A DNA stretch of 64,000 nucleotides from Candidatus Woesearchaeota archaeon (GTDB lineage: Archaea; Nanobdellota; Nanobdellia; Tiddalikarchaeales; Tiddalikarchaeaceae). A model generated the notes under the pieces. That model was given only the letters and a program-made list of their open reading frames with translations. It did not search any database and was not told the origin of the DNA. The stretch lies in the NCBI GenBank assembly GCA_964457955.1, contig CAYWEY010000003.1, forward strand, positions 14,439-78,438, written 5' to 3'. Every line of letters starts with the position of its first letter. Within the stretch, counting starts at the first letter, position 1. Shown here in pieces: positions 1-64,000 of the stretch. The position numbers were made by a program, and so were the translations under genes.

Positions 1-1
1 G

Positions 2-961
2 GTGGGACTTGATTCTTATGACAAAATATATTATGAGAGTAGTTTTTACAAGAAAGGCAAAAAAATAGTTAAGAACGGAGTTGATAAAGGACTATTTGAG
101 AAAGAAGAAGATGGAGCAGTATTCGTTAATCTTGGCGAGCTTGGAAAAAAATATTTAATAAGAGGTGGGGGAACAACACTTTATGTTACTCAGGACTTGG
201 CTCTTGCAAACTTAAAATATGAAGACTTTCCTGATTTTGATAAATCAATCTATATGACAGGTAATGAGCAAAACCATTATTTTAAACAATTATTCAAAAT
301 ATTTGATATATTAAGTTATCCTTTTGCAGGCAAGTGTTATCATATAGGTACTGGGATGGTTCGTCTTCCTGAAGGCAAGATGAGCAGCAGGGAAGGAAAC
401 GTAATATATGCTGATGACCTTATAGAAAAAATGATTAAACTTGCAGAAGAAGAAATAAAGAAAAGAGGCAATACTTCTTCTGATGAGATTAGTGAAAAAA
501 TCGCTCTTGCAGCAATAAAATATCACTTATTGAAGACATCTGCAAGCAAGGATATTGTCCTGAATCCTGAAGAAACAATTAGTTTTGAAGGAGACACAGG
601 CCCTTACTTATTGTATTCGTTAGTGAGAGCATATAAAATACTTAAGAAGTCGAAAACAAAAAAATCGGATTCTGTGAATACAGAATTATTTAAAACAAAA
701 GAAGAGTATGACTTGATTAGACATTTCTCGGATTTAAATAAAGCAATCTCTAAATCATCTCAGAAATTTTCTCCACATATTTTATGCAAATATGTTTATG
801 ATTTAGCATCATATTTTAATTCCTTTTACGAAGTCTGTCCAGTTATTAATGCAGATAGTAATGAATTAAAAAATTCGCGTTTATTGATTGTTGAATCATT
901 TTCAATTATTATGGAACAAGCATTATTCTTATTAGGAATTGATTCTGTTAAGAAGATGTGA
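2..961 (+). CDS. argS: Arginine--tRNA ligase, C-terminal portion (5' end lies outside window)
   Basis: GKMSSREG (KMSKS-like class I motif), ArgRS anticodon-binding C-terminal domain, ends in Met as ArgRS typically does. Confidence 0.8.
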   Translation: MGLDSYDKIYYESSFYKKGKKIVKNGVDKGLFEKEEDGAVFVNLGELGKKYLIRGGGTTLYVTQDLALANLKYEDFPDFDKSIYMTGNEQNHYFKQLFKIFDILSYPFAGKCYHIGTGMVRLPEGKMSSREGNVIYADDLIEKMIKLAEEEIKKRGNTSSDEISEKIALAAIKYHLLKTSASKDIVLNPEETISFEGDTGPYLLYSLVRAYKILKKSKTKKSDSVNTELFKTKEEYDLIRHFSDLNKAISKSSQKFSPHILCKYVYDLASYFNSFYEVCPVINADSNELKNSRLLIVESFSIIMEQALFLLGIDSVKKM

Positions 962-1642
962 TATTTCTTTCCCAGACAAATCCTTGATTTTCTTGTTACC
1001 TTCGCGATGATTAATCTTTTTTTTAAATTCTTTCAGTTTTTTCTTATTATTTGTTTCATAAAATTCTCTGATTTTCTTATCATTATTTGTTAATTCTTTT
1101 TTAGGAACAATACTTAATAATACTGAATGATTTTTTTGTTCAGGCCAGAAAGAATTTTTTGGAACAATACATACTTTTTCTATTTTCAAATAAGCATTAA
1201 GTAAAACATCTTTCCCAATCTTATCATAAGATTTTTTGGATATTGTTACAACTGCTTTATCAAAATCCTTGTTTATTAATTCTTTGAAGAACCAGTCAAT
1301 AATAGTGTAGGGAAGGTTAGATATTATTTTCTTATAATTCTTTAAACCATAACTAGTAATATCATCTTCTATTATTTTCACATTCTTTTTATTACTGAAT
1401 AATTTTTTCAGTATCCTGACTAATCTCGGGTCCTTCTCTATACAAACTATTTTCTTGACTTTGTAAACCATTCTTCTAGTAAGTACTCCTGTCCCACTCC
1501 CTATCTCCATTACAACATCGTCTTTTTCTAGTTCTGCAGTCTCAATTATCTTATTAATGATGTCTTCATCTTTCATGAAACACTGGTCAAGCATTACGTC
1601 AGGTTCAATATTATTCTTTTTCAGAAACAAATCCACTCTCAT
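932..1642 (-). CDS. rsmA: 16S rRNA (adenine-N6)-dimethyltransferase KsgA/RsmA/Dim1
   Basis: EIGSGTGVLT SAM motif and NLPY motif; 4-nt ATGA overlap with upstream HD gene. Confidence 0.8.
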   Translation of the reverse strand: MRVDLFLKKNNIEPDVMLDQCFMKDEDIINKIIETAELEKDDVVMEIGSGTGVLTRRMVYKVKKIVCIEKDPRLVRILKKLFSNKKNVKIIEDDITSYGLKNYKKIISNLPYTIIDWFFKELINKDFDKAVVTISKKSYDKIGKDVLLNAYLKIEKVCIVPKNSFWPEQKNHSVLLSIVPKKELTNNDKKIREFYETNNKKKLKEFKKKINHREGNKKIKDLSGKEISHLLNRINS

Positions 1643-2148
1643 CTTAATAATCTTTTAACTTCTTTTTCTATATTTTTTAATCTTTTTATTGCAGGATGAT
1701 TCTCACCAAGACTCTTTTTTAACTTCCTGATTTCAGGACCCACATCTTCTGCATAATTGTCCTCCTGAACTAATTTATCTGCATAACAAACAATTTTTTC
1801 CTCAACTGTTTCAGGAGTGTAGTCTTTTTTTGGAAGCCCGAGCTTTTCAGCTTCATCTTCAGGCAGCCCGCCCCCGATATGAACTTCCGCTATTCTTTTT
1901 AGTCTGGGATGATTCTTCAATATCTTTCCTCCTTCTAATGCATGCTTCACACCGTGAGTCCTGCTCCGCCCTATATCATGAAGCAATCCTCCAATTTCGC
2001 ATAATCCTACATCAACTTCATTTCCATTATTTTTTATTTTTCCAGCTAATTCTTTGGATTTCCTACTGACTAATTCAGAGTGTTTAATAACTGACTTACT
2101 GCATCCAGTTTTTTCTAATAGTTTTAATGCTTGTTTTTTACTCATCAT
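1639..2148 (-). CDS. HD-domain metal-dependent phosphohydrolase
   Basis: LLHDIGRS ... YADKL HD-domain motifs; likely start at MMSKK (2148), which overlaps the stop of the upstream small membrane gene (ATGATGA). The N-terminal 50 aa of the listed ORF look non-coding. Confidence 0.6.
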   Translation of the reverse strand: MMSKKQALKLLEKTGCSKSVIKHSELVSRKSKELAGKIKNNGNEVDVGLCEIGGLLHDIGRSRTHGVKHALEGGKILKNHPRLKRIAEVHIGGGLPEDEAEKLGLPKKDYTPETVEEKIVCYADKLVQEDNYAEDVGPEIRKLKKSLGENHPAIKRLKNIEKEVKRLLR

Positions 2149-2414
2149 TTTATGAATCTTGTGAAGAAGTAAACTATGGGTATCTTCCATTTCTGCCCGC
2201 TTAATGCCCTGTTTGCAGCAACTATACTCGAAACTCCAAGCAGAGGCCGTCCAATAGCCCAGCCAAGAAGTGGTATGAATGTAACAAGAAAAGCGCATAA
2301 TAATACTGCCATTCCTTGCTTTGCATGAAACTTTATGAAATCATTCCTGCTTTTTATGAAAAAGAAAGATATTACTCCTGAATAACAGAGAACTGCTTTA
2401 AATTTCTCATTCAT
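2145..2414 (-). CDS. small membrane protein (DUF4870/TM2-like, FHAKQG motif)
   Basis: 89 aa, FHAKQGMAVLL...GW motif typical of DUF4870 small membrane proteins; first gene of a translationally coupled 3-gene minus-strand operon. Confidence 0.4.
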   Translation of the reverse strand: MNEKFKAVLCYSGVISFFFIKSRNDFIKFHAKQGMAVLLCAFLVTFIPLLGWAIGRPLLGVSSIVAANRALSGQKWKIPIVYFFTRFIK

Positions 2415-2592
2415 AAATAGATTAAGATTTTTTTTATTATTTAAAATCTTTTTGGTAAAATTTTTTTAATCAAGAAGTATAATAATTTAAGATTGCTTTA
2501 AGAAGATAACAATGATGCATGTAATGTTTACTTAATTAGTTATGATTCTTTTAAGATAATAATAATTTAGAAAACAATAATTATTCTGCTTT

Positions 2593-3060
2593 TAACACAC
2601 ACTCATATTAACCATGTAGGTAATAATTACTTGTTCAACAATATTTTCATGCACGAGATTTCTGAAGAAAAAATCAGGAATAATGATTTATGCACTTATC
2701 TTATTGAAAGATTAGTAAATTTTAATCCACAGAATGCTTTTCCAAAAAAAACAAGTTATTAACAATAAAAGATGGTGAAGTTATTAATTTTGATGAGATT
2801 GAGTTAAGAGTTATTCACACTCCAAGACACTCTTCTGACAACATATGTATTTATGAACCAAACAAGAAATGGTTTTTCACGGGCAATACTTATTACAATG
2901 GAGAAGCATACTTTATTAATAACGAGTCGGATATGAGTGACTGGAAGAAATCTTTATCTATTTTATCAGAATTGGGGGGAAAATCTTATTCTTCCAGGAC
3001 ATAATGAAATACTATGTGGAGAAGTTAACAAATATTTTTTAGAGAATATTGTTTTTTTTA
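2593..3060 (+). pseudogene. decayed metallo-beta-lactamase-fold hydrolase (frameshifted, catalytic motifs mutated)
   Basis: Three frame fragments: LTHTHINHVGN (HxHxDH with D->N), KDGEVINFDEIELRVIHTPRHSSDNICIYEPNKKWFFTGNTYY (HTPGH and TGDT motifs degenerate), ILPGHNEI. No intact ORF. Confidence 0.5.
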
Positions 3061-3101
3061 GGAAAAAGTTTATAATAATGTTTTTTTCGAATAAGTTATT
3101 T

Positions 3102-3536
3102 ATGAATAAATCATTGGATGATTATTTAGGATGCGAAGCATTATTACGCAAATTCTTTGATACTGTCGGGGCATGCAGTTCTTGCAGAATAAGAGGATAC
3201 ACTCACTGCTGTGATGGAAAATGGTATCTTATTGATAGTAATAAATTACTGGACATTGAGAGGGAGAGAAGTTATGGTGAACCCAAAACTGATGATATGT
3301 GTGGTTATCATACTGAGAAAGGTTGTTTGTTGAAAACTCATAAGAGTCCTGTTTGTATAAGTTATGTTTGTGATTTTTTTAAGAAATTCCTTTTTAGTAA
3401 AGATGTGGATTATAATGGTCTGAGAATAAGAAGGTTTCTTAAAAAAGTGTTATCAGGAAAAGCGGAAGAAAGAGAAATATTTGAATTTAAAGAAAAAATA
3501 AGTGATTATATCTCTAAAGTCAGAGGTTGTATTTAA
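3102..3536 (+). CDS. YkgJ-family (CxxCxxCC, COG0727) Cys-rich putative Fe-S/Zn protein, paralog 1
   Basis: CSSCRIRGYTHCC and YHTEKGCLLKTHKSPVCISYVC motifs; homology starts at internal Met (3102), not at the ORF start 2937. Confidence 0.55.
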   Translation: MNKSLDDYLGCEALLRKFFDTVGACSSCRIRGYTHCCDGKWYLIDSNKLLDIERERSYGEPKTDDMCGYHTEKGCLLKTHKSPVCISYVCDFFKKFLFSKDVDYNGLRIRRFLKKVLSGKAEEREIFEFKEKISDYISKVRGCI

Positions 3537-3982
3537 AAATGAATGATTCTCTGAAAAATTATCTTGAGTGTGAAGAATTGCTTAATGATTTTTTTAAAGA
3601 ATTAGGTTACTGCAGGAGTGATTGTTTCTTGGATTATGATGTTCGTTGCTGTAAAAAAAATTATTTCGGGACTAAAAGATTGCTTGAAGAGTTGCATAAT
3701 GAACGTTTAAAGAAGTACGGTATTCCTGCTGAGAAAATAAGAGAATGCTCTTATCATACTGAGAAAGGTTGTTTACTTGAAACTCATAAATCTCCCACTT
3801 GTCTTGCATGGGTTTGTAATTCATTGGAAGAATATTTACACTCTATTGGTGTTGAATACTATCTTGTGGATATACGTTTTTCTCTTATGCAAATATTAAG
3901 AAATGAACTTGGTCAAGATGAGATAATTTGCTTTAAGCAAAATATTAAAAATATGACTAAAAAAATTAAAAGTTTAAAATGA
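3527..3982 (+). CDS. YkgJ-family (CxxCxxCC) Cys-rich protein, paralog 2
   Basis: NYLECEELLN..CRSDC..CC and YHTEKGCLLETHKSPTCLAWVC shared with neighbours. Confidence 0.55.
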   Translation: MYLKMNDSLKNYLECEELLNDFFKELGYCRSDCFLDYDVRCCKKNYFGTKRLLEELHNERLKKYGIPAEKIRECSYHTEKGCLLETHKSPTCLAWVCNSLEEYLHSIGVEYYLVDIRFSLMQILRNELGQDEIICFKQNIKNMTKKIKSLK

Positions 3983-4422
3983 ATGAAGAAAAATTAAGGA
4001 AGTGTTTGGATAATTATCTTGAGTGTGAAGAATTGCTTAATAAATTATTTAAAAAAATTAATCTTTGCCCGTCTTTCTGCAATTATAATCATTGCTGCAG
4101 AGTAGATATGTGGAAATATGATGATTTTGATGCATACTATTATTTACATAAGGAAAGGGTTGAAAAATACGGCAATCCTCCTGAAGACTGGTTAGATTCT
4201 TTCAAAGGAAAGTGCTGGTATCTTAAAAAAGATGGGTGTGCGTTACAAACTCATAAACCAGTATGGTGTCTTTCCCATATTTGTTTTGAAAAACAAATCA
4301 AAATAAATTATGACAAAAACGAAGTGCAGGATAAACTTATTAAAATTATCAGAAATATGATGCCAGAAGAAGAAACACATCTTTTTAAAGAAAAAATTAA
4401 GAAATTTATTAAGAAAATATAA
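3979..4422 (+). CDS. YkgJ-family (CxxCxxCC) Cys-rich protein, paralog 3
   Basis: NYLECEELLN..CPSFCNYNHCC and GCALQTHKPVWCLSHIC; 4-nt overlap with paralog 2. Confidence 0.55.
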   Translation: MNEEKLRKCLDNYLECEELLNKLFKKINLCPSFCNYNHCCRVDMWKYDDFDAYYYLHKERVEKYGNPPEDWLDSFKGKCWYLKKDGCALQTHKPVWCLSHICFEKQIKINYDKNEVQDKLIKIIRNMMPEEETHLFKEKIKKFIKKI

Positions 4423-4427
4423 ATAAC

Positions 4428-5216
4428 TTATTTTATATAATGAATCTTATTATTCAGAGTATAATACACTTTTTTATCTTCTTCCCAGAAGTTTTCAAAA
4501 CCTTCTTTTAATCCTTTCAGGAATATTTTTTCATTAAACTGTTCTTCATTAGTCTTTATTATTGTTCCGCAGAGACCTAAATTTTTTGTCCATACTGGAT
4601 GGAAGTCAGTGCCACTCATCATTCTTATTCTTTCATCCAAAGATAACTGTATATTCTCAAATGTAGGGTTTGTTAAATTAATCATGTCTGGCTTAATTTT
4701 TTTAATTATTTTTCTCTTTTTATTTTTAGGAACGACTGTTGCTTTCTTTTTCTTCCCGTTTTTTCTGCAATAAATATCATAAACTATTCCATTATTCTTG
4801 AAAGGATGCGTATACCAGGAATGCTTGTTTTTCCCAGAATCCTTATACTCTATTTTATGGTAAGTAATTCCGTATTCTTTGTTGAACTTATTAATTTCTA
4901 CTCCAGGAATAATGTTCTTGAAAGATTTTAGTTTTTTATGAATTCTTTCATGAAGTTCATCAAGTGTTGGCTGCATGTCAATAATATCACTTAAAGAACA
5001 CATTTTTTTGTGATCTATGTAATGAATTAATGAAATTATTCCATCATAACCTGCTTCTTCTGCATAATTAATCTTTTCTTCAGGTTCTTTTATAGATTCA
5101 TATTTCTTGGACAAATGATAATGAGCATCTATTAATTGATATTCATCTTCGGGAAATAATTTTCTCACATTCTTAATTATCCTCTTATTTCTTGAAGTAA
5201 CTTTTTTATAAATCAT
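4428..5216 (-). CDS. PHP-domain-like metal-dependent phosphoesterase (tentative)
   Basis: N-terminal IDAHYHLS and C-terminal GTDFH resemble PHP domain motifs; Lys-rich insert. Confidence 0.35.
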   Translation of the reverse strand: MIYKKVTSRNKRIIKNVRKLFPEDEYQLIDAHYHLSKKYESIKEPEEKINYAEEAGYDGIISLIHYIDHKKMCSLSDIIDMQPTLDELHERIHKKLKSFKNIIPGVEINKFNKEYGITYHKIEYKDSGKNKHSWYTHPFKNNGIVYDIYCRKNGKKKKATVVPKNKKRKIIKKIKPDMINLTNPTFENIQLSLDERIRMMSGTDFHPVWTKNLGLCGTIIKTNEEQFNEKIFLKGLKEGFENFWEEDKKVYYTLNNKIHYIK

Positions 5217-5655
5217 TAATTTAAAATAACTAAATTTATTTTTAAAAATTATCGTTACTACTATTAAGATTTTTTTTTATAAACCAGGACTAATTATTGG
5301 TGAATGCTGAATGTTTCTTAAAACAATTTAATCTAAAGAAGGTTTTCTTTTTCTGAATTATTTCTTAGGATCAAATCTTTTAATTTAAATTCTTCAGTCA
5401 TATTTATTGAATAATGCTTCAATATCATCAATCTTTTTCTTATAATTTTCATTAATCAAATAATCCTTATCCAAACAAATTATGTGTATTTTCTGAAAAT
5501 TATTCTTCTGCAATACTATCTCGGTTCCAGGCATTAAGATTTACTTCTGCATTAACTTATAATCAACTATTCCAAAATCCTTAAAGCCTGAAAAACTACT
5601 TGTTATTCCAAATAAATACTCCCATAATTTATGAATTAATCGTTAAATTTTTTTA

Positions 5656-6354
5656 TTAATATATGCTTTTTGAATTCTTTAATTGTTCCTCAGTATCTAT
5701 GTGTATTAAAGAACCAATATGAACAATTATTGTATCAGGATTTTCCTGTTTCCAGTCATAAAGTGCTTTATACCACTGGTACTCTTTGCCATTTAGTTCA
5801 GAATATTTTTCGATTTTCTTAAAATACTGACTTGAATAAATATTTATGCCAGTATAATACAAATTACTTTCAGGTATTTTCGCTGCTTTATTAATACTTA
5901 TGTTGCATTTTTTTAATTCTTTCTTTTTAACACCTGCATGAATCATGCTTAAATCATTATTTTCTTTAAATGGGTTGATTATTTTCTCATATTGTTCTAA
6001 AGATAATATCTTATCACCACTTAGCATGAGAAGGTGTTCATAATTTTTTTTTTCAAAAAAATCTTTAGCATAATAAGCAGAACTTTCTCCAACATAATCT
6101 TTTCCGCCATCAACAAATTTTATTCTTATCCCATAATCTCTTTCTTTAAAATAATTAATTATTTTGTTCTTCAGATAATCAACAATAACTACAACTTCTT
6201 TAAAACCCGCTTTCTCTAAATTATTAATCTTAATCTCAAGCAATGACTTATTGTTCAGTTTAACCATTGGTTTAGGAATATTAAATGTTATTGGTCTTAA
6301 ACGAGTACCTTTTCCTCCAGCAAGGATTATTGGCAATAATTTATCAAGTTTCAT
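5656..6354 (-). CDS. sugar-phosphate nucleotidyltransferase (NDP-sugar pyrophosphorylase)
   Basis: ILAGGKGTRLRPIT signature of the G1P thymidylyl/mannose-1-P guanylyltransferase family. Confidence 0.7.
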   Translation of the reverse strand: MKLDKLLPIILAGGKGTRLRPITFNIPKPMVKLNNKSLLEIKINNLEKAGFKEVVVIVDYLKNKIINYFKERDYGIRIKFVDGGKDYVGESSAYYAKDFFEKKNYEHLLMLSGDKILSLEQYEKIINPFKENNDLSMIHAGVKKKELKKCNISINKAAKIPESNLYYTGINIYSSQYFKKIEKYSELNGKEYQWYKALYDWKQENPDTIIVHIGSLIHIDTEEQLKNSKSIY

Positions 6355-6359
6355 TTTAA

Positions 6360-6430
6360 GGGCCTGCCGGGATTCGAACCCGGATTAGCTGCTCCGAAGG
6401 CAGCTGTACTATCCATTATACTACAGGCCC
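6360..6430 (-). tRNA. tRNA-Arg (anticodon TCG)
   Basis: Cloverleaf on minus strand: acceptor GGGCCUG, anticodon loop CUUCGGA, T-arm CCGGGUUCGAAUCCCGG. Confidence 0.8.
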
Positions 6431-6465
6431 ATATTAATAGAATAGCAAAGTTGTTAATTAAAAAA

Positions 6466-6663
6466 TTATATGGTTATTACTAAATAAAGAATTGTTACAA
6501 TAAGTATTATGACTGCAATATTTCCTAAATTTTTTACACTAAATTTTTTTCCAGTGAACATCATTTCTATGCCTGTTGAGAAAGCTAATAATAGTATGAG
6601 TCCGAAAATGTATAATTTGGGGCTGATGTATCCCATTATGATATTAAGAAATGTTTCAAACAT
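6466..6663 (-). CDS. small integral membrane protein
   Basis: 65 aa, two predicted TM helices, overlaps upstream gene by 8 nt. Confidence 0.35.
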   Translation of the reverse strand: MFETFLNIIMGYISPKLYIFGLILLLAFSTGIEMMFTGKKFSVKNLGNIAVIILIVTILYLVITI

Positions 6664-6883
6664 TTAAGTATTTTATTAAAATTATTATTCCTACAATCAT
6701 TCCAATTATTAGTAAAGTATTCTTTATTTTTTCATTTGTTCCAAAAACTATAGGGAATGGACCTATCATTATTAATCCTGCTGAACTAGTTTTTGAATTA
6801 TTGAATGCTGAGAAAATAAGGAATATTGCAAAGAATAATAGTATTATTCCAATTATTATCTGGAATTCTTTCATTTTCAACAA
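6656..6883 (-). CDS. small membrane protein (DUF131-like, GPFPIVFG motif)
   Basis: 75 aa, two TM helices, IMIGPFPIVFG motif reminiscent of the archaeal DUF131/TIGR00304 family. Confidence 0.4.
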   Translation of the reverse strand: MLKMKEFQIIIGIILLFFAIFLIFSAFNNSKTSSAGLIMIGPFPIVFGTNEKIKNTLLIIGMIVGIIILIKYLNV

Positions 6884-7245
6884 TCACTTTGTATATTACA
6901 ATTAGTATTTCTACAGGAAGTTACACTTGGACAATATTCTTCTTCATTTATTTCCCCATCATTATTAATATCACTGTTTTTACAGCAGTAACTCTTTCTG
7001 TCAGACTCGCTTTGTGACAATCTGTATGTTCTGCAGAGGCTTTCACAATCCCTTCTTAATTGTTGTAATATAGTTTCTTCCTGTGTAGGTATTTTTCCTT
7101 CAGTAGCGCTTAAACCGCTTGAAACCATTTTTGCTCCTATAATTATTATTATACTAAAAACCATTAATCCAAGAATTATGAAAACATATACTGCTTTAGG
7201 CTTCTTGCCTTCTGGTTTGATTTTTTCAGCAAATCCTTCATCCAT
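6877..7245 (-). CDS. membrane-anchored Cys-rich small protein
   Basis: 122 aa, N-terminal TM helix, C-terminal Cys-rich acidic tail; 7-nt overlap with downstream gene. Confidence 0.4.
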   Translation of the reverse strand: MDEGFAEKIKPEGKKPKAVYVFIILGLMVFSIIIIIGAKMVSSGLSATEGKIPTQEETILQQLRRDCESLCRTYRLSQSESDRKSYCCKNSDINNDGEINEEEYCPSVTSCRNTNCNIQSDC

Positions 7246-7282
7246 GATAATTAATGATATTTTTTTATTTAATAAAATTATT

Positions 7283-7356
7283 GGGCTTGCCCGGATTTGA
7301 ACCGGGATCGCGAGGCCCCGAACCTCGAATCATAAACCAAGTTAGACTACAAGCCC
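7283..7356 (-). tRNA. tRNA-Pro (anticodon CGG)
   Basis: Minus-strand cloverleaf: acceptor GGGCUUG, anticodon stem-loop CGAGG-UUCGGGG-CCUCG, T-arm CCCGGUUCAAAUCCGGG. Confidence 0.8.
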
Positions 7357-7739
7357 TTAAGAATATTAAATTATTTTCAGCATATTTATATTTTTAGAAA
7401 ATAATAAAAAACCTGGGCAGGATATTATAATATTATGAGAATAGGGGAAGGATTCCTGATTGTATTGATAGGGCTTTTCATAATCATACCCGTATCCTTT
7501 GCTTTTTATGGAACACAACTAATAAGTTATTTGTCCTTTCTTGAAGTATCAATAATAATTTATGTGATAAGTATTGTTTTCGGAATACTCACTTATTTTG
7601 CAATACATTTGGAAAATTAAATAAAAAGTTTTATAAATATTATTTTATTCTATTCTTTTTTATTATGTTACGAAGATGTGATGGTCGGATATTACGGATT
7701 TAATTTTTTTAGCTTTGCTTTTTCTGGAGGTTTTTTGTT

Positions 7740-7904
7740 ATGAAAATTAATTTTTTAGATGAAGAACCAAATAATTGTCCAAAATGCTTTAGTGAGTTAG
7801 AGCACGAAAATAATTACTTCAGATGCTGGAATTGCAGCACCAGATACTTCATTGATAATGAATTAAAGGATTATGAACTAAAATATGGGTGCCAAGAGAA
7901 TTAG
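7740..7904 (+). CDS. small zinc-ribbon protein (54 aa; below the ORF-track length cutoff)
   Basis: MKINFLDEEPNNCPKCFSELEHENNYFRCWNCSTRYF: CPxC...CWNC zinc ribbon. Confidence 0.35.
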   Translation: MKINFLDEEPNNCPKCFSELEHENNYFRCWNCSTRYFIDNELKDYELKYGCQEN

Positions 7905-7985
7905 TGAAATACGTGAGTGAAGTTAGTAATATGGGGATGGTTGAAAAAGTTTTAAAGAAAGAACTCAGCAGAAAAAAAATATTCA

Positions 7986-8426
7986 GTGATTCTTGACAAG
8001 GAATTAAAAGAAGTTGAGAAAGCTCCATTTGTCGCTTATAAATTCAAGAATAATGGTGGTTATTATAATAATTATTATGAAAGATGCTATGAAGTAGAAG
8101 TTATTGAAGGATTAGAACCTTTATGGTCAGAGTTCAGAATACTTAATGGTTTCAGAATCGAATTAGACCTTTTTTCCAGGAATGATGAATCAGGCGCGTT
8201 GTACTTCTTATCACCCTACTTGGTTTTAAATAATGTTTTGGAATCAGAAATTAATGAAGATGAAGAATATGATGATTGGAGAGAGATCGTGTTGGAGAAG
8301 ATATTGTCATTAAAGAAAATCAAGAATGAAGTTGACAGTATTAGGATGAGAAGAGAGGATAAGAAAAAATTAAGAAGAAGCAGTAAAAAAGTGATTAGCC
8401 AAGAATTAAGAGAATGGCTTGATTAA
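7986..8426 (+). CDS. hypothetical protein
   Basis: 146 aa ORF with acidic and basic C-terminal tail, no recognisable domain. Confidence 0.35.
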   Translation: MILDKELKEVEKAPFVAYKFKNNGGYYNNYYERCYEVEVIEGLEPLWSEFRILNGFRIELDLFSRNDESGALYFLSPYLVLNNVLESEINEDEEYDDWREIVLEKILSLKKIKNEVDSIRMRREDKKKLRRSSKKVISQELREWLD

Positions 8427-8542
8427 GGAATTATTTGGTTAGAACAAAACCTTTGTGAAGAAGTCTTAATCCATTGTCTTTAATATTTTTTAAACTGAAA
8501 TCAAAACTTGTTTCAGGATTATTTGTTATATTTGTATACGAA

Positions 8543-9551
8543 TCAAGTATTAAGAACCCACGTTTTTTTTAAGGATTGTGAGAATTTTTTAAATACTATC
8601 TTTCTTTTATTTTCTGAGAATTGTCCTAAGAAATTGAAACAGAAAATTACATCATACTTGTTCTTAAGTTTCTCTTTGAAAACGTCTTTTACTTCAAAAT
8701 TAACTTTAGTTTTAATATCATTTCTCATCACTATTTTTTTATTCTTAGGAACTTCAAAGAATCTTGAGCATGCATCAATTTCAGAACCAAAATCTGCCAG
8801 AGGATCTTTTCTGACAATAGTTGATAAATCATATATTCCTTTTTCTGCTCTTTTAATACATGTTGGTGAATATGTCAAAAGCATCAATAGTGTAACTCTG
8901 TAAGTTTTCTGATTCATTAATCATTGCTATTGAATAAGGTTCTCTTCCTTCAGAACAAGGAAAGGAAAGAATTTTCACTTTTTTTCTATTTTTGAGAACA
9001 GGAATAATACTTTTTTTATAGTACTCTAATGATGGAACATCTCTAAAAAATCTGGTGTGCTTTGAAACTGCTTTGTTCCTAATAATGTGCTTATAATTCA
9101 GTTTCTTATTTTTTATTTCCTCCCAATTCTTATCAATATACTCAAATAGTTCTTTCTTTGTACGATTTTTCTTCCATGATTCTTCGAAAACACTCATTAC
9201 AAAAACAGGATTAAAACTTTTAACGAATTCCTTAAATTTTTCTTTTGATAAAGGCTCTTCCTTATTAATCAAACAAAGAGTCTTAATATCTCCTTCAACA
9301 AATTCTTCACTAAGAGTCTTATCAAATAATTCTTTTGCTTCTTTTTTTAATAGTTTAAATAATTCTTTTAATTTATCTTTATTTTCAAGCAAGTTCTTTT
9401 CTAATATTTCTAATTGTTTTTTAGTGAAATTATTTTTTTTCCCTATTTTATTAATAAACCCTATTGCTTTATTCAGACTTTCTTCGTCTCTTATGCGGAG
9501 GAATTCATTAATTATTATTAATTTTTTCTTGTAATTTTTGATATTCTTCAT
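8543..9551 (-). pseudogene. CheR-type SAM-dependent methyltransferase split by a frameshift (ORFs 8853-9551 and 8543-8917)
   Basis: Upstream ORF ends HTRFFRDVPSLEYY...KILSFPCSEGREPYSIAM...IDAFDIF; downstream ORF continues CIKRAEKGIY...YDVIFCFNFLGQF. Together these give the full CheR methyltransferase domain across a -1 shift near 8880-8900. N-terminal 150 aa is a K/E-rich coiled coil. Confidence 0.45.
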
Positions 9552-9591
9552 TATCTAAAATTGGCAAGGAAATCAACAGATTTATATTTTT

Positions 9592-10254
9592 TTGTTTTTT
9601 ATAAAAAAGTTTATGGTTTCTGATAAAATCTGGGTTTTGATACCTGTTTATAATGAGGAAAGAACAATAAGGGAAGTTGTTTCAAGGACTAAAGAAGTAA
9701 TTCCAAACATATTAATCGTTAATGATGGAAGCACTGATAACACGAACAATATTCTGAACAATATAAAAGATATATGCTTGATTAATATTAGAGAAAATTC
9801 TGGTAAGGCAAATGCTTTGAAAAAAGGTATGGATTATTTGAGAGAAAAAGATGCTGATAAAGTTGTAGTTATTGATGCTGATTTGCAGCATTTACCTGAA
9901 GAAATACCGCGTCTCTTAAATGCTGATGCAGATATTGTTGTTGGAGTGAGAGAAGACAGAGAATCTATGCCTTTAATAAGAAAAATTGGAAACTTTCTTG
10001 CTGCAAAAATAGTGAGTATGCAGACAGGTTTGGACTGCAATGATCCTCAAAGCGGTTTCAGAGCTTTTTCGAAAAAAGCAGTGAATGAATTATCCTTTAA
10101 TGGTGAAAATTTTAATATTGAGAAAAAGGTTTTGTTGGAACTTTCTGAAAAAGATTTAACATATGCAGAGGTTCCAATATCATGCATTTATGAAGAGGAT
10201 GCCCGAGAATCATACTATGATTTTAAAGACTTGTTGGAATTCTTTGGGGAATAG
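9592..10254 (+). CDS. family 2 glycosyltransferase (dolichyl-phosphate mannose/glucose synthase-like)
   Basis: VLIPVYNEE, VNDGSTDNT, VIDADLQH motifs. Confidence 0.75.
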   Translation: MFFIKKFMVSDKIWVLIPVYNEERTIREVVSRTKEVIPNILIVNDGSTDNTNNILNNIKDICLINIRENSGKANALKKGMDYLREKDADKVVVIDADLQHLPEEIPRLLNADADIVVGVREDRESMPLIRKIGNFLAAKIVSMQTGLDCNDPQSGFRAFSKKAVNELSFNGENFNIEKKVLLELSEKDLTYAEVPISCIYEEDARESYYDFKDLLEFFGE

Positions 10255-10284
10255 TTTTATAAAATGATATTCTTTTAAGAAAGT

Positions 10285-10917
10285 ATGGTGCGTTCACTGT
10301 TTTACAAATCAGGTTATTTATATAATTTCATGTTAAATTTCATACATGGTTCAAATTTGAAAAAAAGATATGAAATAGTTTCAAAATTAGTGGGAAAGAA
10401 TAAGAAAGTTTTTGAACCTGCTTGTGGAACAAGTATTACTGCGGACTATTTGGATACTACATGTGATTATGAAGGATGGGATTTGAATAAAGGTTTTATT
10501 AAATATTGCAGGAGAAAAGGACGGGATGTTAAATTAAAAGACATATTTGATTTTAAAGATTATCCGGAAAGCGATATTATAGTAATTATTGATGTTTTGC
10601 ATCATGTTCTTCCTAGACATGATTTGTTGTTAGAAAATGCAAGAAAATATTGTAAGAAATTAATAATTGTTGAACCTTTCATAGACAGAGAGAATAATAA
10701 GATGGATTTTTTGAAGCATTCAAAAAACAAATTTGTTTTTAATTTTTTTAAGATATTTAATCTTTTTTTCGGTGACAACGACGGCATTAATAATACTGAA
10801 TTAATGTATGATTGGGAGCATGATGAAAAAAGCCTGAGAAATTATTTTAACAGGAGAGGGGCTGAAAAAATAATTAAATCAAAATTTGATTTGATTGGTG
10901 TTTTTTTAAAAGATTGA
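10285..10917 (+). CDS. class I SAM-dependent methyltransferase
   Basis: VFEPACGTS (motif I) and DIIVIIDVLHHV (motif II-like). Confidence 0.5.
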   Translation: MVRSLFYKSGYLYNFMLNFIHGSNLKKRYEIVSKLVGKNKKVFEPACGTSITADYLDTTCDYEGWDLNKGFIKYCRRKGRDVKLKDIFDFKDYPESDIIVIIDVLHHVLPRHDLLLENARKYCKKLIIVEPFIDRENNKMDFLKHSKNKFVFNFFKIFNLFFGDNDGINNTELMYDWEHDEKSLRNYFNRRGAEKIIKSKFDLIGVFLKD

Positions 10918-11053
10918 TTTCTTAACAATTATAGAATTAGTTGAAGCAATCGGTCGGCGCAAACATTATTATTATATTTTGATTCAAATCTTTTTTTATA
11001 TTTCTAAGAATTTTTTTTTAAGTCCTTTTAATATATTATTGTGTGGGAATAAT

Positions 11054-11687
11054 TCAAGCATAAATGGGCAATAATACCCTGCTTTTTTTGCATTCTGAGA
11101 ACAATTTTTTGAAATTTATATCTCCTTCCCCCACACATTGATGCATATTCATAACATAATATTTAACTTTTTTGTAATATTCAGCAGGATTTGTTTTTGT
11201 TGTATTCGTGTGCCCAATATCCAGTGTTGATTTTATTCCTTTAACACTTTTTAAAACATTCAAGTATTCTTTAATTTCATGGCATAATAATAATTCATTT
11301 TTATCTAAGTTTTCAAAACAAATATTAATTTTACTGCTTATTGAAACTATTTTTTTTTTAAATTACTAATTAATGATTCATAACTTAAATGCATTGCTGG
11401 ACCAGGTATTTCACGATATCCAGAATGAATTATTAATTTGTCCGCACCAACTTTTTTAGCAAGACTGATTCCTTTCTTTGCATGTTCAAATACTCCTTTC
11501 CTGATTTCAGGAAGCATACTGCTTGTTGGCAAATACTCTGCAGTATGAATAATTAATTTAAGACCACTATTTTTGATTTCTTCTATAGTTTTTGTTTCCA
11601 ATCAATCCCCAGTTCAAACCATTCAAAACCATGATTAACTGCAAAACTCACATCATCAAGAACATTCTGAGTTGTTAAATGACTCAT
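11054..11687 (-). pseudogene. xylose-isomerase-like TIM-barrel protein (sugar phosphate isomerase/epimerase / AP endonuclease 2 family) broken by two frameshifts
   Basis: Three frame pieces: MSHLTTQNVLDDVSFAVNHGFEWFELG; LIIHTAEY...GADKLIIHSGY; LDIGHTN...VMNMHQCVGEGDINF. One shift coincides with a T10 run at 11350-11359, another is near 11600. Confidence 0.5.
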
Positions 11688-11726
11688 AAATCCTATTTCT
11701 GGATTCAATAGTATAAAAATTATATC

Positions 11727-11895
11727 GGGCTCGAGGGGATTTGAACCCCCGACCTACTGCTTAATCCCCTAAATATGTTCATAGTAGGTCAGTGTCTTCA
11801 TATGATTTCATGAGTAAAATCTCAGTTGACCTTCTTCTAATCATAATTTTTTAGGTTAGGAGGCAGTCGCTCTATCCAAACTGAGCTACGAGCCC
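11727..11895 (-). tRNA. tRNA-Arg (anticodon CCT) with a 95-nt intron at the canonical 37/38 position
   Basis: 5' exon 11857-11895 (GGGCUCGUAGCUCAGUUUGGAUAGAGCGACUGCCUCCUA) and 3' exon 11727-11761 (AGCAGUAGGUCGGGGGUUCAAAUCCCCUCGAGCCC) join to a 74-nt cloverleaf; intron 11762-11856. Confidence 0.7.
11789..11844 (-). ncRNA. candidate C/D-box sRNA embedded in the tRNA-Arg(CCT) intron
   Basis: In tRNA orientation: AUGAUUA (C-like), 12 nt, CUGA (D'), 10 nt, AUGAAAU (weak C'), 12 nt, CUGA (D). 56 nt, typical archaeal C/D sRNA size; the C box deviates from RUGAUGA. Confidence 0.35.
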
Positions 11896-12397
11896 ACAAA
11901 TAATATAATCGAATTTTGTTTTTTTTAAACTTTTACTTTAGATTCTTGAATAAACCATTTATTCAAGTAATTGTCTGCATTAACACTTCTCTTGTTATAC
12001 TCTATTTTTTTTTCTAAAACGTTTTTAAAATAATCTCTATACTCTTTTCTTTATTCATGCCTGGATTGAATAAAATATTCAATTAACTCCTGTCGCTGAA
12101 AAGATTTTCATCATTCAATTCTTTGTATAATCCGCGAAGTTCATCCACCATATTATTGAGGTTAAATTAAAGACTCCTCTTCATTTATATTTCGGAAGAT
12201 TTCTAAGAACCATAAGAGAATTCTCAATAATAATTCCTGTATTTTAATGTTTTCTTTAAACTATTCCTTCTCTGAGAATACTGGCACCGCATAATGAAAT
12301 CAGGCAAATATCAGAACCAGTATTATCAATTATCTTATTTTTATTAATCATCTAATTTGAGAAAATAATATTTTTCTTTTTTAAATTTTTGTTGAAG

Positions 12398-12472
12398 CGG
12401 CCCCGGAGGGATTTGAACCCCCGATCTACTGCTTAGAAGGCAGCCGCCTTATCCAGACTAGGCTACGGGGCC
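12398..12472 (-). tRNA. tRNA-Arg (anticodon TCT)
   Basis: Cloverleaf: acceptor GGCCCCG, anticodon loop CUUCUAA; T-arm and variable region nearly identical to the intron-containing tRNA-Arg(CCT). Confidence 0.8.
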
Positions 12473-12518
12473 GTATTATTAAAAAGTGTTTTTTTGTTTT
12501 TAAAAACTTTTATAATAA

Positions 12519-13145
12519 TTGCTGAGAATATTACTATTCATGCTAGAATTAATTCAGGGATTGAAATTCTTTGAGAATAATGGTTTTAGTCTTGCAGAAT
12601 ATTATGTATGCAAAAATAAGAAGCAGTTATTAAGTTCTTTTAAGAAGATGAATCCTCCTGTTGTTATGAAAATAAGCAGTTCAGAACATTCTCATAAGAC
12701 TGAAATTGGTGGTGTTATTACAGGAATTAAGACCAAGGATGAATTGTTGAATAAATATGAAGAACTCAGTGAAATTAGTGATAATATTATTCTTCAGAAC
12801 CAGATAAGTGGAGTGGAAGTGATTATTGGAGTGCATAATGACCCTGTTTTTAATCAAGTCTTAATGTTTGGTGTTGGAGGAATATTTGTTGAATTATTCA
12901 AAGATGTGAGTTTCCGCAAGTGTCCAATAAATTTAGGTGATGCTGGGCAGATGATTAATGAAATAAAAAGTTCAGAACTTCTCAAAGGATACCGTGGCAG
13001 AAAAGTTAACAGGAGAAAATTAAAAAAATTATTAGTAAGGATTTCAGAACTGGCTGTGGAAGAAACTATTGATAGTTTGGACCTTAATCCTGTTATTCTT
13101 ACAAAAAAAGATTATTTTATTGTTGATGTGCGGTTAAGCCAGTAA
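12519..13145 (+). CDS. acetyl-CoA synthetase (ADP-forming) beta subunit / ATP-grasp domain
   Basis: PVVMKISSSEHSHKTEIGGV, GVHNDPVFNQVLMFGVGGIFVELFKDVSFR, LDLNPV: the ACD beta pattern. Confidence 0.65.
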   Translation: MLRILLFMLELIQGLKFFENNGFSLAEYYVCKNKKQLLSSFKKMNPPVVMKISSSEHSHKTEIGGVITGIKTKDELLNKYEELSEISDNIILQNQISGVEVIIGVHNDPVFNQVLMFGVGGIFVELFKDVSFRKCPINLGDAGQMINEIKSSELLKGYRGRKVNRRKLKKLLVRISELAVEETIDSLDLNPVILTKKDYFIVDVRLSQ

Positions 13146-14854
13146 TGGTAAACTTTGCATGATTCACTTACTAATTCTACTTCAGAGGAAATTATTCCAA
13201 GACTTATTTCCCTAACACCTCTTGTTGGAGAGAAACTATTGTTATTAATTATGAAAGGTTCTCTGCAGTCAACTCGTACTGTCAGATTATACTCTGAAAG
13301 ATTAGTGCTGAAGGATTGTTCACCATTTACAAGTCTGTAAGTATCTATCTCTCCATTAATCTTTCTAGTTCCTGAAATGATTGAGCGATTAATTTCACTC
13401 TTAATCCTGTTCTCTATACTTATTTGGTTCGAGAAGTTGTGTCTTGATTCACTTATTATGTCACCAACATTAACAGAGTCATCACTGGATTCTCCAACAC
13501 TACTCCAGTTGCATTTGAATAATTGGAATGGTGTGAGAACTGAACTTGCATAACCCATATCTTTTTCAAAAATTAGTCTGCACATAGTACTGTTTATAAG
13601 AAAATCTTGTCTTCCTTTAATATCAAAAATATAATCAGGCCTCACCCTACTCCAGTAAGCATAATGTGTTCCTGCCTCGATATACGGGATTATTTCCGGA
13701 GTAGCTATACCCAACGTATCACTTACTATGGTTGTATTGGAATAGTATCCTATCACACCAATATCAGGTATTGATATTTTTCCTTCCATAATACTTGCTG
13801 CATTTAAGTGTTGTTCCTGAATAGCTTTAATTGAGTAAAAACTATTCAAAGTGAAGGGAATGATGAAAAGAATCATGAATATAAATAGCAAATAATTCAT
13901 TCTTTTTTTAAAGTAGTTAGTAAGGAATATTAGGAGTGTGGGTCCAAAAATCACGTATCTATGCATATGCCCAAGTATGTTAAGATTCAGTATAATATAG
14001 AAGAAAACTATTGTCAGGAAATAAATAAATATTTTTTTTCTCTTTTTAAAAAAAAGTATTATGCTGAGAATTGTTATTAATGCACCAATTATTATCAAAT
14101 AAACAATGAAGGGAATGATTAATTTCATTGAACCCATCACAGGAAAATTCTTGTTTAAAACTATTTTAAGATATGCTTTTTTAGCCCAGTAAGTATCAGG
14201 AAATATAGTTCCATTAATTGAAAGACAAGTTATTATCCATGGAGATATTATTAACAAAAATATTGGCAAGTGTTTGAAAAATTCAAATCTTTTCCGGAAT
14301 AAGTAAATGCCTGATATGATTAAGTATAATATTATACTTTCAGGTCTTAAGAGAAATGATACTCCGCAAAGAATTGTTATTATCAAATAATTGTTTTTTA
14401 TGAAATAATAAAATATTGTCAGGAATACTAATACATAAAGGGTCGACTCCATTCCAGTAAATAAATTCCACATAAATAATGGTTCTATACAAAGTATTAG
14501 TGAAGAAATCCATGCCTTTTCATCATTAAAAACAGTTTTAACTAGTTTATAGAAAAATAATACTGTTATAACTCCTATTAATAAATTAATTATGAAAGGT
14601 ATTATTATCTTGTCACCAAAAATTTTTATAAAAACTATTAATATACCTGTCCATAAAGGACTGCTTGTAGCAATAGTTTCTGATGCATAAGGACTATACT
14701 TAAAATAATCCTGATTTAAGAATTGTTTGGCATATTTCATATGAATATATGCATCATCTAATGAATAAATAAAACCGTTCTGGAATAAGAAAATACTTAT
14801 TATTAATCTAATTGTAAAGTATAATGTGAATAAGTAAAAAATTTTTCTCTTCAT
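13112..14854 (-). CDS. large polytopic membrane protein, GT-C-like (ArnT/PMT-type) putative glycosyltransferase
   Basis: 580 aa, ~12 TM helices, acidic SLDDAYIHMKY motif in first external loop, ~200-aa C-terminal soluble domain with many N-x-S/T sites. Confidence 0.35.
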   Translation of the reverse strand: MKRKIFYLFTLYFTIRLIISIFLFQNGFIYSLDDAYIHMKYAKQFLNQDYFKYSPYASETIATSSPLWTGILIVFIKIFGDKIIIPFIINLLIGVITVLFFYKLVKTVFNDEKAWISSLILCIEPLFMWNLFTGMESTLYVLVFLTIFYYFIKNNYLIITILCGVSFLLRPESIILYLIISGIYLFRKRFEFFKHLPIFLLIISPWIITCLSINGTIFPDTYWAKKAYLKIVLNKNFPVMGSMKLIIPFIVYLIIIGALITILSIILFFKKRKKIFIYFLTIVFFYIILNLNILGHMHRYVIFGPTLLIFLTNYFKKRMNYLLFIFMILFIIPFTLNSFYSIKAIQEQHLNAASIMEGKISIPDIGVIGYYSNTTIVSDTLGIATPEIIPYIEAGTHYAYWSRVRPDYIFDIKGRQDFLINSTMCRLIFEKDMGYASSVLTPFQLFKCNWSSVGESSDDSVNVGDIISESRHNFSNQISIENRIKSEINRSIISGTRKINGEIDTYRLVNGEQSFSTNLSEYNLTVRVDCREPFIINNNSFSPTRGVREISLGIISSEVELVSESCKVYHYWLNRTSTIK

Positions 14855-14880
14855 CAGTAAGAAGAATTTTTTATAGTTTT

Positions 14881-16146
14881 TTAATTTTTTGAACTGATAT
14901 TGTATAATGAATAATACTTGTTTTCCCAGATAATATTGTAGTGTTTATTTAAGAAATACCAGTCATTAACTAATGGATTACAGTATTTGCAGTGAAGAAC
15001 AAAACCATAATTTTTAGTTGCTTCTTCATATTCACTTATTGTTCTGTAAATAGTGGGGGAGAATTTCACGGGATTATTCTCTCTGAAACTCCCAACTCCA
15101 AGCACAATATTATTTTTAGGAAAATGATAAATTGCAGGAAGGAACATGTAATCAACAACTCTTATACTTCCACTAATATTTTTAGGAAAATTTTCAGAAA
15201 CATCATTAGTTAGTAATTCAGTATGTGGGAGAGTCAAATTAGTAGTTATTCTCATCATTTCCATAGTAATAATGCTCACTATTATAATTATTAAGATTAT
15301 TCTTATAATAGTCTGTCTTGAATACCAGAATTTTTTAATAATTTTTTCTACTTCTTTGTTGAATTTTTTGGTTCTTTTCTTGACTTTTTTAGAGTCAATG
15401 CTCAAATTCTTTAATATTTTATTTATTGATTCTTCATAATCTTCTACAGAATTACTGATTTTTCTGGTTATTTCCGAAAATAAGTCTTCTTTTATTAAAA
15501 TAGGTGAAAGCAGTATAATAGATCTGAATATTATAACTACAGGATAATAAAATTCTATTTCTGAATTTTTAGAAAAAAAGAAGCTGATTATTAAGAAATA
15601 CATTATTATTATTGAAGTGATTATTGACCAAGTTTTTTTGTCTTTTAACACAAAATAGGATGCAGGAATAAGTGTAAAGGGGTGATTAATGCATGCAATT
15701 ATCATCGGAATCTCCCAGTGTTTTTTTCTCTTATACTGGTATAATGAGTACCAGAATAGTGTTAATGAAAATGCAGAAACATAAGAATCTGTTGTTGTAA
15801 AAAATGCAAGAGAGAGAATCAATAGTGATGCAGTAATAGTGTCTTTTTTCAAGAATTTTGTTATTAAAAAAGTATTGATTAAGATAAGGATAAAAATTAT
15901 TATGTCAACAGTTAAGTAATCAAAAACAGGATATAATAATCCTGAAACTATATAACTTATTATTCCGTAACTAAAAGTTAGTTGTTCTCCATCAAGAAGA
16001 TAAGGATCTTTTAATAAAATTTTTCTCTGTGTTATCATCCGATTATACAACCAAGTATTATGAAGATGTAGAGTTAAATCATGAGATGGATGAAACTGGA
16101 CTAATAATAGGAACAATACTGCAATAAGAATTATTTTTTTTCTCAT
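14881..16146 (-). CDS. polytopic membrane protein, paralog A (unknown family)
   Basis: 421 aa; N-terminal HLHNTWLYNRM motif, ~11 TM, C-terminal soluble domain VVDYMFLP...GSFREN...KYCNP...IWENKYYSLYN shared with neighbour. Confidence 0.45.
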   Translation of the reverse strand: MRKKIILIAVLFLLLVQFHPSHDLTLHLHNTWLYNRMITQRKILLKDPYLLDGEQLTFSYGIISYIVSGLLYPVFDYLTVDIIIFILILINTFLITKFLKKDTITASLLILSLAFFTTTDSYVSAFSLTLFWYSLYQYKRKKHWEIPMIIACINHPFTLIPASYFVLKDKKTWSIITSIIIMYFLIISFFFSKNSEIEFYYPVVIIFRSIILLSPILIKEDLFSEITRKISNSVEDYEESINKILKNLSIDSKKVKKRTKKFNKEVEKIIKKFWYSRQTIIRIILIIIIVSIITMEMMRITTNLTLPHTELLTNDVSENFPKNISGSIRVVDYMFLPAIYHFPKNNIVLGVGSFRENNPVKFSPTIYRTISEYEEATKNYGFVLHCKYCNPLVNDWYFLNKHYNIIWENKYYSLYNISSKN

Positions 16147-16148
16147 AC

Positions 16149-17291
16149 TTAATCCACATTGTACAAATAATAATACTTATTCTCCCACACTATATCATAG
16201 TTGTCTTTTAGTATTTCTCTCTCATTGCTCTGCGGATTGCACATTTTGCAGAATAATACGTAACTGACGTTAATACTGTTAATATATTCTTCATATTGTT
16301 CTGTATTATTCCATGTTGTTTTAACCATGTGCTGATTATTATTCTCTCTGAAACTTCCTGCATCACCAATAGTTATATTGTGTAAGGGCAGTTCAAAGAT
16401 ACTCGGCAGATAAATATAGTCAACAACTCTAACATTTTCTTCTATATCTGGAATTCCTGTGAACATTCCTGACACCATTGGATTAAAACTTGGTTGGTAA
16501 ACTAAAACATATATTGTAAGAGTTAATCCGAAGCCACATAATAATGTGACTATTAATAATGTTGAGTAAAAAGGAAATTTTATTTTGCTTATTTTTTCAA
16601 TAATCTTGACATGTTTTAACTTAATCTTGCCATAATATAATAGGAGGAACACAGGCATGAAATTTAGTAATACTCTTGCCAGAAGCATGAAAATAGTGTA
16701 TACTGGTAAATACACTCCACCAGTGAATATTTTTGAAGCAACTGCAAAATAAGAGAACAATAGTGAGGTTGGAATTATAAGAATGGGTTCGCTTATAGCA
16801 AATACTAATGTTGAAACAAGAGTGTAAGGATGATTGAACCCACTTATGAATACTGGAAAATACCACCACTTTTTTTTGTTAAAATAAGCGTAGCAACCTA
16901 GCCAGAACATTGTGTTTGAAAAACAAGCAGTTAATGCATCATGCTGGATGAAGAAAAAATTACTTAATAATATGTATGATGTCCACGAATCCTTTTTTAA
17001 CCATTTAATAAGAACAAAATAAGATATTATTACTGAACCTGCTATTAAGAAGTTAACAGTCTGTACTCCTGTTAAAAACCATAATAATCCTCCAAGAGAA
17101 TACACTACTACTCCATAAGCATAAGTTATTTGCCCTCCAAGAAAAGGATCCTGTGAATAATAATCCCATTCCTTAATCATCTGATTATACAACCAACAGT
17201 TATGTGTATGGTGGGTGAAATCAAGTCCGTTAAAGGAGAAAGTCAGAATTAAAAGAAAGATTAGTATCAGAGTGCTCCATTTATATTTCAT
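16149..17291 (-). CDS. polytopic membrane protein, paralog B (unknown family)
   Basis: 380 aa; HTHNCWLYNQM and VVDYIYLP...GSFREN...KMCNP...VWENKYYYLYN align with paralog A; genes 3 nt apart. Confidence 0.45.
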   Translation of the reverse strand: MKYKWSTLILIFLLILTFSFNGLDFTHHTHNCWLYNQMIKEWDYYSQDPFLGGQITYAYGVVVYSLGGLLWFLTGVQTVNFLIAGSVIISYFVLIKWLKKDSWTSYILLSNFFFIQHDALTACFSNTMFWLGCYAYFNKKKWWYFPVFISGFNHPYTLVSTLVFAISEPILIIPTSLLFSYFAVASKIFTGGVYLPVYTIFMLLARVLLNFMPVFLLLYYGKIKLKHVKIIEKISKIKFPFYSTLLIVTLLCGFGLTLTIYVLVYQPSFNPMVSGMFTGIPDIEENVRVVDYIYLPSIFELPLHNITIGDAGSFRENNNQHMVKTTWNNTEQYEEYINSINVSYVLFCKMCNPQSNEREILKDNYDIVWENKYYYLYNVD

Positions 17292-17327
17292 GCCAATAAA
17301 TAAAAAGACCTTTGTTTTTAAAAATTG

Positions 17328-18641
17328 TTATTTGAATATTTTTGAAATTATTTCTGCAAACTCAAAAGGTTCTTCAAAATTAATGATGTTGTTTTTTTCT
17401 AGAATCTTTCTCCCTTCAATCACACTGTCTCCCCCCATAAAACATGTTATGACTTTCTTGTTTTTTTCTTTGAAATTCACTAATGCTTTTGCTGTTTTTT
17501 TAGGTTCAGTCATGTCTTGGGGAGTTAATATGCATAATAAAATATCATAAAAATCTTTTTTTTCTAAAATCTCCATACTTTTTTCATATCGTTCTGCAGG
17601 AGCATCTCCAACAACATCAATAGGATTATTGTGGCTCCAGTTATTAGGAAGAAACTTGTTCAATTTTTTTTTTACTTTTTCAGGGAGAAGAGGTATTTTC
17701 ATCCCAAAGTTTTCACAAGCATCACTTGCAAGAACACCTGGTCCCCCTGCATTAGATAATATGCATACTTTATTTCCTTTTAGTCTTCCGTACTTCTCAT
17801 AAACTTCTGCGAGTTTAAACATTTCTTTCAGATTATTTACTTCAATCGCACCACCCTGCTTGAATATTCCGTTGTATACTTTTTCTGAACCTGCAAGACT
17901 GCCGGTATGACTGCTTGCTGCTCTCACACCTGCTTTTGATTTTCCTGCCTTAAGAACAATAATGGGTTTTTTGCAATTCTTCAAGCTTTTCAGGAATCTA
18001 TCTCCATCTTTCACTCCTTCAATATAAAGACAGATTATTTTAGTATTATCATCTTTTCCTAAATAATTAATAACATGTCCAAAGTTAGTGTTAATCATGT
18101 TACCCATACTGATGAATTTTGAGAATCCTCTTTTTTTCTTAATCGCTTCATCCAGTACAGCAACACCTAATGCTCCTGACTGTGATACGAAAGCTGTGGG
18201 AGAATATTCTGGTATTCCTTTAAAAAAACTTGCGTTCATCCTGTTCTGAGTGTTTATTATTCCCAGACAATTAGGGCCAATTATATTAATATCGTGTTTT
18301 TCGGTTTTTTTAAGAACTTTATTACTTAATTCTTCATTACCAACTTCTGAAAATCCCGCGCTTATGATAACAACATTCTTAATATTTTTTTCTCCGCACT
18401 CATCAATAATGTTGGGAACGAACTTAGCAGGAATACAGACAATTACTAAGTCAATACTGTCAGAGTAATCCTTAATATTTTTATATGCTTTAACTCCCTG
18501 AACTTTCTTACTATCAATATTTATTGGTATTGTCTTAAATCCTTCTTTTTTCAGGTTTTTGAAAACAACATAACCTACTTTTCCTTCAGTATTGCTGGCA
18601 CCAATTACAGCAATAGTTTCGGGATTAAAGAATTCATCCAT
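17328..18641 (-). CDS. acetyl-CoA synthetase (ADP-forming) alpha subunit (CoA-binding + succinyl-CoA-synthetase-like domains)
   Basis: PETIAVIGASNTEGKVGY, IIGPNCLGIINT, SQSGALG motifs. Confidence 0.75.
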   Translation of the reverse strand: MDEFFNPETIAVIGASNTEGKVGYVVFKNLKKEGFKTIPINIDSKKVQGVKAYKNIKDYSDSIDLVIVCIPAKFVPNIIDECGEKNIKNVVIISAGFSEVGNEELSNKVLKKTEKHDINIIGPNCLGIINTQNRMNASFFKGIPEYSPTAFVSQSGALGVAVLDEAIKKKRGFSKFISMGNMINTNFGHVINYLGKDDNTKIICLYIEGVKDGDRFLKSLKNCKKPIIVLKAGKSKAGVRAASSHTGSLAGSEKVYNGIFKQGGAIEVNNLKEMFKLAEVYEKYGRLKGNKVCILSNAGGPGVLASDACENFGMKIPLLPEKVKKKLNKFLPNNWSHNNPIDVVGDAPAERYEKSMEILEKKDFYDILLCILTPQDMTEPKKTAKALVNFKEKNKKVITCFMGGDSVIEGRKILEKNNIINFEEPFEFAEIISKIFK

Positions 18642-18887
18642 AATAATTAATTGAAATCTTGCCGTGTTTTAAAAGAGTTTTCAAAATCCGAAAGGATTCG
18701 TCCAGTGAAAAATCAGAACTAATATTATGAACACAATACTTACAAAAATGAGTTGTTTTGGAGAAATTGATAATTTGCTGAAACTATCCTCAAAATACTG
18801 TACTATTCCACCACTGCTTGAAGGCATGCGGACTTTTCCTTTTCCCATAATAATAGTAATTAGAAATAAACCTTTTTTAAAACTTTT

Positions 18888-19082
18888 CTATTTAATGTAA
18901 TTGTTTATTTTCTTAACACATCTTTCTGCTAAATCATGCCTGTCTGCTTCTTCATATAATTTTTTCGCATCTTCAAGAAGTTTAACAGCATAATCCTTTT
19001 CTTCCTTTTTTGCTTTTTTCTCGAGTTTAAGAGCTTCTTTAACTAATTCTTTATCATGATTCAGTATACTGCACAGTGTCAT
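18888..19082 (-). CDS. small K/E-rich hypothetical protein
   Basis: 64 aa; preceded by conserved promoter-like motif shared with ORF 19636-19869. Confidence 0.35.
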   Translation of the reverse strand: MTLCSILNHDKELVKEALKLEKKAKKEEKDYAVKLLEDAKKLYEEADRHDLAERCVKKINNYIK

Positions 19083-19123
19083 GACTAATATAAAGAAAAA
19101 AACAACATTAAAAATGTTACTAT
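19083..19123 (-). promoter_or_regulatory. putative BRE/TATA promoter (copy A of a duplicated ~40-nt motif) for a leaderless transcript
   Basis: Minus strand ATAGTAACATTTTTAATGTTGTTTTTTTCTTTATATTAGTC directly before ATG; TTTTTAAT at -32 to -25. Confidence 0.3.
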
Positions 19124-19161
19124 TAATTAGTGACTATTTATTTAATATATAAATATAAGTT

Positions 19162-19435
19162 GTGGTTGGTTAGTACCCTGCCTTCTGTACAACCCCTATT
19201 AACTTTGAATAGTAGGGTGTTGGCAACATTCTACTAAGCGCACCAGTGTGCTTGCACTTCTCAACAGGTTAAGAGATTTTCCATCCCAAATTCATGAAAC
19301 CTCAATTCAAATATCATCGTGCTCATGAAAGGGTGTTTTTCTGCTTCTCATTAACAAATCCTTAAGATTAATTGTCTGTTTCTCAGTGGGCAGAGGTTCC
19401 CCAGCAATCAGCCGTGAGTTGCCTAAACCAACCAC
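19162..19435. ncRNA. unidentified GC-enriched structured RNA candidate (~274 nt)
   Basis: ~42% GC island in ~28% GC DNA; perfect 10-bp terminal helix GTGGTTGGTT/AACCAACCAC plus several internal hairpins; no ORF. Could not be matched to 5S, SRP RNA or RNase P RNA consensus by eye. Confidence 0.3.
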
Positions 19436-19635
19436 TAAATAATAATATCTAAAAATAGACTTATAAATATTTTCCTGCAAAAAAAAACCAGAACCATACT
19501 AAAATTTTCATGAATTATTATCCAAAAGAAGCCCGCTTAGTATCATTATCTCTTCACCATAAATCTCATAACACTACCTCATCATATTTTCTTATCTCTT
19601 CCCCAATATTATGGAATTCAACAATTATAGAAAAT

Positions 19636-19869
19636 TTAGTGATTTTCGTATTTGTTAATTAAATCTCTTAATTCATCCCACTTTTTTTTAACATACAATT
19701 TACCAAAAGTTCTTTTATCCTCTTCACTCCAGCCTTTTGTTACAATTGTTCGTAAAGTTATGAATTCTTTATACTTATTGAAATCTCCAACTTTATTTAT
19801 AATGTATTCATCTTTCTTAAATTTCTTGAAATCCTTTACATATTTTTTTATTTTATCAACAAGTTTCAT
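19636..19869 (-). CDS. small K/E-rich hypothetical protein
   Basis: 77 aa; preceded by copy B of the promoter-like motif. Confidence 0.35.
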   Translation of the reverse strand: MKLVDKIKKYVKDFKKFKKDEYIINKVGDFNKYKEFITLRTIVTKGWSEEDKRTFGKLYVKKKWDELRDLINKYENH

Positions 19870-19915
19870 ATTAGAAGAATAAAAGAAAAAAACACACTTA
19901 AAAATATTACTATCT
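19870..19915 (-). promoter_or_regulatory. putative BRE/TATA promoter (copy B of duplicated motif)
   Basis: AAAGAAAAAAACACACTTAAAAATATTACTAT matches copy A in ~35/40 positions. Confidence 0.3.
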
Positions 19916-19989
19916 AGTAGTAAAAAAAAGTATTGAATATCAATTGCATTGGTGGATTAAAAAAACACGACTTCTCCTGTATAACACAA

Positions 19990-22935
19990 ATTATTTGTGA
20001 GTTTCAGCTTATTAGTGAACGCGGGCTTAACACGTCGTTGCCTTCGTGCTTACACCCCGTTTCTATCTAACCCATCATTTAATGGAAAGCTTCAGACGAT
20101 GCCTCTTTTTGCGGAGGGCTTCGAGCTTAGATGCTTTCAGCTCTTATCCCATTGGGACGTAGCTGCCCAGCGTGCCTTGTCAGACAACTGGTAGACCAGT
20201 GGTCCCGGAGGATCGTTCCTCTCGTACTCAACCCTCCTTCCACTCAGGCATCGAACACTTCCAGTAGATATAAGCCGAACTGAGTCACCTCGTTCTGAAC
20301 CCAGCTCACGATCCCTTTTAATCGGTGAACACCCGCACCCTTGGCCGCTTGTGTACGGCCAGGATAGAGAGAGCCGACATCGATGAAGCAAGCCCCGCCG
20401 TAGATGCATTCTCCCGGGCGGGACAACTCTGTTATCCCCAGGGTAGCTTTTCTGTCAGACGTATTCCTCAAAAAAAGGATATATACGCGTTCGCTAAACC
20501 ACACTTTCGTGTCAGAACTTCTCGCTGTGCGAAGTCCTGTCAGGCCAGCTTTTGCTTTTGCACTCTACTCCGGATTTCTGTCCCGGATGAGCTGACCTTA
20601 GGGCGCCGGTGATAAATTTTCGCCGGCGTGCCACCCCAGCCAAACTGCCCGACAACAGGTGTCCCAAGAGATAAATCTCAAGGTAAGCATTATCATCCAT
20701 AATTGACAGTGTCCCATTGACGGCTCAGCAACACCCGAAAGTATTGCGTCGAAGCCTTCTGTCTACGCTTCGAATTACGGGTAATAACGCAGCTGCAGGC
20801 TGCAGTAAAGTTCCTGGGGTCTTCTCATCCCACTGGAAGTCCCCGGCTTCTGCACCGGGCAAGTGTATTCACAGGGTTCAAGTTTGGGACAGTAGGAACC
20901 TAGTTACGTCGTTCGCAAAGCCACTAATTAGATGGCAAGGCATTGCGCTACCATAAGAAGGTCATAGTTACCTCCGTCGTTTACCAGTCCTTAGGCCCGT
21001 TGAACCGGGATTTCAGATACTGGCACTGGACAGACGTCACGGGTTATACAAGACGTTTCCGTTTAGCAACCCGCTATGTTTTTGTTAAACAGTCCGGTTC
21101 CCCTAGTCACTGCGCCCAGCACTCGCAGTCTTAAGACTACGAACGCTGAGACCCCTTCTCCCGAAGTTACGGGGCGAATTTGCCGAGTTCCCTAAACTTG
21201 ATTACACCCTACAGGCCTTAGGCTACTCACCCAGGACACCTGTGTCGGTTCTGGGTACGGTTAATCAGAGTCCTTGAAGATGAGATTTTCACGGGCTCCA
21301 GGAATTAATTGAACTCGAGTACACGAGCTGTTCTCAGTATTAATCCATTTCTCCTCATTACGAGACTCCATGGACTTGTACTGATTAAATAACACGACAG
21401 TGTTACTCAACCTATCCCGAAGCGTCTCTCAATCCTCCTTGCGTTGCCGCACGTATCTGATTAGTACAGGAATATTAACCTGTTTCCTTTTCCCCACTTA
21501 GCAGTTAAGCCGTGAGTTAAGACCGACTAACTCTTCGCTGACGAGCGGTGCGAAGAAACCCTTGTCCTTACGGCCATGTGGATTCTCACCACACTATGAT
21601 GCTACTACCGGCAAGATACTCAAACCCAAAACGGTCCATGCAAACTCACGTTCGCACTTCTAACCACTCAGGTCGCCTTCCTACCCGGACACGTCCTACA
21701 ACGTGTCCCCTAAAGTCTCGGTAATTGGCTTAGCCCCGTCCATTTACAGCGCCACCAACCTTGATGAGTAAGCTATTACGCACTTATTATAGGTTTGCTG
21801 CTTCTAAGCCTACCTCCTCACTGTCTCTGGTTGATGACAACCTCATTTGCACTTAGTCAATATTTTGGGACCTTAACTTTAGTCTGGGTTGTTCCCCTCT
21901 CGAACATAAGGCTTACCCCTATGCTCCGACTCCCACCATCTCAGATATTGCAGCATTCGGAGTTTGACTTGGGATCGGGAAACTTTTGTCTCCTCGCATG
22001 CCAAATCAGTATCTCTACCTCTGCAACCATCTCCGGTGAGGCTAGACTGTGGCCTAATTTGGAAGGAACCAGCTATCGCCGAACACGATTGGCTTTTCAC
22101 CCCTATTCCCAGCTCTCGGGAACGCCTTGCTCACAGTACCCCTACAGTCCTCCACGAACTGGAAAGTCCGCTTCAACTTGTCCAGGAATAGATCGTTCGG
22201 CTTCGGGTATTAAAGCAGTAACTTCAGGCGCTATTCACACCCTGCCCCTCGCATGCTGTGGGCATAATTGCTTTCGCTTCGGCTTCACACTAAACGTGTT
22301 TAACCTCGCCACTACCTTAAATTCCTTGCCTCTTTGTCCAAAAGGAACACTGCAACACTCGAAGTGCCGCAGCCTCCTGTGACCATTAGGTTTCAGGATC
22401 TTTTAACTCCCTTTTACGGGTTCTTTTCAACTTTCCCTCACGGTACTTGTACGCTATCGGTATCCTAACCTATTTAGGGTTGGAAGTTTTTGACTCCCAT
22501 CTTCTTAGAGGAATACCATCCCCTAATACTCTGGGAACTGGATATCATTCTTTTTACTTCCTTTACGGGACTGTCACCCTCTATGGTGCTCTATTCCAAG
22601 AGACTTTAAGTCGTAAAAACAATGAATGTTTCCAGCCCAAAACAGCACATCTCACTCATGTCACCATGACTGATTCACTTTGCCCTATTCCCCTTTCGAT
22701 CGACTCTAATAAGGGAATCCCTAACTTGGTTTCTCTTCCTGCGGGTACTAAGATGATTCAATTCTCCGCGTTCCTCCTGCCAAAAGCAGTAACCCCGAAG
22801 GGTTCGGATTCCTATTCGGGAATTCCTGGCTCAAAGGCTCCATGCGCCTCCCCAGGACTTATCGCAGCTTGGCACGCCCTTCATCAGGGTTAGGATCCAA
22901 GTCATCCACCTAATGGCGTCTTTACTCCACATCAT
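19990..22935 (-). rRNA. rrl: 23S (LSU) ribosomal RNA
   Basis: Minus strand 5' region GGUGGAUGACUUGG...CCCUGAUGAAGGGCGUGCCAAGCUGCGAUAAG (22861-22910), sarcin-ricin loop AGUACGAGAGGAACGAUC (20215-20232), GC-rich ~2.95 kb with no coding potential; ends approximate (+/-40 nt). Confidence 0.9.
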
Positions 22936-23481
22936 AATATGTTATAACAGAAGCCAAGAAAGTGTAATTTAATCCACCTATGCGATTGACATTCAATGAA
23001 GATGAATGTACTATGTCAGCTAAAACAACATCCTATTGTAATAGCTCAAGAAATCATCCACATTGCCCCAAAACAGGGGATGCTTCAACTGATAACAAAC
23101 AAATATATTATCTTTTTCTTTTATAAAAGTTTCTATGAAAAAAAAATATTTGAATCATTTTCTTTCACCTTCTTCACGTGTTTTTCATAGTATGAGTTGA
23201 AAACTTTTTTAACATCTGTCTCTTTGCACAGTTCAGCAAGTTTGTTAAATATTTTTCTGAAATAGTGCTTAGGATTGAAAGAAGCACCATAATATTAACA
23301 ATGTAGTTCTTCTCCACTAATTTCATACTCTTCAACAAAGTTTCTTTAATTAATAATTCATATTAAAAAATCATTATTTTTTTTTTGACAATATAAATTT
23401 CTTGTTTCCATAAAAAAATAAATCTTTTTTCTCCCCATCCCACTTCCTAAACCAAAAGATTTAATTGAAAGACTAGAATCC

Positions 23482-23796
23482 TTACTTGAATAAACTTATT
23501 CTCTCATAAACAAATCTTACTTGAGTGCTCACTCCTTTCTGATACCATAATTTGTTAAGCAAATCATTGGAAGGATTACTAGCATATTTATTGAAAACAT
23601 CCATTTCTTCTTCATTAACTTCTTTAATCAACTCCTGCAAATTAGTTTGAGATAATCCCCTGCAATTGTTGAATCCTTCAACACTTCCTTTATAAAATTC
23701 TTTCATCTTCTCAGTATTCTGCTCATCCTTTAATGAATTACATTCACTGATTCCTTCATTAATTATTTTCTTCTGATACTTAGTTATGAAACTCAT
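23482..23796 (-). CDS. hypothetical protein
   Basis: 104 aa ORF, no recognisable domain. Confidence 0.35.
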   Translation of the reverse strand: MSFITKYQKKIINEGISECNSLKDEQNTEKMKEFYKGSVEGFNNCRGLSQTNLQELIKEVNEEEMDVFNKYASNPSNDLLNKLWYQKGVSTQVRFVYERISLFK

Positions 23797-23804
23797 AAAA
23801 ATAA

Positions 23805-24623
23805 TTATAGTATACGAAAATTTTTAATTTTTTTTAAAAACTCTTCAAGAGTCATAAATAATACTTTATTATTATCTAAAACACACGCTTGAGCAATACT
23901 AGAACTTAAACAGCCAAAAAGCATTTTTTCAGAACCTGCTCTGTAATAAAATACATAACTTGTTGATAAAATATTATTCTTCTCCTTAACTGATGAGGAT
24001 TTATCGAGAAATTCGAGTTCAGGATAACCAATCTCCAAACCCGCTTTTTTGGATTCATCAATTAATTCCTGCATAAACATATCAGATAATTCTTTTTTCC
24101 TGTAAAGATTCTCCTCTCTTAACAGACCAAAAACAACTCTCTTACACTCAACAGCGTAATCAATAATTTCATCAATTGTTGAAGATATTAAATTATATGT
24201 TAAGAAATTATTGTCAGCAGTATTATTGGGATAATTGAATAAAGCATAAAGAGCATTATTTTTCTTAAAAGAACCTGAAAAGTATTTATCAAGACTATTC
24301 ACTAATTCAGGATTATAATCACGGATTATTGATTCAATCAGTTTTTTGTTATCATTATTTAATCCTTTAAAATAATGTTTTATAATTTCTTCATGTTTGT
24401 CTGCATTAATAAACTTGGAATCAATCTCTTCTGCTTTTTCAATAATTTTTAATCCAATAATACAATTACGGTATTCAAAACCAGCATTTTTTAACATATC
24501 CTGTTCAGCACAATTATTATCAAGTTTTTTAGCAAATGACTTATATTGGTGCATAAAAATAATTATTAAAAAATTATTTATATAAACTTTTCTAATAAGA
24601 ATGCTATGAATTGGGATATGCAC
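23805..24623 (-). CDS. hypothetical protein
   Basis: 272 aa ORF (start possibly at internal MHQYK); no recognisable domain. Confidence 0.4.
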   Translation of the reverse strand: MHIPIHSILIRKVYINNFLIIIFMHQYKSFAKKLDNNCAEQDMLKNAGFEYRNCIIGLKIIEKAEEIDSKFINADKHEEIIKHYFKGLNNDNKKLIESIIRDYNPELVNSLDKYFSGSFKKNNALYALFNYPNNTADNNFLTYNLISSTIDEIIDYAVECKRVVFGLLREENLYRKKELSDMFMQELIDESKKAGLEIGYPELEFLDKSSSVKEKNNILSTSYVFYYRAGSEKMLFGCLSSSIAQACVLDNNKVLFMTLEEFLKKIKNFRIL

Positions 24624-25064
24624 ATAATATTTGGTTTAATAACTATATTGGGATTATTAATTGTTTTTGCTGGAGTAACAGATTTAGGTTCTGATGATGT
24701 TTTAATGATTTTATTAATAGGAGTAAGTTTCAGCTTATTACCTGATATAGACTATTCTTTTTCTTATTCAAGTTTTTTGTTAAAAATATTCGTAATATTC
24801 ATCTTTGTTTTTATGATAATTGGACTCATTAGTTTCTCAATAAATAATATTCTATTATTTTCTTACTCAGGAATACTCTTAATGTATCATTTTCTTTACT
24901 CAAAAAAGGATTCTTCACACAAGCAACTACCCCACACATTATTTTTTGGTATAGTAAGCTCGTTTGTAATATTCTTAAGTCTTAATTCATGGATTTTATT
25001 CATAACAGCATTCACTTGTTTTTTATCACACTTAATACTTGATAATCACAGAATTATAGTTTAG
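24606..25064 (+). CDS. membrane-bound metal-dependent hydrolase, DUF457/YdjM-like
   Basis: LLPDIDY and SHLILDNH motifs with 4-5 TM helices. Confidence 0.4.
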   Translation: MNWDMHIIFGLITILGLLIVFAGVTDLGSDDVLMILLIGVSFSLLPDIDYSFSYSSFLLKIFVIFIFVFMIIGLISFSINNILLFSYSGILLMYHFLYSKKDSSHKQLPHTLFFGIVSSFVIFLSLNSWILFITAFTCFLSHLILDNHRIIV

Positions 25065-25497
25065 TGAATGTTCTAACAGCTTTCTTAATATCGTCCCTGC
25101 TAATCAAGAAGATATCATCAGTATAACTTCCTAGTGTTGAAACAATATTAATATCTTTTTCAGCAATTAATGATGAAATAAATGCGGTGTATCCTTTAAT
25201 ACTTTCAGCTTTTTCTGAACTAACAATAATTAATTCAGCTAAATCCTTTTTTGTATTAATAATATTATTTCCCATGATTTTTTCAGCCTTTTTTAAGTTT
25301 TTTTCTTCTATAATAAGAGTTATTCCTGACTCTGCCTGAATGATTTGAAACAAGTTCTTTTCTTTAAGAATATTTGTTAATTCAACCAATCCTGATAATA
25401 CTTCAGGATTTTTTTTAAGAATAAGCCTGCATAATCCTGTTTTAATATGAATTTCACTGTTTCTAATCATATTAATTATTTTTTCATTTATATCCAT
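25054..25497 (-). CDS. ACT-like small-molecule-binding domain protein (tentative)
   Basis: 147 aa; GYTAFISSLIAEKDINIVSTLGSYTDDIFLI resembles an ACT fold. Confidence 0.3.
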   Translation of the reverse strand: MDINEKIINMIRNSEIHIKTGLCRLILKKNPEVLSGLVELTNILKEKNLFQIIQAESGITLIIEEKNLKKAEKIMGNNIINTKKDLAELIIVSSEKAESIKGYTAFISSLIAEKDINIVSTLGSYTDDIFLISRDDIKKAVRTFTKL

Positions 25498-25539
25498 TTT
25501 TCTAAAAAGATATAAATAGTCAGTAGTTTAAAAATATTT

Positions 25540-26526
25540 ATGAAAATAAAGAACAAATTGTTATTGATTATTTTAATGATTTTTTTAGGAATATTCATAA
25601 TTTATTTTTCAATACCCTTCCTTGACTTAATAATAATAAGTGCATTGATTTCTTTTGCACTCCAGCCTGTTAAGAAAAAACTTGAAGAAAAAATAAGTGA
25701 TGAAACTACTGTTGTTTTGTTATCAACATTATTCAGTTTTGCGATAATAATAATATTTTCTTATTTCTTCTTCAATACTGTATTATCAGGTATTAAAATA
25801 TTCAGTGATTTAGTTAGTGGTAAGGAAGAAATACAATTAATAAACAGGACATTCACGATTTTTGAATCATATCAAATATCCGAACCCTTGACTGCTGAAG
25901 GAATAAAAAGCTTAGTGAACTTAGTTCAAAGACTTATATTATTAACTCCCCGTTTTATTCTAAGTATATTCGTACTTTTATTATTCACTTATTACTTTAA
26001 TAAGAACGGTAAGGATATAAAGAATAAATTAGAGTCAATAATTCCTCCAGGAGAGATTGTTTATTTCAGAAAATTTTTTCGGAGATCTAAGGAAATGATG
26101 AAAGGAGTTTTTATAGTTCAATTATCTGGGGCTTTAAGCCAGTCTTTCCTTATACTTGTTTTTTTGCTTATACTTAATGTTCCTTTTGCAATAGAATTCT
26201 CATTCCTTGGATTCATATTATCATTATTCGGGATGTCATCAAGTTTTGTAATAATTTTTTTAATAATTTATTATGCTTTAAGTTCGAACTATTTATATGT
26301 TATTATACTCATGGTCTTATTCTTAATCATAATAAATATTGATGATATAGTGAAGCCCTTAATTGCTAAAAGAGTAATGAATGCTAATCCATTACTATTA
26401 TTAACAGGAATAATTGGAGGAGCAGTGAGTTTTGGAGCAACAGGATTCATAATAGGTCCATTAATCGCAGTAATTCTCCAGTCATCAATAGAGGTGTTGT
26501 TTGAAGAAAATGAGGTTAGTGTTTGA
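25540..26526 (+). CDS. AI-2E family (PerM/UPF0118) membrane transporter
   Basis: 328 aa, ~8 TM helices, C-terminal GGAVSFGATGFIIGPLIAVIL motif. Confidence 0.5.
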   Translation: MKIKNKLLLIILMIFLGIFIIYFSIPFLDLIIISALISFALQPVKKKLEEKISDETTVVLLSTLFSFAIIIIFSYFFFNTVLSGIKIFSDLVSGKEEIQLINRTFTIFESYQISEPLTAEGIKSLVNLVQRLILLTPRFILSIFVLLLFTYYFNKNGKDIKNKLESIIPPGEIVYFRKFFRRSKEMMKGVFIVQLSGALSQSFLILVFLLILNVPFAIEFSFLGFILSLFGMSSSFVIIFLIIYYALSSNYLYVIILMVLFLIIINIDDIVKPLIAKRVMNANPLLLLTGIIGGAVSFGATGFIIGPLIAVILQSSIEVLFEENEVSV

Positions 26527-26884
26527 AAAAGCATTAAGAGAAGAAGAGAAGATTAAAGACATTGTCAGCGTTCTTGAATGGGATTATATAAAAACCGAGT
26601 ATGTTAAATGTGTGTATTCAGGTAATAGTAGTTCAAAAGCAATCGCGCGTATCTGGAGCACTCCCAGAATATTCTCTTATGCTTTTGGAATAATTCCTAT
26701 GTATGTTATTGAATTAATCAGAAAAAAATATGATAAACTAAGTGAATCTGAAAAGAATAAAGTACTAATCCATGAATTAATGCATATTCCTAAAACTTTT
26801 AGCGGAGCATTAAGATCACACAGGTTTCATAAAGAAATAGACAGAGTATACAATAATTATGTTTCTCTGAAGAAAAAAATTTAA
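26501..26884 (+). CDS. putative zinc metallopeptidase (HExxH; YgjP/SprT-like)
   Basis: LIHELMHIP...SHRFHKE. Confidence 0.4.
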   Translation: MKKMRLVFEKALREEEKIKDIVSVLEWDYIKTEYVKCVYSGNSSSKAIARIWSTPRIFSYAFGIIPMYVIELIRKKYDKLSESEKNKVLIHELMHIPKTFSGALRSHRFHKEIDRVYNNYVSLKKKI

Positions 26885-27547
26885 ATATAACCTTTGACTA
26901 ATTTTTACTGTGGACCTATCTAATATCAGCAAACAGAATGTAATCCATTTCAGGTATACATGGTTTGCTTTATGCCTTAGATAGTTCCCGATGATGGTTT
27001 CTAAAAAAAGATTCTGAGAAAAAAAGTCCTGAGGGATTTCTTATAAAAAAAAATTTTTTGAAAAAAATTCTTAAGCCATAATACTCAACTAAAAAAACAT
27101 TTTCTAAGAAAGGTTTGGACTTACTGAAATTTTTATGGGGTTGCTCTGTTATGACTTTAAGGATTTTTTTTTATTTGCTACAAAAACCATAATATTTATT
27201 GATGCAAAAATAAAAGGAATAACAAGCACTATGGTTCCTATTATAAATAAGAATATTCTTGTTTCTTTAACTAAAAAATAATATATTAATATTCCAGAAT
27301 TTAAAACAGAGAGAATTGTAAAAAAATAATACAAATATTTCCATTTTTCTATTTTTTTCATTGTCTAATAATAAAAAAATCGTAATTTTTATAAATAACG
27401 TTATTAATAATATATTTTTATGGATTGGTTGCGCATAGTGTGTGAGTACTCTGTTTTTATACCTTCCCAAATATTGTTACTGGTTTTTATATTTCTTAAT
27501 GTTAGAAAATCAATAATTAATTTAAAACAAAGAAAACCAGTTATTGT

Positions 27548-28039
27548 TTAAAAAAACGAGCCTAACCAGTTGAAGAAATTAATTATATTCTTTACTATTC
27601 TGCTGGCAACACTCTCTTCATCTAAGATTATATACTCTCCTCCAAGTGCACCATTAACAGCGTTCACAACTAGTTCTCCTTTAACACCTTTTGATTTACA
27701 CCTTATAGGCTTATTACTTAATACTACTGTCGCGTTTTCAGAAGAGGTGGCATTGAATAATCCTTTTATTGTATTAGAGTCAGTTCTACAGTTAAGTTGT
27801 CCTGGTTCTGTGCTTGCTTCAGCATTAACTTCTTTTTTACTTATATTCATGAGTATTGTTTCATTAGTATCTGTTATATTAAGATTTACAGTGAAAGGCA
27901 ACACTGGACCAACATAATCAGAATATCTTGATATCAGCATTTCAATAGCATCAGTTCTTCCTTGAATCCTTTCAAGAATAGCGCAGAATCCTGTGCTTAT
28001 TGTTAATAAAATCATTAATGATAATATTATTTTCTTCAT
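27548..28039 (-). CDS. secreted hypothetical protein with signal peptide
   Basis: 163 aa; N-terminal MKKIILSLMILLTISTGFCA signal; N-glycosylation-rich. Confidence 0.4.
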   Translation of the reverse strand: MKKIILSLMILLTISTGFCAILERIQGRTDAIEMLISRYSDYVGPVLPFTVNLNITDTNETILMNISKKEVNAEASTEPGQLNCRTDSNTIKGLFNATSSENATVVLSNKPIRCKSKGVKGELVVNAVNGALGGEYIILDEESVASRIVKNIINFFNWLGSFF

Positions 28040-28110
28040 ACTCTAGGATTAAATGGGGCGTATTTAAATATTTAATGTTTATAAATCTGTAAGACATAAT
28101 TCTTAACTAA

Positions 28111-28905
28111 ATGTTAAGATATAATCGGTGGAAGTGTCCGAATTGTGGGAATATTGTTGTTAAAAAGACTTTTTGTCCAGAATGCAATTTTTCTTTCCCT
28201 CAAGATTATCCTGATGAATGGAAATGTCCTTTCTGCGGTTCAATAGTAAAAAATAATACTTATTGTGAAGAATGTTTTTATCCTAAAAGATTAAGTTATC
28301 CTAAATTATGGCATTGTCCTAAATGTGGAGAACTTAATTCCAAAACACCAAACTGTATTTGTGGTTATTACGGGAAAGATATTAGAGTTAAGAAGAGAAT
28401 AAGGAAAAACAAGTATAATATTATGCTAGTATTGTTTTCAATAATCGTTCCTTTATCTCTTCTTGGATTCATGTTTTTAAGTATTAGTTTTGCAGGTCCT
28501 GAAGAGTCCTTGTTCGCCAATTATTCCGGCAATAATGTTTTTTTTGTTTATCCTAATTGGAATCTTTTAAATAAATCAAATACTTTTTTAAGAATTTATG
28601 ATTATGAATTAGGAAGAGAACTAATTTATCTTAATTCTGTTAAAGTTTTCAATTCTTTAGAGAATGAAAAGAATCGTATTCTTTCCAGAATAAGAGAAGG
28701 TTATGGAGGAGGATTAAGTATTTACAAAAATTACGGTTTTGGGAAATGGGAAGTATCCTGTTATAATCTAAAAAACGATATTAATGGTTGTTTGGGAATT
28801 AGATATTGTCATGGAAATGTTAGTTTTATCTATCTAACTAATTTCAGGAATCGTGTTGATGAAAATATTTTAAAAGGAGTTCTTGATAGTTTCATCTGTG
28901 GATAG
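28111..28905 (+). CDS. membrane protein with three tandem N-terminal zinc ribbons
   Basis: WKCPNCG..CPEC / WKCPFCG..CEEC / WHCPKCG..CIC repeats, one TM helix, then ~150-aa extracellular domain. Confidence 0.45.
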   Translation: MLRYNRWKCPNCGNIVVKKTFCPECNFSFPQDYPDEWKCPFCGSIVKNNTYCEECFYPKRLSYPKLWHCPKCGELNSKTPNCICGYYGKDIRVKKRIRKNKYNIMLVLFSIIVPLSLLGFMFLSISFAGPEESLFANYSGNNVFFVYPNWNLLNKSNTFLRIYDYELGRELIYLNSVKVFNSLENEKNRILSRIREGYGGGLSIYKNYGFGKWEVSCYNLKNDINGCLGIRYCHGNVSFIYLTNFRNRVDENILKGVLDSFICG

Positions 28906-28946
28906 AAAGATTTATAATAAAAAAAATTTGGTTTTTGTAGATAATT

Positions 28947-29279
28947 ATGGTTAATGATGATTATTTAGTAAGGTGTAAGAGGTGTGGTTTTCCTTATTCT
29001 CCTGAAAATATGAGCAGGGTCAGAACATGCGTTTTTTGCAGAAAAGCAACAGATGTTCATTCAAGAAAGAAAAAGATAAGGATGATACTTAAGAATATTA
29101 AGAAGTATTTTAATTCTGCAAAACATTTCCCTATAAAAGAGAATGTTCTGAAATGGGCATCACTGAAATTTGATGTTAGTGATGAAACAGGGCTTTCTTA
29201 TCTTAAGGAATTGATTGAGAAGAATAAAGTTGAAATCTATGATGATGGTTTTTACGAGAGAGTAAGATTATTAGATTAA
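28947..29279 (+). CDS. zinc-ribbon small protein
   Basis: CKRCG...CVFC N-terminal ribbon; 110 aa. Confidence 0.4.
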   Translation: MVNDDYLVRCKRCGFPYSPENMSRVRTCVFCRKATDVHSRKKKIRMILKNIKKYFNSAKHFPIKENVLKWASLKFDVSDETGLSYLKELIEKNKVEIYDDGFYERVRLLD

Positions 29280-29455
29280 ATATTTGAAAGAAGTCCATAA
29301 AAGACTGCCGCGCTTACGCTTCCTATTAATAAACCAAAAATGATGTAAAAGAGAACACTTAATCCTCCACCACTGACTGCGAATAATATTCCCATTAAGA
29401 GGACTGAAACACTTATTCCAAGAAGTACAGATATTGCTGTTAATAACACATCCAT
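29276..29455 (-). CDS. small two-TM membrane protein (59 aa; below ORF-track cutoff)
   Basis: MDVLLTAISVLLGISVSVLLMGILFAVSGGGLSVLFYIIFGLLIGSVSAAVFYGLLSNI. Confidence 0.25.
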   Translation of the reverse strand: MDVLLTAISVLLGISVSVLLMGILFAVSGGGLSVLFYIIFGLLIGSVSAAVFYGLLSNI

Positions 29456-29520
29456 AATATTTTCTAATTATTTGATTATTAATAAAATTTTATATTTCAT
29501 CATTTTTAATAAAATATTAT

Positions 29521-31068
29521 ATGAATGAATGGATTTTGACTAATGGTCTTGGAGGATACTCTTCAAAAGAAGGAGTTCTTAACACTCGGAAATATCATGG
29601 TTTGTTAATTTCGTCAAAAGAACCTCCTGTTAAGAGAAGAGTTCTCGTAAGTGAATTAGTTGATAAAATCAGTGATGAATTAATTAATTATTCTTATTCA
29701 TGGAAAAAACGTCCTTTTTTTTCTCATAATTCAAAAAATTTGAGAATAAATAAGACTATAAACATGGTGGGTGGAGAGAACACAGTTATTATTAATTATT
29801 CAGTTTTTTCAAAAAAACCTGTTGACATGATTATATATCCTTTCATTAATAACAGGAATATTCACTCACTTAATAAGTCAAGAAATATTGATACTAGTGA
29901 AGTATTCATTACTTGCTCTGAATCAAGCATGACTAAGAAAGATTTATGGAAAAAAACTTTTTATGAGAAAGAGAAAGAAAGAGGTTATGACAGTGAAGAA
30001 TATGTTTTTTCTCCCGGATTTTTTAAAATAAGAATAATTGGGAAAAAAAATTTTGAAATAATAATCTCAGATAATGAAACAATTAAAAAAAGAACAAGCA
30101 GTTTTAACCTGCTTGATAGTTTTGTTGTAAAAAGAGGAGATTATAAAACAATAATTGCAGGATATCACTGGTTTTCGGACTGGGGAAGAGATTCAATGAT
30201 AAGCATTCCAGGATTATTATTGTCAAGAAAGAAGTACTCAACTGCTAAAAAAATATTAACTCTTTATTCCAAATATTTGAAGAAAGGTATGATTCCACAC
30301 GTCTTCCTGGAGAACAATGAAATAAGGTATGACAGTATTGACACTAGTTTATGGTTTGTGAAAACTGTTCATGAATATTCTGAACTTACTGGAGACGATA
30401 GTTTTGAAGAATTTGTTCATGAAATAATAAATAATTATAAGAATTTCTGTGATAGTGATGGTTTAGTTATTAATCCAGGCCTTAATTCTTGGATGGACAC
30501 TCTTAAAAGACAAGGCAAGCTTGTGGAAGTTAATAGTTTATGGTATAATTGTCTGAAGAATTATGATTATGAGATGGCGGGCAAAGTAAAGAATAGTTTC
30601 AAAAAATTCTGGAATAATAAAAAGAATTGTTTGTATGATTCTTTAAATCCTGATGATGAAAGTGTTCGTCCCAACCAATTATTCGCAGTAGGACTAGAGC
30701 ATACTCCTCTGAGCAAAACTAAATGCAGAAAAATATTGAACAAGATTGTGAATAAAATAGTAACTCCTTACGGGCTAAGAAGTTTATCCCCGGACAATCC
30801 TAATTATAAAGAAATGTATTATGGAAGTGTTTCAGAGCGTGACAGAGCATACCATAATGGGATTATATGGCCTTGGCTTATAGGAATATTTCTTGACTCT
30901 TGTAAAAAAATAGATTACGATTTTGATAAGGAATACTTTGTTAAGAGTTTCAAAAATTTCATATTAATTCCTGAAATATTTGATTCAGAACCACCATTTA
31001 CTCCAAGAGGATGTATTAGTCAGGCATGGAGTGTTGCAGAACTTTACAGACATGGGATTATCGATTGA
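29521..31068 (+). CDS. glycogen-debranching-enzyme-like glycoside hydrolase (amylo-alpha-1,6-glucosidase / GDE_C family)
   Basis: GYHWFSDWGRDSMISIPGLLL signature of the GDE C-terminal (alpha/alpha)6 barrel; 515 aa. Confidence 0.6.
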   Translation: MNEWILTNGLGGYSSKEGVLNTRKYHGLLISSKEPPVKRRVLVSELVDKISDELINYSYSWKKRPFFSHNSKNLRINKTINMVGGENTVIINYSVFSKKPVDMIIYPFINNRNIHSLNKSRNIDTSEVFITCSESSMTKKDLWKKTFYEKEKERGYDSEEYVFSPGFFKIRIIGKKNFEIIISDNETIKKRTSSFNLLDSFVVKRGDYKTIIAGYHWFSDWGRDSMISIPGLLLSRKKYSTAKKILTLYSKYLKKGMIPHVFLENNEIRYDSIDTSLWFVKTVHEYSELTGDDSFEEFVHEIINNYKNFCDSDGLVINPGLNSWMDTLKRQGKLVEVNSLWYNCLKNYDYEMAGKVKNSFKKFWNNKKNCLYDSLNPDDESVRPNQLFAVGLEHTPLSKTKCRKILNKIVNKIVTPYGLRSLSPDNPNYKEMYYGSVSERDRAYHNGIIWPWLIGIFLDSCKKIDYDFDKEYFVKSFKNFILIPEIFDSEPPFTPRGCISQAWSVAELYRHGIID

Positions 31069-31377
31069 AAAGCCATGTTTTTTTGTAAAAAAATGATATT
31101 CCAAGAGCAAATAATAAGTATATAATCGTATTCCATAATTCTATTGCAAAAATTTTTCCAGTTGATATAAGATATCCTTGTTTTATACATATTACTATTC
31201 CTGAGAATAGAATTAGTAATTTACCAACAGTCATTTTCTTAATATTCCTCGTATTTTTCAGTATAGTCCCCATTATTATTAGTCCGCTCACAAATTCAAG
31301 GAATCGGAGGCTTACATCAGAAGTTAATACAAGTTCAGTCATTAGAATATAAAATAATTTTTAATAAACTTTAAAAT

Positions 31378-32331
31378 TTGTGGTTTAATCTAATTATTTT
31401 TATTATGACGTTGTTCACAGATGTTTCAATATTATTGATGTGTTTTGTGCTTTTCTCTTTCTTATCAGAACACTTGGTTTCATCCCTAACTCATTTTTCA
31501 AAAAAACTTAATATAAGTATGTTCATAATTGGTTCAGTAATTCTTTCTTTAGGAACAAGCGCTCCTGAACTAATAGGCGCAATTTTTTCATCAATTATTG
31601 GTGTAGGAGAACTTGCTTTAGGAGGATTGATAGGAAGCAATATCACAAATATTTGCTTAGTACTGGGTGTTACTGCAATAATTCATCCAATATCTCCTTT
31701 TTATAGCACAGAACTTGATGATTCCTTATTTTTAACATTCATTAACCTACTCTTCCTCCTTTTCATACTTGACAGTTTCATAAGTCGTTATGAAGGAGCA
31801 GCACTCATATTATTATATGTTTTATACCATCTTTATTCATACAAGGATGTTAATGCTGAAAAAGAGATTTATATAAGCAGTATTAATGCGGATTTACTGC
31901 TCACTCCTGTTTCTGTTGTTGGACTAGTTATTTGCGGTTTTCTTGCAATAAGTTCTTCAATCAGAATTTCAGAACAGCTTAATATTTCTTTTGTTGGTTT
32001 TGGACTTACTGTTCTTGCTTTAGGAAGTTCACTTCCTGAATTATTCAGTTCAGCAGTTTCTGCTTTGAAAAAGAAATCAAAACTAGCTGTTGGAAATGTT
32101 ATGGGAAGCAATATTGCTAATTTTTTGTTAGTTCTTGGTGTTCTTGCTTTAATAAATCCGTTAAGTGTTAAAATAACATCAATTATTGTCCTCTCCCTAT
32201 TTTTATTATTCATTGCAGTATTATTATTAACATTCTTTATATGGAATGATAAGTCACTAACTAAAGGTGAAGGAATCGCTCTTTTAATAACGTACTTAAT
32301 GTACTTATTGATTATTTCTTTAATGACTTAG
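31378..32331 (+). CDS. Ca2+/cation antiporter (CaCA / YrbG family)
   Basis: Two alpha repeats GTSAPELIGAIFSS...GSNITNICLVLG and GSSLPELFSSAVSA...GSNIANFLLVLG. Confidence 0.75.
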   Translation: MWFNLIIFIMTLFTDVSILLMCFVLFSFLSEHLVSSLTHFSKKLNISMFIIGSVILSLGTSAPELIGAIFSSIIGVGELALGGLIGSNITNICLVLGVTAIIHPISPFYSTELDDSLFLTFINLLFLLFILDSFISRYEGAALILLYVLYHLYSYKDVNAEKEIYISSINADLLLTPVSVVGLVICGFLAISSSIRISEQLNISFVGFGLTVLALGSSLPELFSSAVSALKKKSKLAVGNVMGSNIANFLLVLGVLALINPLSVKITSIIVLSLFLLFIAVLLLTFFIWNDKSLTKGEGIALLITYLMYLLIISLMT

Positions 32332-33704
32332 TACATTTCAACTTTTTCTTCAGTAGTATATCCTGGAGGCAGTGCTTCAGGACTGGACCCACCATGCCAG
32401 GTTATTCTGGGCCTTACTTGCATTGGATAAACTTTTTCTCCCAAGTCATCCATTACTAAAGCACTTCCCTTAAGCTTGGGTAAGTCTTTCATTTGTTTCG
32501 TGACTCCGCCGGAAGCGTATGCTCCCATAACTCTTGCAAGAGCCTGAATATCCGCGTCAGCAGTTAATCTGTGGCTTAAAACAATGTCTGCCTGAGTTAT
32601 GGCATCTATCCTAATCTTGGCTGGCTGCTGTGTTGCCATAACAAGATTAACTCCCGGCTGTCTTCCTTCTCTCAGTATCATAACTAAGGGCATTGTAGCA
32701 AGCGTGGTTCCTTCATCAGGTGGGGGCAGGAATTCGTGCGCTTCATCAACAAAAACCCATACTAATGGTATTTCTTTCTTAGCCTCTTCTTCATAATCAA
32801 CTTTTTCTTTTTTCTTTTTTCCAGCACCAAAATAAGTGTAACTTGACTGAACAGTAGCAAGTTCTTCAATCTTTCTTGCAACCATACGGGTTTCGAGCAA
32901 TCTTCTGCTGATAAGTCCGATTACCATGCTTCTCACATCAAAACCTCCTGTTGCACCAGCATAAATACTAATATCTATAACACTCATTTTTCCCCTTTTA
33001 ACAAGTTCATCAAGAGGTGTTGCTTCTTTAGAGAACACTCCCCACTCTTTTGCTCCTTCGAAACGGTTTGCTGCAGCAATCCTTATTCTTTTCTCAATAT
33101 CTTTATCTTCAAGAATAGTCTCTTTTATTTTATCAAGCCCATAATTATCCTTCTTTTTCTTAATAGAATTAACTGCTTTCTCAATCGCAACACCAACTTC
33201 AGAAGAGAGTGTAGTGTTAAAAACCATCGCCCACTCAGGAGCTGACAAGTCTGAAGGATTAATAGTGAAAGGCTTATCCACAGGCACATTCTTTTCCTTA
33301 TAATAATCATAATAACCTTCAGGAACATAAACAACAGTAGTATCAGGATAACCTTCAGGAGATAATCCCCAATCCTCAAGTAATCTTGCCTGCCTGTAAT
33401 TAGGGAATTTTGTAGTCCAGTAAACTCCCATAGTATCAAAGAATATCATACCAATATTTTTTCTCACAAAATCTTGTAAACCAATTATGGATTCAGCCAT
33501 TACTCCCATAGTATAAGTTTTTCCGCTTCCTCTCTTTCCGCATATTAGGACAATGTGTGATGAATTAACATCCATGTATATTTTGTTAGCAAGACTAGTA
33601 GTTTTCCCCATAGTCACGTAATGTTTTCCTAAGAGTGCTGCTGCATCAGTACCTAATTTCTGATAATCCTTCAAACTTCTTCCGAGAACAATATCATACG
33701 CCAT
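32328..33704 (-). CDS. HerA/FtsK-like P-loop ATPase (COG0433, DUF87)
   Basis: HIVLICGKRGSGKTYTMGVM Walker A, VWVFVDEAHEFL Walker B; composition (A/G/V/R-rich) unlike neighbours. Confidence 0.6.
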   Translation of the reverse strand: MAYDIVLGRSLKDYQKLGTDAAALLGKHYVTMGKTTSLANKIYMDVNSSHIVLICGKRGSGKTYTMGVMAESIIGLQDFVRKNIGMIFFDTMGVYWTTKFPNYRQARLLEDWGLSPEGYPDTTVVYVPEGYYDYYKEKNVPVDKPFTINPSDLSAPEWAMVFNTTLSSEVGVAIEKAVNSIKKKKDNYGLDKIKETILEDKDIEKRIRIAAANRFEGAKEWGVFSKEATPLDELVKRGKMSVIDISIYAGATGGFDVRSMVIGLISRRLLETRMVARKIEELATVQSSYTYFGAGKKKKEKVDYEEEAKKEIPLVWVFVDEAHEFLPPPDEGTTLATMPLVMILREGRQPGVNLVMATQQPAKIRIDAITQADIVLSHRLTADADIQALARVMGAYASGGVTKQMKDLPKLKGSALVMDDLGEKVYPMQVRPRITWHGGSSPEALPPGYTTEEKVEMY

Positions 33705-33748
33705 TAGTATTAGAATAAATACTGTGTTTTATTAAAAATATTTTCCCC

Positions 33749-34249
33749 TTATATGAAATGAAAATAGTTCCTGTTCAGGAACTCGACCAGTCTTCCTGAC
33801 AAGTAAGTGACTAAAATAACTATTATTGTAATAAGAACATGTTCAGTTATTGCATTTGTTGAATTTGTTCCCTGCTTTTTAGCAATAAAATAACTGAATA
33901 ATGCTATTAAAAAAATACCCCAAAAAATGCTTATCATGATTGCTGTTGAGTGCTCGAATAAGAAAATTGGAACAGCGAATGTGGAAGCTATTATTATTTT
34001 TGTCAAAAAAGTGGAGAATGTGGCAGTCCATATCTTCTTAACTGATTTTGTTGTTGATTCCTCACTCACATGAATTCCTAAAGAGTCACTCATAGCGTCA
34101 GCAATACCTATTGAAAAAATTCCTGTGAGTACAACGAATTTTGAGTTTGTTGAAGCATTCAAACCAACCATAGTTCCTATTGTTGTAATAACTCCTGAAA
34201 TAAGTCCAAAACTCACTCCAGTCAATAATGATTCATCCATCTTCTTCAT
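33749..34249 (-). CDS. VIT1/CCC1-like (DUF125) membrane protein
   Basis: 166 aa, GLISGVITTIG and GIADAMSDSLG motifs, 4-5 TM. Confidence 0.4.
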   Translation of the reverse strand: MKKMDESLLTGVSFGLISGVITTIGTMVGLNASTNSKFVVLTGIFSIGIADAMSDSLGIHVSEESTTKSVKKIWTATFSTFLTKIIIASTFAVPIFLFEHSTAIMISIFWGIFLIALFSYFIAKKQGTNSTNAITEHVLITIIVILVTYLSGRLVEFLNRNYFHFI

Positions 34250-34269
34250 GATTTATACTTTAACTCCAT

Positions 34270-35553
34270 TTATTTTGGAGTTGTACTTCCCCACTTGTCA
34301 AGAGCTTTTTTTAATTCTTTATGCTTTTCTGCGTATTCTTCTACACTGATGTCTTTCATTATTGCAGTTATTGATTGTCTTAATGCTTTGGCTCCATTAT
34401 GTGTTCCATCAGGATGACCATGAACTCCTCCTCCAGCCTGTATTAATATATTGGAGCCCAATAAGTCAATAAGCCTCTTTATTATTCCCGGATGAAGTCC
34501 TCCACTGCAAGTTCCGAATACAGGTTTTGTACCATACCATTCCTGCTCTAATAATAATTTTCCTTCAGTGTTTGACATTAATGACGTCTTTGTATGATTG
34601 TCACTCACTTCTTTTTTGTCACCCACCAGTTTACCAAGTCCACCTATATGAAGGTTGTCAACACCTATTATTCTTGCTATTTCAGCAATCACTTTCATAC
34701 TCATCCCATGTTTTGGGTTTCTGTCAAAAGCTGCGTGGAATGCGCGGTGAGCATGTATTGCAAGCCCTAATTCTTCGCATTTATCTCTTATAGTCTGGAC
34801 TCCTCCCCACCCAACAGTAAGTATATCAACCATAACGTATTCATTATCATATTCTTTAACAAGTTCTGCTCTTCTTTTCATTTCTTCAGTTTCTGCAGTA
34901 ATGTTCACAAAATAACTTTTTGTTTCTCCTGTCTCTTTCTCTGCTTTCTCCCTCATCTTCATACTTAAGTCAAGTCTTTTCTTAAACTTGTTAAAATTTT
35001 GTGATGTCAAGTTTTCATCATCTTTCAAGAAATCAATTCCTCCAGTCCATGCTTTATAACCAACATCAGCATGTTCTTCTGAATAATACCCTACTTTTGG
35101 TTTAGGAACTGTTGCTGTAAGTGGGCGCTTATCAACTTTCATGAAATCCCTTACACCATTTATTCCAAACTGGGGTCCTTTGAAGCTCTTAATCAATTTT
35201 TTAGGCCAATGAATATCTTCAATTCTTAATCCGTCAATTGCTTTCATTCCAAAAATATTTCCAGCAATACTGCTCAAGATTTGAGGCATATTCCCTTCCT
35301 CGAATAATTCAAATGGGTAAGCTACTTTAACAAAATCCTTATCTATATCATAACAGTGTGCTGATAATTTAGTGATATGCTCAGGAACTCTTAATCCTGC
35401 CCATGTCCCATTGCTAGATTCGCTTGCTACGCGGGCAGCAGCTTTCTCCATGCTAAATCCTTTTGCAGGCGTAATCCTGAATAAGACTATTAAATCATCT
35501 TTTGCAGGCGCATAATTCATGTCAAGAAAATCTTCATACTTTATCGTTATCAT
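34270..35553 (-). CDS. rbcL: ribulose-1,5-bisphosphate carboxylase/oxygenase, form III (archaeal type)
   Basis: GLKDDENL (carbamylated Lys region), HIGGLGKLVG, GGGVHGHPDG; 427 aa. Confidence 0.9.
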   Translation of the reverse strand: MITIKYEDFLDMNYAPAKDDLIVLFRITPAKGFSMEKAAARVASESSNGTWAGLRVPEHITKLSAHCYDIDKDFVKVAYPFELFEEGNMPQILSSIAGNIFGMKAIDGLRIEDIHWPKKLIKSFKGPQFGINGVRDFMKVDKRPLTATVPKPKVGYYSEEHADVGYKAWTGGIDFLKDDENLTSQNFNKFKKRLDLSMKMREKAEKETGETKSYFVNITAETEEMKRRAELVKEYDNEYVMVDILTVGWGGVQTIRDKCEELGLAIHAHRAFHAAFDRNPKHGMSMKVIAEIARIIGVDNLHIGGLGKLVGDKKEVSDNHTKTSLMSNTEGKLLLEQEWYGTKPVFGTCSGGLHPGIIKRLIDLLGSNILIQAGGGVHGHPDGTHNGAKALRQSITAIMKDISVEEYAEKHKELKKALDKWGSTTPK

Positions 35554-35956
35554 GATATAAAAAAGATATTAATTTATTAAAAACTTTATTCTTCTTTAAC
35601 CTATCATCTTCAAAAATTATTTCTAATCCTTCTTTATTAATATTAATAACTATTCCCTCACCACGTATTGATTTCGGACCAATAATCATCTTCTCGAATT
35701 CTTCGGATATATCCTTCTTGAGTCTTGAATACTTTCTCCACATCTCTTCAAGTCTTAAAGTATTTACTCCATACTTTTTCCCAAGTTTCTTAATCTTTAT
35801 TAAGTCATGCTTCCAGTAAAAATCCCTGCCTTCTGTTAAGGAATGAATAGTTTGAACATCACCTATTTCTGGTTTAATATTATCTATTATCTTTTGCGCT
35901 TCCTTACTCATTTCTTCATACAATCTTCTGAACTTTAAGATTTTATCTTTCAGCAT
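35534..35956 (-). CDS. hypothetical protein co-transcribed with RuBisCO
   Basis: 140 aa; 20-nt overlap with rbcL start. Confidence 0.35.
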   Translation of the reverse strand: MLKDKILKFRRLYEEMSKEAQKIIDNIKPEIGDVQTIHSLTEGRDFYWKHDLIKIKKLGKKYGVNTLRLEEMWRKYSRLKKDISEEFEKMIIGPKSIRGEGIVININKEGLEIIFEDDRLKKNKVFNKLISFLYHDNDKV

Positions 35957-36006
35957 AACTAATAACTAAAGACTTTTATTACAAAAATTTTTTTATTACA
36001 TTATCT

Positions 36007-36093
36007 GCCAGGGTGGCGGAGTCCGGTCAAACGCGTCAGCCTCGAGAGTTGATGAGCTTCGTGCTCGCGCAGGTTCGAATCCTGCTCCTGGCG
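36007..36093 (+). tRNA. tRNA-Ser (anticodon CGA), long variable arm
   Basis: Acceptor GCCAGGG, anticodon loop CUCGAGA, variable stem GAGC/GCUC, T-arm GCAGGUUCGAAUCCUGC. Confidence 0.8.
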
Positions 36094-36462
36094 AATATTT
36101 ATTATGATTAGATAGGAGATAAGAAATGCAGTGCTGAACAAATTATTGAGGCATTTGAGAAGAAAAAAGTATATAAAATCACAAGAAATCCTAATTGGAG
36201 AACAATTTGATTTTTAAATTAATATTATTAGTTAAAGAATATAAAAATAATAAAAATTTCTGTTTTTTTTAATGACTGAGAAGAGTGATTTAAAAATTGT
36301 AACAAATTTTTATAATAGGGAGGCTTTTGTTTCAAAAATTGTGGATTTAATTTACGAGAATGAAGAGTTTTCTAAAAATGAATTGTAAAATATCAGAAAA
36401 AATTTAATTCAAAATATTTTAGCATTCATGCGAAAAATTATCCTGAAAAGTGTAAATATTAT

Positions 36463-36729
36463 GTGGAGAGAGAAAAATATGTTAATAAGATTATTAAGAA
36501 AGAAAAATTTTCTGAACTAAAAATTCAATATTCTATTGGTATGAGTTTTCCTTTTAATACTTCAAGCTCTCAGAGAATAAAAGACTTGGATGATTTATTA
36601 TCTCAGAATAAACTTATTAGAATACTTGATGAGAAAAATAATGGTTTTAAATTGTCAAATAGGGGAAGATTCTTATCGAAAAGGTATGAATTAAGGGATA
36701 AAGAAGTTGAAAATATTAAAAATTTATAA
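36463..36729 (+). CDS. hypothetical protein
   Basis: 88 aa ORF. Confidence 0.3.
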   Translation: MEREKYVNKIIKKEKFSELKIQYSIGMSFPFNTSSSQRIKDLDDLLSQNKLIRILDEKNNGFKLSNRGRFLSKRYELRDKEVENIKNL

Positions 36730-36826
36730 ACAATCCTAATAGGATTAACATTTTTGATTACTTGGTAAAAAGACTGTTCGAGTACTTTATTAAATTATAT
36801 CTGCAGGGGTTTGCAGCTTGGAATAA

Positions 36827-37069
36827 TTAGTCTTCTATTTTCTTAACTTCTATTGCTCCTTTAGGACAGCCAGCTTCTGCTTTTTTATTGCATTCAACAT
36901 CTTCTTTATCACTTAGTTCTATCTCAAAGATTCCGTCTTCAACTTCTTTCTCTCCCTTTAAGTGTATTTTGCCTTCTTTTTCATCAAACTTCCAGAATTT
37001 TGGGCATACTGCTTCGCAGACGCGGTTCTCCTCGCACTTTTCACGGTAAAATATGGCTTTATACTTCAT
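36827..37069 (-). CDS. single-cluster ferredoxin (divergent 4Fe-4S/3Fe-4S)
   Basis: CEAVCPKFW...AGCPKGAIEV. Confidence 0.55.
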   Translation of the reverse strand: MKYKAIFYREKCEENRVCEAVCPKFWKFDEKEGKIHLKGEKEVEDGIFEIELSDKEDVECNKKAEAGCPKGAIEVKKIED

Positions 37070-37073
37070 TATC

Positions 37074-37346
37074 TTATACCTCCTCTACTTTTATTACATT
37101 AACAGGACATTGTTCGGCAGCGTCTTTGTTCAGTTCTAAATCACTCTTTTCAGCATCTTCTTCTTTTCTTTCAAATACTCCTTTTTTCGTTTCTTTACCA
37201 TCAACTAGGTTTACTTTAGGCTCTTTCTCATCCATAACCCAATATTTTCCTTCACTATCAAGACCTGCACATACACCGCAACCAATGCACGTGTTCCCTT
37301 CAGGACTTTCTCCCTCCCTATAATTCACTATTTTAAAATCAACCAT
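37074..37346 (-). CDS. single-cluster ferredoxin, paralog
   Basis: CIGCGVCAGL...EQCPVNVIKV. Confidence 0.55.
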   Translation of the reverse strand: MVDFKIVNYREGESPEGNTCIGCGVCAGLDSEGKYWVMDEKEPKVNLVDGKETKKGVFERKEEDAEKSDLELNKDAAEQCPVNVIKVEEV

Positions 37347-37363
37347 TTTTTTTTTCCACCTCT

Positions 37364-37681
37364 TTATTCAAACTCGTAACCCTCATTCTGCCATTCTGCA
37401 AGTCCACCAGCATAATAATTAATATTCTTATAATCCATATTCTTTAATTTTTTGTAAGCCTTATCTGATGCTTTGCAATGCTTGCTTGAACAATAAACAA
37501 TTATTTCCGCACTCTTATCAGGTAGTTTTTCTTCAGTTTTTCCTTTAATCTCATTAACAGGTATATTAATTGCTCCAGGAATATGTCTTGCTTCATAACT
37601 TTTTCTTCCAAGAAAATCAACTAAAATAAAATCTTCGTTATTATCAATTTTTTTCTTTAACTCTTTTGCACTTACTTTCAT
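37364..37681 (-). CDS. rhodanese-domain sulfurtransferase
   Basis: ILVDFLGRKSYEARHIPGAINIP and active-site IVYCSSKHC. Confidence 0.75.
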   Translation of the reverse strand: MKVSAKELKKKIDNNEDFILVDFLGRKSYEARHIPGAINIPVNEIKGKTEEKLPDKSAEIIVYCSSKHCKASDKAYKKLKNMDYKNINYYAGGLAEWQNEGYEFE

Positions 37682-37699
37682 ATATAAGTCATCTCCAAA

Positions 37700-37831
37700 C
37701 TAATGCATTTTTTTCTTATGCTTTTTTAAATCCTTAACATTTTGACTGCACTTTGGACAATAATGATGTTTCTTAACATGTTCTTTTTTATCCTTTTTCT
37801 TAACTTCCTTATCACATAATTTACATTTCAT
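37700..37831 (-). CDS. tiny C2H2-type zinc-finger protein (43 aa; below ORF-track cutoff)
   Basis: MKCKLCDKEVKKKDKKEHVKKHHYCPKCSQNV: C-x2-C-x12-H-x3-H. Confidence 0.3.
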   Translation of the reverse strand: MKCKLCDKEVKKKDKKEHVKKHHYCPKCSQNVKDLKKHKKKMH

Positions 37832-37912
37832 AAAATAATGAAGAATTATTGGCTTATTATAAAACTTATTTTCCCGCCAAAAATTTATAATAAATCATGA
37901 TATAAATCAGTT

Positions 37913-38263
37913 ATGAAAAATTTTGTTTTAGGAACATTATTAGTTCTTTTAATTATAGGATGCACTGTACAGCAGGAAGAGGGTATGGAGAATGATGCTA
38001 TGGAAGAAGAAGTTGAGAATCATCAGGTGAGTATTGAAGGTTTTGAGTATATTCCGGCATCAATCACTATTAGTGCAGGCGATACTGTGGTATGGACTAA
38101 TATGGATTCAGCAGAGCATACAGTGACAGAAGATAATAACATTTTTGATTCAGGAAGCATGAATAATGACGACACTTATAATAGAACTTTTAATGAAGAG
38201 GGCACGTACAATTATTACTGCACGCTCCATCCATATATGAAAGGAACAATAATAGTAGAATAA
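37913..38263 (+). CDS. blue copper protein (plastocyanin/halocyanin-like cupredoxin), lipoprotein
   Basis: LIIGC lipobox; type-1 Cu ligands AEHTV ... YYCTLHPYM (C-x2-H-x2-M). Confidence 0.75.
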
Positions 38264-38265
38264 TT

Positions 38266-38661
38266 ATGAAGAAAGCAGAAAAGTCTGAAAAAGAATGGAA
38301 AGAAATCCTCACTCCAAAACAATATCATGTATTGAGAGAGAAAGGTACAGAGAAGTTTTTCAGCGGAGAATTGTTAAAGAATAAAGAAGAAGGAATGTAT
38401 GTTTGCGCTGCGTGCGGCAACAAACTATTCAGTTCAGAAACAAAATTTGAGTCAGGAAGTGGTTGGCCGAGTTTTTGGGATGTGATAAAGGAAAGAAATA
38501 TTGAGTTAAGAGAGGACAATAGTTATGGTATGAAACGCACTGAAGTAGTATGTGCTAAGTGTGGCGGGCATCTCGGACACTTATTTGATGACGGGCCCGA
38601 ACCTACTGGTAAGAGGTATTGCATTAATTCTGCATCTTTAGAGTTTGAAAAGAAAGAATAA
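38266..38661 (+). CDS. msrB: peptide methionine-(R)-sulfoxide reductase MsrB
   Basis: [16 protein letters not shown] and two CxxC Zn-site pairs, [11 protein letters not shown]. Confidence 0.9.
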
Positions 38662-38903
38662 TATACTCTTAATGACTAAAGTTTTAGTATTTAAAGGAGG
38701 TTTGTTATGAAAAAATGTGTTGTATACTCGGATTGTGATTATAATGTTATGAAACATTTTGGAATATTAACAGATATATTAAGGATGCTGAAGAGCATGA
38801 TGAATACGCCGAAGTATTTAATCAGATAAGGAAAGATACTTAGAAGAATGCTGAAAAACTTAAAAAAAATACTCGTTAAAAAAGTAAAGGAGGATGTGTT
38901 GAA

Positions 38904-39497
38904 ATGAAGAAATATAATTTACCAAAACTACCTTATAGTTATGATGCTCTTGAGCCTCATATTTCAGAAAAGATTCTTAAGATTCATCATGACAAGCATC
39001 ATAAAGGGTACGTTAATAATTCAAATAATTTGATGAAGAAAATGGATGATGCTAGGAAAGAAGATAAAGATGTGGATACGAAAGCAGTGCTTAAAGCATT
39101 AAGTTATAATGTTGCAGGACAATTGCTTCACAGACTTTATTGGAAGAATATGAGTCCTAATGGTGGAGGAATACCTTCAGGAAAATTATTGGATAAGATA
39201 GAAAAAAATTTCAAGAGTTTCAAGAGGTTTAAGAAAGAGTTCAGTCAGGCTGCTAAGAGTGCTGAAGGTTCTGGATGGGCAGTATTAGCATATTCAAAAG
39301 AGGTTGATAAATTAGTCATTATGCAGGTAGAGAAGCATAATGTGAATATAATACCTTCATACCAGTTATTAATGGTGCTTGATGTGTGGGAGCATGCGTA
39401 TTATTTGGATTATGAGAATAATCGGGGAGAATTTGTTGATGCTTTCTGGAAAATAGTGGACTGGGATGAAGTAAGCAAGAGACTGGAGAGTTTATAA
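38904..39497 (+). CDS. sod: Fe/Mn superoxide dismutase
   Basis: LPYSYDALEPHIS, HHDKHH, DVWEHAYYLDYEN. Confidence 0.9.
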   Translation: MKKYNLPKLPYSYDALEPHISEKILKIHHDKHHKGYVNNSNNLMKKMDDARKEDKDVDTKAVLKALSYNVAGQLLHRLYWKNMSPNGGGIPSGKLLDKIEKNFKSFKRFKKEFSQAAKSAEGSGWAVLAYSKEVDKLVIMQVEKHNVNIIPSYQLLMVLDVWEHAYYLDYENNRGEFVDAFWKIVDWDEVSKRLESL

Positions 39498-39934
39498 TGC
39501 CTTATGAGAGTATAAAGGAATTGCCTGACAGTGTTAGGAATAATCTTCCTAAGCACGCTCAGGAAACATATACGAGTGCTTATAATAGTGCATGAAAAGA
39601 GTATAAAGAAGATGTTTCGCGTAGAATCGTGTGGTCAGTGGTTAAGAAAAAATATGAAAAAAAGAATGACAAATGGGTGGAGAAGTGAAAGCAACTTTTG
39701 GTGCGGGTTGTTTCTAACATGTTGAGGAAGCATTCAGCAAAATAAATGGAAGTAACTAATACTATTTTAGGATTCATGGGTGGAAGTGTCAAGAAATTCT
39801 TCATATAAAGAAGTTAATAATGGGGGCATGCAGAAATAGTTCATATTAATAATAAGTTGTTGGACACGTTCTGGAGGATTCATGACCCGACGCAGAAGAA
39901 TAAGCAGGGAACGGATTTTGGTTCACAATATCGT

Positions 39935-40645
39935 TCAGTAATATTCTTTTAATAACTTAATCTCCTGACTAATCACGTTAGAGTATTCTCCGTCTTTTCT
40001 TAAATCCACTTCTATGATTACTGGTTTACCTGTTTTTTTCACTATTTCCTTAAGTGTGTGTATTTCTTTTAATTTAATTGCAGGACTGTCATGACTATAG
40101 TTTTTTCCTGTATAACTCCAGTGAATTTCACTAATCCTTTGATTATATTTTTTAATAATATTCACTAATTTTTTTGTTCCAGAATTCATTGCGTGACATA
40201 TGTCGAGTGTTAAATCCAGAGATGAATAATTATTCAGTATTTTCTCTAAATTACTGTCTTTCTCTAAATTCTCTACACTAATTTTGTAATTTCTTAATGA
40301 TTTGAACACGTAATCCTTATCTTTAATAGTGTCATGATGGAGAGTAATATTATTACTCCGGATTTGTGTTGTCAGCATCTTCAGCTTATTAATCACTTTT
40401 CTTGTTCTCGAATTATCCTGATACACTATGTTTTTTGCTGGTGCATGAATAGTATTGTAATATTTTTGTGATAATCTTATCACTGCCTCACTTGGTTTGT
40501 ATTCTTTAAAACTTTTATAATCAAGTAGTGATAATTCATAACCATTCACATCATGCTTTAGTATTCTCTTAATAATATTGTCTGTGTTTCTCATGATTCT
40601 AAAATAACATCCTGTGCTCACAAGCAATTTCATAATATTATTCAA
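39935..40645 (-). CDS. xylose-isomerase-like TIM-barrel-like protein (tentative)
   Basis: [14 protein letters not shown]...ISEIHWS resembles the C-terminal metal-binding region. Confidence 0.3.
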
Positions 40646-40678
40646 TAAGATTTTTAAATATAAATTTTTACTAATCTT

Positions 40679-40933
40679 GTGTTTATGAAAGAGGATGATT
40701 TAATTAAAAAACGTGAATTATATCTTTGTAAGAGCGATGAATTCTCTGATTTAGTTGAAGAGAATGAAAATTTAAAGCAAGAGTACGTGACTACAAAAAG
40801 CAAGAATGTTAAAAAGAAGTACTTGGAAAATGTTGATAAAATTAATGATTTGTTTAGAAAGATGAATGGTTTGGAGAAGGAGATTCAGAAAAGTCTCAAT
40901 TCATCTGATAAGACGAAGATTACGTGGGAATAA
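40679..40933 (+). CDS. hypothetical coiled-coil protein
   Basis: 84 aa ORF. Confidence 0.3.
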   Translation: MFMKEDDLIKKRELYLCKSDEFSDLVEENENLKQEYVTTKSKNVKKKYLENVDKINDLFRKMNGLEKEIQKSLNSSDKTKITWE

Positions 40934-41239
40934 ATTAATTTTTTTTTTGTTTTAATCTTTTTATACTGTCTCTTATTATTGCTTTCTCGAATTCTAAATT
41001 ATCACTAGCTTTATTAGGAATCTCTTTCTTAAATGTTCTTGGAGCAATACCATACTCTTTGGAGTTATTCGCATATGTAGAGTTTATGCTGAGAATAGTT
41101 AAAGAACTGGATTTCCCTACATTGATTGAAGTCAGTCTCCAGCCTGAAGAGGATGGAAAATACATAATTAGAAGAGAGATAAATTTGTTAAAAAAAATAT
41201 TTCAAAAGAATAATAAGTTAAAAAAACAGTTATTTAATT

Positions 41240-41596
41240 ATGGTGAGTAAAAAATTCGAACTATTATCATTAAAAAATTATTTGGAAGAAGAAGATAATG
41301 ATAATGCAGTATTTGTTGAAATAAAAAAGGATGATGGATTATTATTTTTTGTTGAAGATTTACTCAATAGTCTGGGTGAATACGATTTTTTTGAGTCAGA
41401 ATTGATTAATAAAGGATTAAGAGGGAGGGAAGGATATGATAAATTGTATGATTCAATAAGTAAACATAATTACTTTTGCAGAAAAAATTTTAATGTTCAT
41501 TTAATAAAGCAGAAAGATTCATTAATAATAATTTTTGAACCTAAGAAATTAATAAATAATGATATAATACAGAAAATAAGAGAATATATAGAATAA
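41240..41596 (+). CDS. hypothetical protein
   Basis: 118 aa ORF. Confidence 0.3.
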   Translation: MVSKKFELLSLKNYLEEEDNDNAVFVEIKKDDGLLFFVEDLLNSLGEYDFFESELINKGLRGREGYDKLYDSISKHNYFCRKNFNVHLIKQKDSLIIIFEPKKLINNDIIQKIREYIE

Positions 41597-41816
41597 GATA
41601 AAATGCTTAGAAGATATTGCTGATGAAAAAATATTTCCTTTAATTTTAACAATAAAATTATGGCAAGATTTTATAAGAAAAATATTGTGTATATGATTAC
41701 AATAAAGATTACATTAATAGAAAAGTAGTTTTTAATAAAATATCACCTGAATTGAATATTTAGAGAGGAAAATTTTTGAGTAAAGTTGAGGAATTAATGA
41801 AATTTTATAACAAAAT

Positions 41817-43004
41817 TCAAGAATAAGTATTTTTTTCAGTCATTTCTATTGCTTCTGAAGGACATATAGACGCGCAGCTTCCGCACCCGTCACAATTCTC
41901 TTCATTAATAATAATTTTATCTTCTTCTTTAATAATAGCATCATAATTACAGTATGGTATGCAGGTATAGCATTCATTGCATGTATCTGTGATTTTAGCA
42001 GTTCTTGATATTTCATCCAGACTAAACCAGTCACTTACAGAGCTCACTGATTTACCTATTAATTGGTCAAGAGTTAGTCCCGTATTTTTAAGATAATTTT
42101 TAAGATTTTTTTTCATTTCGTTAATAATATTGTATCCTTTGTTCATTACTTCAGTGCATGCTTGCAGAGTCTTTGCGCCAAGCAATAAGTACTCTACTAT
42201 TGATTCAATTTCTGAAGTCACTCCTCCCATAGCACTTATATGGTATTTCTCATAATTTATACTGCCAGCTACATTAGCAATGCTTGCTCTCGAGAAAGGC
42301 CTTATAATACTTCCTGATATTCCCCCATGTGTTGTTTTCCCACCAGTATTCAGTTTTGGTTTATAAGTATAAATATTGATTGGTGAAAGTCCTGCAATCG
42401 TATTAATTGCTGCAAAGCCATCCGCCCCCGCTTCAACACATTTTTTACTAATGTACCCTTCGTTTGGGTGGGATAAGTAAGTATGTTTCACCAATATCTT
42501 CTTCTCATCTCCAACAACATCCTTAACTGTCCTAGTTAGTAAGGCACATAAATCAGGTTTTTGTCCTATAACAGAGCCTTTACCTTCATGGTCTGCGTGG
42601 GGACAAGAAAAATTAAGTTCGTACAGGTCGGCAGGAGTATTTTTAAAAGCAAGTGATAATTCTCTCCACTCTTTTTTGTCAGGACTTCCGAACAAACTGA
42701 CTCCTAACAAACGATTTGGGTACTCTTCTTTAATCTCGTGCACCCATTCAACCCATTGCTCAACAGAATAGACAGAACCCATTTCATAGTTTTGTGAGCC
42801 AATAACTTTGTTTTTATACTTTAAGTGACATATTCTTGGTGTCTTGTCCTTAAGTTGTTCTATACTAACACTTTTTGTTATTGCACCACCCCAACCCGCC
42901 TTGTACCCGTTAATAATGCTTTCCTTATCTTTTGTTGGAGGCGCGGAAGCAAGTATGAAAGGATTATCCAAACCTATTTCTAAAAAATTAGTCTCCAGAA
43001 CCAT
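41817..43004 (-). CDS. dihydroorotate/dihydropyrimidine dehydrogenase-like TIM-barrel flavoprotein fused to a C-terminal 2x[4Fe-4S] ferredoxin domain
   Basis: N-terminal GLDNPFILASAPPTKDKESI...GWGGAITKSV (DHOD/DHPD family), C-terminal CNECYTCIPYC and CDGCGSCASICP. Confidence 0.55.
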   Translation of the reverse strand: MVLETNFLEIGLDNPFILASAPPTKDKESIINGYKAGWGGAITKSVSIEQLKDKTPRICHLKYKNKVIGSQNYEMGSVYSVEQWVEWVHEIKEEYPNRLLGVSLFGSPDKKEWRELSLAFKNTPADLYELNFSCPHADHEGKGSVIGQKPDLCALLTRTVKDVVGDEKKILVKHTYLSHPNEGYISKKCVEAGADGFAAINTIAGLSPINIYTYKPKLNTGGKTTHGGISGSIIRPFSRASIANVAGSINYEKYHISAMGGVTSEIESIVEYLLLGAKTLQACTEVMNKGYNIINEMKKNLKNYLKNTGLTLDQLIGKSVSSVSDWFSLDEISRTAKITDTCNECYTCIPYCNYDAIIKEEDKIIINEENCDGCGSCASICPSEAIEMTEKNTYS

Positions 43005-43340
43005 ACTAAATTGAAAATAAAAATGATTGTTTAAAAACTTATGTAACTATTTGATAGAAAATAAAAAAAGATTTAATAACAGTAATTTTAAATTAAAATT
43101 ATATGGATGATTTTGGATTAATGTGTTATAATTCTTCATAGAAAGCAAAGAAGAGATTGTTTAATCATAGAAAATACAAGAATAAGTTATTCAATAATCT
43201 GGAAATTTTAATAATGGGTTTGAATAATACAAGAAGTTATACTGAAATAGAAAATACAAAAAAAATAATATTCTGATTATTGAATTGTAAAAATCGTCTG
43301 AAGAAAATTTTTTAATCAATCATTTTCTTATTTTTAAATA

Positions 43341-44381
43341 ATGAAATCAAAAAAGAAAAAAATTGAGCATGAGAAGAGGATTAGTATTGAATTAATTAAG
43401 AGCGGGCTTAATCCAATAATTAGTCCAAACCCGAATAATAATTGGGAGTCTTGGCAGACTTTCAACCCAGCAGCAATACTTCTGGAAGACAAGGTTCACT
43501 TATTATATCGTGCGATTGGAGATAAAGGTGTCTCCTGTTTTGGTTATGCTTCCTCAAAAAATGGTTTAAGAATTGATGAGAGATTGCCTAATCCCGTATT
43601 TACTCATAAATCTGGTGATGGAAAAAAGTCTTATTATTCCCTGGTCTCAGGTGGGAGTTGGAGTGGGTGTGAAGACCCGAGGCTGGTGAGAGTTAATGAT
43701 GATGATAAGATTTATATGACTTACACAGCGTGCGAGAATGGTTTAAGAGTGGGACTGACTTCTATAAGCGTGAAAGATTTTCTGAATCATGAATGGAACT
43801 GGAATAGAGTAAGATTAATCTCTCCTCCTGGAGAAGTGAATAAGAATTGGGTGTTATTTCCTGAAAAAATAAATAATAAGTACGCTATTCTTCACAGTAT
43901 TTCTCCTGAAATATCAATAACTTATTTAAATAATCTTAATTTTGAAAACAATGAATATATAGAAAGTGATTATGAAAGAGTTGTTAATGGTAATTCATGG
44001 GATTCAGTTCTTAGAGGAGTGGGCGCTCCTCCAATAAAGACTGAGAAGGGATGGCTTGTCTTCTACCATGCTATGAGTCCAGGTGAGATGCATAAGTATA
44101 AAGTAGGAGTGATGCTACTTGATTTAAAAAATCCTACTAGAATAGTTCATAAACATTCTAAACCAGTTCTGGAGCCGGAAGAAGATTATGAGTGGGAGGG
44201 ATTCAAAGGCGGCGTCGTTTATGTTTCAGGTGTAGTTGTTAAAGACGGAGAACTCTTTGTTTATTTTGGTGGTGCAGACAATTATGTTTGCGTAGCACAT
44301 ACTAATTTGCAGAAATTCCTGAAAGCAGTAATATATGATAAAAAATTAGTACTGAAAAAAGACAGGGTTTTGGAAAAATGA
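43341..44381 (+). CDS. GH130-family glycoside hydrolase/phosphorylase (5-bladed beta-propeller)
   Basis: FNPAAILLEDKVHLLYRA, GCEDPRLVRV, YMTYTA, GAPPIKTEKGWLVFYHA motifs. Confidence 0.6.
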   Translation: MKSKKKKIEHEKRISIELIKSGLNPIISPNPNNNWESWQTFNPAAILLEDKVHLLYRAIGDKGVSCFGYASSKNGLRIDERLPNPVFTHKSGDGKKSYYSLVSGGSWSGCEDPRLVRVNDDDKIYMTYTACENGLRVGLTSISVKDFLNHEWNWNRVRLISPPGEVNKNWVLFPEKINNKYAILHSISPEISITYLNNLNFENNEYIESDYERVVNGNSWDSVLRGVGAPPIKTEKGWLVFYHAMSPGEMHKYKVGVMLLDLKNPTRIVHKHSKPVLEPEEDYEWEGFKGGVVYVSGVVVKDGELFVYFGGADNYVCVAHTNLQKFLKAVIYDKKLVLKKDRVLEK

Positions 44382-46297
44382 TAATAAAAAGATGCAAAGA
44401 TAATCCGGTTCTTAAACCAGATAATAAAAGATTCTGGGAAGCTCAAGCAGTTTTTAATGGTTGTCCTGTGAAAAAAGATTCTAAAACGTATTTATTATAC
44501 AGAGCTATCTCCCTGCCTTATTTTGATACTCCTGCGGATAAGAGGATGGAAATATCCAGTATAGGAATAGCTGATAGTAATGACGGAATACATTTTAAGA
44601 ACAGGAAAAGATTCATAATGCCGGAAAAGGAATGGGAGAAGTATGGTTGTGAAGACCCGAGAATAACTAAGTTAAATAATAAGTATTATATTTTCTACAC
44701 TGCTTTATCAACACACCCTTTCTCTGCTCAAGGAATTAAAGTAGGATTGGCTGTAAGCAAGGATTTGAAGACAATTGAAGAAAGACACTTAATCACTCCT
44801 TTCAATGCTAAAGGATTTGCATTATTTCCTGAAAAAATAGAAGGTAAGTATTGGGCAATACTGACAGTTCATACTGATATGCCTCCTGCAAAAATATGTT
44901 TGATAAGTTTTGATAAAGAAGAAGAGATGTGGGATGAAGACTACTGGAAAAAATGGTATGAGGATTATGATAGTCATTCTCTGGGATTGCAGAGGAAACC
45001 GCAAGACCATATAGAGGTTGGTGCGCCTCCGATAAAAACAAAAGAAGGATGGTTATTATTCTATTCTTACATAAGGAATTATTTATCAAATGAAAGGTTC
45101 TTTGGAGTGGAAGTAGTTCTGCTTGATTTAAAAAATCCTTCAAAAATAGTTGCTCGCTTAGAGATGCCAATACTTGGTCCGCATGAATATTATGAAAGAA
45201 TAGGTATGGTTCCAAACGTTGTCTTTCCTTCAGGTGCTGTGAAGAACAAGGATTTAATACACTTATATTATGGTGCGGCGGACACAACATGCTGCAGGGC
45301 GGATATAAGAGAGAGTTATCTGCTTAATTACATGCTCAGGAAAGGTCCGAAAATAAAGTTCAAAAGATTCAAGAATAATCCGATAATAACGCCAAAAGAA
45401 GAGAATAGTTGGGAGACTCTGGCAACATTTAATCCAGCAGCAGTACGTATTAATGATAAAGTTCATATATTATATAGAGCAATGTCTGATGATAATACTT
45501 CAGTCTTGGGTTATGCAATAAGTAAGAATGGTAAAAAAATAGATTATCGTTCAGATAAGCCAGCTTATGTTCCGAGAAAATCATTTGAGGAGAAAAAAAA
45601 TCCTGGAGGAAATTCTGGATGCGAAGATCCGAGACTGACAATTATTGGTGACAAAGTTTACATGTTCTACACAGCTTATGATGGGGTTAATTCACCGAGA
45701 GTTAGTTTTACATGGATAAAGAAGAATGATTTTTTGAAACAGAAATGGGATGAGTGGGTGGAGCCTAAAATAATATCTCCTCCCAATATGGATGACAAGG
45801 ATGCCTGCCTATTTCCTGAAAAAATTGATAATAATTATTATATAATTCATAGAACAGGTGATGACATGGATTTAGCTGTTGTTCCTGACCTCGAGTTCGG
45901 TGAGAACGAGTGGATTGAAGACCTTATATGGATTAAGCCCAGAAATGGTTGGTGGGACAGTAAGAAAGTTGGTGTTGCAGCACCACCATTAAAAATTGAT
46001 GATAATTGGTTAATCCTGTATCATGGTGTTTCAGAAAAAAGTATTTACAGAGTAGGAGCAGTATTAGTTAGTGGAAAAGACCCTTTCAATATTCTTGCCA
46101 GGACTTATGAACCATTATTTGAGCCTGAAGAATCTTATGAAAAAAAAGGAATAGTATCAAATGTTGTTTTCCCGTGCGGTGCAGTAATTATTGATGATGA
46201 ATTACTATTATACTATGGTGGGGGAGACAAAGTCACAGGCGTTGCAAGTATAAAAGTTAATGACTTATTTAAGAAATTAAAAAACAAAAGAATTTAA
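44378..46297 (+). CDS. tandem double GH130-family domain protein
   Basis: 639 aa = two GH130 units (GCEDPRITKL / GAPPIKTKEGW and FNPAAVRINDKVHILYRA / GCEDPRLTII / AAPPLKIDDNW); 4-nt overlap with upstream GH130 gene. Confidence 0.6.
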   Translation: MIIKRCKDNPVLKPDNKRFWEAQAVFNGCPVKKDSKTYLLYRAISLPYFDTPADKRMEISSIGIADSNDGIHFKNRKRFIMPEKEWEKYGCEDPRITKLNNKYYIFYTALSTHPFSAQGIKVGLAVSKDLKTIEERHLITPFNAKGFALFPEKIEGKYWAILTVHTDMPPAKICLISFDKEEEMWDEDYWKKWYEDYDSHSLGLQRKPQDHIEVGAPPIKTKEGWLLFYSYIRNYLSNERFFGVEVVLLDLKNPSKIVARLEMPILGPHEYYERIGMVPNVVFPSGAVKNKDLIHLYYGAADTTCCRADIRESYLLNYMLRKGPKIKFKRFKNNPIITPKEENSWETLATFNPAAVRINDKVHILYRAMSDDNTSVLGYAISKNGKKIDYRSDKPAYVPRKSFEEKKNPGGNSGCEDPRLTIIGDKVYMFYTAYDGVNSPRVSFTWIKKNDFLKQKWDEWVEPKIISPPNMDDKDACLFPEKIDNNYYIIHRTGDDMDLAVVPDLEFGENEWIEDLIWIKPRNGWWDSKKVGVAAPPLKIDDNWLILYHGVSEKSIYRVGAVLVSGKDPFNILARTYEPLFEPEESYEKKGIVSNVVFPCGAVIIDDELLLYYGGGDKVTGVASIKVNDLFKKLKNKRI

Positions 46298-46570
46298 TCA
46301 CTGAAGAGAAAATAATTTTGGATGCGCCTCCGAGATGATCAGAAACTGTTAGAAAAACAATTGTTATAGAAGTTTTTTAAACAAAAAAGAACAAGTAAAA
46401 AATATGCGAACAAACCAAAATACTGAAAGAATACAACGAAGAACACAACATAAGAAAATAAATAAAAGATTAAACATAATAAGCACAAACAACTATTCTT
46501 CTTATTCAGACGAAGAGGAAGGAAAAAGAAATAATTAAATTTTTTAATTACTTTTTACGAATCATAACAC

Positions 46571-47839
46571 TTATTCGTAAGTTATTGCTTTTATCGGGTC
46601 AAGATGAGATGCTTTCCTTGCAGGAAGATATCCTGAAAGAGCCCCAATAACAATACTAAGAAGCAATGAATAAAACAGTATATTAAAACTTATTGCTAAT
46701 CTTATACCATTAGATAATCCTGGAAGCACCGCAGGAGCAAAACTAACCATTATTTGAGCCAATCCAATACCCATAATTATACCACCAAAACCCCCTATTA
46801 AACTTATTAATACAGACTCAACAAGAATTAATAATATAATATCCAGATTCTTAGCACCAATCGCTTTCATAATACCAATTTCACGAGTCCTCTCATAAAC
46901 ACTAGTAAACATAGTATTAGATATTGAAACCACACCAACCAACAAACTAATTGCAGCAATACCCGTCAATAACATTGTTATAGTATTCAAAACATCACCC
47001 ACCATACTCATCTTAGAAACACTTTCTAAAATATGAAAATCCTCCTCATCCCATTCACTAATATCATGAGTATTGCGCAATGCTTCTTTTATCAAAACAG
47101 AAGTCTCATTAACAACATCCTGACTTGAAGCACGAACAGTTATACTATCATAACTTTCATCCCAACCCTCATCAAACAACTCAACATTATCAACAATCAT
47201 AAACACACTATCATCCGAACCACCCCTACCCTGCTCTTCAAGTATACCTGCAACGCGAAACTCCTCACTATACTCATCACCACTCTCATCTTCAAACAAC
47301 AAAATATCCCCAACAAAAACTTCCTCATCAAAAACCTCATGAGCAATACGATAACCAATAACAATCTTGTCCTCATCATTATCATCCATAAAATAACCCT
47401 CTTCAAAATCAAAACTCTCAATCACCTCATACTCTGAAGGAATAACAAAATTAACAGAGACAGTAATACTCTCATCCTCAAACTCCATTCTCAAACGCTC
47501 ACTCACCAGAGGACTAACAGCAACAATATTCGGAAGAGTCAAGAGTTCATCAACATCCTCATCTGTCAAAACTGCTTCCCCATTATCATATTCATTATTC
47601 TTATATCCTCCTGGACGCATCCTACTCGCTTCCTGCGCACTACCCGGCAATACTTGAATATTCTCAGTGCCAAAAGCACTGAACTGCTCATTCAAACTTA
47701 CATTAATACTCTCGCCAAGACTCATTAATCCAACAACACTCGCTATACCAATAACTATACCAAGAATAGTCAACCAGCTACGCAATCCTTTAAAACCAAT
47801 ATTCTTTAATGATAATGATAAAACATCCCTAAGTCTCAT
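46571..47839 (-). CDS. ABC transporter permease, MacB/FtsX-type with periplasmic domain
   Basis: N-terminal TM + MacB_PCD-like extracytoplasmic domain + C-terminal FtsX 3-TM bundle. Confidence 0.8.
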   Translation of the reverse strand: MRLRDVLSLSLKNIGFKGLRSWLTILGIVIGIASVVGLMSLGESINVSLNEQFSAFGTENIQVLPGSAQEASRMRPGGYKNNEYDNGEAVLTDEDVDELLTLPNIVAVSPLVSERLRMEFEDESITVSVNFVIPSEYEVIESFDFEEGYFMDDNDEDKIVIGYRIAHEVFDEEVFVGDILLFEDESGDEYSEEFRVAGILEEQGRGGSDDSVFMIVDNVELFDEGWDESYDSITVRASSQDVVNETSVLIKEALRNTHDISEWDEEDFHILESVSKMSMVGDVLNTITMLLTGIAAISLLVGVVSISNTMFTSVYERTREIGIMKAIGAKNLDIILLILVESVLISLIGGFGGIIMGIGLAQIMVSFAPAVLPGLSNGIRLAISFNILFYSLLLSIVIGALSGYLPARKASHLDPIKAITYE

Positions 47840-47852
47840 TCCCCACTACTCC

Positions 47853-49253
47853 TTACTTCTTTTTCCTTTTCTTAATAATTACATAACTAACCACAACAAC
47901 AAATACTACTCCAATAAAACCAAGTCCTGCATAAACTCCAGTCCAATCAACAGTTCCCTGATTCTTAAAACCACCTCCCCCCTGCTTAAAATCTTCAGGC
48001 ATGTCGGGAGTAGCAAAACTCGTAGTTGCTTGACTATCATAAATTATCTCTTTTGTAATGTTCTCAACCATTCTCTGACCCAACTGATTCGTGAAACTAA
48101 TCTCAAAACCCAAATCAATCAATCCTTCAGAAACCATCTCCTGCCGAGCCCCCCTCCTCTCCTGCATACTCATATTCTCACCTTTTAATGTAAAAGTAAA
48201 ACTGGACGTTGAATAATCACCAGGCACCAAATCACCCACAAAATCCTGATTAACACTCCCAATACCAATATTCCCATTATCCCTTATAGATAATACAACA
48301 GAATCCGCATCAACAGTACCAATATTAGCAAGAGTCACCCTCACTTTAACTTCAGAACTATCCTTACTGAAAGAAACATCCTTAATCAACAATTCAAAAG
48401 GAGAACCCCCCTCAATATTCGCCCCAAAACTACTTTCAGAACTATACTCATCACTATCACTCTCATAACTCAAGTTAACAACAGACTCATGCATTCCAGT
48501 ACTCACAGAACTATCCGAAACAAGCTCCAAAACAACATCCTGACTCTCACCACCAAAAATATCATCTAAAACAATAACATTAGATGATGAGTGAGTGCTA
48601 AAAGTATCAGAATCAAAACTCAACTCAACATTCTCTGCTTCAACAACACCTGAATTCTTAACAGTCAATATTAATTGAAAAACTTCTCCAGGAGTAATCT
48701 CCTCATCAGACAAAACAATATCTGAAATAATCAAGTTCGGCTCTATACGCGAATTCTCTATCTCAAAAAATTCCTTATAACTCACATGTTTCCCAAAATC
48801 CTCATCAGAACCATCATAACTAGGCCTTGTTGAATATCTTATACTAAAATATGCTGAATAATAATCTGTAGTAATATTCTCAGGAATCTCTATCTTATAA
48901 ATCAGTTGTTTAGAATCACTTCCATAAACATCACCAACAGGTTCATAACAACTACTAGGATATTCTAAACAAACCCTTCTGGATAAACTAAATTTATTAC
49001 AACTCTCACACTCCATACTACACTCAAGAGGAGAATCAACACTATCAAGAACAATCTCAGTATTATAAGCTGGGTTCGTCCCATCATTATTCAATATAAT
49101 TTTTAGATAACCCGTCCCGCCAGGCTCCATTCCAACAACTTCCGAACTAATCTGCAATACAGGGTTTTCAGGAGTAGCTCCCGAACAAAAATTAATTAAC
49201 AACAAACTAACCAATATAACTGCTACCGGTCTTAACTTCATATTCACCATCAC
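47853..49253 (-). CDS. large secreted/cell-surface protein with C-terminal TM anchor (COG1361/DUF11-like)
   Basis: Signal peptide, beta-rich S/T/D-rich extracellular region, C-terminal TM helix + KKRKKK stop-transfer. Confidence 0.45.
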   Translation of the reverse strand: MMVNMKLRPVAVILVSLLLINFCSGATPENPVLQISSEVVGMEPGGTGYLKIILNNDGTNPAYNTEIVLDSVDSPLECSMECESCNKFSLSRRVCLEYPSSCYEPVGDVYGSDSKQLIYKIEIPENITTDYYSAYFSIRYSTRPSYDGSDEDFGKHVSYKEFFEIENSRIEPNLIISDIVLSDEEITPGEVFQLILTVKNSGVVEAENVELSFDSDTFSTHSSSNVIVLDDIFGGESQDVVLELVSDSSVSTGMHESVVNLSYESDSDEYSSESSFGANIEGGSPFELLIKDVSFSKDSSEVKVRVTLANIGTVDADSVVLSIRDNGNIGIGSVNQDFVGDLVPGDYSTSSFTFTLKGENMSMQERRGARQEMVSEGLIDLGFEISFTNQLGQRMVENITKEIIYDSQATTSFATPDMPEDFKQGGGGFKNQGTVDWTGVYAGLGFIGVVFVVVVSYVIIKKRKKK

Positions 49254-49932
49254 TTATCACCTTTCCATCAAGCATTTTAATAACACGAGGCGCTTGCCTC
49301 GCAATCTTAGGATCATGAGTCACAACAATCAAAGTATTACTATTATTCCATAATTTCTTGAACAATTTAACCACTTCCTTACCAGTCTTGCTATCCAAAT
49401 TACCAGTAGGCTCATCAGCAAAAATTATCTTCGGATTATTCGCTAATGCACGAGCAATAGCAACTCTCTGCCGCTGACCACCCGACAATTGTCCAGGAAG
49501 ATGGTCACATCTTTCTCCAAGACCCACATTCTTAAGCAGTTTCCTCGCCCTCTCCTTACGATCACCATCCTCCTCACCCGCAAAAATCATAGGTAATTCA
49601 ACATTCTCAAGAGCAGTCAAATTAGGTGTTAAGAAAAAAAACTGGAAAACAAAACCAATATTCTCACTTCTCAAATGAGTAAGTTCATCATCACTTAATT
49701 CATCAACTTTAGAACCGTTTATGAAAACATTCCCCTTTGTAGGCATGTCCAATAATCCCATAACATGCATAAGAGTACTCTTACCACATCCAGACGGACC
49801 GTAAACAGCGATGAACTCACCTTCTTCAACTTCCAAACTAACACCATTAACTGCTTTCACAATATTACTCTTGCCAAGACGATAATACTTCTTCACATTC
49901 TTCAACTCGATTATCTTATTATTATCACTCAT
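49207..49932 (-). CDS. ABC transporter ATP-binding protein (MacB/LolD-like)
   Basis: GPSGCGKSTL Walker A, LSGGQRQRVAIARAL signature, IFADEPTGNLD Walker B; likely start at MSDNNK (49932), not the ORF-track start 49962. Confidence 0.85.
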   Translation of the reverse strand: MSDNNKIIELKNVKKYYRLGKSNIVKAVNGVSLEVEEGEFIAVYGPSGCGKSTLMHVMGLLDMPTKGNVFINGSKVDELSDDELTHLRSENIGFVFQFFFLTPNLTALENVELPMIFAGEEDGDRKERARKLLKNVGLGERCDHLPGQLSGGQRQRVAIARALANNPKIIFADEPTGNLDSKTGKEVVKLFKKLWNNSNTLIVVTHDPKIARQAPRVIKMLDGKVISDGEYEVKTGSSYIG

Positions 49933-49973
49933 GAATAATATTTCATAATACTGAAACAGCATATTAAACTAAC

Positions 49974-50549
49974 TTGAAACAGTTTGAAACGATTCCAAAA
50001 ATTTTAAAAACAAATGAAACACTATTTAAATACTTAATGAAACAATCTGAAACAAAAAACAAGCACACAATATTAATGTACTTATGTTTTATAATGGGAG
50101 GATTATGCATATTAGTATCAATTTACATGCTAATTTTCAACACAAACATATTATTATCCAGAAGAAACAAAAGCATAACTAATTTCACAAAAAATAACAA
50201 CACATTACGCCCACACCCTCAACAATCAAATCCTTTCAACGCAATAAACCTAATAACTAACTTAATAATATTATCTACGGGAATAACTTTAATAAGTTCA
50301 GGAATCAGCCTCAATTCATTAATAACAAAAAAAATCAAGAAAGACATTACAGACATGTTATTAACTCCTGAAGAAAAAAAAGTAATAGAAATATTGGAGA
50401 AAAGAAACGGGGAAATAACACAAAACGAGATAACACAAATAACAAATTATTCAAGAGTAAAAGTATACAGGATAACAAAAAGTTTAGAAGAAAAAAAACT
50501 AATACAAAAAATAAAATACGGACAAACAAACAAAATAATACTAAAATAA
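49974..50549 (+). CDS. membrane-anchored winged-helix transcriptional regulator (tentative)
   Basis: Two TM helices followed by VIEILEKRNGEITQNEITQITNYSRVKVYRITKSLEEKKLI wHTH; divergent from the ABC operon. Confidence 0.4.
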   Translation: MKQFETIPKILKTNETLFKYLMKQSETKNKHTILMYLCFIMGGLCILVSIYMLIFNTNILLSRRNKSITNFTKNNNTLRPHPQQSNPFNAINLITNLIILSTGITLISSGISLNSLITKKIKKDITDMLLTPEEKKVIEILEKRNGEITQNEITQITNYSRVKVYRITKSLEEKKLIQKIKYGQTNKIILK

Positions 50550-50723
50550 TCATAATTAACAAAAAAATACGAAATAGGATACATAATGAGCACAATAGCA
50601 TACCTAATATTATTCCTATTCAGAAAACGAGGAAGAAAAAAGAAATAATTATACTCGCTAGGTTTTTTGTTTTTAATTATAAAGGAGTTTTATCTAAAAT
50701 GAGTGTTCTATTGAATATTGAAT

Positions 50724-50972
50724 TTAAATCCTTTCTAGATAAACCTTTAATCTTTGATTTAAGCGGGAAAATATGATGGTCATGCACTTGATCCATTGGA
50801 TAATTTCCAACCTGTCTTGTTGTAAAAAAAGTTTAATTTTATTATTCTTTTCTCTATGTTCTTTTTCTGATTCAGAAATAAATTTTTTACCTATTTTATG
50901 TTTAATTCTTTTTTTAAGAATATTTAAAATTCTTTTATAATTTTTATAAGTTGCTCTTTCCAATCTAGTCAT
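50724..50972 (-). CDS. highly basic small protein (K/R-rich)
   Basis: 82 aa, pI strongly basic. Confidence 0.3.
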   Translation of the reverse strand: MTRLERATYKNYKRILNILKKRIKHKIGKKFISESEKEHREKNNKIKLFLQQDRLEIIQWIKCMTIIFSRLNQRLKVYLERI

Positions 50973-51300
50973 TTGAGATTTAAAATTCTTCTCAAGTTCT
51001 TTGCCTAATTTTTTAGGATTTTCTTTTAATTTTTTAATAATATTTTTGAGCTTACTCTTCTTTTTATCAAATCTTTTTCTCTTTTTAGATATAAGTTATA
51101 TAATAAAATCTTAATATTTTATTCTTTGTATGAGAATTCCTTTATTCTTACAATATCATCCAACATATAACAGATAAATACTCCTACTGCTATTATTCCA
51201 AACCCTGTGTAAGCATTTTGGTGGAATATTTGTAAACATTATGAAAATATATGAAATTGCAAAAACAGGGGAAGAAAAATTAATAATTACGATGCATTAA

Positions 51301-52298
51301 TCAACCAAGTTTCTCATTATAGAAACAATTTGGATCTGAATTAAATAATGATCCTGTTTTATAGAATGAACTTGCTCTGCATCCCCCACAAAAATATTTA
51401 GAATTACAAGAGCCACAAGGGCCATTAAATGAAGTTCTATTCCTTAATCTTTTCAAAACTTTATTATTAAACCAGATATCATTTAATGATTCATTGAAAA
51501 CATTGGCCAAAACGTATTTAATGAAAGGACAAGGCAAAACATCACCATTAGAACAAATATAAATTGATGCCACTCCTGCAATACATCCCCCAGTTATTCC
51601 TTTTCTTTTATTACTTTCAAGTAGTTTAAATCTATCATCATCAACCAAAAATAAAAGAACATTAGAGCATTTGATCAGTTTATTATTTTTTTTAATTTTT
51701 GATATCTTCTTAAGAGCTTTTTGCAATTCTTTTGGATTTAATGTTTCATTTTCAAAGGAATTGTTAACCGGGACCAGACGATTGATTCCTATTTCAACAT
51801 TCATTTCAGAAGCAAATTTATCTAATTCATCTAATGAATTAATCAATGATTTATGTAATGCTGCTTGAAGTGTAACCTTAATGTTATTATTTTTAAGTAA
51901 TTCAATTTTACTAATCAAATCTGACAAATAATTCTCTCTAAAACAAGATTCATCCCCTGGAGGCACATCAATACTCAATTGAATTGAATCAAATACTTTT
52001 AATTGGTTAATATTATTTTCATTTATCAACAAACCATTAGTCATCAAGATTAATTTAGGAAAATCTTTTTGCTTAGCATATATAGCATATTCAAATAATT
52101 CTTTAACCATTAATGGCTCCCCCCCCCAGTAAATACTAACCTATAAACTTCAAGTTCTTTTAATTCATCAATCAAACTAAAAACTTTTTCAGGATTTAAT
52201 TTTTTTACAGGATTACGTCTAACATAACAATGCTTACAATCAAGATTGCATTCATTTGTTAATTCTATTTCAACTATATGAAGCCCTTTATTTTCCAT
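51301..52298 (-). CDS. radical SAM / SPASM-domain enzyme (paralog 3), interrupted by a frameshift in a C9 run
   Basis: N-terminal ORF (52110-52298) ELTNECNLDCKHCY (CxxxCxxC)...VFTGGG stops inside a C9 run; C-terminal ORF (51301-52110) has SPASM cysteines CIAGVASIYICSNGDVLPC...CGSCNSKYFCGGCRA. Confidence 0.6.
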
Positions 52299-53352
52299 CT
52301 CTCAAACCATAAATAACACAATAAGGGTCACCTCTAAAAGGATCACCTAATAATTTATCCGCAAAAGCCCTACACCCACCTGTGCATAATCTCAATAAAT
52401 CACATTTACTACACTTATCTTCTTTTGGGATGAAATAACGAAACTTTTTCATAACACTTGAGTCTTTCCAAACTTTTAATAAATCATCAGTAAGCGCATT
52501 ACCACACAAAAACTTTTCTGATTTGAAATAATTACACGGAACAATATACCCACTAGCAGTTATAACCATTTTAAATCTCCCAGCCATACAAAAAGGAATT
52601 TTTATTCTATCAAGTTCGTTTAAAAAAATTAAAGCATGATTTGGTTTGATTTTAATATCTAATTTTTTAATTTTTTGGTATATGGTATAAAACTCTCTCC
52701 ATTCTTTTTTAGATAAAATATATTTATGTCTTGATTCACCACAAGGGATCATATCTAATAAATGTAATTCCATATAATCTCTTTTTTTAACAAAAGAAGC
52801 TAATTCAAAAATTTCCTTATAATTTAATTTATTAACAACACATGCGATTGATATTTTATTTTTATCAAAATACTTCTCTAACAATTCTAAAGAATCAAAC
52901 AATTTTTTAAGTAAATCCTTCCCTCCTCTTATTTCATCCTGTTTATTTAAACTATCGATATTAACATTAATTTTATCAAAACCAATTTCTCCAATCCTTT
53001 TAGCAATTAATTTATTAATTAATAATAAGTTTGTATTTAGATGAACTTTTATTCCATTTCTTTTTAAAGAATCCGCAAGTTCTAAAAGAATTTCCGCTCT
53101 AATCAATGGTTCACCTCCAGAAAATGAAACATACAAAGGATTTAATTGATTAATGATTTTTTTATTAATAATTCTTAACTCATCATTATTTAATTCTCTT
53201 TTTTTAAAACAATTATCTTTATTATAACAATAAACACAATCAAGATTGCATTTGTTAGTTAAATCAAATTGTACTTGTGCAGGTCTAGTAAATAAATATT
53301 CAAAATCAGATAATTTCTTAGAATTAGTTAAATCAAATTTTGGATTCATCAA
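52288..53352 (-). CDS. radical SAM / SPASM-domain enzyme (paralog 2)
   Basis: FDLTNKCNLDCVYCYN (CxxxCxxC), SFSGGEPL, SPASM CMAGRFKMVITASGYIVPC...CSKCDLLRLCTGGCRA. Confidence 0.75.
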   Translation of the reverse strand: MMNPKFDLTNSKKLSDFEYLFTRPAQVQFDLTNKCNLDCVYCYNKDNCFKKRELNNDELRIINKKIINQLNPLYVSFSGGEPLIRAEILLELADSLKRNGIKVHLNTNLLLINKLIAKRIGEIGFDKINVNIDSLNKQDEIRGGKDLLKKLFDSLELLEKYFDKNKISIACVVNKLNYKEIFELASFVKKRDYMELHLLDMIPCGESRHKYILSKKEWREFYTIYQKIKKLDIKIKPNHALIFLNELDRIKIPFCMAGRFKMVITASGYIVPCNYFKSEKFLCGNALTDDLLKVWKDSSVMKKFRYFIPKEDKCSKCDLLRLCTGGCRAFADKLLGDPFRGDPYCVIYGLRDGK

Positions 53353-53390
53353 TTAAATCCAAGAGAATATTTATTCTTAAATATTTCTAA

Positions 53391-53492
53391 CTAATCTCCA
53401 TTTAATTCACAAACAGAACTCAAAACTTCTTCAACAGATAATTTCCATGAGTCTTCATTTGAATCTTCTGTTTTTTTAGTTGCTTCTTCCAT
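53391..53492 (-). CDS. candidate precursor peptide (33 aa; below ORF-track cutoff): MEEATKKTEDSNEDSWKLSVEEVLSSVCELNGD
   Basis: ATG..TAG ORF in the 165-nt gap between the methyltransferase and rSAM paralog 2, same strand; acidic leader-like N-half, single Cys near C-terminus. Confidence 0.3.
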   Translation of the reverse strand: MEEATKKTEDSNEDSWKLSVEEVLSSVCELNGD

Positions 53493-53517
53493 AAACAAGT
53501 GTAATTACTATCAATAT

Positions 53518-54294
53518 TTATAAACTTTTTCTTAAAATGTAATATTGCCTGCTAAGGTGTTTTTGTTCATCCCAATATATCTTGGATTCATCAATTATTT
53601 CCAACACTTCAAAACCAATATCGTTAACAATACTTTCGATCTCACTTGACGAATAACCTCGTTCCACATGTTTTTCTTTAATTTCTTTTTCACCTTTTTT
53701 TAGTATTATATCCAAACACCATATATTTTCTTCTCCACTGAAATTAAATGTGATATTATTCCTCCCTATATTAAAAATTCTTTGTGGTGCATTACTTGAC
53801 ACACTTACATGCTCTTTTGTATTCATATCAAATATGAAATAAGCTCCTTTGTTTAAATGGTCATAGACCTTCTTAAAAACCTTTTTTAAATCGTCAATAG
53901 ATAATAAATAATTAAGTGAATCATAAAATGATACTGCCAGATCAAATTTTTTAGGAATATTAAAAGTTCTTAAGTCACTGATTACAAAATTAATCTTATC
54001 ATTATATGCTTTAAGTTTTTCTTTTGCGAGATTAATCATATATTTTGATTTATCAACACCTACTACATTAAAATCTAACTCTAATAACATCTTAGAAATC
54101 GTCCCTGTCCCACAAGCAAGATCTATTGCATTTCCTTTAATACTATACTTTTTAACTTGTTCTTTAATAAGATCATTCCATTTATCGTATTTCGATGAAG
54201 TCATTAATTCATCATAAAGATTTGAGAATTCAATTCCATAATTATTTGGTTGTTTCATTTTGATGACTGTATGAAAACCTACAGAAACCTCCAC
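53518..54294 (-). CDS. class I SAM-dependent methyltransferase (Methyltransf_11/25-like)
   Basis: IDLACGTGTISKML motif I, VGVDKS, LAVSFYDSLNY. Confidence 0.7.
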   Translation of the reverse strand: MEVSVGFHTVIKMKQPNNYGIEFSNLYDELMTSSKYDKWNDLIKEQVKKYSIKGNAIDLACGTGTISKMLLELDFNVVGVDKSKYMINLAKEKLKAYNDKINFVISDLRTFNIPKKFDLAVSFYDSLNYLLSIDDLKKVFKKVYDHLNKGAYFIFDMNTKEHVSVSSNAPQRIFNIGRNNITFNFSGEENIWCLDIILKKGEKEIKEKHVERGYSSSEIESIVNDIGFEVLEIIDESKIYWDEQKHLSRQYYILRKSL

Positions 54295-55417
54295 ATCTTA
54301 TTTCATCCTTATTGATATCACACTCTTCACAAAGCGGAATTAAAAATTTTTCTGTCTCTTCTAATAAATCAGAAATTACTCTTTCAGGAATATATTCATT
54401 TAAATTACCTAATTTTGAGTTTCTATCCATCACACAAGGATATAAATATCCTTTAACATCTATCGATATCCTCTTTCTAATACCACACCCATACCATCTT
54501 GATTCGGGTATTGTTTTTTTAGTTGCTAAAAATCCGTTACGGACGTGTTTATTACTTAAATATTGTTTCAATACAATATGAGCATCTTTTGAATTAATTT
54601 TATTAAACACAGCATTTCCTGTTTTAATTGCAGGTCTCAAATGAAGAGTGGTATTAAAATTTTTGGCCAAATTTATAAGTTTTGGAACATCTGAATAATT
54701 GTGGTCTCCAAGAGTAGTTACTAAATATTCTGGGATATTGTTCTCACATAATTTTTCTAAACCAATCAACAAATCATCAAATAAACCTTTTCTTTTACGA
54801 ATCGTATCATGGTTTTTTCCATAACCATCTATGCTTACAGCAAGACCAAGACTATTTTTTAATGTTTTAAAAAAGTCTTCATTTTTATTTTTTAATTGAC
54901 CTCCATTTGTAACAATATAATAATTTCTTCCATTATTATCTATTCTTTTAAGAATTTCTTGCAAATCATTTCTAAGAAGAGGTTCTCCCCCAGTTACTTC
55001 AAAAACCATCAAACCTAAATCACACAATTTATCAACTCTTTCTAATAAATCCTTTTTACTTGGCGAACCTTTATTCAAATCTTTTTTATGATAACAAGCT
55101 TTACAATCACAATCACAATTTGATGTTGCTTCTAACAAAACTTGTGAAGGCAAGAGATCGTTATCAACCTTAAAAGTTTTAACATAATTATTATTGTTCT
55201 CAATAATTATCCCGCTTTGATATAATCTAACTAAATCTTTTGTTGAAACTTGTGAGAAGTCATTATTTAACAATGATTTTGTTGTTTTTTTATCAACCCA
55301 AAAAAATGATGCATAAAGACCAGGAGTTACTATTGTACTTCCTGAAGGTTCTTGTCTTATTATTGTCTTTTCATCGAATCCTAATTTATAAAAATCAATA
55401 TTTTTAATTATATCCAA
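54242..55417 (-). CDS. radical SAM / SPASM-domain enzyme (paralog 1) with ~100-aa N-terminal extension (possible RRE-like substrate-binding domain)
   Basis: LLEATSNCDCDCKACY (CxxxCxxC), VTGGEPLL, SPASM WYGCGIRKRISIDVKGYLYPC...CEEC...CGGFC; 53-nt overlap with methyltransferase. Confidence 0.75.
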   Translation of the reverse strand: MDIIKNIDFYKLGFDEKTIIRQEPSGSTIVTPGLYASFFWVDKKTTKSLLNNDFSQVSTKDLVRLYQSGIIIENNNNYVKTFKVDNDLLPSQVLLEATSNCDCDCKACYHKKDLNKGSPSKKDLLERVDKLCDLGLMVFEVTGGEPLLRNDLQEILKRIDNNGRNYYIVTNGGQLKNKNEDFFKTLKNSLGLAVSIDGYGKNHDTIRKRKGLFDDLLIGLEKLCENNIPEYLVTTLGDHNYSDVPKLINLAKNFNTTLHLRPAIKTGNAVFNKINSKDAHIVLKQYLSNKHVRNGFLATKKTIPESRWYGCGIRKRISIDVKGYLYPCVMDRNSKLGNLNEYIPERVISDLLEETEKFLIPLCEECDINKDEIRCGGFCRFSYSHQNETTK

Positions 55418-55472
55418 ATCAGTATTATCTTTCCTGATTTCACTTAAACATGGAACTCCTAAGTTGTGTTGA

Positions 55473-56357
55473 TTAATAATAGTAATTTTTCATCATCTCT
55501 GTCATTTCATTATAACAAATATCATCTGAAACTTCTACATTAATAATCCTTTTGATTGCATTTTCCTTTTTAATAATCCCCCATCTGATTCTTTCTGAAA
55601 AATAATTGATCACTATTGGTAGTGATTTATTGATTTGTTTCAAAGTTAATTTGCTTTTTCCATAAATATTTCTTAATATAAAACCAGGTATTAAACAATC
55701 AGTGTCATACCCTCCACACATAGGATCCTCCCAAGGAATTCTTTCTTCATTTTTAATATTTTTAATTTTCTCTTTTGTTAACCCCAATGCTGCCGAACCT
55801 CTTAAAACGCAATAATCTCTTTTTTTCCAAAAAATTGAGTATCGTTTTAATGATTCATTGAATTTTGGAGTATCCCCTCCTGTTATTAATAAATTATTAC
55901 TATTTTGCTTTAAATATTTTTTATAATAATTATCCAGTATATCGTTACAAATTTTACCGCAAGGAAGTTTTTTATTCACAATCATATCTGTGTAAATACA
56001 TTTATCTTTATCATTTATATTAATCCATTCATGATTATTCTTTAAATTTTCAAATTCTAAAACCCTTCGAATATTTTTTTTCACCTTATTTCCTTTATAA
56101 CCATGATTAATGGTAAAAAGATTAAGTTCCACATTATAATCATCAGTTAACTTTCTTAATTCATGTAGTGTTATAACACTATCTAATCCTCCTGAAAAAG
56201 CAAAACTAACTGAATCAGTTTCTAATAAATAATTTATTAATTCTTGCTTAAACAGAGTGGAAAAACATTTAACTGTTTCATCATCTAATTCTTTACAATA
56301 ATCACAAATTGTATTCTTTGTCAATACAAGACAATTATCACAAAATTCCATGTACAT
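55473..56357 (-). CDS. PP-loop ATP pyrophosphatase, TtuA/NcsA-like architecture (N-terminal Cys4 zinc ribbon + SGGxDS)
   Basis: CDNC...CDYC, then SFAFSGGLDSV PP-loop; additional Cys pairs CGKIC and CGGYDTDC. Confidence 0.55.
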   Translation of the reverse strand: MYMEFCDNCLVLTKNTICDYCKELDDETVKCFSTLFKQELINYLLETDSVSFAFSGGLDSVITLHELRKLTDDYNVELNLFTINHGYKGNKVKKNIRRVLEFENLKNNHEWININDKDKCIYTDMIVNKKLPCGKICNDILDNYYKKYLKQNSNNLLITGGDTPKFNESLKRYSIFWKKRDYCVLRGSAALGLTKEKIKNIKNEERIPWEDPMCGGYDTDCLIPGFILRNIYGKSKLTLKQINKSLPIVINYFSERIRWGIIKKENAIKRIINVEVSDDICYNEMTEMMKNYYY

Positions 56358-56828
56358 ATCTCAAATTTATTCATTAATAAATATTAATTAATATGCAACA
56401 AATTATAAAAAGGAACAGAAGATAATTGGGAAAGTTCTTGATAATGAAATTGTAAGCGAAAAAATTAGAGGATATTTTAAATTTGAATCATTTGATGAAG
56501 TTATTTATAGAATAAAAAAAATACTTTTTGGAGGAATAGCATTTAATCAAATTATTAAGGATGAATCTCTTAAAAATGTTAATTTAGGAAGAATGACATT
56601 CATTAAAGATTTATCTCCTTTAGCAGAAGAATTTGAAGAACATCAAGAATTGTTTTCAAGAATATCAGATAATGAGGTAATAATTGATTTTGCACAATTA
56701 AAATATCAAGTAAGTAATAAGTGGAAAATGAAAAATGAAAAGTAAAAAAGATAAAAGTATTTTAAAAAATGATATTCATAACTCACAAAACAAAGAGAAA
56801 GGGAGCATAAACTGAACAGAGCATATTA

Positions 56829-56903
56829 TGCCCCCTCCGGGATTCGAACCCGGGTCGTCGGCTTGAAAGGCCGATATCCTTAACCGGACTAGACGAAAGG
56901 GGC
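56829..56903 (-). tRNA. tRNA-Glu (anticodon TTC)
   Basis: Acceptor GCCCCUU/AGGGGGC, anticodon stem-loop UCGGC-CUUUCAA-GCCGA, T-arm CCGGGUUCGAAUCCCGG. Confidence 0.8.
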
Positions 56904-56996
56904 AATTAAATAATATACTATTTGGCATAACGATTTTTTAAACCTTTTGGAAATTTTCATAATATTTTTAATCTGTTATAATATTGTTATAACTTT

Positions 56997-57488
56997 ATGA
57001 GTGAAGTGCTTGACGTGATTAAGAAAGATGGCAAAGTTATTGACAAAAAAAGTAGAGAAGTTGTTCATGAGAAGCACTTACTGCATAAACAGGTTATGAT
57101 TTTTGTTTTCAACAGTAGTGGAGATGTCTTGGTGCAGAAGAGGAGTAAAAAAAAAGAAATATTCCCAAATTACTGGAGTATTGGAGTAACAGGTCACGTA
57201 CTTTCAGGAGAAGATGAGCGCTCTGCAGCAGTAAGAGAAGCTAAAGAAGAATTAAGTATGATAATTAAGCAGTCACACCTTATTAATATAGGAAGTTTTG
57301 TTATTGATGTGCCTGAAGAGTATGCTAAAATAAAAATGTATTATTATGAATATAATGCTGAACTTGAGAGGAATAAAAAAGAAGTTGCAGATTTCAAGTA
57401 TATTCCTATCAATAAAGTGAGTAAGATAAAGAAACTCACACCCCTCTCAAAGAAGGCTTTAGAATTTTATAAAAACGAGATGTATTAA
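56997..57488 (+). CDS. Nudix hydrolase
   Basis: Nudix box GHVLSGEDERSAAVREAKEELSM. Confidence 0.7.
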   Translation: MSEVLDVIKKDGKVIDKKSREVVHEKHLLHKQVMIFVFNSSGDVLVQKRSKKKEIFPNYWSIGVTGHVLSGEDERSAAVREAKEELSMIIKQSHLINIGSFVIDVPEEYAKIKMYYYEYNAELERNKKEVADFKYIPINKVSKIKKLTPLSKKALEFYKNEMY

Positions 57489-57530
57489 GAGAAAGTTTTA
57501 TAAAACTATTTTTGTTATTCTTATTAGATT

Positions 57531-57821
57531 ATGTTAGTTGGATTAAAAGAAGAATTCGATGAGCTTTCTGATATTATTAGTGAGCAAGAAGGAAAGATGA
57601 AAGAGTACGAAAATGATTCTGATAAATTGTCTAAAGTATATTCTTTACTTGAAAAGAAATATAAGGAGATTTCAGAGATTTATCAGAAACTAGGTATTGT
57701 TAATCATGCAGAAGAAATGTTAATGAAGTCTGAAGAGTATAAGAAAAAATTAGATGAATTAAAAGAACCTGTTCCTGTTTATAATCCTTTAAGTGAAGTA
57801 GTAAGAAAAATTGAAAAATGA
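57531..57821 (+). CDS. small coiled-coil hypothetical protein
   Basis: 96 aa; ATGA overlap with next ORF. Confidence 0.3.
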   Translation: MLVGLKEEFDELSDIISEQEGKMKEYENDSDKLSKVYSLLEKKYKEISEIYQKLGIVNHAEEMLMKSEEYKKKLDELKEPVPVYNPLSEVVRKIEK

Positions 57822-58069
57822 ATATTGAGTCAATAGTTGATGAGTATAATAAGAGAAAACAAAAAGATTCTTCATACACTATTAAGGATTTAGTGGAAGA
57901 AATTAAGCCAAAATCAATAAGTGGTGAAGACTTCAGAAAAGAAGTTGATACAAAATTATTGAATTATTGTATGAGAAAAGCAATTGAGATGGATAAGAAG
58001 GGATTAATTGAAGAAGCAAACAAATACTATGAGTTGGCTGGAAGACTAAAAAAAAATTTCTTAAAGTAA
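57818..58069 (+). CDS. small hypothetical protein
   Basis: 83 aa. Confidence 0.3.
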   Translation: MNIESIVDEYNKRKQKDSSYTIKDLVEEIKPKSISGEDFRKEVDTKLLNYCMRKAIEMDKKGLIEEANKYYELAGRLKKNFLK

Positions 58070-58969
58070 ACTTTTTGGAATAGTTCTATTCTTCTCAGCA
58101 AGACGCATTGATTCTCTGACTGACTTAATAGTTTTTTTCTTAATATTAAGAGTTTTCATTATTTCATTATCAGACTTTTCTTCTTCAAAGAGCACGAGTA
58201 TCTTGTCAATAAGAAGAGGAGATACTCCTATTATTGCTTCTTCATCAGCACCAGGGAATAAGTCAGGACTCGCTGGTTTATTAACAATATTTTTAGGGAC
58301 GCCAAGATAATCTGCTACTTTTTTAATCTCTGTTTTGTATAAGTGTTTAATTATACTAATATCATGTGCTCCGTCTCCGTACTTGTCATAAAAACCCATT
58401 AACCATTCAGTCTTATCAGTTGTTCCTAGAACTAAACCATTCTTCAGATAAGCATAATGATAAAGTAGTGCCATCCTAATCTTAACTTTGGTTAATAAGA
58501 AAGCACCTATAAAACCATACTTATTGAAAATCTTTTTCTGAAATTTTGAAAGCTTACCATACCAGAATTTTTGCGCAAAAATATATGGTGAGAAGTCTGG
58601 AAATATTTTTTTAATAAGAGAGGAAACTGTTTTAGTAATCATCTTACCAGGTCTTGCAGGAAGAAGTTCGTAAACACCTAATTCTTCAAGAACTGGAGTA
58701 ATATTTATTTTCTCATAATTTATACCAAGATTCTTGGCAACTTTTTCCGCATCACTCATATTTTTTTCATCAGAATCTTTTTCTGGCATTATAAGTCCAA
58801 AAACATTCTCCTTACCTAAAATCTTAACAGCAAGATAACAAGCAGTTGAAGAATCGAGTCCGCCTGAAAGCCCAACTATTACTCTATCCTTGTTAAAATT
58901 TTTCATCTCTCTCTTTAAGAACTTCTTAATCTTATTAACTTCTTTTTCAGGATTAATATTAAGCATCAA
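58061..58969 (-). CDS. nadE: NH3-dependent NAD+ synthetase
   Basis: VIVGLSGGLDSS PP-loop, NadE-family length and C-terminal region. Confidence 0.8.
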   Translation of the reverse strand: MMLNINPEKEVNKIKKFLKREMKNFNKDRVIVGLSGGLDSSTACYLAVKILGKENVFGLIMPEKDSDEKNMSDAEKVAKNLGINYEKINITPVLEELGVYELLPARPGKMITKTVSSLIKKIFPDFSPYIFAQKFWYGKLSKFQKKIFNKYGFIGAFLLTKVKIRMALLYHYAYLKNGLVLGTTDKTEWLMGFYDKYGDGAHDISIIKHLYKTEIKKVADYLGVPKNIVNKPASPDLFPGADEEAIIGVSPLLIDKILVLFEEEKSDNEIMKTLNIKKKTIKSVRESMRLAEKNRTIPKSLL

Positions 58970-59183
58970 GGTTTATAAAACTTTAATTCAATAAAAAAGT
59001 TATGAAAAAAGAGATAAAAAGAAATATTTACTGGATTAGTTTATCAATAATAACAACCACGATTCTTTTTTATATTGTTGAGAACCTGCTGGATTTCTTA
59101 TCATGGTATATTAGACTCTTATTAGTTATTATACCTATTATTCCTTTCACTGCTCTATGGAAAGGATTATTTGATAAGATTAT

Positions 59184-60341
59184 TTAAACTTGAGTTGATA
59201 TTTTAATCAGAGCATTCTTTATTTTTTCTCGGAGTTCTTTTTCTTCTTCTCCAAGTCTATTGTGAATTAAGTGATAACTCATTTTCTTAAATTCTCTGAT
59301 AGAAGGAAAACTTTCTCTTAAACAATAATTAACCAAGTATTCTCCGTCAATATCTGATGTTTTGAAGTTTAAAATTCTAGCACATATTTCAGGAATAACT
59401 CTTTCAATAAGCTCAGAATTAACATTCTTATCATCCCTCAATGAAAATAATTTTTTTAAATAAAGTTTATAATCATCAATATGCTTTTCTTCATTAATCT
59501 CATCAACAATCTCATAACAAATTTCAAGATAAGGCCATAATATCTTATCTTCTTCCATATTATGATAATTTTTCAAATGCTTAAAAGCAAAAAAATATTC
59601 TCCACCTTCATTCTCAACAAGAAACTTATAATCTTTAATGTTAAACACTTCCTTTATAATACTTGCTAAGGATTCTGAAAAAGTCAATAAATGTTCATCA
59701 TGCTCCACACTAATATTTCTTATTTTAGTACTATAATCTCTCTTAATTCTCCAAATGTTATTCCTTAAATTCTTGAAAAGCAATTCTTTTTTTCCCTCAC
59801 TACTTAAATCACTCTTTTTTATCCCTAAAAGTTTTAACAAGTCATTTTTTCTTTCATCAATTAATCTCTCAATATCTTCCTTATACTCTGAATTGTCTCC
59901 TTCATAATCAACACTCGTAAAAATGTCAATGAATTCTTTGAAGAATTTAGACTCACGATTAAATTCATGCGTTTCAGAAAAGGTTAATAATATAAAAGCA
60001 CCTTCATCCTTTACTAATATATCAAATTTTTTTTCTAAAAGGAATTCTTTACCCTCTGTTTTCTTAATCAAGTGTATGCTTTTAATATTACTTAATATTG
60101 AAGTTAAAGAAGATAATGCTGCACTAATAAGGATTAATTTATCATCTCTTCCATTAATTTTCAAAAATTTCCAGAAAAAACTTCTGTTTAAATCTTCTTC
60201 AGATTTATGCTCTCTGAAAAAATTATAAATTTTTTCTCTTTCTTCAAAATCAAACTGGAAAGCGTTAATCCCGTTCTCAATAACTACAAAAGGAAGATTG
60301 CATTCATCTATGCTTATTTTTTCTTTATCCATATTTTTCAT
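59184..60341 (-). CDS. hypothetical protein
   Basis: 385 aa ORF, no recognisable motif. Confidence 0.4.
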   Translation of the reverse strand: MKNMDKEKISIDECNLPFVVIENGINAFQFDFEEREKIYNFFREHKSEEDLNRSFFWKFLKINGRDDKLILISAALSSLTSILSNIKSIHLIKKTEGKEFLLEKKFDILVKDEGAFILLTFSETHEFNRESKFFKEFIDIFTSVDYEGDNSEYKEDIERLIDERKNDLLKLLGIKKSDLSSEGKKELLFKNLRNNIWRIKRDYSTKIRNISVEHDEHLLTFSESLASIIKEVFNIKDYKFLVENEGGEYFFAFKHLKNYHNMEEDKILWPYLEICYEIVDEINEEKHIDDYKLYLKKLFSLRDDKNVNSELIERVIPEICARILNFKTSDIDGEYLVNYCLRESFPSIREFKKMSYHLIHNRLGEEEKELREKIKNALIKISTQV

Positions 60342-60409
60342 AAAATTTTTAGTTATTAAAAAATATTTTCATAATATTTATAATAATTAAATTTTGGATT
60401 CTTTCTATA

Positions 60410-60922
60410 ATGGGAGTAAAACAAGTAATAATAGATGAAGAGGATAATTTAAGCGAAGAATCATTCAATAACCTTTTTGGCGTACTCAACAGTTTTTCTG
60501 AGGAAAGGGATTTGGAATTAATAATTACAAAAAACAATGAGAATAGTGAATATCATTATACTAATGGAACTATGTTATTGTATTTACCTTCTCTCAAAAA
60601 AGAAGAACAAGTTATTAGACTAACTAAAAATTTTTATTTAAGACTGTTAAGCATGGCTTATTTAAAACCTACTAATGAAGAAGTTAAGAATTATTTTAAA
60701 AAGTTTAATATAGAATATAAGAATATAACAAGATACGGATTCTGTTCCATAACTGATAATCATAAAAAAAATTTATGTGTTAATTCTATTAAATTTTACT
60801 TAAACGAATCAAATAATTCAAAAAGTAAGAGAATTTTAAAAAAAGAAGGATTATGCTTTGAATGCGCAGAACGTTTTCCTGAAGAAATATATAAAAAATA
60901 TATTATCGGATTATTAAGATAA
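60410..60922 (+). CDS. hypothetical protein
   Basis: 170 aa ORF. Confidence 0.35.
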   Translation: MGVKQVIIDEEDNLSEESFNNLFGVLNSFSEERDLELIITKNNENSEYHYTNGTMLLYLPSLKKEEQVIRLTKNFYLRLLSMAYLKPTNEEVKNYFKKFNIEYKNITRYGFCSITDNHKKNLCVNSIKFYLNESNNSKSKRILKKEGLCFECAERFPEEIYKKYIIGLLR

Positions 60923-61031
60923 CCACTTTTTAATAGTAACTTTTATAAATATGATATTTTTTTATAGTATTAAGAATAAATAATTATAGAAAAAAAGTTA
61001 TTCTTGTTAAAAAAATAGGTGAAAAAAAATA

Positions 61032-62165
61032 ATGAAATTTAATGAATTTAATGTTAGTGATGATTTAATCACTGATTTAAAAAAACATGATATAATCAAT
61101 CTTACTCCTGTTCAGGAGCAGGCAATCCCGCACATTCTTAATGAAAGAGATTTGCTTGTACAATCCAAAACAGGAAGCGGTAAAACAATAGGTTTTGCGG
61201 TACCGACTATTGAGAATATTGAACCAAAAGGAGATGTGCAGATTCTTGTGATTACTCCAACACGTGAACTAGCAAGGCAGGTTGGAAAAGAATATATGAA
61301 GTTTTCAAAAACTAAAGGACTTAAAACAGTTCTTGTTTATGGAGGAGTATCTGTGAGAAAACAGTCTCAAAAAGTTGGTTTTGCAGATATTATTGTAGGA
61401 ACTCCTGGAAGACTTCTTGACTTATTGTACAGGAAAGTATTAAAACTGGATAATGTTGAGTACTTAGTTATTGATGAAGCAGACAGGTTAATGGATATGG
61501 GTTTCATTGATGATATTAACAAAATCCTTAACTTTACGCCTAAGAATAAGCAGAGCATATTATGCAGTGCGACAATAAATTCCAGAGTATTAAAGTTAAA
61601 AGATAAGTATTTGAATAATCCTGCTGAAGTCATACTGAATAATAAATTAAAAAACAATAAATTAGAACAATACTATTATAATGTCAGAAAGAACAGAAAA
61701 TTGTCTTTACTTACTCATTTGTTAAGAAATGAAGACACTGATTTGGTTTTAGTATTCTGCAACATGAAGAGAACAACCCGGTTTGTGGCAAAAGTACTTA
61801 AGTATAATGGTATAAAAGCTGCATGCATGAATGGTGATATGAGCCAGCATAGCAGGGAAAAAACTATTAAGAAATTTATAGAAGGAAAAATAAAAGTATT
61901 GGTTGCAACAGATGTTGCTGCAAGAGGATTGCATGTTGATAACATAACTCATGTTATAAATTACAACCTACCACATAATGAGAAAACATACACTCATCGT
62001 GTGGGAAGAACAGCACGCAACGGGAAAGAAGGAAAAGCAATAATATTATTATCAAGTGATGATTTCCGTGAAATGGATAAGATAAAAAATATTTATCGCG
62101 GAAAAATTAATGAATCAAAAGCAAGTAATTACAAAAAAGTGAGAATTCCTTCTAGAAAAAGATAA
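61032..62165 (+). CDS. DEAD-box ATP-dependent RNA helicase
   Basis: Q motif, SKTGSGKT, PTRELA, DEAD, SAT, HRVGRTARNG. Confidence 0.9.
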   Translation: MKFNEFNVSDDLITDLKKHDIINLTPVQEQAIPHILNERDLLVQSKTGSGKTIGFAVPTIENIEPKGDVQILVITPTRELARQVGKEYMKFSKTKGLKTVLVYGGVSVRKQSQKVGFADIIVGTPGRLLDLLYRKVLKLDNVEYLVIDEADRLMDMGFIDDINKILNFTPKNKQSILCSATINSRVLKLKDKYLNNPAEVILNNKLKNNKLEQYYYNVRKNRKLSLLTHLLRNEDTDLVLVFCNMKRTTRFVAKVLKYNGIKAACMNGDMSQHSREKTIKKFIEGKIKVLVATDVAARGLHVDNITHVINYNLPHNEKTYTHRVGRTARNGKEGKAIILLSSDDFREMDKIKNIYRGKINESKASNYKKVRIPSRKR

Positions 62166-62229
62166 AAAAAATAAAAAATAATAAAAATTGTTTTTTGAAA
62201 AATTAAATTTTTTTAATTAGAAATTTTTT

Positions 62230-62520
62230 TTATGCCTCTTCAATATCAGAAACTTCACTTTCTTCTGGTTCTTCCATCTCTTCTATGTCTTCCATTTCAG
62301 TTTCTTCAGCGCCTTCTGCGCCTTCTTCTATTTTTTCAACTTCTTCGGCTTTAAGACCTCTGTCTCCCTGAACAATCTCAAAAGAGACTCTGTCACCTTC
62401 TTTGATGTTTACTCCTTCCTTTAATCCACTTACGTGAACAAAGTAATCTTTTCCGTCATCTCCGGTTATAAAGCCGTAATTCTTCATATTATTAAAAAAC
62501 TTTACAGTTCCTTCTTTCAT
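62230..62520 (-). CDS. cold-shock-domain protein (CspA family) with acidic C-terminal tail
   Basis: GTVKFFNNMKNYGFITGDDGKDYFVHVSGL RNP1/RNP2-type CSD; E/D-rich 35-aa tail. Confidence 0.85.
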   Translation of the reverse strand: MKEGTVKFFNNMKNYGFITGDDGKDYFVHVSGLKEGVNIKEGDRVSFEIVQGDRGLKAEEVEKIEEGAEGAEETEMEDIEEMEEPEESEVSDIEEA

Positions 62521-62789
62521 ATTAATCTTGTAAAATCAATTTGGGTTTAAAAGTATTTGGGTTAATTAACCTCTTTTACCCAATATTTTATTAAATTTTT
62601 TGAAATATTCTCTGCTTGGAGTAAAATTTTTCATATTATCCTTCTCGGATTTTATAAAATATTCTAAATCATTTTTTTGATAATTCTAAATAATCCTCAT
62701 TAATCCCAAAATGTATTCTGAATCTAACATTCATATCCTCTAACGCGTTGATAGTCTTCCAAATATGATTTAATAAATATATGTTTATT

Positions 62790-63197
62790 CTTTAACCCCA
62801 TATCATAATATATTATTCCTCTTTTTTCTTAAATCCAGCCAGACTGTTGTAAAAAAAAGAATCTCCTATTGTTAACTGAGTTTTTATTTAGTTATATTAT
62901 TGGCTTTGGAGTTCGGTCCTGACCATGTTCACTTATTCATTGGTGACTGGAAAGATTATGCGGTGAGAAAATTAGTGCAGTTGTTGAAAGAATTTGTTAG
63001 CAGAATGATGAGAAAAAACCATTGGAAACTCTTCAAAAACATGTTATGGGGAAAAAAAATTCTGGAGCAACGGATACTCCTACAGAACAATAGGAAGCGT
63101 CACAACAAAAACCATCAAAATCTACAAAAGCACTGGAAAAATTATTAAACTTCAGAACACCCACTACTTCAGTCGTGGGATTACTTTACAAAAGTAA
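62790..63197 (+). mobile_element. tnpA: IS200/IS605-family tnpA (Y1 HUH transposase) remnant: N-terminally decayed and frameshifted
   Basis: LEFGPDHVHLFIGD (HUH motif) in ORF 62900-63148; after an A8 run (63052-63059) the +1 frame reads KKFWSNGYSYRTIGSVTTKTIKIYKSTGK (catalytic-Tyr region); upstream only degenerate YHIIIYY-like traces. Confidence 0.5.
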
Positions 63198-63208
63198 TTT
63201 TTTCATGT

Positions 63209-63940
63209 TCAGATATTTTCCAAATACGATTTGAATTTTTTGGGAATTTGTTTAATATCCACCCATAAGAATTCAATTTTTTTCTTATTTAGTTTTTTTT
63301 CAATTAATTTTTTAGCATAATCTTTAATGTTAAGAACGTATATCTCTTCTTTTTTAGAAACAAATGGTTTTACCATCATACCTGATCCTCTGGGAATGCC
63401 CCCAATTTCTTCTTTTGCTTTAGTAACAACAGTGATTAAAGGATGCTCTAATTCACCTGAAGGATTAGTTTTTCTAAATCCTTCTACAACCTTGAAAGTA
63501 TTTCCTTCAGAATTTTTTAACATAAGAACTTCTTTTGTTTTAGAATTATAAACTGCTAGTGCTACTTTCAAACCTGATTCAGGAGCATTATCATATTTTG
63601 ATTTTAATTGAGAACAAAAAGTGTCACTAATTTTGTTTCTAAAATTAGAAAGGATGTCCGCTTCGTCTACTTTTTTTCCTTTAGTATTAAGTATTGGTAA
63701 ATCATATTTTTTCAATCCAACAATTATTGATTTAATCTTTTCAGGATCGTCATATTTTGAAGAAATCCTATCAAAATCAATAATTATTGCTTTTGGTTTC
63801 CAATCCTTAACTATGAATTCTTGTACTCCTTCATGGCCGGATGTAGCATCATTCCTAGTAATTATAAAGTAAGATAAACGGGAACTAAATTTTCTTCTTA
63901 TACTTTTAAAGTCATCTATACGATGCCATAAATTAGTCAT
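63209..63940 (-). CDS. hypothetical protein (reading frame stays open to the window edge; true start may lie beyond 64000)
   Basis: 243 aa from first Met; no stop upstream within window. Confidence 0.4.
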   Translation of the reverse strand: MTNLWHRIDDFKSIRRKFSSRLSYFIITRNDATSGHEGVQEFIVKDWKPKAIIIDFDRISSKYDDPEKIKSIIVGLKKYDLPILNTKGKKVDEADILSNFRNKISDTFCSQLKSKYDNAPESGLKVALAVYNSKTKEVLMLKNSEGNTFKVVEGFRKTNPSGELEHPLITVVTKAKEEIGGIPRGSGMMVKPFVSKKEEIYVLNIKDYAKKLIEKKLNKKKIEFLWVDIKQIPKKFKSYLENI

Positions 63941-64000
63941 TAAGTCTTTGTTTCCTGCCAGAGTGATTTCACCTTCAATTAAGATACCAAAATTGTTAAA

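Follow-up and report, generated by a model that had tools for sequence, protein, structure and literature searches.

We suggest that three adjacent genes in the window (the whole stretch of 64,000 nucleotides analysed here) are diverged tandem paralogs of an unannotated family of eight-cysteine proteins, and that this family would be a distant branch of the YkgJ-like proteins with two predicted metal sites; taken jointly, these statements seem to us the best explanation of the data, with a probability of about 0.55. The genes, here called A, B and C, lie intact and tightly packed on the + strand between positions 3102 and 4422 (Table 1), have pairwise identities of 39-40% and share eight cysteines. 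The tandem triplication of diverged cysteine-rich paralogs that had been predicted from the DNA is thus present, and its family membership is what calls for revision.

Table 1. Features of the window discussed in the text.
Feature	Position	Strand	Description
Metallo-beta-lactamase-fold pseudogene remnant	2500-3075 (boundaries approximate)	+	Seen in three-frame translation; PF00753 match
TATA-box-like TTTATAAT	3069-3076	+	Read from the sequence; purine run (AAAAAG) before it
Copy A	3102-3536	+	144 aa; Cx2C-x7-CC ... C-x7-C-x9-C-x4-C; E 2.0e-66 against the three-copy profile
Copy B	3539-3982	+	147 aa (P0001); Cx3C-x8-CC ... C-x7-C-x9-C-x4-C
30-nt tract in copy B	3558-3587	+	Identical to 4013-4042 in copy C; encodes NYLECEELLN (repeat search)
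Copy C	3979-4422	+	147 aa (P0003); Cx3C-x4-CC ... C-x7-C-x9-C-x4-C

An eight-cysteine family without annotation

All eight family cysteines are kept by A, B and C, and the spacing of the C-terminal module is identical in the three copies. In A the N-terminal cluster reads Cx2C...CC, and in both B and C it reads Cx3C...CC. None of the three has CxxCxxCC literally: Cx2-3C is followed after 4-8 residues by CC. Of the motifs originally said to be common to the three genes, the cysteine cluster does occur in all of them, but NYLECEELLN is exact only in B and C (A has DYLGCEALLR), and YHTEKGCLL(K/E)THKSP.C is present only in A and B, its place being taken by WYLKKDGCALQTHKPVWC in C, the most diverged of the copies.

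A full HMMER profile search with a three-copy profile over cluster representatives at 50% identity defines the family at approximately 216 representatives at E<=1e-3, 103 of them at E<=1e-10, a number of matches that argues against a chance assemblage. Word-indexed homology searches had been nearly empty, returning the query alone or, for a profile of 101 sequences, 3 proteins. Among the 101 representatives, four of the cysteines never vary and the other four reach at least 90% conservation, as do the Y, E, F, Y, G and L positions; the adjacent CC pair is found in at least 90% of them, and all eight cysteines, this pair included, are invariant in the top 20. The family-wide N-terminal pattern is C-x2-4-C-x(4-30)-CC. 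The proteins are small (some 145-180 aa), mostly helical and cytoplasmic, with a median pI of 6.7 (5.5-5.7 in Methanothrix and Desulfobacterales), and an AlphaFold2 model of copy A from a 101-sequence alignment reached a pLDDT of 89.6 and a pTM of 0.85. Parts specific to the family are an N-terminal helix (YLExExLLxxFF), an R..KYGxP helix and three C-terminal helices. One relative carries two family domains in a single polypeptide (P0055), and in another (P0136) the family domain is preceded by a fused DNA-binding domain, HTH_17, at the N-terminus.

All named members that we examined are labelled "hypothetical protein", none being named YkgJ family by NCBI, and no family model in Pfam, NCBIfam, PHROGs or PADLOC fits any member tested: NCBIfam returned no match to family members, and 101 members scanned against PADLOC and PHROGs yielded scattered single matches at chance level only. 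A sequence profile search of the PDB likewise gave chance-level matches only, and Foldseek found no structural match in BFVD. A viral origin of the family was considered and rejected, given 0 matches to the family pattern in the viral contigs of IMG/VR. The family is therefore without a name in any database tested, and defining it would improve the annotation of DPANN archaea, Methanothrix and Desulfobacterales. We regard it as a modest new family, with no new biological principle indicated.

Approximately 115 related loci were gathered with a degenerate DNA pattern derived from the family. The named hosts are DPANN archaea, Desulfobacterales and Methanothrix, all largely or strictly anaerobic, which is a hint of oxygen sensitivity. 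As the original prediction had it, the family is usually single-copy: mostly one copy is found at each of these loci, including all those of Desulfobacterales and Methanothrix and most of those of DPANN archaea. Tandem arrays of two to at least four copies occur only in low-GC, DPANN-type contigs, namely the window (three copies), L006 (at least two), L057 (two) and L058 together with L084 (at least four), and the surroundings of the two-copy locus L057 show synteny with L015 and L022, which have one copy each. By BLAST identities, each copy in the other arrays is nearer to its array mates than to members of any different array; for A, B and C, the neighbour-joining tree, built from 142 members, has a star-like shape and neither supports nor rejects a single clade. 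No partner gene is conserved across lineages, synteny being confined to close relatives, and gene context hence offers no functional clue. The patchy spread of the family among anaerobes that often co-occur, together with arrays in DPANN-type contigs only, makes it a small but concrete example in which to follow how reduced genomes exchange genes and diversify paralogs.

Probable relation to the YkgJ, FliB and DpdM proteins

The three genes had been assigned to the YkgJ-type CxxCxxCC proteins (COG0727, PF03692), with an HMM search against PF03692 proposed as the check and the lack of a match named beforehand as refuting. None of A, B and C matches PF03692 at E<=10, nor do three family consensus sequences and two core fragments at the same cutoff, and there is no match among 101 relatives (E<=0.01) or 47 weaker ones (E<=1). 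The same model, whose gathering threshold is 23 bits, does recover the Escherichia coli positive controls YkgJ (44.6 bits), YcgN (44.5 bits) and YeiW (33.5 bits), with E from 7e-8 to 2.4e-11. With the literal motif absent as well, the YkgJ-type identity does not hold as stated. What survives of the assignment is a lead at the level of the superfamily, which comes from the spacing of the C-terminal cysteines.

PF03692 proteins (YkgJ, YcgN, YeiW; COG0727) are, like the family, small, soluble and cysteine-rich, with an N-terminal cluster ending in CC, which is CxxCxxCC in the former and C-x2-4-C-x(4-30)-CC in the latter. A module C..(F/Y)L...G.C.I(Y/H)..(R/K)P..C, often followed by ..(Y/F).C, is a feature of PF03692 that is also encountered in the family, both having an aromatic or hydrophobic residue two positions past the first cysteine, a glycine before the second and a basic residue with proline before the third. 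The difference is that no family member or consensus reaches the PF03692 HMM, the latter even at E<=10. The C-x7-C-x9-C-x4-C spacing, with similar flanking residues, links the family (CSYHTEKGCLLETHKSPTCLAWVC) to L124 (CALLKEGACSIYRERPQTCRDYDC), which passes PF03692 at 31.2 bits, and to the metagenomic protein L085 (CVYLTNHGCSIHDHKPAMCREYDC). The latter matches both models, at 34.1 bits for PF03692 and 31 bits for the family HMM, figures that carry an ascertainment bias, since L085 was found by a DNA pattern derived from the family and L124, L126 and L127 were reached through it. When L085 was shuffled with the searched pattern held fixed, the scores averaged 16.4 +/- 4.8 bits and 5 of 2000 shuffles reached the real one; L126 and L127 fall below the PF03692 threshold. 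Profile comparison with hhalign gave probabilities of 13%, 59.5%, 68.8% and 70.6% against mixed PF03692-type sets (E about 4e-5 to 9e-5 for those of 59-71%), 0.15% against an enterobacterial YkgJ set and 0.3% against a set of YkgJ, YcgN, YeiW and plasmid YkgJ, a signal that depends on the alignment, spans some 25-60 columns and comes from small, hand-made PF03692 alignments partly obtained via the biased probe. It is the C-terminal cysteine module that hhalign aligns, and in one alignment the CC pairs align too.

Two characterised proteins bear on how such a cysteine pattern may be used. In FliB, the Salmonella enzyme that N-methylates flagellin lysines, eight cysteines are highly conserved, and the CX4CX3CC motif binds an oxygen-sensitive [4Fe-4S] cluster (PMC8598068). 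The spacing of the N-terminal motif hence varies among YkgJ-like proteins themselves. The family resembles FliB in its eight conserved cysteines and in an N-terminal motif ending in CC, and we liken the two by cysteine pattern alone: FliB is a much larger, SAM-dependent enterobacterial enzyme with a known substrate, flagellin, whereas the family proteins, at approximately 145 aa, are without its large substrate-binding parts, and no flagellar or archaellar genes appear in their neighbourhoods. The second protein is DpdM, a phage dPreQ1 DNA methyltransferase (DUF3109) and YkgJ homologue with a CxxxCxxCC motif, for which AlphaFold predicts two metal pockets with four cysteines apiece (3+1 and 1+3), the first formed by three motif cysteines and a distal one and the second by the fourth motif cysteine and three downstream (10.1101/2023.04.13.536721). 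These predicted 4+4 cysteines equal the eight conserved cysteines of the family in number. Pfam DUF3109 has no match among the 101 relatives (E<=0.01) or the 47 weaker ones (E<=1), and, unlike DpdM, the family comes without 7-deazaguanine gene context, IMG/VR matches or a BFVD match. The HdrB CCG domain and WhiB-like proteins were considered and dropped; their motifs differ and no model matches. On these comparisons of sequence, the most likely place for the family is a very divergent branch within the YkgJ/CxxCxxCC superfamily of cysteine-cluster proteins (PF03692, FliB, DpdM). If this link is true, a poorly understood class of cysteine-cluster proteins, two members of which are unconventional methyltransferases, gains a minimal form of some 145 aa that could be a convenient model for its metal sites.

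Predicted metal sites and function

We posit that the eight conserved cysteines would form two four-ligand metal sites, drawn from C-x2-4-C-x(4-30)-CC and from the C-x7-C-x9-C-x4-C that follows it. In analogy to the pockets modelled for DpdM with AlphaFold, site 1 would comprise three cysteines of the N-terminal motif and one distal cysteine, and site 2 the second cysteine of the CC pair and three downstream; we infer the 4+4 partition from this analogy. The family would then most likely be a two-site Fe-S or Zn cysteine-cluster protein, and at least one of the sites would probably hold an oxygen-sensitive Fe-S cluster, as in FliB. Such a protein could be a small module for redox reactions or for the transfer of groups, possibly methyl groups, or else a subunit that carries a cofactor. 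That tandem copies have multiplied repeatedly in DPANN archaea, and that one natural two-domain fusion exists, suggests that the paralogs act together or on diversified partners. A more elaborate version of these ideas, which we offer as speculation and think improbable, would have a minimal Fe-S protein of strict anaerobes, with the paralogs hetero-oligomeric, engaged either in electron transfer or in an unconventional group transfer of the FliB/DpdM kind that depends on the cluster, exchanged horizontally among co-occurring DPANN archaea, Methanothrix and Desulfobacterales, and amplified in tandem in DPANN archaea in a way that diversifies its targets.

It is also conceivable, if doubtful, that the proteins use zinc for structure alone, at two Zn(Cys)4 sites, and carry out no redox chemistry, acting as small adaptors or regulators that bind proteins or nucleic acids, their likeness to YkgJ being a convergence of cysteine spacing. 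Eight cysteines in two groups of four would suit two zinc sites, PF03692 itself is described merely as "zinc- or iron-chelating", the homology statistics to it are weak, and the HTH_17 fusion fits a regulator. On the other hand, the conserved adjacent CC pair is a hallmark of the [4Fe-4S] motif of FliB, and the identical C-terminal spacing with similar flanks, along with one protein matching both models, amounts to more than spacing. A pI that is not consistently basic argues against a general nucleic-acid binder, and structural zinc would leave unexplained that the named hosts are, as is generally known, largely anaerobic, a pattern to which sampling bias may contribute.

We think it rather unlikely that the proteins are Fe-S cluster sensors or regulators in the manner of WhiB-like proteins, reporting redox state or O2, with the paralogs giving graded or partner-specific responses. 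Their small size, helical character and many conserved cysteines are consistent with this, as are genes that stand alone with no conserved enzymatic partner and the relative with an HTH fusion; however, such a fusion occurs in just one of approximately 150 sequences, no likeness to a known regulator family emerged in Pfam, NCBIfam or the PDB, and both characterised relatives in the putative superfamily, FliB and DpdM, are methyltransferases.

The array and its surroundings

The reading that scarcely deserves credence is that the array is an assembly duplication or a set of redundant copies decaying to pseudogenes like the neighbouring metallo-beta-lactamase (MBL) gene: it does adjoin a clear pseudogene, and the genome holds another gene that may be split (8543-9551, a CheR-type methyltransferase), but copies this dissimilar are not an assembly duplication, their three frames are intact with every family-conserved cysteine and motif in each, synonymous sites between them are at or near saturation (pS 0.60-0.73), arrays are found again in other genomes, and an independent assembly, the Logan assembly of run SRR7048218, is identical to the window at 6634 of 6634 overlapping bases, which together with the divergence refutes the artefact. 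The saturation of synonymous sites also makes dN/dS between the copies uninformative.

A 2-nt gap separates the stop codon of A from the start of B, and B and C overlap by 4 nt, the ATG of C running into the TGA of B (ATGA); this packing is operon-like, and the three genes are probably carried on one transcript. The TATA-box-like element is situated approximately 26-30 nt 5' of the ATG at 3102. By the general geometry of archaeal promoters, a weak guide in a genome of 31% GC, it may serve as promoter for a leaderless transcript of A, B and C. A scan for sigma-70 promoters and terminators was uninformative, the host being archaeal.

The ATG at 3102 (MNKSL...) is probably the real start of A, which is listed as an ORF of 199 aa (2937-3536); an alternative start at 3078 would give 152 aa and matches public gene calls (P0002). 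For B, the ORF tool gave a TTG start at 3527. That the listed ORF of A begins with a spurious extension of 55 aa over a dead MBL gene, as predicted, is supported by the broken frame and by a stitched translation of the remnant that matches Pfam Lactamase_B (PF00753) at E 1.8e-12. Besides its THTHINHVG and LPGHNE motifs, the remnant contains stop codons within the frame and one frameshift or more; its HTHINH departs from the HxHxDH type by a change of D to N, its frame is not intact, and judging by these features it is a pseudogene. The final piece of the remnant (..LPGHNE..) shares its frame with A, which accounts for the 199-aa ORF.

Finally, all 10 codons of NYLECEELLN are identical between B and C, for which P is approximately 9e-4 given the codon usage of the genome, and the 30-nt tract that they make up may be a small gene-conversion tract.

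A tandem array of diverged eight-cysteine genes

Three paralogous eight-cysteine genes, A, B and C, follow one another on the plus strand, separated by 2 nt (A and B) or overlapping by ATGA (B and C), and a family HMM finds exactly these three copies in the 64-kb window. Their proteins share 39-40% mutual identity, and 38 columns of their alignment are invariant, nine of them cysteines. The tandem triplication of diverged cysteine-rich paralogs put forward in the original prediction is thereby borne out, and the copies are clearly not identical. An assembly artefact as the origin of the array is excluded by this strong divergence, with synonymous sites at or near saturation (pS 0.60-0.73), and by an independent Logan assembly that is identical to the window over 6634 bases. 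A 30-nt tract encoding NYLECEELLN is nevertheless identical in B and C, whose proteins are only ~40% identical; ten identical codons are unlikely from this genome's codon usage alone (chance ~9e-4), which suggests that limited gene conversion may have occurred.

The 55 codons preceding the ATG at 3102 lie outside the copy A protein and represent the tail (..LPGHNEILCGE..), still in frame, of a metallo-beta-lactamase (MBL) fold gene disrupted by stops and a frameshift. The stitched translation of this broken gene matches PF00753 (E 1.8e-12), confirming that the N-terminal extension of the listed reading frame is spurious and overlies a dead MBL gene. A TATA-like sequence is positioned as a candidate promoter element for a leaderless transcript of the array.

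The window, of 31% GC, is of archaeal origin, as it contains archaeal LSU rRNA and archaeal RNase P RNA. No SSU or 5S rRNA was matched by Rfam anywhere in the 64 kb, which suggests that the rRNA genes are not linked.

Features of the array, its surroundings and one related metagenomic locus
Feature	Position	Strand	Remarks
TATA-like TTTATAAT	3069-3076	+	distance fits leaderless transcript starting near 3102
Copy A	3102-3536	+	144 aa; ORF listing 2937-3536; start at 3078 in public gene calls
Copy B	3539-3982	+	147 aa
Copy C	3979-4422	+	147 aa
Shared tract in B	3558-3587	+	30 nt
Shared tract in C	4013-4042	+	30 nt
Upstream flank		-	HD-domain gene and KsgA
Downstream flank			convergent 262-aa gene; no Pfam match
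Cysteine-rich ORF	6877-7245	-	122 aa
CheR-type gene	8543-9551	-	overlapping ORFs 8853-9551 and 8543-8917
tRNA match	11726-11895	-	170 nt; Rfam
Archaeal RNase P RNA	19163-19434	-	Rfam; just downstream of LSU rRNA
Archaeal LSU rRNA	19992-22935	-	Rfam
L085	6839-7282	-	metagenome contig WBZO01003653.1, 60% GC; 130-aa protein

The protein family and its probable relation to YkgJ

A word-indexed protein search returned only the query itself and no relatives. An exhaustive HMMER search with a profile of the three copies retrieved 216 cluster representatives (E<=1e-3), of which 103 pass E<=1e-10. An alignment of 101 of these yields a five-part signature: it opens with an N-terminal helix of consensus YLExExLLxxFF; next comes a C-x2-4-C cysteine cluster, completed by (G)CC after a variable loop of 4-30 residues; the helix LxxxRxxKYGxP leads to a further cysteine module, C-x-Y-H-x3-G-C-x-L-x2-H-K-x-P-x-C-x4-C; and three C-terminal helices close the signature. 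Half of the eight family cysteines are invariant in this alignment and the other four are at least 90% conserved; among the top 20 representatives none of the eight varies, and a second related subfamily (e.g. P0115 and P0120) retains them. The AlphaFold2 model built with the 101-sequence alignment is confident (pLDDT 89.6, pTM 0.85), its fold consisting of helices and, where the C.YH...GC element lies, a short beta hairpin. No Pfam family was consistently matched among 148 members, no NCBIfam, PHROGs or PADLOC model fits them, and wherever NCBI or JGI has named a member, the name is "hypothetical protein". The family adds a new, unannotated variant to a known kind of cysteine-cluster protein.

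The original prediction took the proteins for YkgJ-type CxxCxxCC (COG0727) proteins and named PF03692, the Pfam CxxCxxCC domain, as the check. Membership in PF03692 fails: no family member or consensus sequence matched in a scan that detected E. coli YkgJ, YcgN and YeiW as positive controls, and the literal CxxCxxCC motif is missing. A distant relationship is plausible, however, on three grounds. The spacing of the C-terminal module, C-x7-C-x9-C-x4-C (CSYHTEKGCLLETHKSPTCLAWVC in copy B), is exactly that of two confirmed PF03692 proteins, the plasmid YkgJ-family protein L124 (CALLKEGACSIYRERPQTCRDYDC; 31.2 bits) and L085 (CVYLTNHGCSIHDHKPAMCREYDC; 34.1 bits). L085, whose motif CGECTACC is canonical, reaches 31 bits on the family HMM as well, its CC pair falling on that of the family; shuffles with the searched pattern fixed scored 16.4 +/- 4.8, and 5 of 2000 reached the real score. 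It is a useful bridging sequence between the two families, with the caveat that the probe that picked it up came from this family itself. Lastly, hhalign comparisons with PF03692-type alignments gave 59-71% probability for some and 0.15-13% for others, the small size of these alignments being a second caveat. We would put the probability of a superfamily relationship to the YkgJ/CxxCxxCC proteins at roughly 60-65%.

Distribution, copy number and gene context

With a degenerate DNA pattern (~41 bits) built on the C-terminal module, 50 loci were located among GTDB species representatives, 47 of them true family members, and 69 in metagenomes (68 true); IMG/VR viral contigs gave zero matches to the pattern. 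The GTDB loci fall in DPANN archaea (Woesearchaeota, Nanoarchaeia, Nanobdellota; ~15), Desulfobacterales (~20) and Methanothrix/Methanosaeta (~13). DPANN archaea, Desulfobacterales and Methanothrix are largely or strictly anaerobic. In a poorly resolved neighbour-joining tree, Desulfobacterales and Methanothrix each form one tight clade nested in a star-like, long-branched DPANN-type radiation, which suggests horizontal transfer.

As had been anticipated, the family is usually single-copy: by the family HMM, almost every locus outside the window has one copy. The four exceptions, all on low-GC, DPANN-type contigs, are L006 (Nanoarchaeia; at least two copies), L057 (two copies, 52% identical), and the overlapping L058 and L084, which share a copy 100% identical over 96 residues and together hold at least four tandem copies. 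Identity of 36-52% within these other arrays, against mostly 22-34% between them, points to lineage-specific duplications. For the window copies, mutual identity does not clearly exceed that to family members from elsewhere, for instance P0004 (~40% to B). The L057 locus shares synteny with two Woesearchaeota loci of one copy each, L015 and L022, to whose orthologues its two copies show 49-51% identity.

Conservation of the neighbourhood extends only to close relatives, and no partner gene common to different lineages was found around related loci. An ORF of ~300 aa resembling a tyrosine recombinase by sequence appearance (..RHTPASIMV..HSDIKTTMRYLH) accompanies the family gene at a distance of a few kb at most in nine loci (cluster c3: L021, L043, L081, L098, L103, L108, L111, L119, L120), among them low-GC loci of Desulforegulaceae type and others with 41-45% GC; this could be a sign of mobility. 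At L008 (4027-5396), L079 and L082, a 268-aa family member has its first ~30 residues (MENQYKPxAxExxGxIY...) in common with an unrelated 187-aa gene directly upstream, a segment that appears to have been duplicated.

Possible metal sites and neighbouring features

In FliB, a YkgJ relative that methylates flagellin lysines and has eight conserved cysteines, CX4CX3CC binds an oxygen-sensitive [4Fe-4S] cluster (PMC8598068). DpdM, likewise related to YkgJ, which methylates dPreQ1 in DNA and bears a CxxxCxxCC motif, has two predicted metal pockets, one formed by three motif cysteines and a distal cysteine, the other by the fourth motif cysteine and three downstream cysteines (10.1101/2023.04.13.536721). 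The eight conserved cysteines of the present family fit the same 4+4 scheme. Because of this fit and the apparent restriction to anaerobes, we favor a protein that would have two metal sites, one or both of them an Fe-S cluster, and would serve as a small module for redox chemistry or group transfer. A purely structural two-zinc protein and an Fe-S sensor are both live alternatives to such a module; a general nucleic-acid binder is disfavored, since the family pI is not consistently basic (median 6.7). The tandem paralogs might work together. Metagenomic P0055 (JGI contig, 1516 bp) carries two family domains in one polypeptide, the first truncated and the second complete. Either tandem paralogs have fused naturally here, which would be a weak Rosetta-stone hint that they may interact, or a stop codon was lost through a sequencing error.

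Elsewhere in the window, the 122-aa ORF has a hydrophobic N-terminal stretch that likely spans the membrane and, towards the C-terminus, a part rich in cysteines (CESLC..CC..C..C..C). This ORF has no relation to the family, and its only Pfam match is a weak, below-cutoff one to OATP (E 0.0048). The CheR-type SAM methyltransferase gene is seemingly split, with the Pfam CheR match covering residues 165-227, close to the C-terminus of a 232-aa ORF; besides the MBL pseudogene, this part of the window may thus hold another frameshifted gene. The tRNA match, which ARAGORN does not call, is probably an intron-containing archaeal tRNA.

Follow-up and report, generated by a model that had tools for sequence, protein, structure and literature searches.

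The tRNA-Arg(CCU) gene of a Candidatus Woesearchaeota archaeon is interrupted by a long intron with motifs resembling the boxes of archaeal C/D guide RNAs. This raises the question of whether the intron is itself a guide RNA and, if so, which RNA it acts on. We analysed a window of 64,000 nt containing this gene (GCA_964457955.1, contig CAYWEY010000003.1, positions 14,439-78,438 of the forward strand). Coordinates below are those of the window, and all features named lie on its minus strand. The data indicate that the intron is probably a double-guide box C/D sRNA that would act on rRNA in trans, the host tRNA not being a conserved target.

The tRNA-Arg(CCU) gene and its splice junctions

The gene including the intron occupies 11726..11895 and gives a pre-tRNA of 170 nt. 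The Rfam model RF00005 matched it at 11726..11895 with 51.8 bits over the full model (1-71) and placed an insert of ~97 nt within the anticodon loop, while ARAGORN found no tRNA-Arg(CCU) gene at this locus. Exon 1 (11857..11895; 39 nt, positions 1-37, 3' end ...ACUGC CUCCUA) and exon 2 (11726..11761; 36 nt, A38 followed by GCAGU and AGGUC and ending in the discriminator G) join to a cloverleaf with anticodon CCU and a folding energy of -32.1 kcal/mol. The intron (11762..11856, 95 nt) lies at the canonical position 37/38, and this position and the valid cloverleaf of the joined exons fit an archaeal BHB-type tRNA intron. An earlier note, made from the DNA alone, had proposed a tRNA-Arg(CCU) with a 95-nt intron after position 37, which the Rfam model and the exon folding bear out. 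Its cloverleaf also held, but its size of 74 nt and its end at 11727 did not: the gene ends with the discriminator G at 11726, and the mature tRNA has 75 nt without CCA.

The same note had suggested folding the exon-intron junctions to look for a bulge-helix-bulge (BHB), and such a motif is indeed present. Its 5' half (11856..11867) consists of the anticodon-stem strand ACUGC, the central-helix strand CUCC and the bulge UAA, with the 5' splice site before the last A. The 3' half (11756..11773) consists of the inner-helix strand UUUAGG, the central-helix strand GGAU, a second bulge UAA with the 3' splice site at the corresponding place, and GCAGU. Both bulges are 3 nt long, and the central helix CUCC/GGAU has 3 bp and a C.U mismatch, giving a relaxed, near-canonical BHB. 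In relatives carrying homologous introns, the BHB is canonical (CUCC/GGAG) in six of nine (L002, L003, L006, L008, L011 and L012), with bulges AUA, ACA or AAA. The BHB conformer has an energy of -11.6 kcal/mol, as opposed to -9.6 kcal/mol for the constrained MFE structure, which cannot contain interior loops of more than 30 nt. The inner helix h', in which CCUAAA (11850..11855) pairs with UUUAGG (11773..11768), doubles as the closing stem of the sRNA; in the homologous introns, too, the closing stem adjoins the boxes and is continuous with the BHB. A Pfam scan of 49 ORFs in the 64 kb detected no gene for EndA or RtcB.

Box architecture in homologous introns

Nine relatives carry a homologous intron in tRNA-Arg(CCU), so that ten introns including that of the window could be compared. 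L002, L003 and L005-L009 are metagenomic, L011 is from Ca. Tiddalikarchaeum and L012 from a Nanoarchaeota MAG; in the last two the gene is at a syntenic position. A scan of a genome collection by an anticodon-arm pattern yielded only L001, a tRNA-Arg(CCU) of Micrarchaeia; L011 and L012 escaped it because it constrained the anticodon stem too tightly. A further candidate, L004, proved to be the 5' half of a tRNA in duplicate and was discarded as a false positive. All ten loci have the anticodon CCU (Arg), and their anticodon stems covary (ACUGC/GCAGU, ACAGC/GCUGU, ACACC/GGUGU), which marks them as live tRNA genes.

The introns share the architecture of box C, ~12 nt, box D', a linker, box C', ~12 nt and box D, and nearly all relatives have canonical RUGAUGA/CUGA boxes with tandem G.A pairs. 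The spacers are 12-13 nt in most of them, although the D' spacer is 14-16 nt in L012 and L005. The linkers are 3-11 nt except in L008, where a linker of 22 nt also forms a hairpin. Across the ten introns, conservation is 90-100% in the UGA/GA cores of the boxes and 80-100% in the D-guide core, whereas the linker and flanks are unalignable. The D-guide core is ACUGACCUA in nine of the ten, in the same register in 9/10 (ACUUGACCUA in L002). The D'-guide core AAGAAGGUC is common to the window, L002, L003, L005, L006 and L012, with the register in L005 and L012 offset by a single nucleotide; the D' guide of L011 differs, and L007-L009 (group B) have an unrelated one.

Alignment with these introns sets the order in the window as C AUGAUUA, 12 nt, D' CUGA, a linker of 20 nt that folds as a hairpin, C' AUGAAGA, 12 nt and D AUGA. 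Box C (AUGAUUA, 11838..11844) aligns with GUGAUGA/AUGAUGA of the relatives and is followed by the 12-nt D' guide GAAGAAGGUCAA (11826..11837) and box D' (CUGA, 11822..11825). The D'-C' linker (11802..11821) of 20 nt forms a 7-bp hairpin (GAUUUUA CUCA UGAAAUC, -3.8 kcal/mol). Box C' (AUGAAGA, 11795..11801) was assigned by homology; the 12-nt D guide CACUGACCUACU (11783..11794), which includes a CUGA at 11792..11789, is followed by box D (AUGA, 11779..11782), a degenerate CUGA as in L005. With box D in this register, the spacers to the closing stem are symmetric at 5 nt, and the two guide spacers are 12 and 12 nt. The terminal C/D k-turn keeps G3.A4, A4.G3 and U5.U2: box C retains G3 and A4, and the partner of its U6 is A1 in box D, giving U-A at 6-1 where G-C is usual, a compensated change from G6-C1. 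The C6-D1 pair covaries from G-C to U-A in the C/D pair of the window and in the C'/D' pair of L009. The internal boxes D' CUGA and C' AUGAAGA form G.A, A.G, A-U and G-C pairs. It speaks against a working guide RNA that 6 bp can form between the D' guide and the D guide, and that both are buried in a long hairpin in the unconstrained MFE fold.

Candidate targets and competing readings

The earlier note had also proposed to look for guide complementarity to a stable RNA, and the D' guide provides it. Over its positions 2-11 it is perfectly Watson-Crick paired, in 10 bp, to helix 69 (H69) of the window's own 23S rRNA (LSU 1972-1981), in which the H69 hairpin was identified with the Rfam LSU_rRNA_archaea alignment. 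The predicted trans target is the H69 3' strand UGACCUUCUU at 20955..20964, and the predicted methylated N+5 nucleotide is C1975 (window 20961), which corresponds to C1920 of E. coli. This duplex reaches the at least 9-10 bp expected of a guide, with the target nucleotide set by the fifth position upstream of box D/D'. The probability of such a match is ~0.002 for shuffled guides and ~0.01 for random 12-mers of the window. The guide also matches a lineage-specific U in the window H69 (GACCUUC, vs GACCCuC in the Rfam archaeal consensus), and the D' guides of L002 and L003 lengthen the H69 match to 11 nt. The D' guide is thus predicted, from complementarity, to direct 2'-O-methylation of H69 at the C1920 equivalent. 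Helices 68-71 are a hotspot of archaeal methylation (PMC7994747), and bacterial TlyA 2'-O-methylates C1920 (PMC5778110). If the D' target is correct, the H69 3' strand of Tiddalikarchaeum should read ACCUUUAG... opposite the D' guide AAAACUAAAGGU. The group B D' guides (GAUGGGCGAA and similar) had no convincing match in the window LSU, and a spurious ORF within the window LSU, used as a query toward the 23S rRNAs of relatives, returned only its self-match.

For the D guide, the candidate target is helix 34 (h34) of 16S rRNA. The core ACUGACCUA is exactly complementary to UAGGUCAGU, a conserved archaeal segment of h34, as it stands in the 16S of Halomicrobium, and the guide fits AGGuCAG of the Rfam archaeal SSU consensus, although this consensus has c at two flanking positions where the guide needs U. 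From its pairing with this consensus and with the one haloarchaeal 16S, we infer that the D guide would direct methylation of the first G of AGGUCAG, at E. coli position 1197. The organism's own h34 would then read GUAGGUCAGU. By our own count on a yeast 18S sequence, the N+5 nucleotide is presumably the homologue of yeast Gm1428 and human Gm1490. These two nucleotides are located in h34 of 18S rRNA (PMC2794176, PMC11542601).

Other readings differ in where they place the boxes, or deny them any function. The earlier note gave AUGAUUA-12-CUGA-10-AUGAAAU-12-CUGA, and this string is indeed present at 11844..11789, as the sole occurrence of such a double unit in both window strands (0.005 expected per 64-kb strand; 0/200,000 intron shuffles). 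Its C and D' boxes stand, but the nine homologous introns displace the other two. With C' at AUGAAAU (11811..11805), D guide CAUAUGAAGACA and D at CUGA (11792..11789), the 12-nt spacing is exact and box D is a canonical CUGA. However, this CUGA falls within the D-guide core ACUGACCUA conserved in 9/10 introns, and AUGAAAU is part of the 3' arm of the window-specific linker hairpin, an insertion absent from relatives. The closing-stem spacers also become asymmetric (5 vs 15 nt), and the C6-D1 pairing is lost. The D guide CAUAUGAAGACA, mis-registered because its C' and D boxes are, is not conserved and has no target in the window LSU, RNase P RNA or any window tRNA. On the homologous introns and this absence of a target we dropped that register, which is very unlikely to be the functional one. 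That the motifs are mere chance in an A/U-rich intron, with no guide function, could be argued from the G+C content of the genome (31%), in which AUGA and CUGA are common tetramers, and from the Rfam searches. In these, no C/D family was matched over the locus: the best was sR3 with 12.7 bits against a gathering threshold of 41, and a permissive threshold gave noise-level snoRNA matches. The archaeal sR families of Rfam are lineage-specific, and the low score therefore means that the RNA falls outside the curated families, and no more. Against chance, the element is the sole C/D-like one in 128 kb under either register, with 0.005 and 0.12 expected per 64 kb, yet it is located exactly in the intron. 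Moreover, canonical boxes and conserved guides recur in nine independent homologues, and L001 has an unrelated intron without boxes in the same tRNA. Chance is thus hardly conceivable, and effectively refuted by the comparative data. The central claim of the earlier note, that the intron encodes a C/D sRNA, is upheld by the nine homologous introns and the perfect 10-bp 23S target.

Granted a real family, the copy in the window might be a decaying relic, a long intron without an active RNP. Its boxes C, C' and D are all off consensus, its central BHB helix is imperfect and it carries a 20-nt insertion; the loss of C' and a D of CCAA in L007 and L008 show that some copies do degenerate. However, the deviations are such as are tolerated or compensated: the G.A pairs are intact, U6-A1 is paired and the inserted nucleotides fold into a hairpin of their own. 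Neither guide is damaged, and the perfect 10-bp match of the D' guide to the lineage-specific H69 of its own genome argues for ongoing selection. We regard a relic as improbable. Somewhat less improbable, but still unlikely, is that the intronic RNP acts on its host tRNA, as in pre-tRNA-Trp, through pairing of the D guide with nt 41-50 of exon 2 (AGUAGGUCGG), either methylating G45 or serving as a folding chaperone before splicing. Host targeting has a precedent in the tRNA-Trp intron (PMC4090602). In the window, the D guide and exon 2 form a helix of 10 bp, of which 8 are Watson-Crick, one is G.U and one C-G; no other stable RNA of the window matches the D guide as well, and the helix is 8-9 bp in L002, L003, L006, L011 and L012. 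However, it is just 3-5 bp in L005 and L007-L009, and there is no covariation: the guide core is constant while the host variable loops vary (AGGUC, AGAUC, AGACC, AGGCC). D-guide positions 9-11 (ACU), conserved except in L002, have no T-stem partner. The D' guide has no match within the host tRNA, and neither guide is complementary to the anticodon arm. To our knowledge, 2'-O-methyl G45 is no known archaeal tRNA modification, which also counts against host targeting. Judged by complementarity across the ten loci, the host tRNA-Arg(CCU) is not a conserved target of either guide; the guides of the intron appear to be aimed at rRNA instead.

A proposed pathway and comparison with known systems

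On the preferred reading, a double-guide sRNA with rRNA targets, the pre-tRNA would be transcribed from its own A/T-rich promoter, and L7Ae would bind both the k-turn of boxes C and D (AUGAUUA/AUGA) and the motif of boxes C' and D' (AUGAAGA/CUGA), which the 7-bp hairpin closes, followed by assembly of Nop5 and fibrillarin. The splicing endonuclease would cut the BHB at 37/38, its inner helix being the terminal stem of the sRNA, and an RtcB-type ligase would join the exons and probably circularise the intron. The freed RNP would then methylate rRNA in trans, at 23S H69 through the D' guide and at 16S h34 through the D guide. These steps are modelled on the known behaviour of archaeal C/D RNPs and tRNA splicing. 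Genes for fibrillarin, Nop5 and L7Ae were not detected by the Pfam scan of 49 ORFs in the 64-kb window, and the contig extensions (left ~+230 nt, right +8 kb) contained no rRNA or C/D RNP genes. Fibrillarin is present in 140 of 148 archaeal genomes (PMC7608942).

A C/D sRNA would explain why an unusually long tRNA-Arg(CCU) intron, missed by standard tRNA finders, has been retained. It also yields two predictions of rRNA modification, at the 23S C1920 and 16S G1197 equivalents, for organisms without experimental RNA biology; bacteria or eukaryotes methylate these two sites in other ways. A more speculative view, which we put forward tentatively as a possibility we consider rather doubtful, is that a family of tRNA-Arg(CCU) introns across DPANN archaea has been given over to carrying one of the few C/D guides that their reduced genomes retain, coupling ribose methylation of two rRNA sites to splicing; these would be C1920 of 23S H69 and the G of 16S h34, intersubunit or decoding-site nucleotides. 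On this view, the additional complementarity of the h34 guide, to exon 2 and to the D' guide, might also time RNP activity relative to splicing.

Known systems share parts of this arrangement. Free-standing archaeal sR RNAs belong to the same 50-70-nt class, with RUGAUGA/CUGA boxes, 12-nt spacers, the N+5 rule and targets at rRNA hotspots, H68-71 among them (PMC7994747), whereas the RNA described here is not its own gene, and in the window its linker is a hairpin of 20 nt and its C/D boxes are degenerate, though compensated. Bacterial TlyA (type I/II) also methylates a ribose, that of C1920 in H69 at bridge B2a, the very nucleotide predicted for the D' guide (PMC5778110); however, TlyA is a stand-alone protein without a guide RNA, as opposed to an antisense guide in a C/D RNP specifying the site. 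The D guide resembles yeast snR56 and human SNORD25 in being intron-encoded, like many snoRNAs, and in its predicted target, the presumably homologous h34 G in the conserved segment (C/U)AGGUC. SNORD25 (U25) and snR56 are guides for 18S Gm1490 and Gm1428, respectively (PMC2794176, PMC11542601). Unlike theirs, the intron here is a tRNA intron removed by a protein endonuclease and not by the spliceosome; sequence homology to SNORD25 was not detectable, the weak Rfam SNORD25 match lying elsewhere (E = 9). Should the h34 guide have a common origin with snR56/SNORD25, archaea would possess an equivalent of a snoRNA that is pan-eukaryotic and encoded in introns, and of its site.

The closest precedents are other tRNA introns. 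Reviews up to 2024 list the tRNA-Trp intron as the sole functional tRNA-intron guide, with one candidate, the tRNA-Met of N. equitans. The former is a C/D sRNA of Euryarchaeota, known from Haloferax volcanii and as sR50 in Pyrococcus (PMC4090602, PMC7994747, PMC11408192). As there, a double-guide C/D sRNA fills a long 37/38 intron, the BHB inner helix provides the terminal stem, and freeing the sRNA requires tRNA splicing, here as a proposal. The earlier note's analogy with tRNA-Trp therefore holds for an intron-borne C/D sRNA but not for targeting of the host anticodon arm: the tRNA-Trp guides act on C34/U39 of their host, whereas those of tRNA-Arg(CCU), in a DPANN lineage (Nanobdellota and relatives), are predicted for 23S H69 and 16S h34 in trans. 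The N. equitans case is from the same phylum and likewise has C/D elements in a tRNA intron, the 66-nt one of elongator tRNA-Met, with an RNA found stable and abundant by RNA-seq in a genome with fibrillarin and NOP56 (Randau 2012, PMC3491384). By its description, that RNA has one mutated C box, one D box, a GC hairpin and no established target (PMC3491384); the tRNA-Arg(CCU) family is set apart from it by another host, four boxes, two conserved guides and rRNA complementarity. The tRNA-Arg(CCU) would be the third host, after Trp and Met, in a rare but known arrangement, and its occurrence across several DPANN lineages suggests that guide hosting in tRNA introns is recurrent in archaea, a parallel to the intronic snoRNAs of eukaryotes.

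The tRNA-Arg(CCU) gene and its intron

The segment 11726..11895 (minus strand) matched the Rfam tRNA model end to end with 51.8 bits, and the alignment placed an insert of ~97 nt within the anticodon loop; ARAGORN did not call this intron-containing gene in the window. The spliced exons (39 + 36 nt) gave a standard cloverleaf with anticodon CCU, and the 95-nt intron (11856..11762) lay between positions 37 and 38. The earlier note had thus named the tRNA, the intron position and its length correctly, with a gene end (11727) one base short of the discriminator G at 11726. Folding of the splice junctions, which it had proposed as a check, showed them to be compatible with a bulge-helix-bulge (computed at -11.6 kcal/mol), consisting of the anticodon stem ACUGC/GCAGU, a 3-nt bulge on the 3' strand (UA↓A), the central helix CUCC/GGAU with three pairs and C.U, a 3-nt bulge on the 5' strand (UA↓A) and the inner helix CCUAAA/UUUAGG.

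The double unit ATGA-N15-CTGA occurred a single time across the two strands of the window, exactly in this intron, with 0.005 expected per 64-kb strand and none in 200,000 intron shuffles. Curated Rfam C/D families had no match in the intron RNA. Genes for fibrillarin, Nop5, L7Ae, EndA and RtcB were absent from the window plus 8 kb added, a span uninformative for the whole genome. Of 148 archaeal genomes, 140 carry a fibrillarin gene (PMC7608942); N. equitans, which belongs to this phylum, encodes both fibrillarin and NOP56 along with 27 C/D sRNAs (PMC3491384).

The window has 30.8% G+C, as an A/T-rich archaeon, and its RNA genes include an archaeal 23S rRNA (19992..22935, minus strand), RNase P RNA and several tRNAs. 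No 16S or 5S gene was linked to the 23S rRNA within 64 kb. RNase P RNA (19163-19434, minus strand; 85.8 bits against an Rfam threshold of 84) lay ~560 nt downstream of the 23S rRNA, and a tRNA-Pro(CGG) found by ARAGORN (7282-7356, minus strand) was not reported by the Rfam tRNA model at the gathering threshold. The ORFs included a RuBisCO large-subunit homologue (34270-35553, minus strand), a phage-type metallopeptidase-like ORF (26501-26884, plus strand) and two GH130 phosphorylases (43341-46297, plus strand), and many lacked a Pfam match, as is usual for DPANN.

Homologous introns and the box register

We searched a genome collection with an intron-agnostic anticodon-arm pattern and then ran the same pattern on metagenomes. 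The only match in the genome collection was a tRNA-Arg(CCU) of a Ca. Micrarchaeia MAG (JBHHTN010000009.1; locus L001, 82-241), with exons nearly identical to those of the window and an unrelated, A/U-rich 85-nt intron that contains a short GC hairpin but lacks C/D boxes. The C/D module is therefore no by-product of tRNA-Arg(CCU), and introns at 37/38 seem to be an old feature of DPANN, with differing content. The metagenomes yielded seven tRNA genes (L002, L003 and L005-L009) with 71-89-nt introns and canonical boxes (GUGAUGA-12-CUGA-5-GUGAUGA-13-CUGA in L002). Synteny with the neighbouring ADP-forming acetyl-CoA synthetase gene led to the element at the equivalent position in Ca. Tiddalikarchaeum anstoanum (Nanobdellota; L011) and a Nanoarchaeota MAG (L012), where the anticodon stems covaried (ACACC/GGUGU and ACAGC/GCUGU, respectively). 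Both keep the gene order ATP-grasp gene, tRNA-Arg(UCU), tRNA-Arg(CCU). The adjacent tRNA-Arg(UCU) of the window (12397-12472) has no intron, and that of a relative (L015, 4102-4192) has one of 16 nt. A false positive (L004, 1432-1550) was an intron-less tRNA-Arg(CCU) with a 37-nt copy of its 5' half in front of it, perhaps a scar left when an element inserted into the tRNA gene.

Alignment of the boxes showed the core ACUGACCUA directly upstream of box D in nearly all ten introns (ACUUGACCUA in L002). When boxes and guides were constrained to stay unpaired, the relatives folded into the anticodon stem, CUCC/GGAG, the bulges and a closing stem directly next to C and D, as is known for pre-tRNA-Trp. 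The string AUGAUUA-12-CUGA-10-AUGAAAU-12-CUGA, on which the earlier note had based its boxes, was indeed present at 11844..11789; the relatives' alignment showed that its C' and D boxes and D guide were mis-assigned. The CUGA at 11792..11789 was rejected as box D, being part of the conserved D-guide core. The homologous parse is ACCUAAAAAAUU, C (AUGAUUA), GAAGAAGGUCAA, D' (CUGA), GAUUUUACUCAUGAAAUCAU, C' (AUGAAGA), CACUGACCUACU, D (AUGA) and ACAUAUUUAGGGGAUUA. We favour this register because the D guide is aligned as in 8 of 9 relatives, the closing-stem spacers are symmetric (5 nt, as opposed to 5 and 15 nt), two unusual bases, U at position 6 of box C and A at position 1 of box D, pair with each other, the AUGAAAU read as C' belongs to the 3' arm of a hairpin of 7 bp in a 20-nt linker unique to the window, and a tolerant family-derived pattern had its single match in the window at 11844..11779 (expected 0.12). 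The same G-C to U-A exchange was found in the C'/D' pair of L009, and L008 had an independent 22-nt hairpin linker. With the boxes and D guide so corrected, the proposal of the earlier note is supported, and the intron very probably encodes a C/D box guide RNA.

Predicted rRNA targets

The complementarity to a stable RNA sought in the earlier note was found for the D' guide GAAGAAGGUCAA. Its positions 2-11, counted upstream from D', are joined to LSU 1972-1981 (UGACCUUCUU) of the 23S rRNA in the window itself by ten consecutive Watson-Crick pairs. The chance of an equal match was ~0.002 for a shuffled guide and ~0.01 for a random window 12-mer. In the Rfam archaeal LSU alignment, this segment forms the 3' strand of the hairpin of helix 69. 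The window departs from the archaeal consensus (GgGGGUAACUaUGACCCuCuUAAgG) by a compensated stem pair, giving GACCUUC, and the guide is complementary to its lineage-specific U. With the L002 and L003 guides (UAAGAAGGUCA), the complementarity lengthened to 11 nt. The N+5 nucleotide is C1975 (window 20961), equivalent to C1920 by alignment to the E. coli H69 sequence, a nucleotide that is ribose-methylated by TlyA in some bacteria (PMC5778110) and that falls within H68-71, a hotspot of archaeal guide targets (PMC7994747). We moderately favour helix 69 as the D'-guide target. A 63-codon 'ORF' (20943-21134, plus strand; …YHKKVIVTSV…) runs antisense through helix 69; this and several further mechanical ORFs inside the 23S rRNA gene should not be annotated as proteins.

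Variations existed among the relatives. In L005 and L012 (spacers of 16 and 14 nt), the core GAAGGUC was shifted by 1 nt towards box D', and the D' guide of L011 was another one (AAAACUAAAGGU); unless helix 69 differs in these three, methylation would fall on another nucleotide. L007, L008 and L009 shared the D guide and had unrelated D' guides (GAUGGGCGAA or GAUUGGCGGA) without a match in the window's 23S rRNA; they may be decaying copies, since box D of L008 is CCAA and C' of L007 is degenerate.

For the D guide CACUGACCUACU, the best match within the window was exon 2 of the host tRNA (nucleotides 41-50, 10 bp including one G.U), as expected if it were aimed at its own host. However, the host variable loop varied (AGGUC, AGAUC, AGACC, AGGCC) while the D-guide core was essentially constant, and the helix with the host was reduced to 3-5 bp in L005 and L007-L009, so that a conserved target in trans fits better. 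The core is indeed perfectly complementary to UAGGUCAGU of an actual archaeal 16S rRNA (Halomicrobium, L017) and agrees with the archaeal SSU consensus of Rfam, ACGgcAGGuCAGcaugCCCCGAA. The N+5 rule points to the first G in AGGUCAG, which we align with E. coli position 1197. A count from the Cm1639 anchor in the yeast 18S sequence would place G1428 at the first G of CAGGUC, the putative homologous nucleotide. Helix 34 holds yeast Gm1428 (snR56), human Gm1490 and Arabidopsis Gm1434 (PMC2794176, PMC11542601). Judged from the archaeal consensus and the Halomicrobium 16S rRNA, helix 34 would be a reasonably likely target of the D guide.

The D' (11826-11837) and D (11783-11794) guides, on the minus strand, share a complementarity of 6 bp (AGGUCA/UGACCU), and so do the rRNA targets predicted for them; the unconstrained MFE fold pairs the two guides. 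This pairing could be chance or an auto-inhibitory conformation.

Comparison with known intron-encoded guides

Reviews present the tRNA-Trp intron as the sole case of a functional C/D RNA inside a tRNA intron; this RNA guides Cm34 and Um39 in the tRNA that hosts it (PMC4090602, PMC3218864, PMC11408192). For N. equitans, Randau (2012) reported that the tRNA-Met intron of 66 nt gives rise to a stable C/D-like RNA (PMC3491384). A guide RNA in a tRNA-Arg(CCU) intron was not described in the searchable literature, of which coverage was incomplete. The present element would work like these intron RNAs. We regard its overall mechanism, with release by tRNA splicing and targeting of rRNA, as likely. 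It differs from them in that its host is tRNA-Arg(CCU), that it is spread across several DPANN lineages, and that it seems to be aimed in trans at rRNA and not at the anticodon arm of its host.

Follow-up and report, generated by a model that had tools for sequence, protein, structure and literature searches.

An RNase P RNA gene of reduced architecture, with a compensated variant of helix P4, on a contig of a DPANN archaeon

The stretch of DNA analysed here (64,000 nucleotides, hereafter the window) contains on its minus strand, at 19163..19434, a 272-nt gene for the RNA component of RNase P, the enzyme responsible for trimming tRNA precursors at their 5′ ends. In an Rfam scan of the whole 64-kb window on both strands, the archaeal family RF00373 (RNaseP_arch; clan CL00002) matches this segment on the minus strand alone, at model positions 1–288, with 85.8 bits (E 2.7e-22); as the gathering score is 84 bits, the element clears it by 1.8 bits. 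The Rfam clan filter, which keeps the best of overlapping related families, retained the archaeal model at this locus. The assignment of these coordinates to the RNase P RNA (RPR) draws on RF00373, on homologues found with a second covariance model (R1) and on covariation, and one further G-C pair of helix P1 may stretch the gene to 19162–19435. A preliminary description of this DNA had proposed a structured non-coding RNA here and a comparison with Rfam covariance models; the full-length match, above the gathering score, bears the proposal out. Its estimate of ~42% GC is likewise close to the 42.7% measured for 19162–19435, which compares with 30.8% for the whole window and 22–30% for the flanks.

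The RPR gene lies downstream of a 23S rRNA gene on the same strand (19992–22935, minus strand; RF02540). The preliminary description placed the element immediately downstream of that gene; this is so with respect to transcription, but the two are separated by 557 nt, and a lysine-rich 77-aa ORF (19636–19869, minus strand), a putative gene that has no Pfam match, lies between the 3′ end of the 23S gene and the RPR promoter. At Rfam gathering scores, the 64-kb window yielded neither a 16S nor a 5S gene, and the rRNA genes are therefore unlinked. The absence of ORFs from the element had also been reported. This is nearly right, the sole qualification being a mechanically called 57-aa ORF with a TTG start (19307–19480, minus strand), which overlaps the RPR gene and is not credible. 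On the downstream side, the RPR gene is followed by a 64-aa ORF (18888–19082, minus strand) and by genes for Sec61beta and for the alpha subunit of ADP-forming acetyl-CoA synthetase (ACD). A search of 5.8 billion proteins found no homologue of the 64-aa ORF besides itself.

The order RPR, small ORF, Sec61beta, ACD-alpha is kept in Ca. Tiddalikarchaeum anstoanum (L130) and on a metagenome contig (L133). Both were found independently, via a neighbouring protein. A 65-aa ORF (9593–9790) is the positional counterpart of the window 64-aa ORF in L130, and no similarity between the two is detectable. The RPR locus of L130 (9254–9556) scores 45.6 bits with RF00373, well under the gathering score, and is covered by a called 68-aa ORF (9251–9457, plus strand); this call is probably spurious, and the RPR gene there probably unannotated. 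On seven further contigs with ACD-alpha homologues (L128, L129, L131, L132 and L134–L136), no RPR was found near that gene. The ACD of the window is encoded in two parts, alpha (CoA-binding/ligase) and beta (ATP-grasp_5), by genes ~4 kb apart, at 12519–13145 (plus strand) and 17328–18641 (minus strand), with a PMT_2 glycosyltransferase gene and two orphan membrane-like ORFs between them; in relatives, a single 378-aa ORF occupies that interval.

Several other features of the window deserve mention. A tRNA gene at 11726–11895 (minus strand; anticodon CCU, Arg; 51.8 bits with Rfam) has a ~97-nt intron in its anticodon loop and was missed by ARAGORN. A RuBisCO large-subunit homologue (34270–35553, minus strand; PF00016 and PF02788) is presumably a form III enzyme, like those of other DPANN archaea. 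The region 51301–55417 (minus strand) encodes two radical-SAM proteins, one of them with a SPASM domain, a SPASM protein without a radical-SAM match and a methyltransferase; this cluster may serve in the maturation of a peptide or cofactor. An ORF that adjoins an AI-2E transporter gene (26501–26884, plus strand) matches PF18894, "putative phage metallopeptidase," with E 2.3e-18. Pfam searches of the ~68 ORFs in the 64-kb window identified no genes for the RNase P proteins POP5, RPP30, RPP21, RPP29 and L7Ae, as expected for a genome fragment. The gene content, with its presumed form III RuBisCO, its split ACD and its numerous orphan ORFs, fits a DPANN archaeon.

Helices of the RPR were assigned from the Rfam alignment together with our own reading; all coordinates that follow are on the minus strand, and the window coordinate equals 19435 minus the RNA position. 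P1 pairs RNA 1–9 (UGGUUGGUU; 19426..19434) with RNA 264–272 (19163–19171). With the additional G-C pair, it corresponds to the perfect 10-bp terminal helix noted previously (GTGGTTGGTT at 19162–19171 and AACCAACCAC at 19426–19435). P2, as given by the Rfam alignment, joins RNA 12–17 (GGCAAC; 19418..19423) to RNA 208–213 (GUUGCC; 19222–19227), and P3 is a hairpin of only 4 bp (RNA 21–33, with 21–24 paired to 30–33; 19402..19414). CR-I and the 5′ strand of P4 occupy RNA 33–46 (GGGGAACCUCUGCC; 19389..19402); CR-V and the 3′ strand of P4 occupy RNA 247–261 (ACAGAAGGCAGGGUA; 19174..19188), the CR-V motif being ACAGAAGG. The P4 pseudoknot (RNA 38–40 and 42–46 with 253–260) is formed by A38–C40 and C42–C46 with G253–U260, and U41 is bulged.

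P5 consists of RNA 47–50 (19385..19388) and 177–180 (19255–19258), and P7 of RNA 55–59 (19376..19380) and 168–172 (19263–19267). The sole hairpin between P7 and P10 is P9 (RNA 66–78, AAUC-UUAAG-GAUU, with 66–69 paired to 75–78; 19357..19369), whose CUUAAGG loop is common to the window RPR and to homologues L054, L102 and L120–L127; the P8 columns of the Rfam alignment are deleted, so that P8 is absent. P10/11 (RNA 80–89 with 159–167) leads to CR-II (RNA 90–101, AGCAGAAAAACA; 19334..19345), P12 (RNA 102–150; 19285..19333) and CR-III (RNA 151–158, AUGGAAAA; 19277..19284). P15 is a minimal hairpin (RNA 184–195, GCAC-ACUG-GUGC; 19240..19251; helix 14 in the covariation table) followed by CR-IV (RNA 196–208, GCUUAGUAGAAUG; 19227..19239). 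P6, P16, P17 and the internal L15 loop are absent, 3 nt standing for 36 consensus positions in the Rfam alignment. Finally, a hairpin at the position of P19 (RNA 215–246; 19189..19220) lies between the 3′ strands of P2 and P4 as a 29-nt insertion relative to RF00373; the CCCTATT/AATAGTAGGG hairpin of the preliminary description, at ~19189–19220, is this element.

P12 contains a K-turn motif at RNA 116–134 (19301–19319) which, as read from the sequence, is of the box-C/D-like type: C116-G134, a G117-A118-U119 loop, sheared G120·A133 and A121·G132 pairs and U122·U131, beyond which a stem of 2 bp is capped by a UUGA loop. It agrees with the Rfam consensus GAuGAU...uGAgg. In the 47-sequence alignment described below (A4), its AUGA is kept in 37–40 of ~41 rows and its GA in 36–37 of 37 rows.

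Compared with RF00373, the window RPR thus has P1–P5, P7, P9–P12, P15, the bulged-U pseudoknot of P4 and the family's CR-II, CR-III, CR-IV and CR-V motifs, all of which were found. It departs from the family in lacking P8 and P6/P16/P17, in the hairpin inserted between P2 and P4, and in CR-I, which reads GGAACCUCU in place of the consensus GGAAAGUCC, with compensating changes on the partner strand.

Homologues were sought in two ways. A pattern scan, GCAAG-N(6-36)-TAGTNGAATG-N(24-54)-ACAGAAGG, representing a short P15 and an insertion at the P19 position, was run on one genome per GTDB species and matched at least 119 loci. Among the matches listed, ~95 belong to Woese-, Pace-, Nano- or Micrarchaeota or to Iainarchaeum; the remaining loci are chance matches in bacteria. 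Covariance model R1, built from the window RNA alone, recovered at least 75 homologues at E≤0.01, of which at least 47 are full length at E≤1e-6 and come from DPANN genomes. The conservation of GCAAG, TAGTNGAATG (CR-IV) and ACAGAAGG (CR-V) among these homologues is, for most rows, imposed by the search pattern. With nhmmer, the window RNA yielded weak similarity only (best E 3e-8), and sequence alone therefore fails to recover the family. Two intermediate procedures were replaced or dropped: a plain MAFFT alignment of 13 RPRs was unreliable at the 5′ end and gave way to covariance-model-guided alignments, and a heuristic script for finding P1 produced many wrong 5′ ends.

The preliminary description had suggested a comparative search for covariation. 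In the 47-sequence alignment, which, like the others behind our pair counts, is fitted to the model structure, standard pairs fill 94.7% of pair cells, compared with 64.5% in shuffles, none of 500 of which reaches the observed value; when partners are slid, 30–42% of cells are paired. Both sides change in 66 of the 74 pairs, and each of the 16 helices is paired in 86.7–99.7% of cells. Double changes affect all nine pairs of P1 (95.6% of cells paired), five of the six of P2 and all 11 of the P19-position hairpin (96.1% and 91.7% of cells paired). In the alignment so fitted, covariation also supports P3, P5, P7, P9, P10/11, P12 and P15 of the window RPR.

Many DPANN relatives (e.g., L063) retain P8 though their P15 is already short. 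Within the group of the window RPR, RF00373 scores straddle the gathering threshold (L123, 109.5 bits; L124, 76; L054, 72.6; L122, 68.5, in addition to the window and L130 values given above), and annotation can therefore easily overlook such genes. No open-access paper describing the structure of RNase P RNA from DPANN archaea turned up in our literature search.

The window RPR has a variant P4. Relative to the CR-I consensus GAGGAAAGUCC, the window sequence GGGGAACCUCU keeps GGAA, the bulged U and the next C, and has C, C in place of A, G; overall, it departs from the consensus at G34, C39, C40 and U43. C39 and C40, which replace the usual A and G, are compensated by G259 and G258 (C39-G259 and C40-G258). 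On the 5′ side of the bulged U, the two pairs are thus C-G and C-G, where A-U (or G-C) followed by G-C is usual. Typical DPANN homologues have GAGGAAAGUCC...GGCUUA or GGAAGGUCC...GGCCUA; the window has GGGGAACCUCUGCC with GGCAGGGUA. In the 47 sequences, P4 is paired in 99.7% of cells, with double changes in four of its eight pairs. The counts for alignment columns 140/727 are AU 30, GC 14, CG 1 and GU 1, and those for columns 141/726 are GC 43, CG 1 and UA 1; among the 47 R1 homologues, taken from the matches listed, the window alone has the C-G/C-G state. The preliminary description had reported that no universal P4 signature could be found. A variant P4 is present on the minus strand; the signature was missed because the gene lies on that strand and because CR-I reads GGGGAACCUCUGCC instead of GAGGAAAGUCCCC, the partner being changed as well (GGCAGGGU).

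Relatives of the window RPR place this variant in context. When metagenomes were scanned for relatives whose P9 loop is CUUAAGG, eight contigs were returned, all of which carry GGAAG(U/C)UCUGCC with GGCAG(G/A)CUA, and the position beside the bulged U is therefore already a pyrimidine in the wider group. L133 has the same CC/GG variant as the window (CR-I/CR-V: GAGGAACCUCUGCUCAC/ACAAAAAGCAGGGUAU in L133 and GGGGAACCUCUGCCCAC/ACAGAAGGCAGGGUAC in the window), and L130 has a near-variant in which C-G is accompanied by U·G (GAGGAACUUCUGCUCAC/ACAGAAAGCAGGGUAU). As the P4 variant is compensated and common to L133 and L130, it is a lineage trait and not damage. The L133 RPR (3937–4225, plus strand), the nearest relative of the window RPR, has a further peculiarity in CR-V, which reads ACAAAAAG where ACAGAAGG is otherwise invariant; the changes fall in the J19/4–P4 junction near the active site.

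Upstream of the RPR gene are promoter-like BRE (AGGAAAA, 19470–19476) and TATA (TTTATAA, 19461–19467) boxes, both on the minus strand and both read by eye; the TATA box ends 25 nt before G19435. This arrangement is that of an archaeal BRE/TATA promoter. Comparable purine-rich and A/T boxes precede 13 other RPRs at the same distance (-35 to -25), and most of these RPRs are followed by T-runs. Directly after the 3′ end of the window RPR there is no clean oligo-T terminator, the first T5 lying ~48 nt downstream (19110–19114). A scan for sigma-70 promoters and terminators was set aside as unsuited to an archaeon.

Taken as a whole, the element almost certainly encodes the RNase P RNA subunit of a DPANN archaeon of low GC content that is related to Ca. 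Tiddalikarchaeum. A decaying, non-functional RPR pseudogene, eroded in a reduced symbiont that either makes no use of RNase P (cf. Nanoarchaeum equitans) or relies on a protein-only enzyme, would account for an Rfam score barely over the gathering score, for the differences at several near-invariant CR-I positions and for the lack of RNase P protein genes in the 64-kb window; we nevertheless consider it very unlikely. All helices are intact, and the P4 changes are compensated and common to L133 and L130, which represent distinct organisms, their RPRs having ~66–69% identity to that of the window. The promoter motif and the gene order are conserved as well. Moreover, each of the five tRNA genes listed exceeds the gathering score of the tRNA model, and their precursors would need 5′ processing if leadered; the protein-only enzyme HARP is reported to be absent from DPANN (PMC6380272).

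That the plus strand instead encodes another structured RNA, whether SRP RNA, a lineage-specific sRNA or an aberrant 5S rRNA, is extremely improbable compared with an RNase P RNA on the minus strand, even though the size is compatible with SRP RNA and the plus strand folds better than its dinucleotide shuffles (z -2.9, or -2.87 to two decimals). The minus strand does so too (z -2.3); since both strands outperform their shuffles, folding energy cannot decide between them. The plus-strand reading adopted in the preliminary description is contradicted by the RF00373 covariance model, which matches the minus strand only. In a permissive Rfam scan of 18900–20100 at E≤10, this match was the only one to any family on either strand, with none to SRP, 5S or other credible families, so that of the two candidates suggested earlier, SRP RNA and a small RNase P RNA, the second was right. 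The 5S-like patch CCAUCCCAAAUUCAUGAAAC proves to be the complement of the 3′ strand of P12 plus CR-III (GUUUCAUGAAUUUGGGAUGG). Furthermore, the G-U pairs and the single-stranded motifs (ACAGAA, GCAAG and AGUNGAAUG) are sensible on the minus strand only.

Equally improbable is a trailer or spacer of the 23S transcription unit, processed from pre-rRNA and not an independent gene, since the location of the element on the strand of the 23S gene, 557 nt downstream, is set against a BRE/TATA motif at the expected distance from the RPR 5′ end, homologues in L130 and L133 that adjoin the same downstream genes (with no LSU rRNA found on L130 by an Rfam scan, and only protein-coding genes called around and upstream of the RPR on L133, as judged from gene calls and not from an Rfam scan), and a sequence that is, regardless of its setting, a full-length RNase P RNA. 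Because the RPRs of L130 and L133 hold the same gene block without a 23S gene upstream, the 23S adjacency in the window is incidental, and the link to the 23S gene implied by the preliminary description is not supported.

As an RNase P RNA gene, the element can be compared with the known structural types. Type M RNAs lack P8 and P6/P16/P17, have a short P15 without L15 and lack P19 (PMC2858038, Table 3). The window RPR resembles type M, known from Methanococcales and Archaeoglobus, in the absence of P8, P6, P16 and P17 and in its short P15 without L15; unlike type M, it has a covarying 11-bp hairpin at the P19 position and comes from a DPANN lineage. In our opinion, it is therefore best described as type-M-like and not as a member of type M, and, given the lineage, its reduction is probably independent of that of type M. 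It is likely that its activity depends on proteins, as does that of the Methanocaldococcus jannaschii RPR (PMC13022451).

The lack of P6/P17 and the presence of P19 between P2 and P4 are features that the window RPR has in common with eukaryotic nuclear RNAs (type E, e.g., human H1 RNA and yeast RPR1). In contrast to the helix-loop-helix of type E, its P3 is a plain 4-bp hairpin, and its P12 contains a K-turn in the archaeal manner. Eukaryotic nuclear RNase P RNA is not known to have a bacterial-type L15 loop for CCA pairing, which the window RPR also lacks. The RNAs of type T (Thermoproteaceae), in which most of the specificity domain is missing, are, like the window RPR, reduced archaeal RPRs; the window RPR differs in keeping P7, P9, P10/11, P12 and CR-II/CR-III. 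Type T RNase P RNA is mentioned in PMC4919917.

We infer the expression, protein partners and catalysis of the window RPR largely by comparison with characterised archaeal RNase P (PMC3001054, PMC13022451, PMC4919917). A BRE/TATA promoter of its own probably drives transcription of the RNA on the minus strand. The catalytic domain of the RNA comprises P1–P5, the minimal P15 hairpin, the P19-position hairpin and the P4 pseudoknot with the bulged U, and its reduced specificity domain P7, the single P9 hairpin, P10/11 and P12 with the K-turn. By comparison with characterised archaeal enzymes, L7Ae would bind the P12 K-turn, and POP5-RPP30 and RPP21-RPP29 would join the complex. The resulting RNP would cut 5′ leaders off pre-tRNAs by metal-ion catalysis centred on P4. 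As there is no L15 loop, there would be no pairing with the 3′-CCA of the tRNA; recognition would depend on the proteins and on the CR-II/CR-III module, which recognises the T-loop. The RNA would probably be inactive without proteins, like type M and eukaryotic RNAs.

The RPR of the window is an ordinary housekeeping gene in the slimmed-down form typical of tiny DPANN archaea, and the value of its identification lies mainly in annotation, no new biological question being opened. It is nonetheless an essential ribozyme gene that went unrecognised in an AT-rich DPANN contig and that the standard model barely detects, and genome surveys could wrongly infer the loss of RNA-form RNase P in such lineages. 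Tentatively, and with some doubt on our part, the RPRs of the window, L133 and L130 may form a distinct subtype whose reduction is type-M-like (P8 absent, P15 minimal), whose P19 hairpin is eukaryote-like and whose P4 is remodelled (C-G with C-G or U·G), and which is divergent enough for Rfam to miss members, as the L130 score illustrates. Should this subtype be real, annotation of these DPANN lineages would systematically under-report RNase P RNA, and two near-invariant residues of CR-I, A and G, would be replaceable in nature as long as the pairing is kept. The compensated change at two highly conserved P4 positions, by the catalytic bulged U, constitutes a natural mutational experiment, and so does the presence of a P19 hairpin on a type-M-like core. 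These two features could inform the design of minimal ribozymes and our understanding of the reduction of archaeal and eukaryotic RNAs.

What the first reader, a model, noticed from the sequence alone, without database searches (positions are those of the whole stretch)
43341..46297. Three GH130 domains in a row (one single-domain gene plus one double-domain gene)
GH130 enzymes are mannoside/beta-1,2- or beta-1,4-mannooligosaccharide phosphorylases or hydrolases. Triplication with an internal fusion points to expanded capacity for mannan or N-glycan-derived mannoside use. This fits a symbiont scavenging host glycans, with the glycogen-debranching-like GH at 29521-31068 nearby.
Basis: partly seen in the sequence, partly recalled or inferred. 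Interest (0 to 1): 0.5.

Follow-up and report, generated by a model that had tools for sequence, protein, structure and literature searches.

The report
Conserved three-domain GH130 mannoside-phosphorylase operon
Two overlapping genes of a small-genome archaeon encode three different versions of a mannoside-splitting enzyme domain; the same trio recurs in hundreds of ultra-small bacteria and archaea, only one version keeps the phosphate-using site, and the set has apparently never been studied.

Summary
ORF A (43341-44381, 346 aa) holds one GH130 domain. ORF B (44378-46297, 639 aa) holds two, called BN and BC here. The genes overlap by 4 bp (ATGA).

This is not a local triplication. The ordered set A | BN-BC recurs in 76 of 81 loci from CPR bacteria, DPANN archaea and a few other reduced-genome lineages. 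At least 597 species-representative genomes encode B relatives. Orthologues are 60-71% identical, while the three domain types are only 34-42% identical to each other. Natural single-chain A-BN-BC fusions exist.

All three types keep the proton-donor Asp, the -1 subsite residues and the Glu/Lys pair diagnostic of beta-1,2-mannosides (99-100%). Only BC keeps the phosphate ligands Arg, Lys/Arg, His and Tyr. A has Ser in place of the key Arg. BN has lost all four ligands, gained two invariant Glu and carries a helical insertion.

Recurrent neighbours are a cupin mannose-6-P isomerase (27/81 loci) and a PMM-type HAD (about 21/81), and PMM-A fusions exist.

Best reading: a cytoplasmic beta-1,2-mannoside / Man1P module feeding Fru6P, built from one canonical phosphorylase plus two specialised paralogues. 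Scavenging of mannan or N-glycan and a link to the GDE gene are not supported. I found no published characterisation.

The parts
43005..43340 (+). AT-rich intergenic region upstream of ORF A, shared divergently with the DHODH-like gene at 41817-43004(-). The T/A-rich stretch TTTTTTAAT at 43308-43316 lies about 25-33 nt before the ATG and could be an archaeal TATA box for a near-leaderless transcript.
   Evidence: Sequence read. This is inference only, because such a motif is weak evidence in a genome with 29% GC.
43341..44381 (+). ORF A, 346 aa: a single GH130 domain of type 'A'. It has no signal peptide; the N-terminus MKSKKKKIEHEKR is highly charged.
   Evidence: ORF. PF04041 E 2.2e-39. 9fj8 E 1.5e-44. 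Orthologues are 55-64% identical in CPR and DPANN.
43674..43676 (+). Codon of A D112, the proton-donor Asp of the GCEDPR motif. E111 precedes it and is the +1-subsite Glu.
   Evidence: Alignment to Uhgb_MS E136/D137 and to Teth514_1788. 100% conserved in 181 orthologues.
43896..43898 (+). Codon of A S186, at the position of the phosphate-binding Arg (UhgbMP R168 / Uhgb_MS R202).
   Evidence: Ser 85%, Arg 7%, Asn 4% among 181 A orthologues. H243 (82%) and Y253 (100%) are retained. R225 (91%) sits one residue after the second basic position.
44378..44381 (+). ATGA start/stop overlap between ORF A and ORF B, which suggests translational coupling.
   Evidence: Across 76 loci with an upstream A gene, the commonest A-B spacings are +1 bp (12 loci) and -4 bp (11 loci).
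44378..46297 (+). ORF B, 639 aa: two GH130 domains fused (BN then BC), with no signal peptide.
   Evidence: 69 of the top 120 homologues are exactly 639 aa. AF2 pLDDT 92.4, pTM 0.82.
44378..45340 (+). BN domain (B residues 1-321): a GH130 propeller. It keeps the proton donor D93, E92, K145, N27, R42 and D302 but lacks every phosphate ligand (T163, H211, S230, F242).
   Evidence: PF04041 E 2e-45. Residue map and frequencies. It is the most conserved of the three types, with 71% mean identity among orthologues.
44918..44977 (+). BN-specific insertion (B residues about 181-200), predicted to form three short helices. It precedes the DHIEVGAPP strand.
   Evidence: MSA shows about 17 extra residues, conserved in BN orthologues and absent from A, BC and the reference enzymes. 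DSSP gives H181-185, H187-195 and H197-200.
45014..45016 (+). Codon of BN E213. This Glu is 99% conserved where canonical phosphorylases have the Gly of R/K-V-G. It lies on the same strand face as the former basic phosphate ligand (H211).
   Evidence: Strand register from DSSP: strands 211-214 in BN and 530-533 in BC both start 6 residues before the PP motif. The side-chain direction is an inference.
45110..45112 (+). Codon of BN E245. This Glu is 98% conserved where canonical enzymes have the Gly of Y-R-x-G.
45341..46297 (+). BC domain (B residues 322-639): a canonical beta-1,2-mannoside-phosphorylase-type GH130 with E416, D417, K474, R492, K530, H549, Y557 and D617.
   Evidence: PF04041 E 3.5e-53. 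9fj8 E 3.8e-56 and 7fip E 1.7e-52. All listed residues are 96-100% conserved in 298 orthologues.

Best explanation
The two genes form one operon. It encodes a cytoplasmic, three-propeller GH130 module (A | BN-BC) that interconverts beta-1,2-linked mannosides and alpha-mannose-1-phosphate. Man1P connects to central metabolism through a PMM-type mutase (Man1P to Man6P) and a cupin mannose-6-P isomerase (Man6P to Fru6P). In many other genomes these two enzymes are encoded in the same operon.

The three domains are not redundant copies.
- BC is a standard inverting beta-1,2-mannoside phosphorylase. Its Asp proton donor acts through the mannose O3, and phosphate is held by Arg492, Lys530, His549 and Tyr557.
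- A keeps the sugar subsites and the proton donor but has Ser at the key phosphate Arg. It probably uses an altered leaving group or nucleophile site, for example a different chain-length or donor preference. A GDP-Man or other transferase-like activity is possible.
- BN keeps the sugar subsites and the proton donor. It has replaced the whole phosphate pocket (Thr, His/Gln, Ser, Phe), gained two invariant Glu and added a helical insertion. It most likely works without phosphate, as a hydrolase or transglycosylase acting on the same beta-1,2-mannoside.

Shown: domain identity, residue patterns, conservation, gene order, fusions and neighbours. Inferred: the substrate (beta-1,2-mannoside), the direction of flux, the activities of A and BN, and physical association of A with B.
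For: 1. Family and fold.

2. Residue mapping was made on alignments to Uhgb_MS (E136, D137, K184, R202, R242, H261) and to Teth514_1788/1789. Residue roles come from PMC7660257, PMC12814180 and PMC4599007.

3. Frequencies in 181 A and 298 B orthologues:
- The proton donor Asp, the +1 Glu, the beta-1,2 Lys, the -1 Asn and the C-terminal Asp are 99-100% conserved in all three types.
- BC: R 100%, K 96%, H 100%, Y 100%.
- A: S 85% at the Arg position.
- BN: T 90%, H/Q 97%, S 92%, F 99%, plus E213 99% and E245 98%.

4. BN is the most conserved type (71% among orthologues, against 34-37% to the other two types). It is therefore under purifying selection and is not decaying.

5. The module is ordered and fixed. 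A lies directly upstream of BN-BC in 76 of 81 loci, and in 60 of these the spacing is between -60 and +30 bp. The same 4-bp overlap occurs in a Jorgensenbacteria contig.

6. Rosetta-stone fusions exist. A-BN-BC occurs as a single chain (P0086, P0241, P0242, P0243), A0-A-BN-BC as P0246, and PMM/HAD-A as P0177 and P0208.

7. Neighbours: cupin MannoseP_isomer in 27 of 81 loci, PMM/Hydrolase_3 HAD in about 21 of 81, nearly always adjacent and on the same strand, and bact-PGI_C in 2 loci.

8. There is a precedent for tandem GH130 paralogues that divide labour by chain length: Teth514_1788/1789 (PMC4264767).
Against: - No biochemical data exist for any member, so the substrate is inferred from a two-residue signature and from 36-44% identity to characterised enzymes.
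- NCBIfam's beta-1,2-mannobiose phosphorylase equivalog model is not reached per domain. A scores 202 bits against a 450-bit cut-off, and B reaches 450 only as the sum of two domains.
- This 64-kb window contains no PMI-cupin or PMM-HAD homologue, so the pathway link rests on other genomes.
- BN does not carry Glu at the exact positions used by the characterised GH130 hydrolase BT3780, by my spacing-based mapping. It also lacks the signal peptide typical of those hydrolases.
- The AlphaFold2 model of a natural triple fusion folds all three propellers (pLDDT 90.9) but does not place A confidently (pTM 0.62; linker 323-330 has low confidence). Physical association of A with B is therefore unsupported in silico. 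That MSA was shallow and unpaired.
Confidence: 0.6

Rival explanations
1. Storage-polymer cycle (mannogen-like). The module makes and degrades an endogenous cytoplasmic beta-1,2-mannan reserve. One of the non-canonical domains (A or BN) would prime or elongate chains, or trim them hydrolytically. BC would release Man1P on demand. This parallels the Leishmania GT108 array, in which paralogues with and without the phosphate-pocket Arg divide synthesis and phosphorolysis.
For: - Both proteins look cytoplasmic.
- No transporter or solute-binding protein recurs near the module. Only PMI, PMM and PGI/PMI do, and these serve either direction.
- The module occurs across lineages with very different hosts and habitats.
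- The paralogues differ exactly at the phosphate pocket. This resembles GT108 MTP1/2 (His) against MTP3/4/6/7 (Arg) (PMC10913872; PMC12814180).
- GH130 beta-1,2 phosphorylases synthesise long beta-1,2-mannans by reverse phosphorolysis and have weak GDP-Man transferase activity (PMC12814180).
Against: - No beta-1,2-mannan has been reported in CPR or DPANN in the library searched.
- No GDP-mannose pyrophosphorylase or glycosyltransferase recurs next to the module.
- In GT108 the Arg/His position alone does not decide GT versus GP activity (PMC10913872).
- Net synthesis by reverse phosphorolysis needs a high Man1P/Pi ratio.
Confidence: 0.2
2. A lineage-specific expansion of redundant GH130 phosphorylases increases the capacity to scavenge host-derived beta-1,4-mannan or N-glycan (Man-beta-1,4-GlcNAc) fragments, working together with the nearby GDE-like glycosidase.
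For: GH130 does include beta-1,4-mannooligosaccharide and Man-GlcNAc phosphorylases (PMC7660257). The organism looks like a reduced-genome DPANN-type archaeon. A GDE-like gene lies 12 kb away.
Against: - The three domains are ancient distinct types, each with its own orthologues in more than 100 other genomes.
- All three have the Glu/Lys pair that marks beta-1,2 specificity, not the Tyr/Arg pair that marks beta-1,4 (PMC7660257).
- Two of the three lack phosphorylase residues.
- GDE is not a recurrent neighbour, and unrelated genes separate it from the module here.
Confidence: 0.07
3. A and BN are catalytically dead pseudo-enzyme domains. They would serve only as scaffold or regulatory subunits of a hetero-oligomer whose single active site is in BC.
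For: Both lack canonical phosphate ligands. GH130 enzymes work as dimers to hexamers (PMC12814180; PMC8950772), so paralogous subunits could replace homo-oligomer partners. Fixed gene order and fusions point to a complex.
Against: The proton-donor Asp and every mapped -1 and +1 sugar-binding residue are 99-100% conserved in A and BN across several hundred orthologues. BN has acquired two invariant Glu at the former phosphate pocket. A scaffold would not need this pattern.
Confidence: 0.1

Closest known systems
Teth514_1788 (1,2-beta-oligomannan phosphorylase, PDB 9FJ8) and Teth514_1789 (beta-1,2-mannobiose phosphorylase, PDB 7FIP) of Thermoanaerobacter sp. X-514, CAZy GH130_6
   Same: - They are the best sequence and structure matches for all three domains: E 1e-39 to 1e-57, TM 0.88-0.90, 36-44% identity.
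- They share the five-bladed propeller, the E-D-P-R proton-donor motif and the beta-1,2 Lys, and lack the GH130_4 lid loop.
- BC shares all phosphate ligands, including Lys at the R242 position as in Teth514_1789.
- They are also adjacent paralogous genes with divided roles (PMC4264767).
   Different: - The Thermoanaerobacter pair are two separate canonical phosphorylases. They sit in a cluster with an ABC importer, a GH5, a Man1P guanylyltransferase and a GT4.
- Here there are three domain types, two of them fused and two with non-canonical phosphate pockets.
- The recurrent neighbours here are PMI and PMM. No importer and no guanylyltransferase recurs.
GH130_3 beta-1,2-mannosidases BT3780 / BACOVA_03624 (PDB 5A7V, 3QC2)
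   Same: Like BN, they keep the Asp, the +1 Glu and the beta-1,2 Lys. They have lost the basic phosphate ligands and have a pair of Glu facing the anomeric carbon (PMC4599007).
   Different: - BT3780 has Glu at the two former Arg positions (E227 about R202, E268 about R242, by my spacing-based mapping). BN has Thr and His/Gln there, and its two Glu replace neighbouring Gly residues.
- The hydrolases are secreted and sit in polysaccharide utilisation loci. BN has no signal peptide and is fused to a phosphorylase.
- Foldseek TM to 5a7v is 0.70, against 0.90 to 9fj8.
Leishmania GT108 mannosyltransferase/phosphorylases (MTP1-7), the mannogen cycle
   Same: They form an array of paralogous five-bladed propellers related to GH130, acting on beta-1,2-mannan. 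Some keep the phosphate-pocket Arg (phosphorylases) and others replace it (strict GDP-Man transferases). Together they run a cytoplasmic reserve-polymer cycle through Man1P (PMC10913872; PMC12814180).
   Different: They belong to a different CAZy family. A Leishmania homologue (2b4w) matches the B model only at 15% identity, E 1e-8. The MTPs are separate genes, not fused. No mannan and no transferase activity has been demonstrated for the CPR/DPANN module.
GH130-GH130 bimodular entries in CAZy
   Same: Tandem GH130 modules in one polypeptide are already recorded: 4 GH130-GH130 sequences among 1592 CAZy entries in 2018. In that study the two modules of each protein fell in the same SSN meta-node (PMC7660257).
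   Different: - Those were treated as duplicated equivalents and predicted to be phosphorylases.
- Here BN and BC are only about 36% identical and differ in the catalytic pocket.
- They also come with an obligate third partner gene.
- I could not check whether any of the CAZy entries belongs to this family, because no supplement was held.

Membership tests
CAZy GH130 / Pfam PF04041 | Significant match to the family profile over the full domain | tested here: met
   A E 2.2e-39 (profile positions 11-317 of 320), BN E 2e-45, BC E 3.5e-53. The gathering score is 26 bits.
CAZy GH130 / Pfam PF04041 | Five-bladed beta-propeller fold | tested here: met
   For ORF B: AF2 pLDDT 92.4, and each half superposes on 9fj8/7fip with TM 0.88-0.90. 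For an A-type domain: it folds with high pLDDT inside the P0241 model. ORF A of the window itself was not modelled.
CAZy GH130 / Pfam PF04041 | Conserved proton-donor Asp (UhgbMP D104 / Uhgb_MS D137) | tested here: met
   A D112, BN D93 and BC D417, each 100% conserved in its orthologues.
GH130 glycoside phosphorylases (criteria of Li et al. 2020, PMC7660257) | Phosphate-binding Arg/His pair (UhgbMP R168 / H231) | tested here: not met
   Met only by BC (R492 and H549, both 100%). A has S186 (85%) with H243 (82%). BN has T163 (90%) and S230 (92%). The module as a whole is therefore not three phosphorylases.
GH130 glycoside phosphorylases (criteria of Li et al. 2020, PMC7660257) | No signal peptide; no carboxylate base | tested here: inconclusive
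   Neither ORF has a hydrophobic N-terminus (read directly from the sequences; no predictor was run). BC and A show no extra carboxylate at the mapped positions. BN has two invariant Glu near the pocket.
Beta-1,2-specific GH130 (E/K rule, PMC7660257 and PMC4599007) | Glu next to the proton donor, and Lys at the UhgbMP R150 position | tested here: met
   E111/K168 in A, E92/K145 in BN, E416/K474 in BC, all 99-100% conserved. This is a predictive rule, not an assay.
NCBIfam NF052550 beta-1,2-mannobiose phosphorylase (equivalog) | Whole-protein score at or above the curated cut-off of 450 bits | tested here: not met
   A scores 201.7 bits. B scores 450.2 bits only as the sum of two domains. No single domain qualifies as an equivalog.
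GH130_3 beta-1,2-mannosidases (BT3780 type) | Glu at both former basic phosphate positions (E227, E268); secreted | tested here: not met
   BN has Thr163 and His/Gln211 at those positions and has no signal peptide. Its Glu213 and Glu245 are at other positions. The mapping of the BT3780 residues rests on residue spacing, not on a displayed alignment.
GH130_4 (Lin0857 / Uhgb_MS type) | Lid loop of about 48 residues over the active site | tested here: not met
   The Lin0857 and Uhgb_MS matches begin only at about chain residue 132-133, and no lid-sized insertion appears against Teth514_1788/9 in the MSA. Loop description from PMC12814180. The domains are closest to GH130_6, but no CAZy subfamily classifier was available.
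GT108 (Leishmania MTP) | Sequence membership in the family | not tested
   The only evidence is a distant structural hit to a Leishmania protein (2b4w, 15% identity, E 1e-8). I treat GT108 as a functional analogue only.

The most novel reading that the evidence does not exclude
CPR bacteria and DPANN archaea, and other reduced-genome symbionts that carry the module, keep a cytoplasmic beta-1,2-mannan reserve analogous to Leishmania mannogen. They would build and mobilise it without ATP through Fru6P, Man6P, Man1P and mannan. The enzyme would be a hetero-oligomer of three GH130 paralogues that have split the priming or trimming, elongation and phosphorolysis steps between a phosphate-free site (BN), a modified site (A) and a canonical phosphate site (BC). 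The module would have spread between the two domains of life by horizontal transfer.
Probability: 0.2. Interest if true: 0.8.

Novelty: new variant of a known kind. Interest (0 to 1): 0.55.

Why it matters
CPR bacteria and DPANN archaea have very few carbohydrate-active enzymes and often incomplete upper glycolysis. Even so, hundreds of them keep this two-gene, three-domain module at 60-70% identity across the Bacteria/Archaea divide. That level of retention points to a core function rather than an accessory glycan-foraging trait.

If the module is an ATP-free entry into, or exit from, the hexose-phosphate pool through Man1P, it changes how carbon and energy budgets of these organisms should be reconstructed.

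For enzymology, the family offers three natural paralogues with identical sugar subsites but three different nucleophile pockets. This is a ready-made system for studying how phosphorylase, hydrolase and transferase chemistries diverge within GH130. Annotation pipelines currently call these proteins 'hypothetical', 'glycosidase' or 'GH43/DUF377'.

Tried and rejected
1. Literature. Four full-text searches combined GH130, DUF377, PF04041 or mannoside phosphorylase with CPR, DPANN or lineage names. The only result was a passing mention of 'two enzymes of family GH130' in a Microgenomates genome (PMC7143001). The supplement of PMC7660257, which lists the GH130-GH130 CAZy entries, is not held.

2. 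Organism name. An exact-sequence look-up of six window proteins returned singleton clusters without names. The lineage is therefore only 'archaeon, DPANN-like', from the rRNA, RNase P RNA and composition.

3. PMI and PMM in the window. HMMs built from the neighbour clusters found nothing among the window ORFs.

4. A:B docking. MAFFT twice aligned the A orthologues onto the BC part of the triple fusion (alignments A2 and A3). A third alignment (A4) placed them correctly. The resulting model gave pTM 0.62, which is uninformative about the quaternary arrangement. No model coordinates are returned, so I could not superpose phosphate or mannose from 9GPH onto the BN and A pockets.

5. Mobile-element route. 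tblastn against phage and plasmid collections found only distant single-domain GH130 genes below 33% identity, plus one unrelated tandem on a Gemmatirosa plasmid at 27% identity.

6. The C-terminal extension of about 420 aa on the Dehalococcoidia BN-BC fusions has no Pfam match.

7. Pseudogene or decay of BN was rejected, because BN is the most conserved of the three types.

8. The NJ tree of B proteins is star-like. It shows archaeal sequences in at least three places among CPR sequences, but it is too poorly resolved to count transfers, and several MAG taxon labels look unreliable.


Full report
**1. What is in the window**

The region holds two intact ORFs on the + strand. ORF A (43341-44381) is 346 aa and ORF B (44378-46297) is 639 aa. 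The ATG of B overlaps the TGA of A in an ATGA.

Pfam Glyco_hydro_130 matches A once (E 2.2e-39) and B twice. When B is split, residues 1-321 give E 2e-45 and residues 322-639 give E 3.5e-53. I call the three domains A, BN and BC.

The closest solved structures for all three are the Thermoanaerobacter beta-1,2-mannoside phosphorylases Teth514_1788 (9fj8) and Teth514_1789 (7fip). An AlphaFold2 model of B is confident (pLDDT 92.4, pTM 0.82). Its halves superpose on 9fj8/7fip with target-normalised TM 0.88-0.90.

Neither protein has a hydrophobic N-terminus.

The contig is archaeal. An archaeal LSU rRNA lies at 19992-22935(-) and an archaeal RNase P RNA at 19163-19434(-). GC is about 29%, which fits a DPANN-type organism.

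**2. It is a conserved module, not a local triplication**

- ORF B has thousands of relatives. The top 120 are nearly all 635-644 aa (69 are exactly 639 aa), are 60-70% identical, and come from many CPR/Patescibacteria lineages and from Nanoarchaeota. All are annotated as hypothetical or 'GH43/DUF377'.
- ORF A has its own orthologues at 55-64% identity in CPR, Nanoarchaeota, Aenigmatarchaeota and Pacearchaeota.
- I built HMMs for the three domain types and classified ORFs in the 80 retrieved loci plus the window. The A gene sits directly upstream of BN-BC on the same strand in 76 of 81 loci. In 60 of these the spacing is between -60 and +30 bp. The commonest spacings are +1 bp and the same -4 bp overlap seen here.
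- Within a type, orthologues are 60% (A), 69% (BC) and 71% (BN) identical. Between types the figure is only 34-42%. Identity to Teth514_1788/9 is 36-44%.
- The three domains are therefore ancient paralogues kept together.
- Archaeal B sequences appear in at least three places among CPR sequences in a poorly resolved NJ tree. This suggests inter-domain transfer but does not prove it.
- Carriers also include TM6/Dependentiae, Babeliales, a Rhabdochlamydiaceae genome and Dehalococcoidia.

**3. Fusions and variants**

- Natural single-chain A-BN-BC proteins exist: P0086 (1110 aa), P0241 (971 aa), P0242 (978 aa) and P0243 (996 aa). A four-domain protein, P0246 (1281 aa), also exists.
- In 16 of the 80 retrieved loci the A gene is about 610-640 aa. 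It carries an extra, highly diverged N-terminal GH130-like domain, which I call A0.
- Two A orthologues (P0177, P0208) are fused to a PMM/Hydrolase_3 HAD domain.
- Dehalococcoidia have BN-BC fused to a C-terminal region of about 420 aa with no Pfam match.
- These fusions argue that A and B act together and that Man1P/Man6P interconversion belongs to the same pathway.

**4. Genomic neighbours**

I clustered the four genes on each side of the module in 81 loci. Three families recur:
- a cupin of about 116 aa matching the mannose-6-phosphate isomerase C-terminal domain, in 27 loci;
- PMM/Hydrolase_3-type HAD proteins, in about 21 loci;
- an ABC ATPase, in 12 loci.

The isomerase and HAD genes are nearly always adjacent to the module and on the same strand. 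A bifunctional PGI/PMI-type SIS protein occurs in two loci.

No solute-binding protein, sugar permease, GDP-mannose pyrophosphorylase or glycosyltransferase recurs.

In this window the flanks are unrelated. Upstream and divergent is a DHODH-like Fe-S protein. Downstream and convergent is a MacB/FtsX ABC system with a CARDB surface protein. No PMI or PMM homologue is present in the 64 kb.

**5. Active-site comparison**

Residue roles come from three papers:
- Li et al. 2020 (PMC7660257): proton donor D104; phosphate ligands R168 and H231; +1 determinants Y/E103 and R/K150; D304.
- Ladeveze et al. 2025 (PMC12814180): Uhgb_MS R47, E136, K184, R202, R242.
- Cuskin et al. 2015 (PMC4599007): BT3780 N74, D142, E227, E268, Y302, F344, D363, K199, R89, E141.

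I verified the Uhgb_MS numbering on the displayed alignment. I then aligned 60 orthologues of each type with the reference enzymes and counted residues in 181 A and 298 B orthologues.

| Position (Uhgb_MS numbering) | A | BN | BC |
|---|---|---|---|
| -1 Asn, YRA Arg, +1 Glu, proton-donor Asp, beta-1,2 Lys, C-terminal Asp | 99-100% | 99-100% | 99-100% |
| R202 (key phosphate Arg) | Ser186, 85% (Arg 7%) | Thr163, 90% | Arg492, 100% |
| R242 (second basic ligand) | hydrophobic; Arg225 (91%) one residue later | His/Gln211, 97% | Lys530, 96% (as in Teth514_1789) |
| H261 (phosphate His) | His243, 82% | Ser230, 92% | His549, 100% |
| Y269 (phosphate Tyr) | Tyr253, 100% | Phe242, 99% | Tyr557, 100% |

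BN has two further features:
- It has two nearly invariant Glu (E213 99%, E245 98%) at positions that are Gly in every canonical enzyme.
- It has a conserved insertion of about 17 residues, predicted helical (residues 181-200).

In the model, strand 211-214 of BN and strand 530-533 of BC have the same register relative to the PP motif. H211 therefore occupies the Lys/Arg position. E213, two residues later, should face the same side. That last step is an inference.

The Glu/Lys pair predicts beta-1,2 linkage for all three domains by the published rule.

**6. Interpretation**

- BC is a standard beta-1,2-mannoside phosphorylase.
- A and BN bind the same kind of sugar and keep the proton donor, but differ at the place where phosphate would attack.
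- BN resembles the route by which GH130 hydrolases arose, namely loss of basic residues and gain of carboxylates. It uses different positions, is cytoplasmic and is fused to a phosphorylase.
- A resembles the partial loss seen in strict GT108 transferases. That position alone is known not to decide activity (PMC10913872).
- With the PMI and PMM neighbours and fusions, the most economical reading is a cytoplasmic pathway: beta-1,2-mannoside, Man1P, Man6P, Fru6P.
- The direction of flux is open. It could be catabolism of an imported mannoside or turnover of an endogenous beta-1,2-mannan reserve like Leishmania mannogen. The lack of associated importers and the breadth of carriers make the reserve idea worth testing. 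There is no direct evidence for it.
- A model of a natural triple fusion folded all three propellers (pLDDT 90.9) but did not fix the position of A (pTM 0.62). A stable A:B complex therefore remains an inference from gene order and fusions.

**7.

It is partly supported. The family assignment and the general link to mannoside metabolism are right. Four parts are not supported:
- expanded capacity through triplication;
- beta-1,4-mannan or N-glycan substrates;
- three phosphorylases;
- an association with the GDE-like gene 12 kb away.

**8. Novelty**

GH130, tandem GH130 genes with divided roles (Teth514_1788/9) and GH130-GH130 bimodular proteins are all known.

What I did not find described is this fixed three-type module, its distribution across CPR and DPANN, or the non-canonical pockets of A and BN. 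I rate it a new variant of a known kind, with interest about 0.55. It is of real value to CAZyme enzymologists and to people reconstructing CPR/DPANN metabolism, but it lies within a known fold, family and chemistry.

Noticed in passing
window 19163-22935 (-): A complete archaeal LSU rRNA (19992-22935) lies directly next to an archaeal RNase P RNA (19163-19434). Rfam found no SSU or 5S rRNA anywhere in the 64 kb, so the rRNA genes appear unlinked, as is often reported for DPANN.
   Followed up: no
window 11726-11895 (-): A tRNA match spans 170 nt for a 71-position model, which implies a long intron. Four other tRNAs lie at 6359-6430, 12398-12472, 36007-36093 and 56829-56903.
   Followed up: no
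window 34270-35553 (-): A RuBisCO large-subunit homologue (RuBisCO_large E 1e-83) sits in a small heterotroph-like archaeal genome. It is presumably the form II/III or III type used in nucleotide (AMP) salvage, but the form was not determined.
   Followed up: no
It is not linked to the GH130 operon, either here or in the 80 related loci.
   Followed up: partly
window 51301-55417 (-): A cluster of three radical-SAM and/or SPASM proteins (51301-52110, 52288-53352, 54242-55417) plus a class I methyltransferase (53518-54294). It may be a peptide- or cofactor-maturation cluster.
   Followed up: no
window 46571-49962 (-): Convergent with ORF B lies a MacB/FtsX-type ABC permease (46571-47839), a 466-aa CARDB-domain protein with an N-terminal hydrophobic stretch and a C-terminal TM anchor (47853-49253), and an ABC ATPase (49207-49962). 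ABC ATPases recur near the module in 12 of 81 loci, but at varying positions and on varying strands.
   Followed up: partly
window 13112-14854 (-): A 580-aa membrane protein with a PMT_2 (GT-C, dolichyl-phosphate-mannose-type mannosyltransferase) match, E 2e-9. It is a possible consumer of activated mannose in the same genome.
   Followed up: no
loci L054, L055, L058, L060, L062-L065, L067-L070, L074, L077, L079, L080 (A gene at about 6000-8000 in most of these loci): In 16 of the 80 retrieved genomes the A gene is about 610-640 aa. It carries an extra, strongly diverged N-terminal GH130-like domain ('A0'), giving four GH130 domains in a row. P0246 (1281 aa) fuses all four. L080 has an additional single-domain GH130 gene (7102-7983) between A and B.
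   Followed up: partly
proteins P0299, P0332, P0333, P0341, P0345, P0347 (Dehalococcoidia, about 1057-1061 aa): BN-BC is fused to a conserved C-terminal region of about 420 aa that has no Pfam match. It is an unknown partner domain of the module.
   Followed up: partly
loci L003/L004/L009 (Nanoarchaeota), genes after B at L003 7914-9051: In these archaea B is followed by a cupin PMI and a Cof-type HAD-IIB hydrolase. The A orthologue (P0126, 537 aa, with an extra N-terminal region of about 150 aa) lies elsewhere on the same contig, so the A-B adjacency is broken there.
   Followed up: partly
plasmid NZ_CP007130.1 (Gemmatirosa kalamazoonensis) 898499-900538: A single 2-kb stretch matches the whole of ORF B at only 27% identity. 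It is probably an independent GH130-GH130 tandem unrelated to the CPR/DPANN family.
   Followed up: no
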